Positions 1 through 39,321 of a stretch of 39,321 bases of DNA are shown piece after piece. The position numbers and the translations under genes are program-made. The DNA lies in the NCBI GenBank assembly GCA_964348105.1, contig CAYGBP010000008.1, positions 3,663 through 42,983 on the forward strand, given 5' to 3'. How positions within the stretch are numbered: the stretch's first letter is position 1; each line of letters starts with the position of its first letter. The DNA comes from an uncultured Nitrospirota bacterium. GTDB lineage: Bacteria > Nitrospirota > Nitrospiria > DATECO01. The notes beneath the pieces are model-generated. The model searched no databases. It saw nothing but the letters and a program-made list of their open reading frames with translations, and was not told the DNA's origin.

Positions 1-1087
1 ATTTGCCGGCGCCGTTCGGGCCGACCAGGGCGATCCGATCGCCGCGCCGCAGCTCGAGATTCAAGTCCCGGTAGACCGGCGTGCGACCGTATGATTTGTG
101 CAGGTGGATGAGCCGGATGACCGAGTCTCCGCTTCGCGGCGGCTCCGGAAAGGTAAAGCGCACCCGTTTGGCCTTTCGTCCCACATCCACACGCTCGATC
201 TTTTCCAAGGCCTTGATCCGGCTCTGGACCTGGCGGGCCTTGGTGGCCTTGTAGCGAAAACGGTCGATGAAGGTCTGGGTCTGCTGGATCTTCTTTTCCT
301 GGTTTCGGGCGGTGGCCTCCAGGATTTCCCGGGCCTGGGCCTTGGCGACGGTGAACTGGTCGTAATTGCCGGTGTAGTCGACCAATTTTCGGCGGTCGAT
401 CTCCACCACGCGGTTGGCCACGCGATTCATGAAGTGTCGGTCGTGGGAGATGAGGACAATCGCCCCGGCGTATCCGGCCAGAAATTCCTCCAGCCAAATG
501 ACCGATTCGAGATCCAGGTGGTTCGTGGGCTCGTCCAGCAGGAGCAGATCCGGCCCCAGCAGGAGAAGCTTGGAAAGCGCGATGCGCATCCGCCATCCGC
601 CCGAAAATTCCCGGACAGATCGGACCAGGTCGGGTTTTTTAAATCCCAGGCCGAACAGGATTTCCTGCGCCCGGGCCTCGCGCGAATAGCCCCCAATCTG
701 CTCGTACCTGGACTGAAGCTCGCCGTAGCGCGCCAGCAGCTCCTCGGCCGTGTCCTGGGCGGCCGAGGCGATTTCCTCCTCCAGCAGGCGGAGGTGATGC
801 TCGATCGTGGATACGTCAGAGCGTGCGGCCAAGACCTCCTGTAGCAGGGTGCGTCCGGCGTCCACCTCGATATCCTGCTCCAAATAGCCGATGACGGCAT
901 TCTTGTTCGTCGCGATGGCCCCGTCATCCGGCGTGATCCGGCCGGCCATCATCTCCATCAGCGTGGTTTTCCCGGCCCCGTTCGGGCCGATCAGGGCCAC
1001 GCGGTCCTCGATTCCGATGCGCAGCGAAGCGTCTTCCAGCAGAACCTGCCCGCCGAAGCGCTTGTATATTTTCTGAATAGAGATCAC
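1..1087 (-). CDS. ABC-F family ATPase (ribosome-associated ABC protein type), N-terminal ~362 codons; the 3' end lies beyond the window start
   Basis: Absent from the ORF track because it runs off the window edge. My own reverse-strand translation from GTG 1087-1085 gives ISIQKIYKRFGGQVLLEDASLRIGIEDRVALIGPNGAGKTTLMEMM (Walker A). It continues with FSGGWRMRIALSKLLL (ABC signature), LLLLDEPTNHLD (Walker B) and an ABC-F linker (IDRFRYKATKARQVQSRIKALEK). A second Walker A, VGPNGAGK, sits at bases 24-1. No in-frame stop is seen. Confidence 0.9.
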   Translation of the reverse strand, partial: MISIQKIYKRFGGQVLLEDASLRIGIEDRVALIGPNGAGKTTLMEMMAGRITPDDGAIATNKNAVIGYLEQDIEVDAGRTLLQEVLAARSDVSTIEHHLRLLEEEIASAAQDTAEELLARYGELQSRYEQIGGYSREARAQEILFGLGFKKPDLVRSVREFSGGWRMRIALSKLLLLGPDLLLLDEPTNHLDLESVIWLEEFLAGYAGAIVLISHDRHFMNRVANRVVEIDRRKLVDYTGNYDQFTVAKAQAREILEATARNQEKKIQQTQTFIDRFRYKATKARQVQSRIKALEKIERVDVGRKAKRVRFTFPEPPRSGDSVIRLIHLHKSYGRTPVYRDLNLELRRGDRIALVGPNGAGK

Positions 1088-1393
1088 ACCCGTTCCATAA
1101 AAAAAGGCCCGCCGCCCCCTCCGGGAAGGAATGGGAAGGGGCATCGGGCAATCGGCCTTGCCCAATGGTCAATTGGATCTTCACCCATAATATACCAGAA
1201 ATCCGTTCTCCGGGACAAGAGCCGCAAATCCTCGGAGTTGGCCTGTACCGGGCAAAAATAATTCAGTTGCATTATTCATTAAAGGAGTAAATAATGGAAA
1301 GATCTGTAATGGCGAATATGGGAATATGGAGTATTATTCCGCTGTGCGCGGATCCCGTATTTCTCCTGAATAAAGAATAGGAAATTAAGTTCA

Positions 1394-2596
1394 ATGGATC
1401 GATGGTGCGGTCTGATCGTTTTTCTGCTGAGCGTTATGCTCGGGACGGGAGGGTGTGCGTCCCTGGGAGGGGGGGGAGGGTTGACGCCACGCGACCATAT
1501 CCTGATGGGTTGGGAGCTGGCCGATCGGGGAGATCTGGACCGGGCGATCGCGCATTGGAAGAAAGCCGCGAGGCTCCAGGACGATCTAGCCGACGTGCAC
1601 GACCACCTCGCATTCGCCTATCTGAGGAAAGGCATGATGGGCAAGGCCGCCAAGGAATGGAAGAAGGCCATCCGCATGGACGAAACCTTCAACTGCCACA
1701 AGGTGGTGGCGGCGCGCAAGGCCATGATCGATGCTGCACGAAAACGGATGGGTGAAGGGTTCGCGGTTAAAATGAACATTTCAGACCTATTGTCGGATGA
1801 GGATGGAAAGGAAGGATCCATTCATTTCTATCCCGAACCGATCCGCAGGGACCTGGGCAACGGGCGGTGGGGTGATCTCAGGGATGTGAAGGTCTATCTG
1901 GCGGACGGGGAGTCCAGCATCTACCAGGTTTTTGGCCTCATGGATAGTGATCGCAGCCTGACGGGTCTGATAGAGTCCGATTATGAAGGGGCGATCGTGC
2001 TGGAATCGCCGGATTTCGTGGTTCCCTGCTCGCACACGCAGTTTTTGAACAACGAAATCCCGCCCGAGCCGTTGGGCTTGACCGGACTTGATCTGTACAG
2101 GGACGATGTCCTGGGCATCGAGATTCGATACCCGAAGAACTGGTTTGTGAAACCCCTCGTGGAGGACGGCCGTGTGACCCGACTCTACCTGAGCCGCGAA
2201 AAGATTCTGGTCACGGGGCAAGATATCTACTCGGTCGGGGTGAGTATCCCGGCGTCTGTTTTAAGCAGTCAGGGCGTGGATGACAGGTTTTTCGATGAGA
2301 ACATTGAAAAGCTTCGGATCCGCCTTCTGGAAAAGGGCAGGGATATCGTTGATTCAAAGGATTTGTCGATCGGCGGACTTCGAGCCAGGCTCTTCGAGGT
2401 GGTCACTCCGCGGATCACACCGACCGGCGTCCTTCCCCATCCCCTTCGAATGTATCACCTCTTCATTCTAAAGGCTCCGGAAGAGATCTGGTGGGCCCAT
2501 TTCGAGGCCCCCGACGCCGAATTCGAATTGTATCGCCACGCTTTCGACAAAATGATCCGGTCCCTGAGGTTATCGGCTGGAGGGTCCCCGTTCTGA
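1394..2596 (+). CDS. Lipoprotein with N-terminal TPR-like repeats, function unknown
   Basis: 400-aa ORF. The N-terminus MDRWCGLIVFLLSVMLGTGGCAS has a signal peptide plus a lipobox-like GTGGC. TPR-like helices follow (ADRGDLDRAIAHWKKAARL, AFAYLRKGMMGKAAKEWKKAIRMDE). Confidence 0.7.
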   Translation: MDRWCGLIVFLLSVMLGTGGCASLGGGGGLTPRDHILMGWELADRGDLDRAIAHWKKAARLQDDLADVHDHLAFAYLRKGMMGKAAKEWKKAIRMDETFNCHKVVAARKAMIDAARKRMGEGFAVKMNISDLLSDEDGKEGSIHFYPEPIRRDLGNGRWGDLRDVKVYLADGESSIYQVFGLMDSDRSLTGLIESDYEGAIVLESPDFVVPCSHTQFLNNEIPPEPLGLTGLDLYRDDVLGIEIRYPKNWFVKPLVEDGRVTRLYLSREKILVTGQDIYSVGVSIPASVLSSQGVDDRFFDENIEKLRIRLLEKGRDIVDSKDLSIGGLRARLFEVVTPRITPTGVLPHPLRMYHLFILKAPEEIWWAHFEAPDAEFELYRHAFDKMIRSLRLSAGGSPF

Positions 2597-2598
2597 GG

Positions 2599-2817
2599 CT
2601 GCAGACAGTCGCCTATGATCCGGCCGGACGGGCCGCGGAGGCGGAAAAGGCATACCGCGAAGACCTCAAGCGGCACCCCGAAAACGGATGGCCGCTGTTC
2701 GGGCTTCAGAAAAGTCTCGCCGCTCAGGAAAAGACCGAAGAGGCAATAGAGGTTGAAGAGCGGTTTAAACGCGCCTGGGACCATGCGGACGTTATACTGA
2801 CGGCTTCACGCTTCTGA
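2599..2817 (+). pseudogene. Orphan C-terminal fragment of a TPR-repeat protein (gene remnant)
   Basis: The tail of ORF 2491-2817 reads AAEAEKAYREDLKRHPENGWPLFGLQKSLAAQEKTEEAIEVEERFKRAWDHADVILTASRF. This looks like the last TPR and C-terminus of a larger periplasmic TPR protein. The 5' part of the frame overlaps the preceding lipoprotein gene out of frame. No plausible start or N-terminal domain is present. Confidence 0.45.
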
Positions 2818-2896
2818 AGCGATGGAATTGATGTGAAGCTTAGAGGGTCAGCCGATGACCCGAGGCAGCGAGACGCTTCGTGATCATCCCCGTTCT

Positions 2897-2925
2897 TTGA
2901 TTCCTGCCGTTTGATCGGTTATAAT
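2897..2925 (+). promoter_or_regulatory. Sigma70-type promoter for the top6B-top6A operon
   Basis: TTGATT (2897-2902), a 17-nt spacer, then TATAAT (2920-2925). It lies about 80 nt upstream of the top6B ATG at 3004. Confidence 0.6.
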
Positions 2926-3003
2926 CCCCCCGTGGAGCGAGAGGTCGCTTCCTCCGTCATGTAATTCAATCATCGGGCAATTACAGGATTCCGAAAAAAC
3001 CGC

Positions 3004-5025
3004 ATGCCGAAACGATCAAACCAGGCCGTTCTTCCCAAGCCCAAGTTTGCCGAGGCCAAAGAGAGCGTATCCGCCATCGAGATGGGATCGCGGCAGCGGG
3101 AGATCTCCGTCTCGGAGTTCTTCACCAAGAACCGGCACCTGCTGGGATTCGACAGCCCCAGGAAGTCGCTGCTGACCTGCGTCAAGGAGGCGGCGGACAA
3201 CGCGCTCGACGCCTGCGAGGAAGCCGGCATCCTGCCCGAAGTGGTGGTCAAGCTGGAAGTGGTGCCGGAGGGAGGCGCCGTGCCGGCCCCCAGCCAGGCG
3301 AAGCGCTTTCGGATCACGGTGATCGATTACGGCCCCGGGATCGTCCGCCAGCAAATTCCCCCGATCTTCGCCAAACTGCTGTACGGCTCCAAGTTCCACC
3401 GGCTGAGGATGAGCCGCGGGCAGCAGGGAATCGGAATATCGGCCGCCGGCATGTACGGGCAGTTGACGACGGGAAAGCCGGTGCGGATCATCTCGCGAAC
3501 CAGCGCAAAAAAACCGGCGCACTATTTCGAAGTGCAGATCGACACGAAGAAGAACGAGCCCCGCATCCTGGAGAAAAAGGAGGTGGAATGGGAAAACCAC
3601 CGCGGGACCCAGGTCACGCTTGAGATTGAGGGGCGCTACCAGAAGGGCCGTGCCTCGGTGGAGGAGTACCTGGAGCAGACATCCATCGCCAACCCGCATG
3701 TGAAGCTGACCTATCATACGCCGGAGGGTGAGACCAAGGACTATCCCCGGACCTATCACGAGCTCCCGCCGCCCCCGCGCGAGATCAAGCCGCATCCCTA
3801 CGGGATCGAGCTGGGCATGCTGCTCAAGATGCTTCACGATACGAAGAGCCACTGGCTTTCGGGTTTACTGGCCGGGGACTTCAGCCGTATCTCAACCAAG
3901 CTGGCCGAAGAGATCTGCAAGACCGCGAAGATCCCGCCTCACACCAGGCCGCGGGATATTCACGGAGAACGGGCCGAGACGCTTTATCAGGCGCTTCAGT
4001 CCACCAAGATCATGGCGCCGCCCAGCAACTGCCTCTCGCCGATCGGCGAGAAGGCGATTCTGGCTGGATTGTACAAGCAGATCCAGGGGGATTTTTACAC
4101 GGCCGTCACGCGCCCGCCGGCGGTTTATCGCGGCAATCCTTTCGTGATCGAGGCGGGGCTGGCGTACGGCCGCGGCCCAGACGCGGCGGCCAAGTCCAGG
4201 GAAGAAAAGAAGGTCCCCCTGGCCGAAGGCGAGGATCAAAAAGGGGAACAGGAACTGGCCCGCGTGATCCGGTACGCCAACCGCGTGCCGCTGCTCTATC
4301 AGCAGGCGGCCTGCGCCACCTACAAATCGGTTCTGGAGACCACCTGGCGCAATTACGGCATTTCACAGTCCAGAGGGGCGCTTCCCGGCGGCCCCATGGT
4401 CGTCTTTATTCACATGGCATCGGTCTGGGTGCCGTTCACCAGCGAATCGAAGGAGGCGATCGCCGATTACGACGAGATTCGAAAGGAGATCAAGCTCGCC
4501 CTGCAGGAATGCGGCCGGCGCCTGGGCGTCTTCCTGCGACGGCGCGAGCGGGCCAAGAGCGAGTTTCGCCGGCGCAACATCTTCGAGCTGTATATCGAGG
4601 AAGTGGTGGAGGCCTGCAATCGCTTGAAGGGCGGCAAGCTGCCGACAAAGAAGCTCAAGGAGCAGCTTCAAAAGATCGCCGCCAAGCGCACGGGCGGCGA
4701 GCGGACGGACGAGGTCCTGGGAAAGCGCGCCACCGGCCCGGAAGGGCTTCCCCACTCCATCATCGTCACGCCCGAAGGAGCCGAAGGAGAGGTGCCATTG
4801 CCGGACGATGACGGCTTGAGGCGCGTACCCGCCGGGAAGGAGGAGCGTCAGGAACAGATGGAACTGCCCGGTTTGAAGGCGGGGCGAAAGGAGGCCAAGG
4901 CACCCACGAGAGGCAAGGGGAGAAAGGCGGACAGGAGCGGACGTCGAACAGCTCGCCAGCCCAAGAAAACTTCCCGCCCGAAGTCGGCAAAACCACGTCA
5001 GTCCGTTAGGCGAAAGACGAAATAG
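3004..5025 (+). CDS. top6B: DNA topoisomerase VI subunit B (GHKL/Bergerat ATPase) with a long basic C-terminal tail
   Basis: 673-aa ORF. It has REISVSEFFTKNRHLLGFD, the N-box KEAADNALDACEE, the G1 box VIDYGPGI and the G2 box SRGQQGIGISAAG. A transducer-like region and a Lys/Arg-rich tail follow. Confidence 0.93.
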   Translation: MPKRSNQAVLPKPKFAEAKESVSAIEMGSRQREISVSEFFTKNRHLLGFDSPRKSLLTCVKEAADNALDACEEAGILPEVVVKLEVVPEGGAVPAPSQAKRFRITVIDYGPGIVRQQIPPIFAKLLYGSKFHRLRMSRGQQGIGISAAGMYGQLTTGKPVRIISRTSAKKPAHYFEVQIDTKKNEPRILEKKEVEWENHRGTQVTLEIEGRYQKGRASVEEYLEQTSIANPHVKLTYHTPEGETKDYPRTYHELPPPPREIKPHPYGIELGMLLKMLHDTKSHWLSGLLAGDFSRISTKLAEEICKTAKIPPHTRPRDIHGERAETLYQALQSTKIMAPPSNCLSPIGEKAILAGLYKQIQGDFYTAVTRPPAVYRGNPFVIEAGLAYGRGPDAAAKSREEKKVPLAEGEDQKGEQELARVIRYANRVPLLYQQAACATYKSVLETTWRNYGISQSRGALPGGPMVVFIHMASVWVPFTSESKEAIADYDEIRKEIKLALQECGRRLGVFLRRRERAKSEFRRRNIFELYIEEVVEACNRLKGGKLPTKKLKEQLQKIAAKRTGGERTDEVLGKRATGPEGLPHSIIVTPEGAEGEVPLPDDDGLRRVPAGKEERQEQMELPGLKAGRKEAKAPTRGKGRKADRSGRRTARQPKKTSRPKSAKPRQSVRRKTK

Positions 5026-5033
5026 GGGAAGTC

Positions 5034-6140
5034 ATGGCCAAGAAAAAAGAAAAGAAACCGAGTGTGGTCGAAAGAAAGCTGGTCGGCGTGGCGGACACGG
5101 TCGTCACCGCCGCGCAGCGGCAGAAGGATCCGACGATTTCGATCCCCATCCGCTCCCTTTCGAACGTCACTTTCAGCGAGCGCAAGGGAATGATCGAAAT
5201 GGGCAATAAGAAACAGGCCCGCACATTCTTCAATGTGGGGATGGCCAAGAAATTCATGCAGACCGTGCTGGTGGCGGACGCACTTTCCGAGCTCCAGCGC
5301 GCAAACCTCACCACCTCCCTGCGTGAAATCTATTATCGCACCAAGCACACAATCAAAGACTCGCACGAGAACACCTTCGATGCCCAGACCGAGTCGGATC
5401 CGGTGATCGAGGACCTCGAGGTGTCGCTGGAGGCGCTCCGGGAAGAGCTGCATGTGCGGGCCGAGAACGGCGGCAGCGTGGTCGGGCCGCTCATCCTGGG
5501 CGATGACGGCGACCGCGTGGACTGCACCAAGTTGGGGAAGGGGGGGTACTCCGTTCCTTCGATCGTCGAGCCGGAATTTCTGGAGATCAGGAAATGCACG
5601 GCCGATTTCGTCCTGTTGGTCGAGAAGGGAACCCAGTGGAACCGCCTCTCCGAGGATAAGTTCTGGCGCCGGTACAACTGCGTGCTGCTGACCGGCAACG
5701 GCCAGCCCCCCCGTGGCGTCCGACGCCTGGCCCGCCGGCTGCATGACGAGAAACGGCTTCCGGTCTACGTCCTGGTGGATAACGACCCCTGGGGGTATTA
5801 CATCTATTCGGTGGTCAAGCAGGGATCGATCAACCTCGCCTTCGAGAGCAAGCGGATGGCGATTCCCAAGGCGAAGTTCATCGGGCTGTCCAGCGCCGAT
5901 CCCGAGCGGTACGGTCTTCCGCGCAATGTCGGGATCAAGCTCAACGAAAAGGACATCACCCGCGCGCGCGAGCTTCTCAACTATCCCTGGTTCCAGAAAA
6001 AGGACTGGCAGAAGGAAATCAAGCGAATGCTTTCCAGCGGCCTCAAATACGAGCTGGATGCCCTCGCCAACAAGGATTTCCAATACCTGACGAAGCGGTA
6101 TCTTCCCAGAAAGCTGAAGGAAAGAGATTGGCTGGATTAG
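5034..6140 (+). CDS. top6A: DNA topoisomerase VI subunit A (Spo11-type, 5Y-CAP plus Toprim)
   Basis: 368-aa ORF starting 8 nt after the top6B stop. It has LREIYYRTKH (catalytic Tyr region), the Toprim Glu in LLVEKGTQWNRL and the DxD motif in VYVLVDNDPWGYYIYS. The C-terminus YELDALANKDFQYL is typical of the family. Confidence 0.93.
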   Translation: MAKKKEKKPSVVERKLVGVADTVVTAAQRQKDPTISIPIRSLSNVTFSERKGMIEMGNKKQARTFFNVGMAKKFMQTVLVADALSELQRANLTTSLREIYYRTKHTIKDSHENTFDAQTESDPVIEDLEVSLEALREELHVRAENGGSVVGPLILGDDGDRVDCTKLGKGGYSVPSIVEPEFLEIRKCTADFVLLVEKGTQWNRLSEDKFWRRYNCVLLTGNGQPPRGVRRLARRLHDEKRLPVYVLVDNDPWGYYIYSVVKQGSINLAFESKRMAIPKAKFIGLSSADPERYGLPRNVGIKLNEKDITRARELLNYPWFQKKDWQKEIKRMLSSGLKYELDALANKDFQYLTKRYLPRKLKERDWLD

Positions 6141-6985
6141 CCGCCGGCGGTATGGAGGCCTGCCTGGGCAGGGGCGGGGTGGTTGGCAATCTTCGCAAGC
6201 ATCTCCTCCAAGGCCGATCCGCCGTCGTGGCCGGCGGCCCGCGCATGGGAAAGAGCACCTTTCTTCGGCAGATGGCCGCCGCATTGCCCCCCGAGGCGGC
6301 CGTTGTTTCATTCGACCTCTCCAAGAAAAAACCTGCCGATTTCCGCGAGCGGCTTCCGGACGGGAGCGATCCCGTGGTTGTTCTCATGGATTGCTGCGAG
6401 AGCTTACTCCCACATCCGAACCTGTTTCTGGATCGAATCATCCCGATCTTGACGGATCTGGGAAATGGGCTGCGGGGGATCGTGTGGGCGGGTTCGGTTG
6501 CCTGGGGAGAGTGGGCGATGACCCACCGGGACGTCTTCGGGGCCTCCCTGCGCTATTATCCCCTTGTCGTTCTGCCGCCCAAGGAAGCCCGTCCGGTTCT
6601 GAAAAGTCGATTGCGGGACTCCGTCACCGTGTCCGAGCTGGAAGACCTGCTTGAAAAAACGGGGGGGCATCCGCATCTCCTGGCGGAGACGGCCAAGCGC
6701 GGAAATGCCGAACTCGACGCATTCTTCGAGCAACTCTGGAAGGCGGCCGACCGAACGGAGGAGCGGGCTGTCCTGACCCGGCTGATCGAGGCGGGTCAAT
6801 GGGTCTCCCTGGAACGATTGAAGGACGATGGCGGAAAAGGTCCGCCCAAAGAAGTGCTGGATCGCCTGGCCATCCTGGGATTGATCAACCGTACGATCGT
6901 GGACGGCGCCGCAGCCGTCCGGATTGTCTCACCTGTTCTGACCGAGTGGGTCCGCCGCACCCATCGGGTACCGTCCGGAATCTGA
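6128..6985 (+). CDS. Uncharacterised P-loop NTPase (STAND/ORC-Cdc6-like core) with a C-terminal winged-helix-like domain; third gene of the top6 operon
   Basis: 285-aa ORF. A TTG start at 6128 overlaps the top6A stop (6138-6140) by 13 nt and has an AAGGAA SD-like element upstream; an alternative ATG is at 6152. Motifs: Walker A AGGPRMGKST, a Walker-B-like PVVVLMDCCE, YPLVVLPPKEARPVL and a GxP-type motif KTGGHPHLL. The C-terminal helix-rich segment (VLTRLIEAGQWVSLERL, VLDRLAILGLINR) looks wHTH-like. Confidence 0.7.
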   Translation: MAGLAAGGMEACLGRGGVVGNLRKHLLQGRSAVVAGGPRMGKSTFLRQMAAALPPEAAVVSFDLSKKKPADFRERLPDGSDPVVVLMDCCESLLPHPNLFLDRIIPILTDLGNGLRGIVWAGSVAWGEWAMTHRDVFGASLRYYPLVVLPPKEARPVLKSRLRDSVTVSELEDLLEKTGGHPHLLAETAKRGNAELDAFFEQLWKAADRTEERAVLTRLIEAGQWVSLERLKDDGGKGPPKEVLDRLAILGLINRTIVDGAAAVRIVSPVLTEWVRRTHRVPSGI

Positions 6986-7048
6986 TGCCTGTCGCCACAG
7001 CGTCTGGAGGTAAAGCTCAAGCGAAGCTTCGGCGGGATTGCCTATCGA

Positions 7049-7960
7049 TTATTCGGACAATGCGAGCGATTTGATTTCGTGCGCCTTGTAGGAAAAGGAG
7101 AAGAATCCGGCGCCCCAGCGCTTTTCGAACTTCAGCGTGGTGCCCGAAATGCCGGTCAGCAGGGCCTCCTGGGGTTTTCCCTGGCTGCGTTCCACGATCA
7201 CGGGCCGTCCAATCCATTTTCTGGCCTGAGCCAGCGCCCTGTTTCGTGACGTGACTCCCGCGCCGCGCCCGTCGAACCGGATGAGGGTGGGGGCGGGAGT
7301 TTTTTGGGTGCTCACGGCGCTGTGCACCGGTTTGGCTTCCAGTGTAATCTCCTCTTCCTTTTTTTCGGCCTCCGGTTGATCCACGGGGAGATCGAGGTCC
7401 CGCTTGATCTCATTCATTTTCTCTTCCGTCATGCCGCTCTCGAACGCGTTGAGGAGCTTTCGCGTGGCCTCGAGATCCTTTTTCTCTTCTTCGGTCATGT
7501 CGGCGGTTTCGGCCATATCCAGGCCGCTTCGCATGAATTTCAAGGCGTCCTCTTGGGTCAGGTTTTCCATCCGGATCCCGCGGGCGACCTCCTGGGAGGC
7601 TTTCATCATCTTCCAACCGCCCGCTGCGGTGAAGACATACATCCCCAGGGCGACGCTGACCGTAAAGGCGCTGATAAATGCGATAAAGGGCTTCTTGGCC
7701 TCGTCCCAGTATTTGACGGCATAGACGCTCGCGGCGATGGGGGCCACCAGCTTGATGGCCCAGGGTATATAAAGATGGTAGGTGCTGGGCCCGAACATCC
7801 GGAAATAGATGAAGTAGACAACGATGGGGATGATGGGCAGTCCGAGAATGGCCAATCCCCAGGCGATGTGCTTCTTGCGGAAAGCCACGACCAGGAGCCA
7901 TATGAATGCCACCAGTGCCACGAGGCCGAGCAACTGAGATATCGTATTGATCGTGCCCAT
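7049..7960 (-). CDS. Integral membrane protein (about 4 TM) with an acidic coiled region and a C-terminal soluble domain, function unknown
   Basis: The track ORF is 7049-8026. I prefer the ATG at 7960 because an AAGGA SD lies 5 nt upstream on the minus strand. Hydrophobic segments include LLGLVALVAFIWLLVVAF, LAILGLPIIPIVVYFIYF and FISAFTVSVALGMYVF. It is convergent with the top6 operon. Confidence 0.65.
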   Translation of the reverse strand: MGTINTISQLLGLVALVAFIWLLVVAFRKKHIAWGLAILGLPIIPIVVYFIYFRMFGPSTYHLYIPWAIKLVAPIAASVYAVKYWDEAKKPFIAFISAFTVSVALGMYVFTAAGGWKMMKASQEVARGIRMENLTQEDALKFMRSGLDMAETADMTEEEKKDLEATRKLLNAFESGMTEEKMNEIKRDLDLPVDQPEAEKKEEEITLEAKPVHSAVSTQKTPAPTLIRFDGRGAGVTSRNRALAQARKWIGRPVIVERSQGKPQEALLTGISGTTLKFEKRWGAGFFSFSYKAHEIKSLALSE

Positions 7961-8328
7961 CCGGGTCCTTAAAATGCCTTCAATATTCCCTTTTATATTA
8001 AAGTCTTCGGGTGGTTCTCCCTTCAAGGGTAACCAGGTATCCCGTATTTGTCAATTTCGGGAAAATCCAGGAATATGGCCGATTTCCGGATGGGTATCGG
8101 TGGCCATTCCGAATTCCCAGGCCAGTATAGCCTTGCCAGGATGCCTGCCTTGCTTCGGGGCATCGGCTATGAGATCAAACCGTTGTCGCAGCCGAATCCG
8201 GCTTCTCTTATTTCTGATGCTGTGCTATGATTCCCGGCAAGCATCCATCGAGCAAAAAGTTGAAAACTTGGAAATCCGCTTCATCGGGACCCTTATTCGC
8301 ATCCTCTTGTTTACGTTCCGGTCCTCCC

Positions 8329-8799
8329 ATGGTGCTTCTGCTTAAGAATCTATTGTTTACGGTGGTCGTGCCGGGGACGGTGGCCGTTTATGTCCCGTAT
8401 CTCATTGCGCCGGACCGGCCGCCCGAGCCGGGTCCGACCCTTGCCGTCGCGATTCTCTTTTTTCTCGCGGGCGTTACGATCTATGCCTGGTGCGTCTGGG
8501 ACTTCGCGTCATTCGGAAGAGGAACGCCGGCCCCGGTCGATGCGCCGAAGCGGCTTGTCATCCGGGGATTGTACCGCCATACGCGCAATCCGATGTATGT
8601 CGGCGTGCTGATGGTGATTCTCGGCTGGGCCATCCTGTACCACTCTGCCGTTTTGCTTTCCTACGCGCTCTTCATGGCGGTTTGCTTTCACCTGTTCATT
8701 ATCCTGTACGAAGAGCGGCATCTGAAGCGTCTATTCGGTGACCAGTATGCCGACTACTGCAGGCGGGTGGGTCGTTGGCTCCCCAGGCTTCGCCGTTAG
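8329..8799 (+). CDS. Isoprenylcysteine carboxyl / phospholipid methyltransferase family membrane protein (ICMT/PEMT-like)
   Basis: The family motif is RLVIRGLYRHTRNPMYVGVLMVILGW ... ILYEERHLKRLFGDQYADYCRRVGRWLP. I prefer the ATG at 8329 (MVLLLKNLLFTVVVPG) over the upstream track start at 8227. Confidence 0.8.
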   Translation: MVLLLKNLLFTVVVPGTVAVYVPYLIAPDRPPEPGPTLAVAILFFLAGVTIYAWCVWDFASFGRGTPAPVDAPKRLVIRGLYRHTRNPMYVGVLMVILGWAILYHSAVLLSYALFMAVCFHLFIILYEERHLKRLFGDQYADYCRRVGRWLPRLRR

Positions 8800-9071
8800 G
8801 GCGGTTTCGTTCTCACGGGAAGTTTTACGAGCGTGATGCAGCGACCGAATGCAAGGAGTCATCGCTTCGGTGGGCCACTGTTCGGCAATGCAGAGGCCCG
8901 GCATGTCACCTTTGGCCGGCTGCAGTCAGGCAGGATCTTTTCATTTGACAGCGATCGCAGCGCCGTGATAGGTTGCTGAGCGAAGGACGAGATCGAAAAG
9001 GACCAGGATTCAGTGGGGCTGAGGGGGAGGGCGAGGCCCCAAACATCGGGCCCAATCAAGAGGAGCGTAAG

Positions 9072-9617
9072 ATGTATCTCATGAAGATGCTGGTTGCAGT
9101 CGGGGCGTTGTGCGCGGTTGCGTTATTTATTCACGGAGCCGGTGTGCCGGCGATGGCCAAGACGGAGATTATTCCCGGGGCCGGCGCCAAAGCACCGGAG
9201 AACGCGGTGGAGGAGATCCATTCGGCATTCAAGAAGGCCGAGGAGGCCATCCGGGAGGGGGACCTGAAGGAACTGATGAAGTTTTATTCCAACGGGTATG
9301 AATACCATGGCCTGAAGAAAAAAGACATCAGGAAAATCTGGGAGGATCTATTCGGGAAGCATCGGCGGGTCGAAACCACGCATTTGCTTTCAAATTTCGT
9401 GGTGAAGGATGACGGAAAGGTGAAGACGGCAGAAGTCACCTGCACGGGAAATCTCTGGGCGACATCCAAGACCACGGGCAAAAGGCAAAACATCGACAGT
9501 TGGTTTGAAGAGGCGCATTATCTTATTTTCGAGGACGGAGCCTGGCGCGCCCGCGGAAACGCCGGGGAGCCTTCCCATCTCATGCAGTTCGGCAGCGCCC
9601 CGCATCCGCTATTCTGA
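9072..9617 (+). CDS. Secreted NTF2/SnoaL-like (DUF4440-like) protein
   Basis: ATG at 9072 preceded by AGAGGAG. Signal peptide MYLMKMLVAVGALCAVALFIHGAGVPAMA. The mature part (AFKKAEEAIREGDLKELMKFYSNGYEYHG ... AHYLIFEDGAWRA) resembles an NTF2-like fold. Confidence 0.55.
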   Translation: MYLMKMLVAVGALCAVALFIHGAGVPAMAKTEIIPGAGAKAPENAVEEIHSAFKKAEEAIREGDLKELMKFYSNGYEYHGLKKKDIRKIWEDLFGKHRRVETTHLLSNFVVKDDGKVKTAEVTCTGNLWATSKTTGKRQNIDSWFEEAHYLIFEDGAWRARGNAGEPSHLMQFGSAPHPLF

Positions 9618-9661
9618 CGAAATCTACGGTAGGTCCTATCCTGGCAAGACCTCTGTGTCTT

Positions 9662-9994
9662 TCAAGTAACGGCTATGATCCAGAAGATTCCCAGGACGAA
9701 GACCCCGAAGCTGCTCGTTCCCCAGAGCCACCATCTCCAGCCTTCCCGGCACCGGGAACGCCTGAGCTGGACCAGGCCCGCAAGCGTCCCGCCAAGGGCC
9801 AGAAGCCAGAAGAACGGTTCATAGGGGATCACGGCGCTGGATCCGGCAGACAGGGCAGCCATCAGGCCCGCCGTGCCGGCGCCCGCAAAGAGCATCGGCC
9901 CCAAGATGCAGGAGGAACCGATCAGGGCCGAAACCAAAGAGCGGGCAGCCAGCGAGACGGTCTTATACGATTTTGTTTCTTTGCCGTTTCCCAT
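9662..9994 (-). CDS. Small 3-TM membrane protein, possibly MerT-like topology
   Basis: 110-aa ORF with three hydrophobic segments. SSCILGP lies in TM1 and a Cys lies in the TM2-TM3 loop (RRSRCREG), resembling but not matching the MerT CC pairs. It sits next to the ArsM-like gene. Confidence 0.4.
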   Translation of the reverse strand: MGNGKETKSYKTVSLAARSLVSALIGSSCILGPMLFAGAGTAGLMAALSAGSSAVIPYEPFFWLLALGGTLAGLVQLRRSRCREGWRWWLWGTSSFGVFVLGIFWIIAVT

Positions 9995-10017
9995 CGGCGG
10001 ATTTCCCCTTCTGCCGA

Positions 10018-10701
10018 TTAGGACGGTTTTCTTCCCTGAAGCACCACGGTCTTCGCGCCATAGGAGGCCGCCACTTCCCGCGTCTCCGGCTCCGAGCTTT
10101 TTGAGAAATAATCCAGTTGACTGATCACCTTCACATCGACAAAGCCGGCCTTGCGGAACAGCTCCAGGTATCGGTCCTCCATCTCAGCGCCCACGATGCA
10201 TTCCGCCCAAAGTTGTGGATTTTCCCGTGAGGATTGCTTGATCGGCTTGCCCAATACGATATCCGCGATCTGAATCCGTCCGCCCGGGCGAAGGACCCGG
10301 AAGATTTCGGCGAAGGCTCGCGGCTTGTCCGGAATCAGGTTGAGTACACCGTTGCTGGTCACCACGCCCACAGACGCATCGGGCAGAGGGAACTTCTCGG
10401 CATTTCCCTCGAAGAACTCCACCTGGGTTGCCCCCATCTTCGCGGCGTTGCACCTGGCCTTGTTGAGCATGGCCTGGGTCATGTCCAGCCCAGCCACTTT
10501 TCCTTTCGGCCCCACCCGGGTGGAGGCGATGAGGACATCTGTTCCGGATCCCGAGCCGATATCATGATAGGAAAAGCCCTGCAGTTCGCAGAGCACGACG
10601 GGGATTCGGAAATCTTCCGGCAGGCTGTCTACCGCCTTTTCAAGGTCCTCGCGCAGAACCTTGTTTAGAAATTCCTTCTCAGGATTTCCCCACCAGAGCA
10701 A
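10018..10701 (-). CDS. Chimeric ORF: ECF sigma region-4 remnant fused in frame to a 5'-truncated ArsM-like SAM-dependent methyltransferase
   Basis: The N-terminal 50 aa, LEKAVDSLPEDFRIPVVLCELQGFSYHDI, form sigma70 region 4 up to the first HTH helix. The sequence then switches directly to MTase motif I, GSGSGTDVLIASTRVGPKGKVAGLDMT. It continues like arsenite methyltransferases (VEFFEGNAEKFPLPDASVGVVTSNGVLNLIPDKPRAFAEIFRVLRPGGRIQIADIV). Confidence 0.7.
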   Translation of the reverse strand: MLWWGNPEKEFLNKVLREDLEKAVDSLPEDFRIPVVLCELQGFSYHDIGSGSGTDVLIASTRVGPKGKVAGLDMTQAMLNKARCNAAKMGATQVEFFEGNAEKFPLPDASVGVVTSNGVLNLIPDKPRAFAEIFRVLRPGGRIQIADIVLGKPIKQSSRENPQLWAECIVGAEMEDRYLELFRKAGFVDVKVISQLDYFSKSSEPETREVAASYGAKTVVLQGRKPS

Positions 10702-10749
10702 AAAGGGGTCATGCAGCTGTTCAAACAGCGAAAAAGATGAGTCCGTGTC

Positions 10750-11028
10750 TCAAGAGACAGGGTCGATGGATACGGTTTGAGGCCGGACTGCCCGTTTTCG
10801 GCAGGCCGTGATGAAATGATTCGTGAGAATCCGGAAGATCCAGGGCCGGAAGCTGCCCTGATCCTTTAGGGAACCATTGTTGGCCCAGGCCTTGGCGACC
10901 GTATCCGCCACGAGATCCTCCGCGTCCGCGCGGTTCTTGGCAAGCCGGAGCGCCGCTCCATAGAGCTCATCCAGAAGGTCCATGACCCTTTCCTCGAATA
11001 ATTTGGTTCTCTTTTCCTCAGGGCTCAT
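10750..11028 (-). pseudogene. ECF (group 4) sigma-70 factor, region 2 fragment ended by an in-frame TGA
   Basis: It reads DLLDELYGAALRLAKNRADAEDLVADTVAKAWANNGSLKDQGSFRPWIFRILTNHFITACRKR, which covers sigma70 regions 2.1-2.4. The TGA at 10752-10750 is in the same frame as the downstream ORF starting at 10701. Together they look like one former gene interrupted by a nonsense codon. Confidence 0.75.
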
Positions 11029-11060
11029 TCCAATACCTGATGAGATGCCGTCTACCCGCT

Positions 11061-11087
11061 AAGACGCACCGGCAGGGTAAAAGTTCC
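11061..11087 (-). promoter_or_regulatory. ECF-type (autoregulatory) promoter upstream of the decayed sigma gene
   Basis: The minus strand reads GGAAC (11087-11083), a 16-nt spacer, then CGTCTT (11066-11061). This is the classic ECF -35 GGAAC / -10 CGTC architecture, about 35 nt upstream of the sigma ATG at 11028. Confidence 0.55.
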
Positions 11088-11382
11088 CGAACATCGTGAG
11101 ATAATCCTGATATAGCCTCTGACGGGCTAGTCCTGGCCCGGCTGGGAGACAGGGCTATTTTAGCAGATCTCAATCGCCCGGAATACCCGGGATCGAACAG
11201 GGCCGTTTTGTGTCAAGCCATTGATAAGCATAAGAAAAAATCGGAACGGGAGTCTAATTTGACTTGATCTACCCATTTAATGTAAGAAAGATGCGTTAGG
11301 CTCTGTACAGTTATTGTTCGCAATTTCTGTCTGGTCGAGACAGGCCGGGAGGATCGGGTTTGCGGCGGGAGGGGAGCCACGA

Positions 11383-11805
11383 ATGATGTTTGACGCGGCA
11401 GTGTCGGCGCAGCAGGCGTTTGCACGGGCCCGGGACTGCAATGAACTGGGCGAAGAGATGAATGCGGCGGTCGAGGCCGAGGAGCGGTTTTCAAACGGCG
11501 TGGGTGAGGAGGCCTCGGAGGCCTACCGCGAACTGGTGGCAATCGGCGAGCGGCATCCGCAGGCTTTGGCATTTCGGGAGTTCCTGGTGTATATCACCTG
11601 GTGTCATCTGATGGATGAGACGCAGCCGGAGCATTTCAGACGGGGGCTGATCCTGTGCGATGATTTGCTTGAGCGTGACGACGGCAAGGACCCGGAGCGC
11701 CTCAGGCGGCTTCGGGAGATCCGGCGATCTTTCCGGACCGGTCTGGGCGAAGCGTCAGACGATTTGCTGGATTACGAAGCCGATACGCCCAAGGGCGGCG
11801 ACTGA
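11383..11805 (+). CDS. Hypothetical acidic cytoplasmic protein
   Basis: ATG at 11383 preceded by GGGAGGGGAG. 140 aa with coding-like composition and no recognisable motifs. Confidence 0.5.
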   Translation: MMFDAAVSAQQAFARARDCNELGEEMNAAVEAEERFSNGVGEEASEAYRELVAIGERHPQALAFREFLVYITWCHLMDETQPEHFRRGLILCDDLLERDDGKDPERLRRLREIRRSFRTGLGEASDDLLDYEADTPKGGD

Positions 11806-11877
11806 ATTCTTCCCGGCGCGCGTCCCGGCAATTACTTCATCTCGTTTCTTACCCGGTCGCCGGCCGGACGGCAGAAG

Positions 11878-12569
11878 ATGAAAGTTGCCCATCGCCGCTA
11901 CCTCGTGGCCCTCAGTCTGGCATTTGCCCTTTGGTGGGCTCTGTGGGGGATGTCTCCCCACGATCGTGCCGACTGGGCGTTGGAGAATGTTCTTGTGGTC
12001 CTGTTTGCGGCGACGGTGGCCGCCCCCTACGGGCGGTTTCCGCATTCCCGGATATCCTATTCGCTGATTTTTATTTATCTATGTCTTCATGAAATCGGCG
12101 CCCGTTACACCTACTCGCGGGTGCCGTATAACGACTGGAGCCAATGGATCCTCGGTGTCTCGATCAGTGACCTGCTGCACCTCGAACGAAACCCGTTCGA
12201 TCGTCTGGTCCATTTCGGCTACGGGCTTTTGCTGGCCTAATCCGATCCGGGAGATGTTCATTCGGGTCGTGTCGGTTAGGGGGGGTGGGCCTATTTCCTT
12301 CCCATGGATCTGACGATGTCCACCTCCATGGTGTTTGAGCTGTTCGAGTTGGGGGGGGCCGCCTGGTTCGGGGGAGAATTGGGGACGCCCACAAGGATAC
12401 GGCCCTGGCCAGCCTGGGCGTCCTGTTGGCAATGATGATCACGGCGGGGATCAATATCCGTTTTCAAAGGGATTTCGCGAGGGAGTGGAACGAGAGCCTC
12501 AGGGTGAAAGGTCTTTCCCCCTTGGGCGAAGATGCGATCGCGGAAATGCAGAAGCAACAGGGGCGATGA
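11878..12569 (+). pseudogene. DUF2238/YjdF-like inner-membrane protein gene broken by at least three frame changes
   Basis: Frame 1 runs MKVAHRRYL...RNPFDRLVHFGYGLLLA and stops at 12238-12240. The family-like sequence continues in frame +1 (PIREMFIRVVSVRG). It returns to frame 1 after the G7 run at 12279-12285 (WAYFLPMDLTMSTSMVFELFELGGAAWFGGELG). It then moves to the third frame from about 12384 (GDAHKDTALASLGVLLAMMITAGINIRF...) and stops at 12567-12569. Confidence 0.6.
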
Positions 12570-12723
12570 AATCCACGGGCGGAGGCGCGCTTGCCGGGCA
12601 GGGGAGCTTGCTTCCGCCCTTTGAGGTGGTCGCCGCGCTGTCCGGAACCATTGGGTATGGCGCGGTTGCTCAATGCATGTGAATCTTCAGACGAAAGGCA
12701 ACAAAAATCACAAAAAGGAGGCT

Positions 12724-12942
12724 ATGATGTCGGACAGCGTTTACAAGATTATTGAGCTGGTTGGAACGAGTCGGGAATCCTGGGAAAAAGCCGCGGCGGC
12801 CGCGGTCGAGCGGGCGGGACAGTCCCTGCGAGACCTCAGAATTGCCGAGGTGGTGGAAATGGATATGCAGATCAAGGACGGCAAGGTGGAGGCCTATCGC
12901 GCGAAGGTCAAGGTCTCCTTCAAATACGAGGGCGAGAAATAG
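12724..12942 (+). CDS. Dodecin family flavin-binding protein
   Basis: ATG at 12724 preceded by AAAAGGAGG. The 72-aa product MMSDSVYKIIELVGTSRESWEKAAAAAVERAGQSLRDLRIAEVVEMDMQIKDGKVEAYRAKVKVSFKYE matches the dodecin pattern. Confidence 0.8.
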   Translation: MMSDSVYKIIELVGTSRESWEKAAAAAVERAGQSLRDLRIAEVVEMDMQIKDGKVEAYRAKVKVSFKYEGEK

Positions 12943-12973
12943 ACCGCATATGCAAATTTGAAGGAGGGAATCG

Positions 12974-13492
12974 ATGAAGACCCTGGGAACACGATTTGAT
13001 CTGGCTGTTGTGGCGGGCCTGCTGATTACATTGCTCACCGTGAGCGGGGCCTCGGCTGTTGGTGAGTCGAATGCCGCCAAACTGGAGGGATCGTGGAGCG
13101 GGACCGTGACGGCAATCAATCCGCCGCTGGGTTCGTTTGCGAATCTCATCACCTTCATTCCCGGGGGCGGGGTCATCGAATCCCGGCGGTTGTATGTTCC
13201 CGAGACGCCCTTCGGCCCGCTTCTGGAGACACCCGGTCACGGTGAATGGTCGAAGGTCGGAGAGCGCACATTTCAGGTCAACTTCATGTTTCTAATGCAG
13301 GGCGCGCCGGATAATCCGTATAGTCCCGGGGCGCCCATTGGAACAGACCACATCAGCCTGCAGTTGAGCTTGAACCCATCGGGGACCGAGTTGACGGGGA
13401 CTTTTGAAAGCGAGATCCGGGATCTTGCCGGAAACGTGATTTTCGCTGCTTCGGGAACCTATGCCGCCACGCCCATTCTCGCGGGGCGTTGA
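12974..13492 (+). CDS. Secreted protein of unknown function (beta-rich)
   Basis: 172-aa ORF with GGAGGGAATCG upstream. It has a signal peptide ending LTVSGASAVGE. Confidence 0.6.
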   Translation: MKTLGTRFDLAVVAGLLITLLTVSGASAVGESNAAKLEGSWSGTVTAINPPLGSFANLITFIPGGGVIESRRLYVPETPFGPLLETPGHGEWSKVGERTFQVNFMFLMQGAPDNPYSPGAPIGTDHISLQLSLNPSGTELTGTFESEIRDLAGNVIFAASGTYAATPILAGR

Positions 13493-13581
13493 GCCTCGCA
13501 GGGACCGAATCGAAACGGGGACGATCCAATGCGCGGGATCCGGCGCTTAGCTGCAAGGGCTGACGGCAGGATGAAATCCCT

Positions 13582-14331
13582 GTGATCGGTCCTCTCTTCA
13601 GGATCTATTGCGCTGGGTTCTTTTGGCTCCTGGCGGCGGGTTGCGCCGCCGCCGAGCCCCGGCCCGTCGCCAGTGTCGACGGCGAGTGCGTCATTCTGCT
13701 TCATGGTCTGGCACGAACATCGAAGTCGATGGAAAAGATGGCCTCGGCCCTGGAGCGAGAGGGATTCCGCGTCATCAATGTGGATTACCCCTCACGCCAC
13801 TACCGGGTTGAGAAGCTGGTGGCCCTAGCCATCCCGCCCGCCATCAATGACTGTGAAGCGACGGAAGCCGCCCGTGTCCACTTCGTGACGCATTCCCTGG
13901 GCGGGATCCTGGTGCGATACCATCTATCCCGGCATGAGTTGCCGAGGCTGGGCCGGGTCGTCATGCTCAGCCCGCCCAATCAGGGAAGCGAGGTGGTGGA
14001 CAAGCTTAAGAATTGGCCCGGTTTTTACTGGATCAACGGCCCGGCGGGGGAGCAGCTCGGCACGGATATCAACGGCATCCCCGCACGACTTCCCCCGGTC
14101 GATTACCCGGTCGGCGTGATTACGGGCGATCGAAGCATCAACTGGATCAATTCGATGCTGATCCCCGGACGGGACGACGGGAAGGTGTCCGTGGAGCGCG
14201 CCCGGGTTGAAGGCATGATCGACTTTATCGTCACCCACCACACCCATCCCTTTATTATGAAAGCGGGCGACGTGATTGCCCAGACTCTCCTTTTCCTGCG
14301 CGAAGGCCGCTTTGATCAAGATCCACCATGA
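13582..14331 (+). CDS. Exported alpha/beta-fold hydrolase (esterase/lipase-like)
   Basis: 249 aa with a GTG start and an N-terminal signal (FFWLLAAGCAAA). It has an oxyanion-type VILLHGLARTSKSM and a nucleophile elbow FVTHSLGGIL (GxSxG). Confidence 0.8.
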   Translation: MIGPLFRIYCAGFFWLLAAGCAAAEPRPVASVDGECVILLHGLARTSKSMEKMASALEREGFRVINVDYPSRHYRVEKLVALAIPPAINDCEATEAARVHFVTHSLGGILVRYHLSRHELPRLGRVVMLSPPNQGSEVVDKLKNWPGFYWINGPAGEQLGTDINGIPARLPPVDYPVGVITGDRSINWINSMLIPGRDDGKVSVERARVEGMIDFIVTHHTHPFIMKAGDVIAQTLLFLREGRFDQDPP

Positions 14332-14485
14332 GCCGACCGCATTCGAAAATAACCACTGAAGGCACATGTGAAACTTGATCGTATATCCGGAGTCCCTGGA
14401 GGGGCGCTCATTCCCGTCGGCGGTGACGGAACCTCGATTGATTGATGGCGGTATTGCAGGGCGTCCGAGCATGAGATGAATCGAC

Positions 14486-17056
14486 TTAAGGCTTTCGCCG
14501 CTTGGTTCGGGCCGTGGGCGGGGCGTTCCAGGGATCTTCGGGCCACGGGTGCTTGGGATATCGCGCCCTGAGCTCCTTTCTGACTTCGGGATAGGTGTGC
14601 TCCCAGAATCCGCGCAGGTCCTGCGTCACCTGAATGGGGCGGCGGGCCGGAGAGAGCAGGTGCAAGGTGACGGGGACGCGTCCCCAGGCCACCCGCGGGG
14701 TGTCGGCCAGCCCGAACATCTCCTGAAGCTTTACCGACAGGACAGGCGATTCACCGGGGCGGTATTCGAGTCGATGGCTTGCGCCGCTGGGAACGACGAT
14801 GCGGCCGGGGGCGCCCTCATCGAGCCTCTGATGCAGCTTGGGATCCAGCAGGTTTCGAAGGGGGAGGAGCAAATCCAGCCGCTCGAGGTCCTGACGCCGT
14901 GCAACCCCCCCCAGAAAGGGGGCCAGCCAGTCATCCAGGCGCGCCTGCAAGGCGTCATCCGAGAGATCCGGCCAGCCCTCGTCGGGACACCAGTGCCGCA
15001 GTGAAAGCACACGCGCCTGCCACTGGCGCGCGTCGCGGGTCCAGGGCAGACCGGCAATCCCGATTCGACGAACGGCCTCCAGAACGGCGGTACGCCGCAT
15101 TTCAGGGTCCGGTTTCGCAAGTGCCGTGCTCTTGAGGATCAGGCATCCCAGGCGCTCCTCTACCCTCGCAACGATCTTGCCCTCCCGCTCATCCCACCGG
15201 ACGACTTCTGCGGTCTGCAGGCGAATCGCCTCTTCCTCCCGCAGAATATCCAGGTCCACGGCGGCTGCGAGATGGATCTTCCCTTCCGTGTCGCCGGCAT
15301 CGAGCGAGGCGGCTACGAGATAAGGCTGGCGCAGAGGGTGCTCGCGCTCGGGGAGGCGGGCGCCGCGGCCGGAGGACAGCAGGTAGCGGTAGTCCCGGGG
15401 GGCCCGCTGTTGAGCGATTCGATCGGGATATGCCCATGCCAGCAGCAGCCCGACCGATTCGGGACTGATCCGGGAGGATCCCGCCTCGATCCGGCAGAGT
15501 CGTCCTACCTGACGGGCCGTCTGCTCCACACGGGCGCAAGCAGCGGGATCGGCCCCGGCCGATTGCGCCGCCTCCCTTCCCCCCCGCCGGTACGCCCGTA
15601 ACGCCTCCAGACGGTCCGTGAAATCACAGGAGCGATGGGGTTTTGCCGCGAGAATATCGCGCTCCGAAAGCAGCGCCGCGATGTCACAGGCCAATCCGCC
15701 GAGATCCCGTTGCCTCGCCCGGTCAACCATATGCGCCAGACGAGGATGGATCGGGAGCGCGGCCATGGCCCGGCCGGCAGGCGTGATCCCGCGGGCTGCA
15801 TCCAGTGCGCCGAGTTGCATCAGGAGGTCATAGGCCTGGGCCAGCGCGGCGTGCGGCGGCGGATCGAGCCAGTGAAGCGCCGATGGATCCGCCGCGCCCC
15901 AGAGGGCCATTTCCAGGGCCAATGGGGCGAGGTCCGCGGAACGAATTTCCGGGACAGGATGAGCCATCAGGCCCCCGTGCGTCGCCACGCTCCAAAGGCG
16001 ATAGCAGACACCCGGTCCGGTGCGTCCCGCCCTGCCGGAGCGCTGCTCGGCCGATGCCCGTGAAATGCGGACCGTCGCCAAGCGGGTCAAGCCGTTCGAC
16101 GGGTCGAACCTGGGTTGTCGTGCCAGTCCGGAATCGATCACGACGCCGACTCCCTCGATCGTCAGGCTGGTCTCGGCAATCGGCGTGGCCAGCACAACCC
16201 TGCGGCCCACACCGCCGGAGGGTCGGATCGCGCGGGTTTGCGATTCCCATGGCAGATCGCCGTATAGCGGCAGAATCTCAAGCCCGCGGGCGGACAAGGG
16301 CTTCAATAGCTGCCGAGTCCTACGGATCTCCCAGGCCCCCGGCAGGAAGGCCAGGATGTTTCCGGAATCCTGATCGAGCGCATGCCGGACGGCCTGTTGC
16401 ATGATCTGCGGCAGCCGTTCGATTAGATCGACGGGGTCTTTTTCGGAATGTCTTATGTCTACCGGAAAACTCCTGCCCGGACTGGTGAGTACCGGCGCGT
16501 CATCCAGAAGCGCGGCGACGGCCGCGCCATCCAGGGTGGCGGACATCACCAGGACCTTGAGATTCAGGCCCAGCACCCGCCGGGAGTTTAGTAAAAGGGC
16601 GAGCGCCAGATCGGAATGCAGGTGCCGCTCATGAAACTCATCGAAGATGACCAGGCCGATGCCTTCCAGACCGGGATCGGACTGCAGACGGCGCGTGAGA
16701 ATCCCTTCCGTCAGCACCTCGATCCGCGTCTTGCGCGAGACCTTGGATTCAAACCGAATGCGAAATCCGACAGTTTCTCCGATCGGCTCTCTTAGAAGAT
16801 CGGACATCCGGGCGGCAGCGGCCCGCGCGGCCAGCCGGCGAGGCTCCAGGATCAATATGCCGCGGTTTACGAGCCACGGCTCCTTTAGAAGGGCCAATGG
16901 AACGATCGTGGTCTTCCCCGCACCTGGCGGGGCCTGCAGGACGGCGGATGAATGCCCGCCGAGGCATTCCCGGAGTGCGGGGAGAATTTCATGGATGGGA
17001 TATTCGGACGCGTCGAAATCCTGTTCTATCGGCTGCATTGATGATGGCTCGGCCAT
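14486..17056 (-). CDS. hrpB: ATP-dependent RNA helicase HrpB (DEAH-box)
   Basis: 856 aa with motif I LQAPPGAGKTT, motif II FDEFHERH, SAT (MSATLD) and QRSGRAGR. It also has the HrpB-specific C-terminal domain. Confidence 0.92.
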   Translation of the reverse strand: MAEPSSMQPIEQDFDASEYPIHEILPALRECLGGHSSAVLQAPPGAGKTTIVPLALLKEPWLVNRGILILEPRRLAARAAAARMSDLLREPIGETVGFRIRFESKVSRKTRIEVLTEGILTRRLQSDPGLEGIGLVIFDEFHERHLHSDLALALLLNSRRVLGLNLKVLVMSATLDGAAVAALLDDAPVLTSPGRSFPVDIRHSEKDPVDLIERLPQIMQQAVRHALDQDSGNILAFLPGAWEIRRTRQLLKPLSARGLEILPLYGDLPWESQTRAIRPSGGVGRRVVLATPIAETSLTIEGVGVVIDSGLARQPRFDPSNGLTRLATVRISRASAEQRSGRAGRTGPGVCYRLWSVATHGGLMAHPVPEIRSADLAPLALEMALWGAADPSALHWLDPPPHAALAQAYDLLMQLGALDAARGITPAGRAMAALPIHPRLAHMVDRARQRDLGGLACDIAALLSERDILAAKPHRSCDFTDRLEALRAYRRGGREAAQSAGADPAACARVEQTARQVGRLCRIEAGSSRISPESVGLLLAWAYPDRIAQQRAPRDYRYLLSSGRGARLPEREHPLRQPYLVAASLDAGDTEGKIHLAAAVDLDILREEEAIRLQTAEVVRWDEREGKIVARVEERLGCLILKSTALAKPDPEMRRTAVLEAVRRIGIAGLPWTRDARQWQARVLSLRHWCPDEGWPDLSDDALQARLDDWLAPFLGGVARRQDLERLDLLLPLRNLLDPKLHQRLDEGAPGRIVVPSGASHRLEYRPGESPVLSVKLQEMFGLADTPRVAWGRVPVTLHLLSPARRPIQVTQDLRGFWEHTYPEVRKELRARYPKHPWPEDPWNAPPTARTKRRKP

Positions 17057-17162
17057 TTTGTTTAGAGTACCCGGCTTTCAGGTTGGTGGCAAGTCCATTT
17101 CGGACCGGGTGGCGATCGGATGAAGCCTGTCGTGTCGATGAAATCACCCTGCTGGTTTTTTC

Positions 17163-18224
17163 TTGACGTTTCATGAATTTGAGGCTAACCTTTGGGTTGT
17201 CTTCAATTCCTGGTTTTCTCCGCAGCGGGGTGTCGCCATCGGTTTCCCATCGGTCATTACGTCTCCCAAATGGGGCATTTTGACGCTCGCCCTGTTCTTT
17301 CTGCCGGGGTGCACGGACCGGGGGGATTCGGCAGCCGCGCGGGAAAACGAGGGAACCCCCCTTTCCCAGAAAATCGACATCGTTCCCTTCCTGGATTCCA
17401 AGCGGCTTTTCCTTCGCTCGGACGTTGCCCTCGTGGCTGACAGCAGGGACGGGAGCATTCTATACGAAAGGAAGGCCGATATTCGCAGGCCGATCGCCTC
17501 CCTCACGAAGCTGATGACCGCCATGGTCATCTTGGACAAGGGTCTACCGATGAATGAAATCATTGCGATCACGAAGGCCGATCGCGACCGATTGCGGGGT
17601 TCGGGGTCCAGGCTCAGCTTCGGAAGTTGGCTGACGCGCGAGGATCTCATCAGAATCACGCTGGCGGGTTCGGACAATCGTGCCGCGGCCGCCCTGGGTC
17701 GGACTTACCCGGGCGGTACGAAGGCATTCGTGGCGGCGATGAATGACACGGCTGCGCGGCTGGAGATGCAGAGATCGGTCTTCGAAGATCCCGCGGGGCT
17801 GCGTCGCGGAAACCTTTCGACCGCCAGGGACCTGTCCATTCTGGCAAGGGCAGCCTACCGCTATCCGTTGATCCGGGAGGCGACCACCGCCGGGCAGGGT
17901 CTGGTGGTCGATCAGCAAAAGGGTCGGGCCATTGAATTCATGAATACCAACCGACTGGTTCGAAGCGCGATTTGGAACATTTCCTTGGGCAAGACCGGCT
18001 ATATTTCGGAAGCCGGACATTGCCTTCTGATGCGGGCCGAGGTCGCCGGCCGTCCGCTGATCATGGTTCTGCTCAACTCGTGGGGGGAGTTGAGTAAGTT
18101 CGGGGATGCCAACCGGATCCGAAAATGGCTTGAGCAGGCCCACGATCGAGCCCTTGAAGCTGTGGCCTCTCCAGATGAAGCCGCCGATTCCATATCGGCG
18201 CAGCCATCGGCGTTGGGTGAATAG
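17163..18224 (+). CDS. D-alanyl-D-alanine endopeptidase/carboxypeptidase (peptidase S11, PbpG-like)
   Basis: It has SxxK (IASLTKLMT), SxN (GSDNRAA) and KTG (GKTGYIS). A lipobox-like FLPGC lies at about residue 49. The TTG start at 17163 is uncertain. Confidence 0.85.
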   Translation: MTFHEFEANLWVVFNSWFSPQRGVAIGFPSVITSPKWGILTLALFFLPGCTDRGDSAAARENEGTPLSQKIDIVPFLDSKRLFLRSDVALVADSRDGSILYERKADIRRPIASLTKLMTAMVILDKGLPMNEIIAITKADRDRLRGSGSRLSFGSWLTREDLIRITLAGSDNRAAAALGRTYPGGTKAFVAAMNDTAARLEMQRSVFEDPAGLRRGNLSTARDLSILARAAYRYPLIREATTAGQGLVVDQQKGRAIEFMNTNRLVRSAIWNISLGKTGYISEAGHCLLMRAEVAGRPLIMVLLNSWGELSKFGDANRIRKWLEQAHDRALEAVASPDEAADSISAQPSALGE

Positions 18225-18388
18225 CATTTCGGAAATTAGAGGTCCGGAGCGCGTGGCTTGAACCTTTCCCTCGCCCCGTCAGATTAACAACACCTTCCGA
18301 ACCCGACATCGATTCTTCGTAACGGATCGGGGGCTCCCGCCATGCGCTTTCTGACCTGGACAAGGCCCGGCGGGGCTAATGAACGCCT

Positions 18389-18583
18389 TCAGGGTGATGG
18401 GGATTCCAGGTCCCGCCCTTTGACGGTCTTTCGGCCGTCCGCCTTGGCCCGTTCGATGGCCGTCATGCAGAGCTGTTCCACTTTCTGGCTCAGCGCGTCG
18501 ATCAATTCAGCCGAGGTATTAAATCCTGATTTTTCCCGGACAAACTTCTTGACCTTGGAAGTGACGACCAGAATATCGGACAT
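18389..18583 (-). CDS. Bacterial histone-fold protein (singlet, alpha3-truncated; Bd0055/HBb- and DUF1931-like)
   Basis: The 64-aa product is MSDILVVTSKVKKFVREKSGFNTSAELIDALSQKVEQLCMTAIERAKADGRKTVKGRDLESPSP. It shows helix1, loop, a long helix2 and then the GRKTV..RD L2 motif shared with archaeal histones (HMfB ...AGRKTIKAEDI). The SD AGGAGGG lies upstream. Confidence 0.75.
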   Translation of the reverse strand: MSDILVVTSKVKKFVREKSGFNTSAELIDALSQKVEQLCMTAIERAKADGRKTVKGRDLESPSP

Positions 18584-18637
18584 AGCGCCCTCCTGTTTGA
18601 GTCAGCAGAACCGATGCGTGCCCTGGTTCAGAGGCGT

Positions 18638-18667
18638 ATTATATCCAAATGCACCGGGATTGAACAA
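18638..18667 (-). promoter_or_regulatory. Strong sigma70-type promoter for the histone-fold gene
   Basis: The minus strand reads TTGTTC (18667-18662), an 18-nt spacer, then TATAAT (18643-18638). It lies about 55 nt upstream of the ATG. Confidence 0.5.
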
Positions 18668-18840
18668 GGGGAAGCCCGGATTAAACTCCAGAAAATAAAG
18701 GCGGGGACCGGCTCCCCCCTTGATGGGCCCGTGAGTCGCCCGGCAGCCGGTCAAGGCTTAGGCCCGGGTTGCCGAGACCTTGACTGTCGGCCGGAAAATT
18801 GATTAATGTATATCAGCTCCATGGGTGAGGCCCTGCGCGG

Positions 18841-19377
18841 ATGCAGCAAATGACCATCCATCCCGGTGAAGGAAAGGTTCAGCGGCGCAAATTCCTGAAG
18901 GGATTGGGTTCCCTGGGGATCGGTCTGCTGATTGGGCCACTGGCCGTTCGGGCGGTGGTGGCGGCCGAGGCCGTCCGGGCCTTTCCGGTGAGTCGGACGG
19001 AGGCCGAATGGCGCAGCATTCTCGAGCCGGAGCAGTATCGCGTTCTGCGCGAGGAATGGACCGAGCCGCCGTTTCAAAATAAATACCACGACCACAAGGA
19101 AAGAGGCATCTATCACTGCGCCGGTTGCGATCAGCCTCTTTTTTCATGGCGGCACAAGTACGACAGCCGCACCGGGTGGCCCAGTTTCTATCAACCCATG
19201 TTTTCCGACGCTGTCGGCACAAGGACCGATTGGAAACTCCTTTATCCCAGGACCGAGGTTCACTGTGCGCGCTGCGGCGGTCACCTGGGGCATATTTTCA
19301 AGGACGGGCCGGCGCCGACTTACCTGCGTTATTGCATCAATTCGGCCGCACTGATCTTCAAACCCTCGCGCGGTTGA
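18841..19377 (+). CDS. msrB: Peptide-methionine (R)-S-oxide reductase MsrB with a twin-arginine (Tat) signal peptide
   Basis: Tat motif QRRKFLKGLGSLGIGLL. The SelR domain has two CxxC zinc pairs (HCAGCDQPLF, HCARCGGHLGHIF) and the catalytic RYCINS. Confidence 0.9.
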   Translation: MQQMTIHPGEGKVQRRKFLKGLGSLGIGLLIGPLAVRAVVAAEAVRAFPVSRTEAEWRSILEPEQYRVLREEWTEPPFQNKYHDHKERGIYHCAGCDQPLFSWRHKYDSRTGWPSFYQPMFSDAVGTRTDWKLLYPRTEVHCARCGGHLGHIFKDGPAPTYLRYCINSAALIFKPSRG

Positions 19378-19584
19378 TCATTGAATTGGAGCGAATCTGT
19401 CACGGTTTGACGGTGACACCGGCTGATGCTTTCTATGATCCCTTGACCCGGTCATGATCAAACCGCCACTACCCGAAGACGAAGCCACCCCGCTCGAAAA
19501 CCTGGAAAGGCTGGGGATTCGCTTCACGCTTGCCGAAGAGCGTTTCAAAGTGATTGAGCAATTGTCCTCGGGAGGAGGTGCGGA

Positions 19585-20058
19585 TTGAAGACCTTCGGCA
19601 TTATTGGCGGTACAATCCTCGTGATCGTGCTTCTGGTGTATTTCGCGGGCGGGCGGGAAAGGGACAAGCTAAGAGATCTAATGGTCAATAACAGCTGCTA
19701 CACCGAGGCCATGGAGTCTTTTCACCGCACCGCGACGTCCCGAGAACTGGATAGCGCGAAGAGGGCCGATGAGATCACGGCCCTTTTCACGGAATTCATG
19801 GAGAAAGGCAAAGAGATCAATTTCGACAGGGTGATGGACCTTCCCAATGACAAAAAGGTTTCCTGGGTGAATGCCGTCACGCGGGAAATCGAAGAAACTT
19901 GTCCGGCGAGGATCCAAGAGGATTTCGAGGTTCGCTGTTACGTATCGACCCTGCTGAACTTCTCCAATTCGCAGGCCGCTGCCTTGAACCGGATGATGGC
20001 CGCTGAGGCGAGGCAGAAGGACGTCTTCAAGGGCCTTTGCATTCAGAAGAGGGCTTAG
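19585..20058 (+). CDS. Single-pass membrane-anchored protein, function unknown
   Basis: 157 aa with a TTG start preceded by GGGAGGAGG. It has an N-terminal TM (FGIIGGTILVIVLLVYF) and 4 Cys in the soluble part. Confidence 0.55.
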   Translation: MKTFGIIGGTILVIVLLVYFAGGRERDKLRDLMVNNSCYTEAMESFHRTATSRELDSAKRADEITALFTEFMEKGKEINFDRVMDLPNDKKVSWVNAVTREIEETCPARIQEDFEVRCYVSTLLNFSNSQAAALNRMMAAEARQKDVFKGLCIQKRA

Positions 20059-20095
20059 GCCGGATTGCGGTGAGGCGGAAAAAAGGGGCTTCGCG

Positions 20096-20689
20096 ATGAG
20101 GCAAATCGTCAGTTTATCCTGCACGAGTCGGCCGGAAAATTATACTGTTCGTGCGCTATCTGTCGTCAATGACGAGCTGCGGGTCCAGGGGGCTGAGCCG
20201 ATCATGTTCGATGGCCGGAAGATGGAGCTGGCCTTCCCCGGGCAGCCTTCCACCAAGGACGCGAACAAGCTTCGCGGGGCGATTGAGGGAGCAACAGGCG
20301 TGATCCTGGCGACGCCCGAATATCACGGAAGCTTTTCGGCCATGGCCAAATTGTTTATCGAAAACCTTGGATTTCCTTCCGCGCTGTCGGGCAAGCCCGT
20401 GGCACTTCTCGGCGTGGCGGCCGGGAGGATCGGCGCGATCAAGTCGATCGAGCACCTGAAAGGCGTGTGCTCGCATGTCGGGGCGATCGTCGTTCCGGGT
20501 GCCGTATCCGTAGCAGGGGTCCAATCCGTGTTCGGAGAGGATGGCGCGTGCACCGATCCAGGAACGGAAAAGGCCCTGAGGGGTCTGGCGCATGCATTGC
20601 TGGCCTTTATCAAAGACTATGTCTGCCCGCGCTTCGCCATGGAAGAAATGGTGCGGAGCGGAGCAAAACCCTGGTCGACGAATATCTGA
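20096..20689 (+). CDS. NAD(P)H-dependent FMN reductase family oxidoreductase
   Basis: The family motif is GVILATPEYHGSFSAMAKLFIENL. The overall length and a flavodoxin-like pattern also fit. Confidence 0.8.
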   Translation: MRQIVSLSCTSRPENYTVRALSVVNDELRVQGAEPIMFDGRKMELAFPGQPSTKDANKLRGAIEGATGVILATPEYHGSFSAMAKLFIENLGFPSALSGKPVALLGVAAGRIGAIKSIEHLKGVCSHVGAIVVPGAVSVAGVQSVFGEDGACTDPGTEKALRGLAHALLAFIKDYVCPRFAMEEMVRSGAKPWSTNI

Positions 20690-20716
20690 TTCGGTGATGG
20701 GCGCGGGAGGATTCTG

Positions 20717-21088
20717 ATGGAGAAAACGGAAACCGGTGGGCTGCTATTGTGCATGGTTCTATTCGGCATCGGAATTGGAACGGGCACCCCGGTTCGGGCG
20801 GAGGATGCCATGGTGACCTTGAAATCGGGCGGCCGGGATTTCTCCCCGAAAAAGGTGCAGATCCGGGTCGGTGAGCGTGTGACCTGGAAAAACCCCACAA
20901 ACGAAGTCCATTCCGTCACCTCGTTTGCCACCGATTCCGTTTCCCAATCGGGGGGCGAGAATCCGGAGATTAACAAGCTGGTCAGGCCCGGGGAAAGGTA
21001 CTCGCACCGGTTTTCCGTTGCGGGATCCTATTTTTACTACTGTCCCATTCATCAGGGGATGTGGGGGACGGTCGTTGTCGTGGAGTGA
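20717..21088 (+). CDS. Secreted type-1 (blue) copper protein, plastocyanin/pseudoazurin-like cupredoxin
   Basis: It has a signal peptide. Putative copper ligands are His in NEVHSVTS and the C-x2-H-x3-M stretch YYCPIHQGMWGTVVV. Confidence 0.85.
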   Translation: MEKTETGGLLLCMVLFGIGIGTGTPVRAEDAMVTLKSGGRDFSPKKVQIRVGERVTWKNPTNEVHSVTSFATDSVSQSGGENPEINKLVRPGERYSHRFSVAGSYFYYCPIHQGMWGTVVVVE

Positions 21089-21137
21089 AGTGAAAGTCCC
21101 TTAGCGGGGCCGTGGCATTCCCCAGGCCTTCGGTCAA

Positions 21138-22052
21138 TCAAATATCGACCCAAATTCCAAGCGTGATGTGAAACTCCGTGTCCTGAAAGAATTCGGCCAT
21201 GGGGGGGCGGCCGCGGTAAACCTCGATTCCGACCCGGTGCATCCGGTGTCCCGTGGGTAGAAAAAGGCCGGTTTGAAAGGCGAGGTCCACCTTCCAGTCG
21301 CGCTCCTGCATCGAGGAGGCGTCAATCGCGGCGTACCATCCCAGCAGGTCGTCCCACACGACTCTCGGAAACTCGTATTCCAGTCCGGCCTGCAGCCGGC
21401 CGGGTTCCTGTAGATCTTCATTGCCCGGTTCGTATCCGATGCCCGCTTCGCCGTAGGTCCGGGAATGCGCAGATAATTTTTTGCTGACACCTAAAGCGAT
21501 CTCCCGTCGCGTATAATTGATCCGCTGACGGCCGGTTTCCTCGACAAATTCATCACCCACATGGCTGGAGAGATGCAGTGCCGAGAATTTGTAGGACCAA
21601 CCCCCATGGGTCGCGGCCGTCACGTACCATCCGAAGTTTCCGTCCCACCCGATGTTGTCCTGCTTGTTCTCCAGATCGAAATAACCGTCGAAGCCGGCCT
21701 CAAAGCTCAACTGCAGGCCCAGTTCGGGTTGATTCTCGGGGTGTCGGCGAAAGACCCCGAATCGGCCGCCGCCTTTCAGCCCGATTCGACGGTCTCCGGC
21801 GCCGGCAATATCACCATGGATCAGAGAGACGATCTGGACGCTGAACCCGACCCTTTGCGGGTCGGCGATATAGGGTTTGTACAAGTCTCCCCTGGGGAGA
21901 AGCTGGATGACATGGTCCGCCTGGGGGATCTGCAGTCTGGACGCGTCCGTTTCCTCCTCGAGGGGTCCGTGCGCGCCGGCAGTTGCGGCCAGAAGCAGCA
22001 GACAAAGGCCGCCTGCCATCTTGAAGAGCAATGGGCTCAAGGTGTTTGACAT
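21138..22052 (-). CDS. DUF1207-family outer-membrane protein (paralog 1)
   Basis: Signal peptide MSNTLSPLLFKMAGGLCLLLLAATAGAHG. The family motif is LLPRGDLYKPYIADPQRVGFS. The body is rich in beta-strands and aromatics. The track ORF extends to 22094. Confidence 0.7.
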   Translation of the reverse strand: MSNTLSPLLFKMAGGLCLLLLAATAGAHGPLEEETDASRLQIPQADHVIQLLPRGDLYKPYIADPQRVGFSVQIVSLIHGDIAGAGDRRIGLKGGGRFGVFRRHPENQPELGLQLSFEAGFDGYFDLENKQDNIGWDGNFGWYVTAATHGGWSYKFSALHLSSHVGDEFVEETGRQRINYTRREIALGVSKKLSAHSRTYGEAGIGYEPGNEDLQEPGRLQAGLEYEFPRVVWDDLLGWYAAIDASSMQERDWKVDLAFQTGLFLPTGHRMHRVGIEVYRGRPPMAEFFQDTEFHITLGIWVDI

Positions 22053-22249
22053 GATGGCGTACGATCCTCCGTATGTCGCCGATGCACGGGGCATATTCCG
22101 GTCAGCGGGTGGTGCCCGATTGCCCGATAGATTAGCCGGTTTACCGCGGGGCAGTCAATCATCTTGAGTCCGTCCGAGCACGTCTCATGGGTATTTCCGG
22201 CAAGTGCGGGAGGACATCGTTGATCGTCGGAGGAGCAGGTCGAGTTGCC

Positions 22250-23503
22250 TTAGAAATGAAACCCGCCCGAAACAAAAAAAGTGTAAGCCGTGGCCTTTAC
22301 CCGGTACCGCAGTCCAGTATTCGCATCTTTGCTTTCTCCGAAACCGTAGGTAAATTTGAAACCGAAATCCAGACGCGCGATCTCATCGATGAGGCCCGTG
22401 CCGATGGAGATTCCATAGAAATCGACGTGGTCAGCCTGCTCGACCGGTTGGGGATTCAGCACGGGTGCCGCCGTTCGACGGATTGGGATCCGGGGCGTGA
22501 TTAGTTGCTCGACCCCCAGGGCGCCGTTGAAGACCGGGTCGAATTCGACCTGATGGGTGAAATCGGCAAAATCGCCCGAATGGTGATAGGAAAGGTCCGC
22601 CGACAGGGTGGTGCCCGGCCAAGGACGGAACGATACTCCGGCGGTCATTCCCAAGGGACGTCTGGCCGACTCCTTCCGGGTCCCTTCCGTAAAGGTGCGC
22701 GTGAAAGATCCGGTGACGCCGTCGAAGAGATAGGATCGGTCCTGATAATCGATTTCCTGGCGAAGAAAGGCCGGCGTTCTGATCACGAAGCCGACGGCAT
22801 AGATGTCGGAGGGCCGGTAGAGGAGCCCGACCTGTCCAAATCCTCCGTGTGTGGTGGTGTCGCGCCGCTTAAGCTCTTCGAGCTGGATCGTGGGGGTTTG
22901 AATTCCGAAATAGACGGTCTGGTCCAGCTGGAACTTTTCGTACCAATAGTAGGCAGTCAGCCCGACCATCAATCCCGAATAGGGCTCAAAAGCAACCGAC
23001 GGCCCGATCATGTAGACCTCCTGCTTCCCGGAAAAATCGGCGATGATCGAATCCCAGACGAAACCTACGGCCGTGACGCCGCCGAAACGGTTGGTGGAAT
23101 CGAAATGCGTATTGGCCGGGACGATCACCGACACCCCCGCCCAGGCGTTTCGAACCCGCTTGACGGCTGCCCAGGAGCTGGGGAAAAAGGTCTCGCCTGT
23201 AATCTCCAGGTCATGTCCGAAAAGCCTATTCTTGATCGTAAGGGATTGGAGCTCGAAAGCGTTTGCTGAGAGCGAGAAGGTGGGTTTCTCCAGTTGGGCA
23301 AGTCCTGCCGGGTTGTAGTAGGCCGCTGTGGGATCGTCGGCCACGGCGGTGAATGCCCCGCCCATCTGGGCCGCGCGTCCCCCCGGCCATACGTCGAAAT
23401 ACCTTACCGGTACCGCGTGAGCCATAGCCGGGGCCAGGATCAGGAGCGCGAGGCAGAAAAGCCATAGCCTCAATTGATTCGGATGTTGAGGAACCAACGG
23501 CAT
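22250..23503 (-). CDS. Outer-membrane transport protein of the OMPP1/FadL/TodX family
   Basis: 417 aa with a signal peptide ending PAMAHA. It has AAYYNPAGLA (the FadL NPA motif) and ends in a beta-barrel terminal signature, SGGFHF. Confidence 0.85.
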   Translation of the reverse strand: MPLVPQHPNQLRLWLFCLALLILAPAMAHAVPVRYFDVWPGGRAAQMGGAFTAVADDPTAAYYNPAGLAQLEKPTFSLSANAFELQSLTIKNRLFGHDLEITGETFFPSSWAAVKRVRNAWAGVSVIVPANTHFDSTNRFGGVTAVGFVWDSIIADFSGKQEVYMIGPSVAFEPYSGLMVGLTAYYWYEKFQLDQTVYFGIQTPTIQLEELKRRDTTTHGGFGQVGLLYRPSDIYAVGFVIRTPAFLRQEIDYQDRSYLFDGVTGSFTRTFTEGTRKESARRPLGMTAGVSFRPWPGTTLSADLSYHHSGDFADFTHQVEFDPVFNGALGVEQLITPRIPIRRTAAPVLNPQPVEQADHVDFYGISIGTGLIDEIARLDFGFKFTYGFGESKDANTGLRYRVKATAYTFFVSGGFHF

Positions 23504-23830
23504 CGCTGACGGCCATCCCAGGATTTAACTGCCCTAAAGACAGGCGGACTTTGGCCGGAGAATCACCTTCGGCCGGTACGCCCCCTGACTTATCTAGTTT
23601 AGCCGAACTTTCTGTTTTTGGGAAAATTGGGAATGATCGTGGGCCGGAGCCATTCTGGGGTCGAACGGCGGGACCAGCCGCAGGACCGTTCGATGGGATG
23701 ATTCCGGCTGATGCGGGGAGGAAGAAGCCTGCGCAAGCGAGCCCCCGGGCTTAGCGGATTCGGGGTTTCGGAATGAGCCTGATTTTCTGGTGAACGATCG
23801 CGGCGGGCCGTCGGCACATCTTGACGGGCC

Positions 23831-24265
23831 TTATCCCGTATGACCGAATCCCCCGTCACCGCGACTTGTTTCGGTAAGGGAATCGGTGGTCTGCAGGCCG
23901 ACCCGGACGACGGTGGTGATGACCCCCTGTTCGTTCCGGTCGCCGGCCCGGACGGTGAAGAGCTGCTCCCCCATCTTGGCCAGGATGACACCGACCTCCC
24001 CGCGGTAATCCGAGTCTACCGTACCGGGAGCGTTCAGAACGAAGATCCCGTGTTTGAGCGCCAAGCCACTTCTCGATCGGACCTGTATCTCGTGGCCGGG
24101 GGGCAGCTCGAAGACCAGGCCGGTTCGCACCAGGGACCATTTTCCGGCTGGGATGATCGTATCATGGCCGGCATGCAGATCGAATCCGGACGATCCGGCG
24201 GTCTGATAGGATGGGATCCGTCCGTTTCCGACCCGTTTTACCTTGATCGAAAGAATTTCTTCCAT
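23831..24265 (-). CDS. dut: dUTP diphosphatase
   Basis: It has the dUTPase motifs AGSSGFDL, RSRSGLALKHGI, GTVDSDYRGEV and the C-terminal RGDGGFGHTG. Confidence 0.9.
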   Translation of the reverse strand: MEEILSIKVKRVGNGRIPSYQTAGSSGFDLHAGHDTIIPAGKWSLVRTGLVFELPPGHEIQVRSRSGLALKHGIFVLNAPGTVDSDYRGEVGVILAKMGEQLFTVRAGDRNEQGVITTVVRVGLQTTDSLTETSRGDGGFGHTG

Positions 24266-24274
24266 TGTACCGGC

Positions 24275-24550
24275 TCAACCGAAGGTGTAATGCTTTCGCA
24301 CGGCGGCCTTGATTTCCCAGGTGCAGGACATCCCCTTGGGAAAGGTGACCAGATCTCCCTTGCCGACGCGGATGGGCTTTCCCCCTTCGGGCGTGACGGT
24401 GACGTCGCCCTCGAGGAAATAACAGGTCTCCTGCTCCTCGTAGGTCCATGGAAAGGCGGAGGCTTCCTTGGTCCAGATCGGCCAGGTCTTTACCTTCAAC
24501 ATCTCGAGCCGATCCGGTGGCGGCCGGTTCTCAATTTTAATCTCATCCAT
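24275..24550 (-). CDS. Small cupin (cupin_3 / DUF861-like) protein
   Basis: The 91-aa product includes WPIWTKEASAFPWTYEEQETCYFLEGDVTVTPEGGKPIRVGKGDLVTFPKGMSCTWEI. It ends 9 nt upstream of dut and is probably co-transcribed. Confidence 0.75.
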   Translation of the reverse strand: MDEIKIENRPPPDRLEMLKVKTWPIWTKEASAFPWTYEEQETCYFLEGDVTVTPEGGKPIRVGKGDLVTFPKGMSCTWEIKAAVRKHYTFG

Positions 24551-24673
24551 AAATGAGTCTTTCGCTTGAAGGATTCAACCCCTTTTAACCATGTTTGTTC
24601 CTTAAAAGTCAACTCGGCGGTATTCATCACACGCACAGAGCGCCGTTAGAGGACGGGGAAGAGAACAATTATC

Positions 24674-24702
24674 TTTACACGGGCATGGAGAAACATTAGA
24701 AT
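24674..24702 (+). promoter_or_regulatory. Candidate sigma70 promoter for DUF1207 paralog 2
   Basis: TTTACA (24674-24679), a 17-nt spacer, then TAGAAT (24697-24702). If it is used, the true start codon must lie downstream of the track ATG at 24701. Confidence 0.4.
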
Positions 24703-25810
24703 GGTCACGATTTTGCGCGGGAAACCTTGCCGAAGAAGAAGCGGCATATGGGGTATCACCGAAAGGGTAGTGTGTTTCTATTTAACCCGTCGGCTCGGTG
24801 TGGATGATTCGGGCAAATGGCTTCCTTTGGGAAAAAATAAGTCGATACGATTCAATTCCTGCGGCGCATTCAGCAAGAGTTGTTTGGCGGTATGGGCTGC
24901 GTTCTTGCTAAACGCCGGCATTGCCAATGGCCAGGAACCCTCGGAGAGTGTCCGCCAGCCCCATGACTGCCGGTATAAGTCCGAGTTTCCCGCCTCTCTT
25001 GCCGCTTCCGCCGGGAATCTAGACCGGCAGGTATTTCCAAACGGCGACCTCTTCCGGCCATTGATCGCCGATCCTAAACAACCCCAGTTTGTCATCAGCC
25101 GGCAACGCGTAAAGCCCAATCAGGGGGATGATTTCGTCGGGGCTTGGGTGGCCTACGGCGAAAATTTTGGGATCTACCGGGGGCGTCTACGGGGGCCAGG
25201 CGTTTGTAACGGATGGCAGATGAACATCAATGGAGGCGTTTTCGCTCAATTCAATGCGAGCGCGCCCTCCTCGGATTTGATCAATGCCGACTATGTGATC
25301 GGTTTCCCCCTCACCTTCCGGAAAAATGATTTTTCGGCCCGGTTAAGACTTTATCATCAAAGCTCTCACCTGGGGGACGAGTTTCTTCTCGGGTCGCCGG
25401 GCCTTCCACGCATCAACCTAAGTTTCGAGGAGATGGAATTTCTCATGTCGTATGAATGGCGTTACTTTCGGGTCTACGGCGGCGTCGGATACCTCGTCCG
25501 GCGGGAGCCTGAGCTCGACCGATTCCGAGCCCAATACGGGACCGAGTTGCGTTGGCCGATCCATCGGTGGTTCTATGAGCGCTTTGTGCCTTACCCGCTC
25601 TTCTGGGTGATGGGGGGTGATTTTAAGCAGTACCAGCAGCATGATTACGATTTGGATTACAGCCTCAAAGCGGGATTCGTCCTGGTGAACAACCTGTCGG
25701 ATCGCCGACTCAAAATCTTTCTTAATTTTTACAATGGCTTCAACCCCTTTGGACAATTCTACGACCAGGAACTCACTTCTTTTGGCTTTGAAATCAATTT
25801 CGGTTTCTGA
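24701..25810 (+). CDS. DUF1207-family outer-membrane protein (paralog 2); start uncertain
   Basis: The family motif is VFPNGDLFRPLIADPKQPQFV and the protein ends with a C-terminal aromatic (INFGF). The signal peptide (KSCLAVWAAFLLNAGIANG/QEP) begins only about residue 45. In-frame GTG 24800 or TTG 24827 are therefore more likely starts than ATG 24701. Confidence 0.7.
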   Translation: MVTILRGKPCRRRSGIWGITERVVCFYLTRRLGVDDSGKWLPLGKNKSIRFNSCGAFSKSCLAVWAAFLLNAGIANGQEPSESVRQPHDCRYKSEFPASLAASAGNLDRQVFPNGDLFRPLIADPKQPQFVISRQRVKPNQGDDFVGAWVAYGENFGIYRGRLRGPGVCNGWQMNINGGVFAQFNASAPSSDLINADYVIGFPLTFRKNDFSARLRLYHQSSHLGDEFLLGSPGLPRINLSFEEMEFLMSYEWRYFRVYGGVGYLVRREPELDRFRAQYGTELRWPIHRWFYERFVPYPLFWVMGGDFKQYQQHDYDLDYSLKAGFVLVNNLSDRRLKIFLNFYNGFNPFGQFYDQELTSFGFEINFGF

Positions 25811-25917
25811 GACGCGGGGGTTTGCTTTCTGTGCCGGTGCATGGAGTTGTTCCCAAGACTTCCAGCGCGCAATTTACTCTCTCCTTGGGGGAACCACCGG
25901 GCTCCGAATAGCAACCA

Positions 25918-26289
25918 ATGAAAGGCGGGTACAATAACCAGCAGGCGTACGCGTTGTTGAGAATCGTAACCGGATTTCTCTTCATCTGGCACGGCGCGCA
26001 GAAGCTGTTCGGTTTTCCGATCCCGGCGCGCGAGGGGACGCCGGCCTTGATAACCAATATTTCCGGTCCGATCGGGGGAGCGCTCGTCATGATCGTCCCG
26101 TTTACAAGAATCTCGGCCTTCGTGTGCAGCGGTCTCATGGCGGCCTACTGAATGGCGCACGGAACCAATGCATTGTTCCCGATATAAAACGGCGGTGATC
26201 TCGCAGTGCTCTTCTGTTTCGCTTTTTTGCTGGTTTCCACCCAAAGGGGCGGCATCTGGAGCGCGGATTCGGTGAGGGGGAAAACTTAG
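25918..26289 (+). pseudogene. DoxX-family membrane protein pseudogene (decayed paralog of 34319-34708)
   Basis: It is colinear in one frame with the intact copy. It carries in-frame TGA 26149-26151 (AAY*MAHG versus AAYWMAHG) and TAA 26185-26187 (FPI*NGG versus FPIQNSG). It also has small in-frame length differences. Confidence 0.8.
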
Positions 26290-26328
26290 GCGGGCGCAAG
26301 GCAGAGGCAGGACCTCACTCCTTCAATC

Positions 26329-26361
26329 AAAAGCCCACCCGTTTTCGCCGGGTGGGCTTTT
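26329..26361. terminator. Bidirectional rho-independent terminator
   Basis: A perfect 10-bp GC-rich stem, AGCCCACCCG (26332-26341) / CGGGTGGGCT (26349-26358), has a 7-nt loop. It is flanked by an A-run on the left and a T-run on the right. It lies between the convergent DoxX remnant and the PEP-CTERM gene. Confidence 0.75.
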
Positions 26362-26384
26362 GCTGAAGATCGCCGGGTGAAACC

Positions 26385-27008
26385 CTATGCTGAGAACCTT
26401 CTTCGGAGGGCAGCCATTCCCACCAACCCTGAGCCGAGTAGCAGAAGCGTGCCCGGCTCAGGCACTAGGGCCGCGCCCCCGAAAATTGCCGCATGGGTGC
26501 AACCCCCGGTACACAGATTGGGGCGGTCAATACCGCTTTGTCCCTGGAGCCCCAATAATTGGACCGCAATGGTGTGTGTACCGTAAGTCAGTCCGCTGAC
26601 GACCAGACTCTGATGGCCGAGGTTATACAAATCGTAATCGCTCAAAACCGTCGCGCCGTCCACGAGAAAGTTCGCGCGGCCATCGTTGCCATTGCCATCC
26701 ATCATGAAACTAACCGCCGTACTGGCAACCGTGAACGTTGTCGATCCGGTCAATCCCGCCCCGGTTAAAAGCCACAATTGGCTGGTGCTTCCAGAGTGAC
26801 TTCCCGTTCCGGATACCGTCCAGTCCCCCGTTGATCCAGTCGTGGAATCATAGAAGGCATCTCTGTATTCCGATATCGAGTACCCCCCCACGGAAGTCAG
26901 TGCATCGCCGCTTTCAGGGATCCACTGGACCGTTAAGGCGCTTACCGATGCGGAAACCGAAAAGAACGCAACCATCGCCAACGGAATAATTCGAAATAGC
27001 TTCTTCAT
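26385..27008 (-). CDS. PEP-CTERM sorting-domain secreted protein
   Basis: Signal peptide MKKLFRIIPLAMVAFFSVSASVSA. The C-terminus VPEPGTLLLLGSGLVGMAALRRRFSA shows the PEP motif, a TM segment and a basic tail. A strong SD (AAGGAGGA) lies upstream. Confidence 0.85.
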   Translation of the reverse strand: MKKLFRIIPLAMVAFFSVSASVSALTVQWIPESGDALTSVGGYSISEYRDAFYDSTTGSTGDWTVSGTGSHSGSTSQLWLLTGAGLTGSTTFTVASTAVSFMMDGNGNDGRANFLVDGATVLSDYDLYNLGHQSLVVSGLTYGTHTIAVQLLGLQGQSGIDRPNLCTGGCTHAAIFGGAALVPEPGTLLLLGSGLVGMAALRRRFSA

Positions 27009-27353
27009 GGTATATCCTCCTTGGGCCCTCTCCCCGCGAGGCCGCGGAATGGGAAGGATCGTTTGTTATCATCAGGCGAAGAAGTTACCGTGGCTGCTGC
27101 TCCATCTTGTCGAGGTCCGGTGAAAATTTTTGTGAGTCATCCAACCCAGGCCTCGTCAGATCATTACCGGCAAGACCAGCCGCCTTTTTATGTTTTCACC
27201 TTGCCTCTTTAATAGCATGACGATGGTTCCTTTTCAATCCCCGTTTTCAGGGAATCTGGAAGGGCTCAGGCCAGGCTCAACAGGGCAAAGCCGGTATCGA
27301 AAGGCGGTTAAAATCCGAAGCCGAGCTGATGGTTCGACAGGTGTCCAACGAAT

Positions 27354-27384
27354 TTGACAGAGTCAATCAGGGGGCCCCGCGGGG
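27354..27384. promoter_or_regulatory. Two palindromes at enhancer distance from the sigma54 promoter (candidate bEBP binding sites)
   Basis: TTGACAGAGTCAA (27354-27366) and CCCCGCGGGG (27375-27384) lie about 70-100 nt upstream of the -24 element. Confidence 0.3.
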
Positions 27385-27452
27385 TCATTTTGTCATGGTT
27401 TAACCTTGCTTACAATCAAGTAGGTTATATGAGACCCCGGCGGGCGATTCTA

Positions 27453-27468
27453 TGGCATAAGGTTTGCT
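27453..27468 (+). promoter_or_regulatory. Sigma54 (-24/-12) promoter upstream of the 2-oxoacid oxidoreductase operon
   Basis: TGGCATAAGGTTTGCT matches the TGGCAC-N5-TTGCW consensus with exact GG/GC spacing. It lies 53 nt upstream of the GTG start at 27521. Confidence 0.6.
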
Positions 27469-27520
27469 ATTTTAATTGGTAGGGACATACAAACCTGCGG
27501 AAAGATAAGGCGGAAAGAAG

Positions 27521-28099
27521 GTGCTGCAGATCCGTATCCATGGGCGCGGAGGGCAGGGCGTCGTGATCGCGGCAGAGATCCTGGCGCTGGCGGCCTTCAG
27601 GGACGGGAAGTACGGCCAGGGCTTTCCGAGCTTCGGGTCCGAACGCAAAGGGGCTCCCGTCACAGCGTTCTGCCGAATCGGCTCTCAGGAAATCCGAAGC
27701 CGGGAGCCTGTCGTCCAGCCGAATGTCGTCATTATCCAGGACCCCACGCTGTTGAATCGAAGCGATCTGTTCACCGGACTGGACGCCTCCGGATTCATAT
27801 TAATCAACTCCACGAAGACTTTTCAGGAGCTGGGTGTCAGCAGTCTGATCGGGGAGTTTTCGGCAGGTCATGTTTGCACGGTTCCCGCCAGCGAAATTGC
27901 CCTTGAGCATCTGGGCCGGCCACTTCCCAACGCGGTCTTGCTGGGCGGGTTTGCCGCCCTGACCGGGGCGTTAACACTCGAATCGGTCAAAGCGGCCATA
28001 CGAGAAAGGTTCCCCGGTTCGGTGGGAGAAAAAAACAGCGCGGCGGCTCAGGCGGCCTTCGATTATGTGATCTCCCATGCGACGGCTCAGGCGGCCTGA
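27521..28099 (+). CDS. porG: 2-oxoacid (pyruvate-type):ferredoxin oxidoreductase, gamma subunit
   Basis: 192 aa with a GTG start. IRIHGRGGQGVVIAAEILALAA is the typical gamma-subunit N-terminus. Confidence 0.85.
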   Translation: MLQIRIHGRGGQGVVIAAEILALAAFRDGKYGQGFPSFGSERKGAPVTAFCRIGSQEIRSREPVVQPNVVIIQDPTLLNRSDLFTGLDASGFILINSTKTFQELGVSSLIGEFSAGHVCTVPASEIALEHLGRPLPNAVLLGGFAALTGALTLESVKAAIRERFPGSVGEKNSAAAQAAFDYVISHATAQAA

Positions 28100-28123
28100 G
28101 CCTGACCTATTTTGGGGCGTGTC

Positions 28124-29377
28124 ATGTTGAGACAAATGGAAGGATCCCAGGCGGTTGCTGCGGCTGTTTCGGCCTGTCGACCGGAGGTCATATCCTGTTA
28201 TCCGATCACACCGCAGACGCACATTGTGGAAACACTTTCGGCGATGGTGAAGAGGGGGGATCTTGGCCCCTGCCAGTTTATCAATGCCGAGTCGGAATTT
28301 GGAGCCTTGAGCCTGCTGATCGGAGCGTCTGCCGCGGGGGCCCGAACCTACACGGCCACCAGCAGTCAGGGTCTTCTGTTTATGACCGAAGCGGTCTACA
28401 ATGCCTCCGGCCTGGGGCTTCCCATCGTCATGACGATCGGCAATCGCGCCATCGGAGCGCCGATCAATATCTGGAACGACCATTCTGATAGCATGTCTAT
28501 GCGGGATGCCGGTTGGATTCAGCTTTACGCGGAAAACAATCAGGAGGCGGCGGATCTGCATCTTCAGGCCTTTCGCCTGGCGGAGGAACTCAGCTGTCCG
28601 GTCATGGTCTGTATGGATGGTTACATTCTGACCCATGCGTTTGAGCCGGTGGATCTCCCAAGCCGGGAACAGGCCGACGCCTATTTGCCGCCTTACAAAC
28701 CAGCCCAGGTTCTGGATCCGGCGGATCCAATTACCATCGGAGCGATGGTAGGTCCGGAGGCCTTTTCGGAGGTGCGTTATCTGGCTCACCACAAACAACT
28801 TCGGGCCCTGAAGCGGATTCCGGTCCTGTCGGCCGAATTCAGGAGGCAGTTCGGTCGGGAATCGGGAGGGCTGCTTAATACCTATCGCGTTGACGGTGCC
28901 CAGACCGTCATCATCGCCCTGGGGTCGGTAATCGGCACCATCAAGGATGTGGTGGATCAACTGCGCGAGGAGAACCTGCCCGTGGGGTGCATAAAGGTGG
29001 TTTCCTATCGCCCCTTTCCATCGGAGGCGCTTCGTTCGGCGATCGGGGATGCGAAACGGGTGATTGTGGTGGAAAAGGATCTGGCGGTCGGTAGGGGCGG
29101 GATCGTTTCGAGCGATGTCAAGATGGCCTTCCGTAGCCATCCTCCGACCGTTCAGACCGTCATTGCCGGTTTAGGCGGAAGGGCCATTTCAATGGCGTCA
29201 TTGAAGGCGATGGCAGAGCGGGCCATCTCGGGGGAGCTCGAGGAGCCACATTTTTTGGACCTGAACTGGGAAATCATCCGGAAGGAACTCGCTCGAGTGA
29301 ATACAAGGGGGCTATCGGGCCCGGTGACCGAAGGCATCCCGCTCGACGTTAATTCGGCCGCCTCGAAAGTCAAATAG
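28124..29377 (+). CDS. porA: 2-oxoacid:ferredoxin oxidoreductase, alpha subunit
   Basis: MLRQMEGSQAVAAAVSACRPEVISCYPITPQTHIVE is the typical alpha N-terminus. I prefer ATG 28124 over the track TTG 28112. Confidence 0.85.
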   Translation: MLRQMEGSQAVAAAVSACRPEVISCYPITPQTHIVETLSAMVKRGDLGPCQFINAESEFGALSLLIGASAAGARTYTATSSQGLLFMTEAVYNASGLGLPIVMTIGNRAIGAPINIWNDHSDSMSMRDAGWIQLYAENNQEAADLHLQAFRLAEELSCPVMVCMDGYILTHAFEPVDLPSREQADAYLPPYKPAQVLDPADPITIGAMVGPEAFSEVRYLAHHKQLRALKRIPVLSAEFRRQFGRESGGLLNTYRVDGAQTVIIALGSVIGTIKDVVDQLREENLPVGCIKVVSYRPFPSEALRSAIGDAKRVIVVEKDLAVGRGGIVSSDVKMAFRSHPPTVQTVIAGLGGRAISMASLKAMAERAISGELEEPHFLDLNWEIIRKELARVNTRGLSGPVTEGIPLDVNSAASKVK

Positions 29378-29390
29378 GAGGAGCCTGCTG

Positions 29391-30371
29391 ATGTATCAAC
29401 GCATCAAGTTCTACCAAACAGGGACCTTCACGGTGGGCAATCGGCTGCTCGATGAGGAGAACCGAACGGTTCAGGCACGTACGGACCGTATGAATTCCCT
29501 GGATTCGGGCCACCGAGCCTGCCAAGGTTGCGGGGAAGCGCTCGGGGCACGCTATGCCCTCGATGCTGCGTTGCGGGCGAGCCGCAATCAGCTGGTCGTG
29601 GTCAATGCAACCGGTTGCCTGGAGGTATTTTCGACGCCTTATCCCGAAAGTTCCTGGCGGATTCCATGGATGCATTCACTATTCGGGAATGCCCCGGCGG
29701 TGGCGAGCGGCGTGGCGGCGGCTTTGCGGGCGAAGTGCAGGCCGGATGTGCGGGTGATCGCGCAGGGCGGGGACGGCGGCACCGTGGATATTGGCTTTGG
29801 CTGTCTGTCCGGGATGTTTGAGCGCAATGACGACGTGCTCTATATCTGTTACGACAATGAGGCATACATGAATACCGGCATTCAACGGTCCGGGTCTACC
29901 CCTCCCGCGGCCCGAACCGCCACCACGCAAGCAGTGGGAAGCCAGCCCGGCAACCTTTTCGGAATCGGTAAGAATCTTCCGCGTATCGCGATGGCCCACG
30001 GGATTCCATACGTCGCGACGGCCTCTGTCGCGGACCTTCATGACCTGGAGGCCAAGGTGGCCAAAGCCACGGTGATATGCGGAGCGCGCTATATCCATGT
30101 CCACGTTCCGTGCCCGTTGGGCTGGGACCATGAACCGGCTCTGACGATCCGCGTGGCCCGGCTTGCGGTGGAATCCGGTCTTTTCCCTCTTTTCGAGGCC
30201 GAGTCGGGAACGGTTACCGGGCGTATGCCAATTCGCCGCAAGGTTCCGGTGGATGAATATCTTCGCCTGCAGGGGCGGTTCAGGCACCTTTTCAAGGATC
30301 CGCCGGACACCGAAGCGATTGCGGCGATTCAGGCGATTGCGGATAAAAATATTTCGCTTTTTGAATTGTGA
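29391..30371 (+). CDS. porB: 2-oxoacid:ferredoxin oxidoreductase, beta (TPP-binding) subunit
   Basis: It has AGGAGG upstream, the Cys motif GHRACQGCGEA, the TPP motif GGDGGTVDIGFGCL and YDNEAYMNTGIQRS. Confidence 0.88.
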   Translation: MYQRIKFYQTGTFTVGNRLLDEENRTVQARTDRMNSLDSGHRACQGCGEALGARYALDAALRASRNQLVVVNATGCLEVFSTPYPESSWRIPWMHSLFGNAPAVASGVAAALRAKCRPDVRVIAQGGDGGTVDIGFGCLSGMFERNDDVLYICYDNEAYMNTGIQRSGSTPPAARTATTQAVGSQPGNLFGIGKNLPRIAMAHGIPYVATASVADLHDLEAKVAKATVICGARYIHVHVPCPLGWDHEPALTIRVARLAVESGLFPLFEAESGTVTGRMPIRRKVPVDEYLRLQGRFRHLFKDPPDTEAIAAIQAIADKNISLFEL

Positions 30372-30387
30372 GACAAGAGAGACGAGC

Positions 30388-32016
30388 ATGCAGTGGAAAC
30401 CCTTTGCCGTCACGCTGGACCCCGATAGCGGCCGGGCCAACCGGACCGGGAGTTGGCGCTCGATGCGGCCCGTTTACGTGGACCGATGGCCCCCATGCAA
30501 TGAGGCGTGTCCGGCGGGTGAGAATGTCCAGGCCTGGCTCTATCACGCCGAGGAAGGAAAATATCGGGAGGCCTGGCTGGAAATCATGAAGGACAACCCC
30601 TTTCCTGCGGTCCATGGACGGGTATGCTATCACCCGTGTGAGACGGCGTGCAACCGGGGGCAAATGGATGCGGCGGTGAATATCCATGCCATTGAGCGGT
30701 TCCTGGGCGACCTGGCCATCCAGAAGGGATGGAGGGTCGACTGCGGAGATGCCACCGGCAAAAAAATCATGATCGTGGGGTCCGGACCGAGCGGTCTATC
30801 CGCCGCCTATCACTTAGCCCGCCTGGGTCATGCCGTTACGGTTTACGAGGCCGGCTCCAAGGCAGGCGGGATGTTGCGCTACGGGATTCCCCGTTACCGC
30901 CTTCCCCGTAAGATTCTGCAGGCGGAGATCGCCCGGATTCAGGAAATGGGTGTCGTCATTAATGTCGGTGCGAGGGTAGCGGATCTTGAGGCAGTCATGA
31001 AGGAAGGGGGTGTTGATGCCGCTTTCTTGGCGATCGGCGCCCACATCGGCAAGCGCATTGAAATCCCTTCAAGGGATGTCGTGAAAATTTTCGATGCTGT
31101 GCGTTTTTTGCGCGATATGGAAGGGAAGTCTCCTCCGAGGCTGGGGCGCCGGGTGGCGGTGTATGGGGGGGGGAATACCGCTCTGGATGCGGCACGCACG
31201 GCCAAACGGCTGGGCGCGCACGAAGCCATGATCATTTACCGTCGCGACCGTGCACACATGCCGGCGTATGACTTTGAGGTGACGGAAGCCTTGGATGAAG
31301 GGGTGGTGATCCACTGGCTGCGTACCATCCAGAAGGTGGAACCCAATAAATTTGCGGTCGAGGTGATGGAGTTGGATGAAAAAGGCAAGCCGCAACCGAC
31401 GGGAAGATTCGAGGAAATCGATGCCGATACCCTGGTCCTGGCCCTGGGACAGCAGGTGGATGCGGGTTTTCTGCGAACTGCCCGAGGAATTGAAATCACG
31501 GACGACGGGACCATCCAGGTCGATGAGAATCTCATGACCGGGCGCGCGGGGGTGTTTGCCGGGGGGGACATGGTGGCCGGAGAACGTACGGTTACGGTCG
31601 CGACGGGACACGGAAAAAAGGCGGCCCTGCATATCGATGCATACCTTCGGGGGCTGTCCATGGTCGAACCGCAACGGCCTCCGAGGGCGACCCATGACCG
31701 TCTGAATCCCTGGTACTATGCGGACGCGGATCAATCCAAGCAGCCATTGTTGGGGCTAGCGCGGCGTCGTACCGGCTTCGACGAGGTGGTCGGGGGGCTT
31801 CGGGAGGATACGGCCCTTTCGGAGGCCCGGCGTTGTTTATCCTGCGGAAACTGTTTTGAGTGTGACAACTGTTATGGGTTTTGTCCGGATAATGCCGTGA
31901 TCAAGCTCGGCCCGGGAAAGCGGTATGCTTTTGATTACGATTACTGCAAAGGGTGTGGCATCTGCGCGGAAGAATGCCCTTGCGGCGCGATTGAGATGAT
32001 CCGGGAGACAGCCTGA
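30388..32016 (+). CDS. Fusion protein: delta-subunit-like N-terminus, GltD-like NAD(P)H/FAD oxidoreductase and a C-terminal 2x[4Fe-4S] ferredoxin domain
   Basis: I prefer ATG 30388 (MQWKPFAV...TGSWRSMRPVY). It has the GltD-type Fe-S motifs PPCNEACPAGENVQ and GRVCYHPCETACNR. It has two Rossmann motifs (IVGSGPSGLSAAY, VAVYGGGNTALDAA). The C-terminus is CLSCGNCFECDNCYGFCP...CKGCGICAEECPCGAIE. Confidence 0.8.
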   Translation: MQWKPFAVTLDPDSGRANRTGSWRSMRPVYVDRWPPCNEACPAGENVQAWLYHAEEGKYREAWLEIMKDNPFPAVHGRVCYHPCETACNRGQMDAAVNIHAIERFLGDLAIQKGWRVDCGDATGKKIMIVGSGPSGLSAAYHLARLGHAVTVYEAGSKAGGMLRYGIPRYRLPRKILQAEIARIQEMGVVINVGARVADLEAVMKEGGVDAAFLAIGAHIGKRIEIPSRDVVKIFDAVRFLRDMEGKSPPRLGRRVAVYGGGNTALDAARTAKRLGAHEAMIIYRRDRAHMPAYDFEVTEALDEGVVIHWLRTIQKVEPNKFAVEVMELDEKGKPQPTGRFEEIDADTLVLALGQQVDAGFLRTARGIEITDDGTIQVDENLMTGRAGVFAGGDMVAGERTVTVATGHGKKAALHIDAYLRGLSMVEPQRPPRATHDRLNPWYYADADQSKQPLLGLARRRTGFDEVVGGLREDTALSEARRCLSCGNCFECDNCYGFCPDNAVIKLGPGKRYAFDYDYCKGCGICAEECPCGAIEMIRETA

Positions 32017-32446
32017 ATTTCGTGCAAGGGCTGAGGCATAAGATAAGTAATGAAAAGGATTTTGCCCCAGCGGTCGGCTTAAAATAAATGAACCATTACC
32101 CTTCAGGATCGCCCGCCCAATTCGGGATTCCGGCAAATGGCCTGTCCGATCGGAATTCATAAAAATGAGTGTTTTGCCGATCGTCATCAGGTGTATGATG
32201 AGTTCTACGGAGGAGGTCCGTGAAGAGTCTGCTAAGGCTGCCCTGCTTCTCGTCGGTATTATCTTTCTCCGGGTCCCAGCTGAGTCCTTAGGGGATCGGA
32301 CTGTTTTTCCTGCCATGCGGCCTCCAGATAACAAGGGAGGCACCTAGCTCCGGAAAGGGGCAAATAGGTCGGAAGGCGGTTGATTGGATTTGACCGGGAT
32401 ACATGAGTGGGTCTATATTATGCCCGGCAGCGAATGATGGGGCGAT

Positions 32447-33241
32447 ATGGCTTTCTGGGGCATCCGGTACCCTGTTTTGCTTTTTGCGTCGGTTCTGGCA
32501 ACGGTTCAGTGTCAGGCGCTCGTTCCGGCCCGAGTCGAGCTGACGCGGCAAAACATTCCGTTCACTGCCGAGGAATTTGTTTCGCGTGCCGAGCGGGGTG
32601 AGGAGCATACCGTTTCGCTTTTTCTGGCGGCGGGAATTGATCCGGAGGCGGCTGGACCGGATGGTTGGACCGCACTGATGGCGGCGGCCGACGGCGGATG
32701 GGCCGAGATCGCGGAGCTTCTCCTTTCAAGGGGAGCGGCTCTTGAGACGCAAGATCATTTCGGCCGTACCCCCCTGACGTACGCGGTTGAAAGCGGCCGG
32801 GCCCGCGTGGTGGAATTGCTGCTCGAGCGCGGTGCCAGCGTTCAAGCGCGGGATGACAAAGGGGTCACCGTCCTAATGTACGCCGCCGGATTCGGCCGGC
32901 CCGGGATTGTGCAAAGTTTGATCTCTCGCGGTGCTGAAATCGAGGCAAAAGATCGTAATGGTTTCACGGCGCTGATGATGGCGGCATTCGAGGGGTATCC
33001 CGAAGCAGTGGATGCGCTGATTGTGGGTGGAGCGAACGTGGAGAGCAAAGATCGGAACGGAATGACCCCCCTGATGTTCGCGGCGGGCCGGGGTCATCTG
33101 GAAGTGGTTCAAACCCTGAGCGCATCGGGTGCCGAGCTGGATGCGAAGGCTGCCGACGGCCGCACGGCGCTTCAGATGGCGCGCGCGCTGGGCCATCAAT
33201 CGGTTGTCGAGTGGCTGCGGACGGCCGGTGCCAGGGAGTAA
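32447..33241 (+). CDS. Secreted ankyrin-repeat protein (about 6 repeats)
   Basis: Signal peptide MAFWGIRYPVLLFASVLATVQCQA. Repeats follow the pattern G.TALM.AA..G....V..LL..GA (GWTALMAAADGGWAEIAELLLSRGA, GRTPLTYAVESGRARVVELLLERGA and others). Confidence 0.88.
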   Translation: MAFWGIRYPVLLFASVLATVQCQALVPARVELTRQNIPFTAEEFVSRAERGEEHTVSLFLAAGIDPEAAGPDGWTALMAAADGGWAEIAELLLSRGAALETQDHFGRTPLTYAVESGRARVVELLLERGASVQARDDKGVTVLMYAAGFGRPGIVQSLISRGAEIEAKDRNGFTALMMAAFEGYPEAVDALIVGGANVESKDRNGMTPLMFAAGRGHLEVVQTLSASGAELDAKAADGRTALQMARALGHQSVVEWLRTAGARE

Positions 33242-33245
33242 CGAG

Positions 33246-34205
33246 ATGCGGACGCTTGTCTTCATGGCTATGGCTTTGTCACTAGTTATTCACGCGCAAA
33301 GGGATGCGGCACGGGCGGTTGAGCCGGCAATCGGAGGCTCCCCGTCGGGGACGATTCCAGCCCTCGTATACGTGTCGGACTATTTTTCTTTTGTCGGCAT
33401 GGATGATACGGGACACGTGGTCTTCGCACTGGACAACAACCGGGGCCGCGACGGAAAGGATTATCAAGCCGAGCATTTCGCGGTGCTTCATGATGAGCGG
33501 GAGGGTTGGATCAAGGTTACCGGTGATGGTGCTTACGAGAATGTGGGGGAGGAATTGCTGACAATCCCCGACTCCATGGGATTTCGATTTGAGGGAACGC
33601 CTCGAAGTGGAATGACGATCTTCAGCGCGACCAACAAAATCGTTTTGCGGGTGGAACCCATTACGGAACGGCTGGCACATACCCTTGCCGATGCCGAATT
33701 CTGGATGGGATCGGCCCCTGCGGTGCTCGAATGGCAGGGTCGAACGCTCAAAGGGCGCGTGATCTATGAATACCTTTACCTGCCTGATTTCAATCGGCTT
33801 ACCCGGACCTATTGGGGGCTCTGGAAGGATTTTCAAGCTTTTTATATCGCGCTCGATGATGCGAGCGATCTCTATCTTCACAGCCAGAAAAGCGAGAAGT
33901 TGTCGGCGTTGACAGGTGATCTGATCGGATTTGCCCTGATAGACGGTCGGCCCGATCCTTTGGAAGGCCTGGACCTCGAGGTGACGCGGCGGCGCTTTAC
34001 ACCAGGGTTCTATCGATGGCCAGTGGGCTGGCGGTTGATGTGGGCGAGGGGGGGATCGCCCGTCGAGATCAAATTCGATCTCGTCGATCGGATCGTGCTC
34101 TCGAACTGGGTGATTGGCGGTTTCGCGATGGGAATTGTCAAGGGGGAGATATTCTATGAGGGGGCGAACAGGCCGTTTTATGGCTTGGCCGAATTGCTGA
34201 TGTAG
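33246..34205 (+). CDS. Secreted protein of unknown function
   Basis: ATG 33246 lies 4 nt after the ankyrin stop. Signal peptide MRTLVFMAMALSLVIHAQRDAARA. I recognise no family for the 319-aa product. Confidence 0.6.
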   Translation: MRTLVFMAMALSLVIHAQRDAARAVEPAIGGSPSGTIPALVYVSDYFSFVGMDDTGHVVFALDNNRGRDGKDYQAEHFAVLHDEREGWIKVTGDGAYENVGEELLTIPDSMGFRFEGTPRSGMTIFSATNKIVLRVEPITERLAHTLADAEFWMGSAPAVLEWQGRTLKGRVIYEYLYLPDFNRLTRTYWGLWKDFQAFYIALDDASDLYLHSQKSEKLSALTGDLIGFALIDGRPDPLEGLDLEVTRRRFTPGFYRWPVGWRLMWARGGSPVEIKFDLVDRIVLSNWVIGGFAMGIVKGEIFYEGANRPFYGLAELLM

Positions 34206-34318
34206 CGTTTTGGGGTGCCCGGGTCATATGGGCGGCGGGCTTCCATCAAGGGGGGAGAACGCTTGGTTCAAGCGGGCTCCGGATCTCAAACTGTGTCTCC
34301 AACCATGGGAGGAGCGAG

Positions 34319-34708
34319 ATGGCGGCTTTCATGTCGTTTTTCAACAACCAGGCGTATGCGTTGCTTCGGATCGTTGTCGGTTTTCTTTTCGTGTGGCACG
34401 GGACCCAGAAGCTGTTCGGCTTTCCGGTGGCGGCGCGTGAAGGGACCCCCGCCTTTATCACCTACATCGCAGGCCCGATCGAACTGGTGGGCGGGGCGCT
34501 GGTCATGATCGGCCTCATGACAAGGGTATCGGCTTTCGTTTGCAGCGGGCTGATGGCCGCGGCCTACTGGATGGCGCACGGCACGAAGGCCGTGTTTCCG
34601 ATTCAGAACAGCGGTGAGCTGGCCGTCCTGTTCTGTTTCATATTCTTGCTCATCTCCACGCAGGGCGGCGGAATATGGAGCATCGATTCGATGCGTGGCA
34701 AGCCGTAG
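34319..34708 (+). CDS. DoxX-family membrane protein (intact copy)
   Basis: GGAGGAG lies upstream. The 129-aa product has QAYALLRIVVGFLFVWHGTQKLFGFP and 4 TM segments. Confidence 0.85.
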   Translation: MAAFMSFFNNQAYALLRIVVGFLFVWHGTQKLFGFPVAAREGTPAFITYIAGPIELVGGALVMIGLMTRVSAFVCSGLMAAAYWMAHGTKAVFPIQNSGELAVLFCFIFLLISTQGGGIWSIDSMRGKP

Positions 34709-35104
34709 GGGGGAACGCGTCGGGCGCCCAAGGGCGTCATTTTCACGAATCATTGCCCATCTGGAGACCGCGGCGTTTGTCAAACGGAAGTTCGGCGGTC
34801 GGGATTTCCGGATCTGGCCGGTGGAGGAGCCGGCCTGGTGGATTCCCTGTTGGAAACGGACCAGATCGACGAGCCGGTTCTGTCGCTTCACCCGATTACG
34901 GTGGGGTAGGGTATTTCCCTTTTTCCTTCCGGTACCGACGAGCGTGGCAGGACCTTCAGGAATGTCAGAAGCTTGGTATCAGGCCTGGTTCAGCTGACAT
35001 ACGCCCGCTGATAAGCCATGGCGCACCCAACAGTGTCCGGCACACGCCACCCGCGAAGAAAACCGCTGGATTTGCGGAAGGCAAGCCGGGGGGGGTGCGC
35101 AGAG

Positions 35105-35536
35105 CTATCTGACATCGAAAGCCAGGGTCTTGATCACATCCCCATCCGCTTCGGCGATATCCACTTTCCAGTGTCCCGTCATCTCCGGCGTGATGATCTT
35201 GCTGCTGTAGGTCCTCCAGTTGCCGGAACGAACGGGCAGCTCGACCTCCGCGATCAGCTGATCTTCCAGGTACCAGCGATGCTTGATGGTGGTATTCCGG
35301 CTTGATCCTTCGATCCGGCTAAAGAGGTAGAGCTTGCCCACGGCGGAATCGAAGACCTCCGCCACGCCGACGGGCTTGAGGTCTCCCCCCTCGGTGATCA
35401 GGACTTCGATCCCGGTGGCGACGGCCGCCTCGGCGACCTTCAGATTCCCATTCCCCTCCTGCGCTGCCAGAGGCTGCGATACCACCAGGAACAGGGCGGT
35501 GGCTGACCCAATCAGGATGTTCTTGAGCGATACCAT
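35105..35536 (-). CDS. Secreted DUF2914-domain protein
   Basis: ATG 35536 is preceded by AAGGAGGA. It has the signal peptide MVSLKNILIGSATALFLVVSQPLAAQ. The DUF2914-like core is KLYLFSRIEGSSRNTTIKHRWYLEDQLIAEVELPVRSGNWRTYSSK...GHWKVDI. Confidence 0.7.
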   Translation of the reverse strand: MVSLKNILIGSATALFLVVSQPLAAQEGNGNLKVAEAAVATGIEVLITEGGDLKPVGVAEVFDSAVGKLYLFSRIEGSSRNTTIKHRWYLEDQLIAEVELPVRSGNWRTYSSKIITPEMTGHWKVDIAEADGDVIKTLAFDVR

Positions 35537-35734
35537 TGAAATCCTCCTTTCCTCTAAAAATACCAGAAGTCCATAGAATGTCAACGATTCCTGCCTTCGG
35601 ATCGAATCGCTGGCAGCGGGGACCGGAGGATTGACACACGGGACGTATTACGCATATAGTACCTCCCATGCCGACATTGAGCTGACTTGAAGGCCGGCGA
35701 TGCGATCCGGCGCAACGATCAAGAAGGAGGGCTT

Positions 35735-36103
35735 ATGGCTAGAGTGGTTTCCGATTCCTGGGTGATGGCCGAAGTACGGGACATCAAGCGCACCGTAACT
35801 TTTTATTCCAAGCTGGGTTTCAAGCCTTCGCTTCGCATGCCTTTTTACGTGGAATTCAAGGTTCCCGGCGGAACAGTCCTGGGGCTTCATTCCTCCGGCT
35901 CGAAGCGAAAAAAGGCCAAGGGCGGCAACGCCGGGGGGTGGGGAATCATGCTTCGGGTGGGGAACATCAAAAAGGTTGTAAGCGGTCTTAAGCGCAAACG
36001 GATCCGCTGCGCTCCGGTCAAGCGGGCCCCGGGCGGAGCCTACTTTTCGTCCTTCAAGGATCCGGATGGAAATCGACTCCTCCTGGTCCAGATGGGCCGC
36101 TGA
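35735..36103 (+). CDS. VOC (glyoxalase/bleomycin-resistance/dioxygenase) family protein
   Basis: ATG 35735 is preceded by GAAGGAGGG. Typical VOC elements are DIKRTVTFYSKLGF and FKDPDGNRLLLVQ. Confidence 0.75.
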   Translation: MARVVSDSWVMAEVRDIKRTVTFYSKLGFKPSLRMPFYVEFKVPGGTVLGLHSSGSKRKKAKGGNAGGWGIMLRVGNIKKVVSGLKRKRIRCAPVKRAPGGAYFSSFKDPDGNRLLLVQMGR

Positions 36104-36156
36104 CGCCTGGCGTTTCCCGCTTTCGGTTGGCATGGCCTTCCCCGCCCCACCCCCGG

Positions 36157-36184
36157 TTGACGGTCCGGCAATCTGAGATATACT
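36157..36184 (+). promoter_or_regulatory. Candidate sigma70 promoter for the lipoprotein gene
   Basis: TTGACG (36157-36162), a 16-nt spacer, then TATACT (36179-36184). Confidence 0.45.
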
Positions 36185-36248
36185 CAGTCATATCATCCGC
36201 TCAAGGGGGCGGTGTTGCGAAACAGCGTGGAAATCGGGAGGGAAGAAC

Positions 36249-36912
36249 ATGGGTAGGATCGGCCTGAAGCTGAAGGCAAAATACTTCGGACCCTGTTTGC
36301 TGGCCATCCTATCGGTGGCGTGCGCCCATAAGGTGGTCGTGGAGATCCCTCCCCGGATCGATCTTCAGACCAATCAGACCATCGGCATCATTGAATTTTC
36401 ATCCAACTCCACGGACAAACTGAACCAGTATGCGACCCAGAAGTTCATGAGCTATGTGCAGGGGGGCCAACCCCAGGTCCGCTTTCTCGAGCTGGGGTCG
36501 GAGAAGGAATTGTTAAGCTCGGTGGGACATGAGCGGATGGATCCCCAGGCCATTAAGGCCATCGGAAAAAAGTACGGCGTGACCTCGATCTTCACGGGAA
36601 ACTATGAAATATCTGAGATGAAGCCCCGAATCAGTCTGGGTCAGGATCTGACCTCGATCAATGCCTCGGCAATGGTCAATATTACCATGGCCATCAAGCA
36701 GTGGGAGGCGGCCAGCGGCGCGACCCCTCTGGACCAATTCCCGTTTCGGGGAGTGGCCTGTGGCCAAGGTCAGCAAGGGCTCCGGAAGCTCCCTTTCCTT
36801 CAGCATCACCGATCCGGAAGACAAGTACGGCCACTTCATCACCAAGCTCGTCTATGCGGCTACCAACGACTTCAGGCCGCATTATGAAAAGCGAAAGGTC
36901 CCCCGAAAATAG
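36249..36912 (+). pseudogene. Lipoprotein gene with a +1 frameshift in a C4 run (or a sequencing error)
   Basis: The lipobox is LAILSVACAH. The coding-like sequence runs in frame 1 to about 36723. After CCCC (36724-36727) it continues in the next frame as LWTNSRFGEWPVAKVSKGSGSSLSFSITDPEDKYGHFITKLVYAATNDFRPHYEKRKVPRK, ending at 36912. The frame-1 tail (QGLRKLPFLQHHRSGRQ...) looks non-coding. Confidence 0.6.
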
Positions 36913-37012
36913 TCCTACATGGCCATAGTCTTTTCAGGGGGCGCACGCTTGTCGCCCATTCGAAACCCATCCGCGATATTCGATCCAGTCGGTAATCGTC
37001 GAGATTCGTTGA

Positions 37013-37669
37013 ATGACAGAGTGGATCGAGCATCCGATTAACCTGCTGACCGTCGCGACGATCCTGGGCGGTCTGATCTTCCTGCTTCTGGCGATCCTGG
37101 CTCTGAAGCGCAGGCGCGTGATCCGTATGTCCGCCAACCTGCTTCTTTCCCTCCTCTTTTTTTCTCTGGCGGTCCTCTTCGTGGTCATCTATGTGGGGAC
37201 CCGTGGTTACCAGGCCATTACGCATGAAGCCGTGGCGGCGATGATCACGGCGGTCCCCACCGGTCCTCAAACTTTTATCGCCCGATTCGAGTTTGAGAAC
37301 GGCCGGCTAGCGAGCTATCACCTATCGGGTGACGAGCTCTATGTGGATGCCCATATATTGAAGTGGAAGCCCGTTGCCAATTGGATGGGGTTGCATACGG
37401 CGTACGAGCTGGACCGGGTGGCGGGTCGTTACCGGAATCTGTCTGAGGAGCAGGTGAAAACCAGAACGGTCTTTTCCCTTTCGGAGAAGAAGCCTCTGGA
37501 CGTTTTCGATCTTCGGCGCCGCTATGCCATGCTGGGGCCGCTCGTGGACGCGGAGTACGGTTCGGCCACCTTCGTGCCGGCCGATCAGCAATCCGAGTTT
37601 GAGCTGAGGGTCTCGACCACGGGGCTACTGATTCGCCCGCGACCCCGCAGCGCCTCACAAGGTTCTTGA
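37013..37669 (+). CDS. Membrane protein (2 N-terminal TM) of unknown function
   Basis: 218-aa ORF with TM segments LLTVATILGGLIFLLLAILAL and LLLSLLFFSLAVLFVVIYV. A soluble domain follows. Confidence 0.6.
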   Translation: MTEWIEHPINLLTVATILGGLIFLLLAILALKRRRVIRMSANLLLSLLFFSLAVLFVVIYVGTRGYQAITHEAVAAMITAVPTGPQTFIARFEFENGRLASYHLSGDELYVDAHILKWKPVANWMGLHTAYELDRVAGRYRNLSEEQVKTRTVFSLSEKKPLDVFDLRRRYAMLGPLVDAEYGSATFVPADQQSEFELRVSTTGLLIRPRPRSASQGS

Positions 37670-37689
37670 GCCCGGCCCGAGAGGCTTGA

Positions 37690-38043
37690 TCAGTATGAGC
37701 GGGCCGGGTTACCGGCCCCGGCCGTTTGCAGCGAGGCGATATACCTGCCGTACGCATCGGAGATGCCGGTGAGCCGAATTCCCATGCCGGCTTTCTTAAC
37801 CACTCGGATCATTCCGGCCGGGACCTGTTTGGCCCACATCACGCGTCCCGTCAAGTCCACGACCTGGTTGTCTGGCAGAGTAATCTGCAGAAAAAGCGCG
37901 GTCCCGGGGGGATATACCACACTGCTCTTGATGAACACCGAATCGACCGATAGATCGTCCGTAAACCCGATCTTGTCGGGCCGGTCCTTCCCGAAGCTGA
38001 CGGGTAGACGCTTTGAATAGCGCTTGCGGGATCTTCGCTCCAT
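37690..38043 (-). CDS. PilZ-domain protein (c-di-GMP receptor type)
   Basis: 117 aa. The RxxxR motif is at the N-terminus (ERRSRKRY) and a D/NxSxxG-like DLSVDSVF lies about 25 aa later. The size is typical of single-domain PilZ proteins. Confidence 0.7.
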   Translation of the reverse strand: MERRSRKRYSKRLPVSFGKDRPDKIGFTDDLSVDSVFIKSSVVYPPGTALFLQITLPDNQVVDLTGRVMWAKQVPAGMIRVVKKAGMGIRLTGISDAYGRYIASLQTAGAGNPARSY

Positions 38044-38164
38044 CTTCAGTCCATTCTTGATTAAAATAAACCCTAGGAAAGTATACCAGAGATAAGAAAT
38101 ATGGCAAGCAAGACGGGCGGGTTGTTGGGATAAGTGCCGAGAGCGGGGTCAGCGTATCGTTGGA

Positions 38165-39321
38165 TCAGGTCTTGGCGCCGCGTTTGCGTTCGTTCTCGTC
38201 CAGGATGCGTTTTCTCAGCCTAAGTGACTGTGGAGTGACCTCGACCAGCTCGTCGTCCGCGATGAACTCGATGGCCTGTTCGAGCGAGAGGTTTCGGGGC
38301 GGGGTGAGCTGGATATTCTCGTCGCTGCCGGCCGCACGCATATTGGTCAGCTTCTTGGATTTCAATGGGTTGACCACAAGGTCGTTGTCCCGGCTGTGCT
38401 CGCCGATGATCATTCCCGCGTAGCATTTCACTCCGGGGCCCACGAAAAGAGATCCCCGCTCCTGCAGGTTGAACAGGGCGTATGCCATGGTCTCGCCCGC
38501 CTCCATGGCGATGAGGACGCCGCGTGTGCGGGTCGGGATGTCGCCTTTATAAGGGCCGTACCCGTCGTAGATGTGATGCAAAACGCCCGTGCCCTTGGTG
38601 TCGGTCAGGAACTCGGACTGCAGCCCGAGGAGTCCCCGTGCCGGAATTCGATACTCCAACCTTACCCGCCCGTCGCCTCCGGCCTGGTGGTTGATCATCT
38701 CTCCTTTCCGGCCGCCCAGTTTTTCGATGACGGTACCCTGGTAGGTTTCTTCCACGTCCACGGTGAGCAGCTCATAGGGCTCCAGGGTCGAGCCATTCTC
38801 TTGCCGGAGGATGACGCGGGGTTTGGAGACGGCCAGCTCGTAGCCCTCCCGTCTCATGTTCTCGATCAGGATGGCCAGGTGCAGCTCCCCCCTGCCGGAT
38901 ACCTTGAAGACGTCGCCGTTTTCGGTTTCCTCGATCCGGAGCGCCACATTGGTGCGAAGCTCCCGAAACAAGCGCTCGCGCAAATGACGGCTGGTGATGT
39001 ATTGCCCTTCGGTTCCCGCCAGCGGAGAGTTGTTGACCATAAATTCCATCGTGAGGGTGGGCTCGCCGATCTCGATCGGGGGAAGGGCTTGCGAGTTCTC
39101 GGCGTCGGCGATCGTCTCTCCGATCTCGATCGCGGCCAGGCCCGCCACGGCCACCACCTCGCCCGCCCGCGCCGAATCCAGCTCCACGCGCCCCAGCCCA
39201 TGAAATCCATAGAGCTTAGTCGCGCGGCTTTTTTCGATGCTCCCGTCGCGCTTGACTCTGGCGATCGGGCCCCCCACACGCAGCACCCCGTTTTAGATTT
39301 TTCCGCTGGCAATGCGTCCCA
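38165..39321 (-). CDS. typA: Translational GTPase TypA/BipA, C-terminal about 385 codons; the gene continues beyond the window end and carries an in-frame TAA at 39295-39293
   Basis: TypA-specific sequence includes RGELHLAILIENMRREGYELAVSKPRVI, KLTNMRAAGSDENIQLTPP and LEQAIEFIADDELVEVTPQSLRLRK. Upstream of the track start (GTG 39286) the same frame reads GRIASGKI-stop-NG, so the conserved domain II motif GRI.SG lies across a stop codon. Confidence 0.9.

What the first reader, a model, noticed from the sequence alone, without database searches (positions are those of the whole stretch)
2897..6985. Bacterial Topo VI operon with a translationally coupled, uncharacterised STAND-like P-loop/winged-helix third gene
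Seen:
- One promoter (TTGATT-17-TATAAT) precedes top6B.
- top6A follows top6B after an 8-nt gap.
- A 285-aa ORF then starts at TTG 6128, overlapping the top6A stop by 13 nt, or at ATG 6152, 11 nt after it.
- The 285-aa protein has Walker A GPRMGKST, a Walker-B-like VVVLMDCCE and a GxP-type motif GGHPHLL as in STAND/NB-ARC or ORC/Cdc6-like NTPases.
- Its C-terminus is wHTH-like.

Known: Topo VI is an A2B2 enzyme typical of archaea and plants and is only sporadic in bacteria. To my knowledge no dedicated NTPase partner has been described for prokaryotic Topo VI.

Inference: the tight coupling suggests a loader, regulator or specificity factor for Topo VI. This is the best candidate in the window for an undescribed functional module.
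Basis: partly seen in the sequence, partly recalled or inferred. Interest (0 to 1): 0.75.

Follow-up and report, generated by a model that had tools for sequence, protein, structure and literature searches.

The report
Topo VI operon with hitch-hiking STAND-like ATPase
A genuine bacterial topoisomerase VI operon is followed 11 bases later by a small, uncharacterised Nitrospirota-only switch-type ATPase, but relatives of that ATPase sit behind other genes (mostly an ABC exporter), so it is not a conserved Topo VI partner.

Summary
A promoter-like site lies at 2897-2925, followed by top6B (3004-5025), top6A (5034-6140, 8-nt gap) and a third ORF. The third ORF starts at ATG 6152 (11 nt after the top6A stop; best supported) or at TTG 6128. 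Its Walker A, Walker B-like and GGHP motifs are real and conserved. An AlphaFold2 model (pLDDT 90) matches ORC/Cdc6, Avs, MalT, CED-4 and SSO1545, so it is a bare NBD-helical-winged-helix (STAND-type) module.

The family is small and, where named, entirely Nitrospirota: 37 close homologues plus a sister subfamily of about 127. In 21 distinct homologue loci, top6A is the upstream gene only in the window's own population. In 13 loci the gene follows an MsbA-like ABC exporter just as tightly. Elsewhere it follows a GH94 enzyme or a four-helix protein, or stands alone. Topo VI lies nearby in three relatives but convergent, 0.8-8 kb away. Conserved flanking genes indicate that the window's tandem order arose by a local inversion and loss of the ABC gene.

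Verdict: an ordinary Topo VI operon plus a lineage-specific NOD-only ATPase of unknown role, probably co-transcribed here by accident of rearrangement.

The parts
2897..2925 (+). Sigma-70-like promoter candidate (TTGATT, 17 nt, TATAAT), 79 nt upstream of the top6B ATG
   Evidence: 10 of 12 consensus positions. Only 2 sites in 5 kb against 0.9 +/- 1.2 in shuffles. Function not shown.
3004..5025 (+). top6B, DNA topoisomerase VI subunit B (673 aa), with a ~100-aa C-terminal extension whose last ~55 residues are Lys/Arg-rich
   Evidence: NF003218 E 3.7e-201 (669 bits, cutoff 274). Pfam Topo-VIb_trans 9.9e-56 and HATPase_c. The profile ends at residue 570.
5034..6140 (+). top6A, DNA topoisomerase VI subunit A (368 aa), 8 nt after top6B
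   Evidence: NF003333 E 1.6e-173 (577 bits, cutoff 465). Pfam TP6A_N, Topo_VI_alpha and TOP6A-Spo11_Toprim. 85-88% identical to Top6A of L016 and L009.
6152..6985 (+). ORF3: 277-aa NOD-only (NBD / helical domain / winged helix) STAND-class P-loop ATPase. An alternative TTG start at 6128 gives 285 aa.
   Evidence: 37 homologues at 46-58% identity. AF2 pLDDT 90.1, pTM 0.89. Foldseek hits to ORC1/Cdc6, Avs3/4, MalT, PH0952, SSO1545, CED-4 and Apaf-1.
6164..6172 (+). N-terminal L-G-R motif about 22 residues upstream of the P-loop (STAND/AAA_16-type 'hhGR' motif)
   Evidence: conserved LGR; this Arg is invariant in the sister subfamily. AAA_16 profile positions 1-51 align to this motif plus the P-loop in P0006 (E 8e-6, below cutoff).
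6233..6259 (+). Walker A, GGPRMGKST (residues 28-36)
   Evidence: G28, G29, P30, G33, K34 and T36 are at least 90% conserved.
6374..6400 (+). Walker B-like strand VVVLMDCCE (residues 75-83), with family signature D-x-C-E
   Evidence: D80 and C82 invariant, E83 at least 90%; beta strand 75-80.
6503..6514 (+). Family-specific invariant W-G-E-W motif after strand beta4
   Evidence: W118, G119, E120 and W121 invariant. No counterpart recognised in known families.
6551..6592 (+). RYYPLvvLPPKEAR segment (beta5 plus start of the helical domain; STAND-like 'L.PL..eEA' pattern)
   Evidence: R134, Y136, P137, L138, L141 and E145 invariant; R147 at least 90%; strand 133-137, helix 143-153.
6662..6682 (+). 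GxP motif GGHPHLL in the helical domain
   Evidence: G172 and P174 invariant; H173 at least 90%. AAA_35 profile positions 215-243 align here in P0010 and P0006.
6800..6961 (+). C-terminal winged-helix domain (helix 233-242, hairpin 245-258, helix 261-269)
   Evidence: K233, L236, L239, A240, G243, I245, R247 and T248 invariant.
11314..11805 (+). Synteny marker: 163-aa protein with no Pfam family. In relatives it is the divergent neighbour of the ABC exporter gene that precedes ORF3.
   Evidence: tblastx 63-73% identity to L001 5687-6106, L004, L005, L009, L011, L016, L022 and L023; no Pfam hit.

Best explanation
The locus is a standard top6B-top6A operon followed by a gene for a small, lineage-specific STAND-class nucleotide switch.

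ORF3 consists only of the nucleotide-binding domain, the helical GxP domain and the winged-helix domain. It has no sensor or effector domains.

By inference from its class, ATP binding at Walker A/B would open the closed NBD-HD-WHD module and allow self-association. Output would have to go through a partner protein or through DNA contacted by the winged helix.

In this genome ORF3 is most likely transcribed from the top6 promoter. It is probably translated by re-initiation 11 nt after the top6A stop.

That arrangement appears to be a lineage-specific result of a local inversion and gene loss. The ancestral region probably had top6BA convergent with an 'ABC exporter -> ORF3' pair. ORF3 is therefore not a conserved Topo VI subunit or loader.

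Shown here: the gene order, motifs, fold class, family distribution and neighbourhoods.

Inferred: co-transcription, ATP switching and the rearrangement history.
For: Identity of top6B and top6A.

Fold and class of ORF3:
- AF2 pLDDT 90.1.
- Foldseek top hits are ORC1/Cdc6 (6.8e-9), Avs4/Avs3, MalT, PH0952 STAND, SSO1545 (TMq 0.54), CED-4 (TMq 0.56), Apaf-1 and RPP1.
- Weak, sub-threshold Pfam hits across members to AAA_35, AAA_16, NACHT, nSTAND3 and nSTAND5.
- Conserved GR, Walker A, D-x-C-E and GGHP motifs.

Narrow family:
- 37 proteins in 5.8e9 clusters.
- 29 representatives among 1.84e9.
- A sister subfamily of 127 proteins.
- Every protein in either group that carries an organism name is Nitrospiria, Nitrospira, Nitrospirales or Nitrospirota; most carry no name.

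Neighbourhoods:
- ABC exporter -> ORF3 in 13 distinct loci: L001, L004, L005, L006, L009, L011, L014, L016, L017, L022, L023, L024, L027.
- Other upstream genes or none in L008, L010, L013, L018, L020, L028, L029.
- Sister-subfamily loci L034 and L035 have neither top6 nor the ABC gene beside ORF3.
- top6A -> ORF3 occurs only in the window and L019, which is the same population.

Rearrangement:
- The window keeps top6BA on one side. On the other it keeps the 'small' protein (11314-11805) and the S11 peptidase (17163-18224), as in L016.
- ORF3 is inverted relative to L016, and the ABC and RecB-like genes are absent.

Other points: no promoter-like or terminator-like site between top6A and ORF3, and no GC break at the junction.
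Against: - Topo VI is within 0.8-8 kb of ORF3 in three other loci (L016, L009, L001). The two genes have therefore been neighbours for some time.
- Many contexts contain DNA-metabolism genes: Pif1, a RecB-like nuclease, RmuC, ExoIII/PolX, SRAP, and gyrBA/DciA/Mfd in L035.
- The fold also resembles ORC/Cdc6 and RuvB, whose winged helices bind DNA. A DNA-related role, and a real functional benefit of the operon fusion here, cannot be excluded.
- The NJ tree places the ABC-linked genes mostly in one clade, so ABC linkage may not be ancestral to the whole family.
- Only 21 of roughly 37 homologue clusters could be placed in context.
- No expression, ATPase or interaction data exist.
Confidence: 0.7

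Rival explanations
1. One reading: ORF3 is a dedicated ATP-dependent accessory factor (loader, regulator or specificity factor) of bacterial Topo VI, and the operon fusion reflects that function.
For: - An 11-nt gap or 13-nt overlap with top6A, and no intervening promoter or terminator.
- ORC/Cdc6-like fold with a winged helix.
- Topo VI lies within 0.8-8 kb in L016, L009 and L001.
- Both Topo VI and the ORF3 family occur in Nitrospirota (PMC11302465).
Against: - Adjacency to top6A is unique to the window's population among 21 loci. Elsewhere top6A is convergent, separated by other genes, or absent within 8-10 kb (L004, L006, L008, L010, L020, L034, L035).
- Equally tight coupling is seen to an ABC exporter, a GH94 enzyme and a four-helix-bundle protein.
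- ORF3 is only about 50% identical between genomes whose Top6A is 85-88% identical. That is not what a tightly co-evolving partner would show.
- All named family members are Nitrospirota, while Topo VI is far more widespread.
Confidence: 0.08
2. ORF3 works with the MsbA-like ABC exporter that precedes it in most relatives, for example as a nucleotide-dependent regulator of its expression or activity. The window's copy has lost that partner or has it elsewhere in the genome.
For: - 13 of 21 loci have ABC_membrane+ABC_tran -> ORF3 on the same strand with gaps of 1 to about 110 nt.
- The linkage spans an ABC divergence down to 69% identity (L014).
- The ABC-linked ORF3 clade has a distinct acidic pI of 5.5-6.7, against 8.8-10.1 in the others.
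Against: - The ABC-linked genes form essentially one clade plus L014 in the NJ tree, so this may be inherited synteny.
- Basal and sister lineages lack the ABC gene (L018, L028, L029, L034, L035).
- No ABC homologue lies in the 39-kb window.
- The exporter reaches no NCBIfam subfamily cutoff, so its substrate is unknown.
- I know of no precedent for a NOD-only ATPase partnering an ABC exporter.
Confidence: 0.15
3. ORF3 is a minimal anti-phage STAND or MADS-type (mad8-like) defence ATPase.
For: - The PADLOC mad8 profile matches 26 of 37 members (best E 1.4e-5; window E 6.4e-4).
- Foldseek hits to Avs3 and Avs4.
Against: - The mad8 match covers only the N-terminal P-loop region (residues 17-168 against profile positions 23-128 of 314).
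- There is no sensor or effector domain.
- None of the gene products scanned in the window or carrying precomputed Pfam hits in the homologue loci is a methyltransferase/nuclease pairing or a recognised defence component. Those products were not scanned against PADLOC.
- The gene appears vertically inherited, sitting in conserved chromosomal synteny within one phylum, which is unlike a mobile defence island.
Confidence: 0.04

Closest known systems
STAND NTPase NOD modules (Apaf-1/CED-4/NB-ARC, MalT, Avs3/Avs4, PH0952)
   Same: - Three-domain NBD / helical (GxP) / winged-helix architecture.
- N-terminal GR motif before the P-loop, and an 'L.PL..eEA' segment followed by GGHP.
- Foldseek probability 1.0, with TMq 0.45-0.56.
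   Different: - Only 277 aa, with no sensor (TPR, WD40, LRR) or effector domain.
- Walker B is D-x-C-E instead of DD/DE.
- An invariant WGEW motif is family-specific.
- No STAND Pfam model reaches its gathering score.
Stand-alone archaeal AAA+/STAND-like ATPases of Pfam ATPase_2 (PF01637), e.g. Sulfolobus SSO1545 (PDB 2fna)
   Same: - A NOD-only protein of similar size with the same domain order.
- One of the best global superpositions (TMq 0.54, rmsd 6.9).
- Also of unknown function.
   Different: - Sequence similarity is negligible: PF01637 is hit by only 2 of 37 members, at E 0.021.
- Different phylum-level distribution (Nitrospirota against mostly Archaea).
ORC1/Cdc6 replication initiators (AAA+ initiator clade plus winged helix)
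   Same: - Best Foldseek E-values (8s0e_A 6.8e-9; 1fnn, 2qby, 2v1u).
- ATPase plus a C-terminal winged helix.
   Different: - Poor global superposition (TMq 0.33-0.47, rmsd 11-18).
- The model shows only one short helix between beta2 and beta3, so there is no initiator-specific motif.
- The GGHP (GxP) motif stands where ORC/Cdc6 carry the sensor-2 'GDAR' arginine. That comparison is from my own knowledge.
Eukaryotic Topo VI accessory proteins RHL1 and BIN4
   Same: They are the only known dedicated Topo VI accessory factors.
   Different: RHL1 and BIN4 are DNA-binding proteins rather than P-loop ATPases. They are restricted to eukaryotes and co-occur strictly with Topo VI there (PMC11302465). 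ORF3 shows no such strict co-occurrence at the locus level.

Membership tests
DNA topoisomerase VI (top6B/top6A) | Subunit B (GHKL ATPase plus transducer) and subunit A (5Y-CAP/WHD plus Toprim) scoring above curated equivalog cutoffs and encoded together | tested here: met
   NF003218 669 bits against 274; NF003333 577 bits against 465. Pfam Topo-VIb_trans, HATPase_c, TP6A_N and TOP6A-Spo11_Toprim. The genes are 8 nt apart.
STAND-class NTPase | P-loop NBD followed by a helical domain with a GxP motif and then a winged-helix domain | tested here: met
   AF2 model, Foldseek hits to Avs3/4, MalT, PH0952, Apaf-1, CED-4 and RPP1, and invariant G172/P174.
STAND-class NTPase | Conserved 'hhGR' motif in the helix preceding the P-loop strand (feature recalled from Leipe, Koonin & Aravind 2004) | tested here: met
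   LGR at residues 5-7 is conserved in A1, and the Arg is invariant in A2. The start of the AAA_16 profile aligns there. The trailing acidic residue of the canonical motif is not conserved.
STAND-class NTPase | Walker B with two adjacent acidic residues (hhhhDD/DE) | tested here: inconclusive
   The family has hhhhD-x-C-E (D80, C82, E83). The sister subfamily has D-N-C-D. The second acidic residue is displaced by two positions.
STAND-class NTPase | Additional sensor or effector domains ('numerous domains') | tested here: not met
   The NBD-HD-WHD module fills all 277 aa. No extra Pfam domain was found.
STAND-class NTPase | Score above the gathering threshold of a curated STAND Pfam family (NACHT, NB-ARC, AAA_16, nSTAND1-6, ATPase_2) | tested here: not met
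   best E-values 8e-6 to 1e-4, all bit scores below cutoffs.
ORC/Cdc6 initiator-clade AAA+ | Initiator-specific helical insertion between beta2 and beta3, and a sensor-2 arginine in the lid | tested here: not met
   a single 7-residue helix (61-67) lies between strands 50-55 and 75-80. The lid carries GGHP, not a sensor-2 Arg. This is based on a model, not a solved structure.
   1 of 21 distinct loci (the window's own) has top6A upstream. Three have top6 convergent at 0.8-8 kb. The others have none within the available 3-10 kb.
   No multimer prediction or experiment was available.
MADS defence system component mad8 | Significant full-length match to the mad8 profile, plus the other mad genes in the operon | tested here: not met
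   E 6.4e-4 (window) to 1.4e-5 (best member), N-terminal third of the profile only. The neighbours are Topo VI, an ABC exporter and similar genes.

The most novel reading that the evidence does not exclude
The ORF3 family could be a DNA-associated, ORC/RuvB-like ATP switch so far seen only in Nitrospirota, acting on chromosome topology or repair together with Topo VI. In that case the long-standing proximity to top6BA, Pif1 and a RecB-like nuclease would reflect function. So would the placement near gyrBA/DciA/Mfd in a Nitrospira relative, and the window's operon fusion would make the link explicit. This would be the first NTPase accessory factor of a prokaryotic Topo VI.
Probability: 0.08. 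Interest if true: 0.65.

Novelty: new member of a known kind. Interest (0 to 1): 0.25.

Why it matters
The ORF3 result removes an attractive but unsupported lead: prokaryotic Topo VI still has no known dedicated NTPase partner.

What remains is a well-defined, confidently modelled family of NOD-only STAND-class ATPases. It has no annotation, and all named members are Nitrospirota, a phylum that includes the main nitrite oxidisers and comammox bacteria.

Such bare NOD proteins are useful for asking what the STAND switch does without sensor or effector domains. The family's variable 'passenger' position behind unrelated genes also shows that tight gene spacing in a single genome is weak evidence for a functional module.

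Tried and rejected
1. Pfam, NCBIfam and PADLOC scans of ORF3 and of all 37 members gave only sub-threshold P-loop/STAND hits, so no family assignment was possible.
2. A profile search of PDB sequences with A1 gave only generic Walker A matches (AFG2, Rho, RuvB; E of about 1e-3 or weaker) and was uninformative.
3. I tested whether the upstream ABC exporter is the cyclic-glucan exporter NdvA/ChvA. The idea came from L008, where a GH94 glucan-synthase-like gene precedes ORF3. I rejected it as unproven: the glucan ABC models score 393 and 306 bits against cutoffs of 733 and 585, and are not the best hits.
4. The defence (mad8) reading was rejected. The match is partial and no mad partners are present.
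5. I checked for horizontal insertion of ORF3 at the top6A end. There is no GC break, and flanking synteny argues for a local inversion instead.
6. I checked for an assembly chimera at the junction. This was rejected because L019 carries the same junction.
7. TTG 6128 as the true start is less likely, because it lies within conserved Top6A codons and homologues align on the ATG. However, TTG 6128 is preceded by a better Shine-Dalgarno-like GAAGGAAAG than the ATG is.
8. The genome and metagenome collection scans returned few loci (4 and 15).

Full report
**1. Observation**

- TTGATT (2897-2902), a 17-nt spacer and TATAAT (2920-2925) lie 79 nt upstream of a 673-aa ORF at 3004-5025.
- A 368-aa ORF follows at 5034-6140 after 8 nt.
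- A third ORF runs to 6985 from either TTG 6128 (13-nt overlap) or ATG 6152 (11 nt after the TAG at 6138-6140).
- The first two proteins are Topo VI subunits B and A. Both score above the curated NCBIfam equivalog cutoffs: NF003218 669 bits against 274, and NF003333 577 bits against 465. Both carry the expected Pfam domains.
- The promoter match is 10 of 12 positions. Two such sites in 5 kb is not far above the shuffle expectation of 0.9 +/- 1.2, so it remains a candidate only.
- No promoter-like or terminator-like site separates top6A from the third ORF, and GC content is continuous across the junction.
- A second, near-identical assembly (L019, 99.5-99.9% nucleotide identity) carries the same junction, so it is not a chimera.

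**2. What ORF3 is**

ORF3 has no Pfam or NCBIfam family above threshold, only weak P-loop hits.

It is nonetheless a real, conserved protein.
- 37 homologues at 46-58% identity share a set of invariant or nearly invariant motifs:
  - an N-terminal L-G-R motif;
  - the Walker A motif GGPxMGKT(T/S);
  - a Walker B-like hhhhD-x-C-E;
  - an invariant W-G-E-W motif;
  - RYYPL..LPPKEAR;
  - GGHP(Y/H)LL;
  - a conserved C-terminal block, K..LDRLA.LG.I.RT.
- Their N-termini align on M-x-x-x-LGR. This favours ATG 6152, giving 277 aa.
- TTG 6128 lies within the conserved Top6A C-terminal codons D-W-L-D.

An AlphaFold2 model built on this alignment is confident (pLDDT 90.1, pTM 0.89).
- It shows a five-stranded P-loop domain, a helical domain carrying GGHP, and a helix / beta-hairpin / helix winged-helix domain.
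- Foldseek against the PDB returns ORC1/Cdc6 (best E 6.8e-9), Avs4 and Avs3, MalT, the PH0952 STAND protein, the stand-alone archaeal ATPase SSO1545 (TMq 0.54), CED-4 (TMq 0.56), Apaf-1, RPP1 and RuvB.
- Across family members, sub-threshold Pfam hits go to AAA_35, AAA_16, NACHT, nSTAND3 and nSTAND5.
- The AAA_16 profile aligns from its first position to the GR motif plus P-loop. AAA_35 aligns to the GGHP segment.

The model has only one short helix between beta2 and beta3, so there is no initiator-specific insertion. The lid carries GxP rather than a sensor-2 arginine. I therefore class ORF3 as a STAND-type NOD with nothing attached, closest in organisation to NOD-only proteins such as SSO1545. 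It is not an ORC/Cdc6 initiator.

**3. Distribution**

The family is very small.
- 37 clusters among 5.8 billion.
- 29 representatives at E <= 1e-3 among 1.84 billion.
- A sister subfamily of about 127 proteins of 300-310 aa, at 25-32% identity to ORF3 with the same motif pattern.

Every protein that carries an organism name is from Nitrospiria, Nitrospira, Nitrospiraceae, Nitrospirales or Nitrospirota.

**4. Neighbourhood test**

I could read the upstream neighbour in 21 distinct loci of the ORF3 subfamily.
- In 13 loci, ORF3 follows an approximately 590-aa ABC_membrane+ABC_tran exporter on the same strand, 1 to about 110 nt downstream. In L001 and L006 the gap is a single base. The loci are L001, L004, L005, L006, L009, L011, L014, L016, L017, L022, L023, L024 and L027.
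- In L008 it follows a GH94 glucan-synthase-like gene.
- In L029 it follows a four-helix-bundle protein.
- In L010 it follows a glyoxalase, at 240 nt.
- In L013, L018, L020 and L028 it stands alone, next to divergent genes: a toxin-antitoxin pair (L018), USP/TrkA (L020) and RmuC (L028). The divergent neighbour in L013 was not identified.
- top6A is the upstream gene only in the window, and in L019, which is the same population.

Two loci of the sister subfamily show neither top6 nor the ABC gene beside the ORF3 relative.
- L034 lies between a META-domain gene and an SNase gene.
- In L035 the gene lies about 6 kb downstream of gyrA (with DciA, SmpB and other genes between), just upstream of an EngB-like GTPase gene and 1.6 kb from Mfd.

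Tight coupling to whatever lies upstream is thus a general habit of this gene. It carries no Topo VI-specific information.

**5. Why it sits next to top6A here**

Topo VI is not far away in some relatives.
- In L016, ORF3 (+) and top6A (-) are convergent, 0.8 kb apart, with top6B and a Pif1 helicase behind.
- In L009, bPH and Pif1 genes lie between ORF3 and top6A (2.8 kb).
- In L001, top6A is 8 kb away.

The window retains the flanks of this region.
- top6BA lie on one side.
- On the other side lies the 163-aa protein that in relatives is the divergent neighbour of the ABC gene (window 11314-11805; 63-73% identity).
- Further along lies an S11 peptidase (17163-18224).

Read in the same direction:
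- L016 is top6B+ top6A+ | ORF3- ABC- | small+ RecB-like+ S11+.
- The window is top6B+ top6A+ | ORF3+ | 4.3 kb of other genes | small+ ... S11+.

The simplest history is a local inversion of ORF3, loss of the ABC and RecB-like genes, and gain of unrelated genes. Those genes include an ECF sigma factor remnant fused to a methyltransferase, which is itself a scar of rearrangement.

The genomes are fairly closely related: Top6A is 85-88% identical, and the ABC exporters of L001 and related loci are about 80-91% identical to one another. Retained proximity is therefore expected from ancestry alone. ORF3 itself is only about 50% identical between these genomes. That rate of change would be unusual for an obligate partner of so conserved an enzyme.

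**6. Mechanism**

Shown here:
- a Topo VI operon;
- a NOD-only STAND-class ATPase gene 11 nt downstream;
- intact nucleotide-binding motifs;
- a winged helix with invariant K233, R238 and R247.

Inferred:
- ORF3 is transcribed from the top6 promoter and translated by re-initiation. No good Shine-Dalgarno sequence precedes ATG 6152.
- Like other STAND and AAA+ switches, it cycles between a closed nucleotide-bound monomer and an ATP-bound oligomer.
- Because it lacks sensor and effector domains, its output must go through a partner protein or through DNA bound by the winged helix.

I cannot name the partner. The ABC exporter is the best-supported candidate by neighbourhood (confidence about 0.15). 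That linkage is largely confined to one clade plus L014 in a neighbour-joining tree, and the exporter reaches no subfamily cutoff. A Topo VI-specific role retains perhaps 0.08. The weak PADLOC mad8 similarity covers only the P-loop region, and no other MADS genes are nearby.

**7. Comparison with what is known, and novelty**

Topo VI in Nitrospiraceae is already documented. [quoted passage not shown]

ORF3 is a new, unannotated member of a known kind, the STAND-class NOD. It is unusual in being bare and in its D-x-C-E and WGEW signatures. The Topo VI linkage is a single-lineage rearrangement.

Interest is therefore low to moderate. It is a clean negative for the proposed module, plus a tidy, uncharacterised family seen so far only in Nitrospirota.

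Noticed in passing
L016:12919-13902 (-), L009:8433-9764 (-), L001:15203-16537 (-), L031:1004-1450 (-): A Pif1-family helicase gene lies directly beside top6BA in relatives. In L016 it is upstream of top6B, and in L009 and L001 it is downstream of top6A on the same strand. None is found in the 39-kb window. Pif1 is a more recurrent Topo VI neighbour in these Nitrospiria than ORF3, and in L009 and L001 it occupies the slot that ORF3 holds in the window.
   Followed up: partly
window 4714-5022 (+): Top6B has a C-terminal extension of about 100 aa beyond the end of the NCBIfam profile (residue 570). Its last ~55 residues are very rich in Lys and Arg (…GRKEAKAPTRGKGRKADRSGRRTARQPKKTSRPKSAKPRQSVRRKTK), which suggests a DNA-binding tail. 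The L016 orthologue aligns only to residue 597.
   Followed up: no
window 10018-11028 (-): An ECF sigma factor appears broken. One ORF (10750-11028) holds Sigma70_r2. The next (10018-10701) begins with a truncated Sigma70_r4_2 (profile positions 2-32 of 54), fused directly to a SAM methyltransferase domain. This is a probable deletion or fusion scar in the stretch that replaces the ABC and RecB-like genes of relatives.
   Followed up: partly
window 11314-11805 (+): A conserved 163-aa protein with no Pfam family. In at least eight relatives its orthologue is transcribed divergently from the ABC exporter -> ORF3 pair. Here it is 4.3 kb from ORF3 and on the same strand.
   Followed up: partly
ORF3 orthologues in L001-L029: There is a sharp split in predicted isoelectric point. 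ORF3 proteins encoded after the ABC exporter are mostly acidic (pI 5.5-6.7; L009, L016 and L014 are exceptions). Those in other contexts, including the window's (9.0), are basic (8.8-10.1).
   Followed up: no
L035:1-12500: In a Nitrospira-type genome the sister-subfamily gene lies about 6 kb downstream of gyrB-gyrA, with DciA and SmpB among the genes between. It is followed 78 nt later by an EngB-like GTPase gene, with Mfd nearby. This is a second topoisomerase-proximal context, though possibly a coincidence.
   Followed up: no
L001:3221-4699 (-) and equivalents in L004, L005, L009, L011, L016: A TM0106-family RecB-like nuclease (TIGR03491, E 2.9e-77) is conserved two genes upstream of ORF3 in the ABC-linked loci. 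In L001 it lies next to a PDDEXK plus Zn_ribbon_Top1 protein. It is absent from the window.
   Followed up: no
L019:2842-3040 vs window 8621-8633: The otherwise near-identical metagenome contig carries about 200 bp more than the window at this point, inside or next to the PEMT-like methyltransferase gene (8227-8799). This indicates a strain-level indel.
   Followed up: no

What the first reader, a model, noticed from the sequence alone, without database searches (positions are those of the whole stretch)
18389..18667. 64-aa bacterial histone-fold protein (Bd0055/HBb-like) with a near-consensus promoter
Seen: the small ORF has a histone-fold layout, with a short helix, a loop, a long central helix and the GRKTVKGRDL loop-2 motif. 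It then ends, so alpha3 is truncated. A strong SD and TTGTTC-18-TATAAT lie upstream.

Known: this closely resembles, from memory, the singlet bacterial histones described in Bdellovibrio and Leptospira and the DUF1931 family. Those are abundant nucleoid proteins with an unconventional DNA-binding mode.

Inference: this organism probably uses a histone as a major nucleoid protein.
Basis: partly seen in the sequence, partly recalled or inferred. Interest (0 to 1): 0.7.

Follow-up and report, generated by a model that had tools for sequence, protein, structure and literature searches.

The report
HBb-type bacterial histone in Nitrospirota
This small gene really does encode a bacterial histone of the kind recently solved in Bdellovibrio (HBb/Bd0055), here in a Nitrospirota genome; it is a clear new member of a family already described, not a new kind of protein.

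Summary
Window 18389..18583 (minus strand) encodes a 64-aa protein. It aligns without gaps over residues 1-59 with the crystallised Bdellovibrio histone HBb/Bd0055 (63% identity; phmmer E 6e-20 against PDB 8FVX/8CMP). It passes Pfam's histone-fold threshold. Its AlphaFold model (pLDDT 87) has HBb structures as best PDB matches (TM about 0.8).

All 12 HBb DNA-contact residues are kept, with K16R the only change. The RD clamp and the dimer-core hydrophobic residues are also kept. Alpha2 is 4 residues shorter than in archaeal histones, and alpha3 is a single turn followed by a short ESPSP tail.

The gene is under purifying selection. It belongs to a clade made up only of Nitrospirota sequences. 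It stands alone, with a perfect AGGAGG ribosome-binding site and a -10 TATAAT box whose position is conserved in relatives. The -35 box matches only 3 of 6, so "near-consensus promoter" is overstated.

It is not a DUF1931 protein and not a Leptospira-type (face-to-face) histone. A Nitrospirae homologue is already listed in Hocher et al. 2023.

Most likely it is a homodimeric, sequence-nonspecific DNA-bending or DNA-coating nucleoid protein. Its abundance is inferred, not shown.

Side lead: archaeal-type topoisomerase VI genes lie 12 kb away, as Bdellovibrio also has.

The parts
18389..18583 (-). Coding sequence (64 aa plus stop) of an HBb/Bd0055-type singlet histone
   Evidence: ORF list. Pfam PF00808 scores above its gathering score. 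PDB phmmer gives E 6e-20 to 8FVX/8CMP. It is 63% identical to HBb, ungapped over residues 1-59. The AF2 model has pLDDT 87 and its top Foldseek hits are HBb. Substitutions show a third-codon-position excess of 580/337/1770.
18407..18436 (-). Loop L2 / alpha3 motif GRKTVKGRDL. It contains the RD clamp (R51-D58) and the DNA-contact residues K52, T53 and R57.
   Evidence: Translation. Residue-by-residue comparison with the HBb contacts reported in PMC11317129. R51, T53, R57 and D58 are invariant in 115 homologues.
18392..18406 (-). C-terminal tail ESPSP (residues 60-64). It is low-complexity and predicted disordered. It replaces the conserved hydrophobic IxIDH(L/I) end of the Bdellovibrio proteins.
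   Evidence: Translation. The last block has pLDDT 54. Tail comparison across 115 homologues.
18589..18594 (-). Shine-Dalgarno AGGAGG, 5 nt upstream of the ATG
   Evidence: Sequence. A purine-rich GGAG-type SD is present in the same place in all aligned relatives. Only 5 of 40 putative genes in the window have a full AGGAGG.
18638..18643 (-). -10 box TATAAT (perfect consensus)
   Evidence: Sequence. It is one of only 4 TATAAT in the 39-kb window. It is positionally conserved in orthologue loci: 8 of 13 have a TATAAT within 150 nt upstream of the ATG, against about 3% of background windows.
18662..18667 (-). Putative -35 box TTGTTC (3 of 6 matches to TTGACA), 18-nt spacer
   Evidence: Sequence. 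It falls below the scan's threshold. Relatives carry better -35 boxes such as TTGACA, TTGACC and TTGACG.
18584..18631 (-). Inferred 5' untranslated leader of about 48 nt, assuming transcription starts about 7 nt after the -10 box
   Evidence: This is an inference from the promoter geometry. No Rfam family matches it.

Best explanation
The gene encodes a bacterial "dimer-type" alpha3-truncated histone, orthologous in kind to HBb/Bd0055 of Bdellovibrio bacteriovorus, in a Nitrospirota (probably Nitrospiraceae) genome.

Two 7-kDa chains most likely pair head-to-tail through their antiparallel alpha2 helices to form a histone-fold homodimer. [quoted passage not shown] The contact surfaces would be the paired L1-L2 loops (N22, T23, S24, A25 / K52, T53, R57) and the first turn of alpha1 (T8, S9, K10, K12).

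It would not build archaeal-type tetramers or hypernucleosomes. It would bend DNA locally and, at high occupancy, coat it. These are the two behaviours reported in vitro for HBb.

The gene is transcribed on its own from a sigma-70-type promoter and translated from a strong ribosome-binding site. This fits an abundant nucleoid-associated protein.

Shown here: the gene is real and conserved, it has the histone fold, it belongs to the HBb sequence family, and the contact, clamp and core residues are conserved.

Inferred: dimerisation, DNA binding and bending, and abundance.
For: Sequence and family:
- phmmer against the PDB gives E 6e-20 to HBb/Bd0055 (8FVX, 8CMP, 9EZZ, 9F0E), aligned over 1-59 with no gap. 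BLASTP gives 63% identity and 80% positives.
- Pfam CBFD_NFYB_HMF is above its gathering score.

Structure:
- The AF2 model has pLDDT 87 with alpha1 2-19, alpha2 25-48 and alpha3 56-58.
- The five best Foldseek PDB matches are all HBb (TM 0.77-0.84, rmsd about 2 A).

Residue conservation against HBb (against PMC11317129 read):
- DNA contacts T8, S9, K10, K12, N22, T23, S24, A25, K52, T53 and R57 are identical, and K16 is R.
- The clamp residues D49, R51 and D58 are identical.
- The dimer core V11, L31 and L38 is identical, with I35V and I59L.

Selection and phylogeny:
- The codon-position substitution pattern shows purifying selection.
- The antisense 118-aa ORF is broken by stop codons in 5 of 10 relatives.
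- In an NJ tree the 11 named Nitrospirota sequences and the window form an exclusive clade, separate from 67 Bdellovibrionota sequences.

Expression signals and genomic setting:
- The -10 box and the SD are conserved in position among relatives.
- The gene has no conserved neighbours, which fits a stand-alone housekeeping gene.
- Tandem fusions of two HBb-like folds exist in the protein library, showing that the fold works in pairs.
- There is no phage, bacterial-plasmid or defence-system affiliation.
Against: - No experiment or omics data for this organism was available, so abundance and nucleoid association are inferred.
- The homodimer could not be modelled.
- The C-terminus differs from HBb. 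ESPSP replaces VIDHL, so I61 and the terminal hydrophobic residues are missing.
- Position 45 is R, where HBb has S. This is the equivalent of the R48 used for tetramerisation in face-to-face histones, so the oligomeric state is not certain.
- The -35 box is weak, and no intrinsic terminator was found.
- The two published in-vitro binding modes for HBb, filament and bending, disagree. The exact mode therefore cannot be transferred with confidence.
Confidence: 0.85

Rival explanations
1. It is an HBb-type histone but a minor or conditional DNA-binding protein, for example stress- or phase-specific or a local regulator. In that case the chromatin of this organism is organised mainly by HU/IHF-type proteins, not by the histone.
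For: - The distribution within Nitrospirota looks patchy. Only 10 Nitrospirota species representatives appear among the best 80 genome hits.
- No named Nitrospira species appears among the 120 listed homologues or in Hocher's histone table.
- The neighbourhood is not conserved.
- The -35 box is weak.
- B. bacteriovorus itself also keeps HU (PMC12701072).
Against: - There is a perfect AGGAGG SD and a perfect, positionally conserved -10 box.
- Purifying selection is strong.
Confidence: 0.3
2. It behaves like a face-to-face (HLp/HTkC-type) histone: a stable torus-shaped tetramer that wraps about 60 bp of DNA.
For: - It shares the alpha3-truncated architecture of that subfamily.
- R45 aligns with the tetramer-interface arginine (R48 of the FtF profile; HLp R49).
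- HLp and HTkC are the next-best structural matches.
Against: - Similarity is far weaker than to HBb: E 5e-7 against 6e-20, and 36-44% against 61-63% identity in Foldseek.
- The second signature residue, N52 of the FtF profile, is D49 here, as in HBb, where it salt-bridges R51.
- K52 (RKT) is present, whereas the FtF profile lacks a strongly conserved basic residue there.
- In FtF histones the interface arginine salt-bridges a carboxyl group at residue 55, one residue after the clamp aspartate (D54 in D4GZE0), which appears to be the chain's C-terminus. The window protein has six more residues after the equivalent aspartate, D58 (LESPSP).
Confidence: 0.05
3. The gene does not belong to this Nitrospirota genome. 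It would be a binning or assembly contaminant, or a very recent transfer from Bdellovibrionota.
For: It is about 63-69% identical to Bdellovibrionota proteins. The gene neighbourhood is not shared with any relative.
Against: - It lies in the middle of a single contig with uniform G+C. The local value is 0.57, against 0.54-0.65 elsewhere.
- The same contig carries Topo VI-A that is 86-92% identical to Nitrospiraceae/Nitrospira proteins, and HrpB whose closest named relatives are Nitrospirota.
- The nearest histone relatives (73-87% identity) are all from Nitrospirota/Nitrospiria MAGs and form an exclusive clade.
- No transposase or integrase lies nearby.
Confidence: 0.03
4. The minus-strand ORF is a chance ORF and the real gene is the 118-aa plus-strand ORF 18342..18698 that overlaps it.
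For: The plus-strand ORF is longer, and a naive longest-ORF gene caller picks it.
Against: - Substitutions among relatives concentrate at the third codon position of the minus-strand frame (580/337/1770).
- The plus-strand frame is interrupted by stop codons in 5 of 10 relatives.
- Only the minus-strand product has homologues, a Pfam hit and a confident fold.
Confidence: 0.01

Closest known systems
HBb / Bd0055 of Bdellovibrio bacteriovorus HD100 (PDB 8FVX, 8FW7, 8CMP, 9EZZ, 9F0E; Hocher et al. 2023, PMC10627809; Hu et al. 2024, PMC11317129)
   Same: - Both are 64 aa, and the two align without gaps over residues 1-59 at 63% identity.
- Both have the histone fold with a shortened alpha2 and a one-turn alpha3.
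- The S9-K10 motif, the RKT loop, the RD clamp plus D49, all DNA-contact residues (K16R only) and the dimer-core residues are the same.
- Both lack the HMfB-type tetramerisation histidine (A48 in both).
- Both are stand-alone genes.
   Different: - The C-terminus is ESPSP (disordered, Pro/Ser-rich) where HBb has the conserved hydrophobic VIDHL.
- Position 45 is R, not S.
- There is an extra basic residue, K55, in L2. The calculated pI is 9.3 against 8.85.
- The host is a Nitrospirota bacterium, a phylum of mostly free-living chemolithoautotrophs, not a predator.
- No biochemical or abundance data exist.
Nitrospirae bacterium RIFCSPHIGHO2_01_FULL_66_17 singlet histone OGW62712.1 (listed in Supplementary Table 1 of Hocher et al. 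2023)
   Same: It belongs to the same Nitrospirota clade (about 76% identical over 59 aa) and has the same motifs. This shows that the kind was already catalogued in this phylum.
   Different: It is 60 aa and ends ...ARDVV with no Pro/Ser tail. It was only catalogued and is not discussed: the main texts of the 2023 and 2024 surveys do not mention Nitrospirota.
HLp of Leptospira perolatii / L. interrogans LA_2458 and HTkC (face-to-face alpha3 histones; PDB 9QT0, 9F2C; PMC12701072, PMC11390915)
   Same: Alpha3-truncated histone fold, shortened alpha2, RD clamp and conserved alpha1 lysines. An R sits at the position of the interface arginine.
   Different: These are tetrameric tori that wrap about 60 bp. 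They have the signature N (the window has D49). Their profile has no strongly conserved basic residue next to the clamp arginine, where the window has K52. The chain ends one residue after the clamp aspartate, and bacterial members often carry basic N-terminal tails. Similarity to the window protein is only E 5e-7.
Archaeal nucleosomal histones HMfA/HMfB/HTkA (PDB 1A7W, 5T5K)
   Same: Histone fold, RKT...D L2 motif and head-to-tail dimer.
   Different: - The window's alpha2 is 4 residues shorter.
- Its alpha3 is about 3 residues against about 10.
- There is no tetramer four-helix-bundle residue set.
- The NCBIfam archaeal-histone model scores 23.9 bits against a cut-off of 50.
DUF1931 / Aq_328-type pseudodimeric histone-fold proteins (PF09123)
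   Same: There is a distant histone-fold relationship. NCBI also labels some singlet alpha3 histones "DUF1931 domain-containing".
   Different: These are doublets of two folds in one chain, and they lack the DNA-binding signature residues (PMC12701072). The window protein scores below the Pfam gathering score and matches only positions 18-53 of the 138-position model.

Membership tests
Bacterial dimer histones (HBb/Bd0055 subfamily of alpha3-truncated histones; Schwab et al. 2024) | Sequence clusters with HBb. This category is defined by sequence clustering, not by a predicted assembly. | tested here: met
   phmmer gives E 6e-20 to HBb chains against 5e-7 to the nearest other subfamily. Identity is 63%, ungapped. 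It groups with the Nitrospirota and Bdellovibrionota HBb-like proteins.
Bacterial dimer histones (HBb/Bd0055 subfamily of alpha3-truncated histones; Schwab et al. 2024) | Histone fold with alpha3 reduced to 3-4 residues and alpha2 4-5 residues shorter than in nucleosomal histones | tested here: met
   The AF2 model has alpha2 at 25-48 and alpha3 at 56-58. A 4-residue gap appears in alpha2 when aligned to HmvA, and 51 residues are spread over 55 positions of the archaeal profile. The top Foldseek hits are HBb.
Bacterial dimer histones (HBb/Bd0055 subfamily of alpha3-truncated histones; Schwab et al. 2024) | RKTxxxxD motif with the RD clamp, and the bacterial S9-K10 motif plus alpha1 lysines | tested here: met
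   R51, K52, T53 and D58 are present, together with D49, S9, K10, K12 and K13; position 16 is R. These columns are invariant or nearly invariant in 115 homologues.
Bacterial dimer histones (HBb/Bd0055 subfamily of alpha3-truncated histones; Schwab et al. 2024) | Lacks the face-to-face tetramer residues (R48 and N52 of the FtF profile) | tested here: inconclusive
   The N52 equivalent is D49, as in HBb, so it is absent. The R48 equivalent is R45, where HBb has S45 and relatives have R or K. One of the two residues is therefore present.
Bacterial dimer histones (HBb/Bd0055 subfamily of alpha3-truncated histones; Schwab et al. 2024) | The largest confident oligomer is a dimer | not testable with these tools
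The dimer-core residues V11, L31, V35, L38 and L59 are conserved.
Bacterial dimer histones (HBb/Bd0055 subfamily of alpha3-truncated histones; Schwab et al. 2024) | Non-specific DNA binding or bending; an abundant nucleoid protein | not testable with these tools
   There are only indirect signs: conserved contact residues, a strong SD and a conserved -10 box.
Pfam PF00808 CBFD_NFYB_HMF (histone-fold) | Score at or above the curated gathering score | tested here: met
   23.4 bits against 21.4, E 7.3e-5, residues 27-60.
Face-to-face (FtF) histones (HLp, HTkC) | Conserved interface N (profile position 52), no strongly conserved basic residue after the clamp R, and a chain ending one residue after the clamp aspartate so that its terminal carboxyl group can pair with the interface arginine | tested here: not met
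   The window has D49, not N. K52 is present. Six residues follow D58. Sequence similarity to HLp is only E 5e-7.
DUF1931 (PF09123) pseudodimeric histone-fold proteins | Score at or above the gathering score; two histone folds in one chain | tested here: not met
   19.8 bits against a gathering score of 21.8. The match covers profile positions 18-53 of 138. The protein is a single 64-aa fold.
Archaeal nucleosomal histones (NCBIfam NF043032; HMfB type) | Model cut-off, full-length alpha2 and alpha3, and tetramerisation residues | tested here: not met
   23.9 bits against a cut-off of 50. Alpha2 is shortened and alpha3 is truncated. A48 stands where HMfB has the tetramer histidine.

The most novel reading that the evidence does not exclude
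HBb-type or other alpha3 histones and the archaeal-type topoisomerase VI may be linked in bacteria, as parts of a shared "archaeal-like" chromosome toolkit.

For:
- This contig carries Topo VI B and A (3004..6140) 12 kb from the histone gene.
- B. bacteriovorus also has both.
- At least 4 of the 17 Topo VI-bearing bacterial species listed by Allen et al. 2024 appear in Hocher's table of histone-fold proteins: B. bacteriovorus, Vulgatibacter incomptus, Sedimentisphaera cyanobacteriorum and Anaerohalosphaera lusitana. The background is 1.86% of bacterial genomes.
- Neither paper mentions the other feature.

Against:
- The count is not corrected for phylogeny.
- Allen's bacterial table does not list Topo VI for Leptospira, Elusimicrobia or Chlamydiae, which have histones.
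- No named Nitrospira species, a genus that has Topo VI, turned up with a histone.
Probability: 0.15. Interest if true: 0.6.

Novelty: new member of a known kind. Interest (0 to 1): 0.3.

Why it matters
Bacterial histones were shown to be real chromatin proteins only in 2023-2025, and only two have been characterised: HBb, a dimer, and HLp, a tetramer.

A well-conserved HBb-type clade in Nitrospirota extends the dimer-type family beyond predatory Bdellovibrionota. Nitrospirota is a phylum of environmentally important chemolithoautotrophs, and a Ca. Manganitrophus genome is among the carriers.

The clade also offers natural sequence variants that could help decide between the two proposed HBb binding modes. 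These variants include the loss of the hydrophobic C-terminal IxIDHL, the gain of a Pro/Ser tail, R45 and K55.

In itself the finding is expected. A Nitrospirae homologue is already in the published catalogue, and the mechanism can be transferred by homology.

Tried and rejected
- **Synteny, to date the acquisition.**
  - tblastn of the window's neighbours (HrpB, S11 peptidase, MsrB, FMN reductase, Topo VI) against 84 histone loci gave no hit.
  - A metagenome scan with the adjacent S11 peptidase found only relatives at 60% identity or less, and none carried a histone or MsrB nearby.
  - Look-ups based on HrpB and on Topo VI-A showed relatives with partly similar gene content but no histone.
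  - No conclusion on gain or loss was possible.
- **Source record.** The window's own proteins are in the protein collection (NCBI, contig of 42,983 bp). Taxonomy therefore rests on the nearest named relatives.
- **Intrinsic terminator.** None was found downstream. The fold of the 3' region is no more stable than shuffled sequence (z 0.42).
- **RNA elements.** There is no Rfam family and no tRNA in the window.
- **Mobile or defence origin.**
  - No phage record matched.
  - Plasmid matches were all below 60% identity and almost all on haloarchaeal plasmids; those listed are annotated DUF1931 or DNA-binding protein.
  - Only 4 distant hits (53% identity or less) appeared in 2.9 million viral contigs.
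  - There was no significant PHROG or PADLOC hit.
- **Second histone or HU in the window.** An HBb-profile search of all six frames found only this ORF. Pfam scans of 40 other ORFs found no HU/IHF.
- **Literature on Nitrospirota histones.** Nothing was found beyond the supplementary table entry.
Full report
**The observation**

The finding's coordinates, 18389..18667, span a minus-strand gene together with its translation and transcription signals. The ORF 18389..18583 (-) encodes 64 aa: MSDILVVTSKVKKFVREKSGFNTSAELIDALSQKVEQLCMTAIERAKADGRKTVKGRDLESPSP. The open frame extends only six codons upstream of the ATG, so the start is unambiguous.

AGGAGG lies 5 nt before the ATG. TTGTTC, an 18-nt spacer and TATAAT lie at 18667..18638. 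GRKTVKGRDL is residues 50-59, and the chain ends ESPSP.

**Is the gene real?**

A longer antisense ORF (18342..18698, +, 118 aa) overlaps the gene, and a naive longest-ORF caller prefers it. Among the window and ten Nitrospirota orthologues, differences by codon position in the histone frame are 580/337/1770. The antisense frame carries stop codons in 5 of 10 relatives. The minus-strand gene is therefore the one under protein-level selection.

The word-indexed search found 139 homologues. The exhaustive search found 731 50%-identity clusters at E<=1e-3, 80 of them at E<=1e-10.

**What it is**

- Pfam's histone-fold family PF00808 is hit above its curated threshold (23.4 bits against 21.4). DUF1931 is below its threshold (19.8 against 21.8) and matches only a quarter of the doublet model.
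- The NCBIfam archaeal-histone model scores 23.9 bits against a cut-off of 50.
- Against PDB sequences the best matches are the Bdellovibrio histone HBb/Bd0055 (8FVX, 8CMP and others; E 6e-20, residues 1-59 aligned without a gap). Far behind come the Leptospira face-to-face histone HLp and the archaeal HTkC (E 5e-7).
- BLASTP against HBb gives 37 of 59 identities (63%) and 80% positives.
- An AlphaFold2 model built on 115 homologues has mean pLDDT 87. It shows alpha1 2-19, alpha2 25-48, a three-residue alpha3 at 56-58 and a low-confidence tail.
- The five best Foldseek PDB matches are all HBb chains (TM 0.77-0.84, rmsd about 2 A). HLp, HTkC and then nucleosomal histones follow.
- Alpha2 is four residues shorter than in archaeal-type histones (the gap; 51 residues over 55 profile positions).

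**Mechanism by homology**

Hu et al. (PMC11317129, read) list three sets of HBb residues:
- DNA contacts from two co-crystals and molecular dynamics: T8, S9, K10, K12, K16, N22, T23, S24, A25, K52, T53 and R57.
- The RD clamp R51-D58, reinforced by D49.
- The dimer core: V11, L31, I35, L38 and I59.

In the window protein eleven of the twelve contact residues are identical and K16 is R. The three clamp residues are identical. The core is identical apart from I35V and I59L.

A48 is kept at the position where archaeal histones have the tetramerising histidine. Hocher et al. had to mutate this position (A48H, together with S45F and I61L) to make Bd0055 bring DNA ends together.

[quoted passage not shown] It would bend DNA (Hu et al.) and, at saturating density, coat it (Hocher et al.).

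Tandem fusions of two HBb-like folds exist in the protein library (P0269, P0273, P0277). This is independent evidence that the fold functions in pairs. Dimerisation, DNA binding and abundance are inferences, and a direct dimer model could not be made.

**Differences from HBb**

- The Bdellovibrio proteins end with a conserved hydrophobic I(V/I)IDH(I/L).
- Nitrospirota-type proteins mostly stop 1-4 residues after D58.
- A sub-group that includes the window protein carries 5-12-residue tails rich in Pro, Ser, Gly and Thr. Examples are ESPSP, EAPPPSE, QTPGAGPTS and QPEGAGTPTS.
- Position 45 is R, where HBb has S. Using the profile numbering in Schwab et al., this position corresponds to the interface arginine R48 of face-to-face histones.
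- The partner residue N52 is D49 here, as in HBb. K52 is present, and the chain does not end one residue after the clamp aspartate. The face-to-face signature is therefore not met.
- K55 adds a basic residue in L2. The calculated pI is 9.3 against 8.85.

**Host and phylogeny**

- The nearest histone relatives (73-87% identity) come from Nitrospirota/Nitrospiria MAGs and from the complete genome of a Candidatus Manganitrophus. Bdellovibrionota proteins are 61-69% identical.
- In an NJ tree the 11 named Nitrospirota sequences and the window form an exclusive clade.
- The same contig encodes Topo VI-A that is 86-92% identical to Nitrospiraceae/Nitrospira proteins. It also encodes an HrpB whose best relatives, at 69%, are Nitrospirota including Manganitrophaceae.
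- G+C is uniform.
- Contamination or recent transfer from Bdellovibrionota is therefore unlikely.
- There are no copies on phages or bacterial plasmids, only four distant copies in IMG/VR, and no defence-system affiliation.

**Expression signals and context**

The gene is monocistronic. It lies between a convergent S11 DD-peptidase gene (17163..18224, +) and a divergent MsrB gene (18841..19377, +).

The neighbourhood is not conserved. Relatives at 78-84% identity sit between an FAD monooxygenase and a GYD-domain gene. None of 84 histone loci contains homologues of the window's neighbours.

The promoter scores only 9 of 12 in the window. That value is reached by 8% of random 150-nt windows, and the consensus scan does not call it. 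However, a perfect TATAAT occurs upstream in 8 of 13 Nitrospirota loci, against about 3% of background windows. In six of them, the window included, it ends 51-56 nt before the ATG, and several relatives have near-perfect -35 boxes.

A full AGGAGG is found before only 5 of 40 putative genes in the window. These features fit strong constitutive expression but do not measure it. No intrinsic terminator was found.

**Comparison with what is known**

Hocher et al. 2023 showed that Bd0055 is abundant, nucleoid-associated and probably essential. Their Supplementary Table 1 already lists a Nitrospirae singlet, OGW62712.1, about 76% identical to the window protein.

Schwab et al. 2024 defined the "bacterial dimer" category by sequence clustering around HBb. 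They name Bdellovibrionota, Elusimicrobiota, Spirochaetota, Planctomycetota, Myxococcota_A and Chlamydiota as its main hosts. Nitrospirota is mentioned neither in the main text nor in the supplements held.

No paper in the library discusses Nitrospirota histones. The window protein is thus a new member of a known kind, in a phylum where the kind has been catalogued but not studied.

**Side lead**

The window also encodes both subunits of the archaeal-type topoisomerase VI (3004..5025 and 5034..6140).

Allen et al. 2024 list B. bacteriovorus and Nitrospira moscoviensis among 17 Topo VI-bearing bacterial species. At least four of those 17 appear in Hocher's histone table, against 1.86% of bacterial genomes overall.

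The association is not corrected for phylogeny and is not reciprocal. Allen's bacterial table does not list Topo VI for Leptospira, Elusimicrobia or Chlamydiae. No named Nitrospira species turned up with a histone. I record it as an idea, not a result.

**Verdict**

- Novelty: new member of a known kind.
- Interest: 0.3.

Noticed in passing
window 3004..5025 (+) and 5034..6140 (+): Both subunits of archaeal-type DNA topoisomerase VI are present: B (Topo-VIb transducer plus GHKL ATPase) and A (Spo11/Toprim). Subunit A is 86-92% identical to Nitrospiraceae/Nitrospira proteins. Topo VI is sporadic in bacteria, but it is also present in B. bacteriovorus, the model host of HBb. At least 4 of the 17 published Topo VI-bearing bacterial species also have histone-fold proteins.
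   Followed up: partly
window 18342..18698 (+): A 118-aa ORF lies antisense to the histone gene, its SD and its promoter. It is a shadow ORF: its frame is broken by stop codons in 5 of 10 relatives. A longest-ORF gene caller would mis-annotate the locus.
   Followed up: yes
window 18703..18719 (-), followed by an AT-rich tract at about 18680..18699: A terminator-like GC hairpin followed by a T-run sits just upstream of the histone promoter on the same strand, with no minus-strand gene upstream to terminate. It could be chance, since shuffles give 1.4 per kb region. It could also be an insulator, or the AT-rich tract could act as an UP-like element.
   Followed up: no
window 18841..19377 (+): The MsrB (SelR) gene has an N-terminal extension containing RRKFLKGLGSLGIGLL. 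This looks like a twin-arginine export signal and suggests a periplasmic methionine-sulfoxide reductase.
   Followed up: no
window 27521..32016 (+): A cluster encodes 2-oxoacid:ferredoxin oxidoreductase gamma, alpha and beta subunits, followed by a 617-aa GltD-like Fe-S flavoprotein. The listed start of that ORF (30163) overlaps the beta-subunit gene by about 200 nt, so its real start is probably further downstream. The cluster fits the reverse-TCA metabolism typical of Nitrospirota.
   Followed up: no
window 21138..22094 (-), 22250..23503 (-), 24701..25810 (+), 26385..27008 (-): Two DUF1207 paralogues, a FadL/UPF0164-like outer-membrane protein and a PEP-CTERM protein lie close together, possibly forming an envelope or exopolysaccharide-related island.
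   Followed up: no
window 14486..17056 (-) compared with 5034..6140 (+); loci L141, L143: Conservation along the contig is uneven. The closest Topo VI-A relatives are 92% identical, but the closest HrpB relatives are only 69% identical (Manganitrophaceae and other Nitrospirota). In one 4.6-Mb relative (L141) HrpB is flanked by MsrB, a cold-shock protein and a cupredoxin, with no histone. The region around the histone may be a variable part of the genome.
   Followed up: partly
proteins P0269, P0273, P0277, P0280, P0270: The best-scoring representatives in the exhaustive protein search are tandem doublets of two HBb-like histone folds in one chain (about 125-135 aa). One 274-aa protein has a Cys-rich N-terminal region followed by two HBb-like folds. 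These are covalent versions of the dimer.
   Followed up: partly
window 32447..33241 (+): A 264-aa protein is made almost entirely of ankyrin repeats (Ank_2, 158 bits), which is uncommon in free-living bacteria.
   Followed up: no
window 10750..11028 (-): A 92-aa ORF carries only sigma-70 region 2. It may be a truncated ECF sigma factor or a gene with a mis-called start.
   Followed up: no
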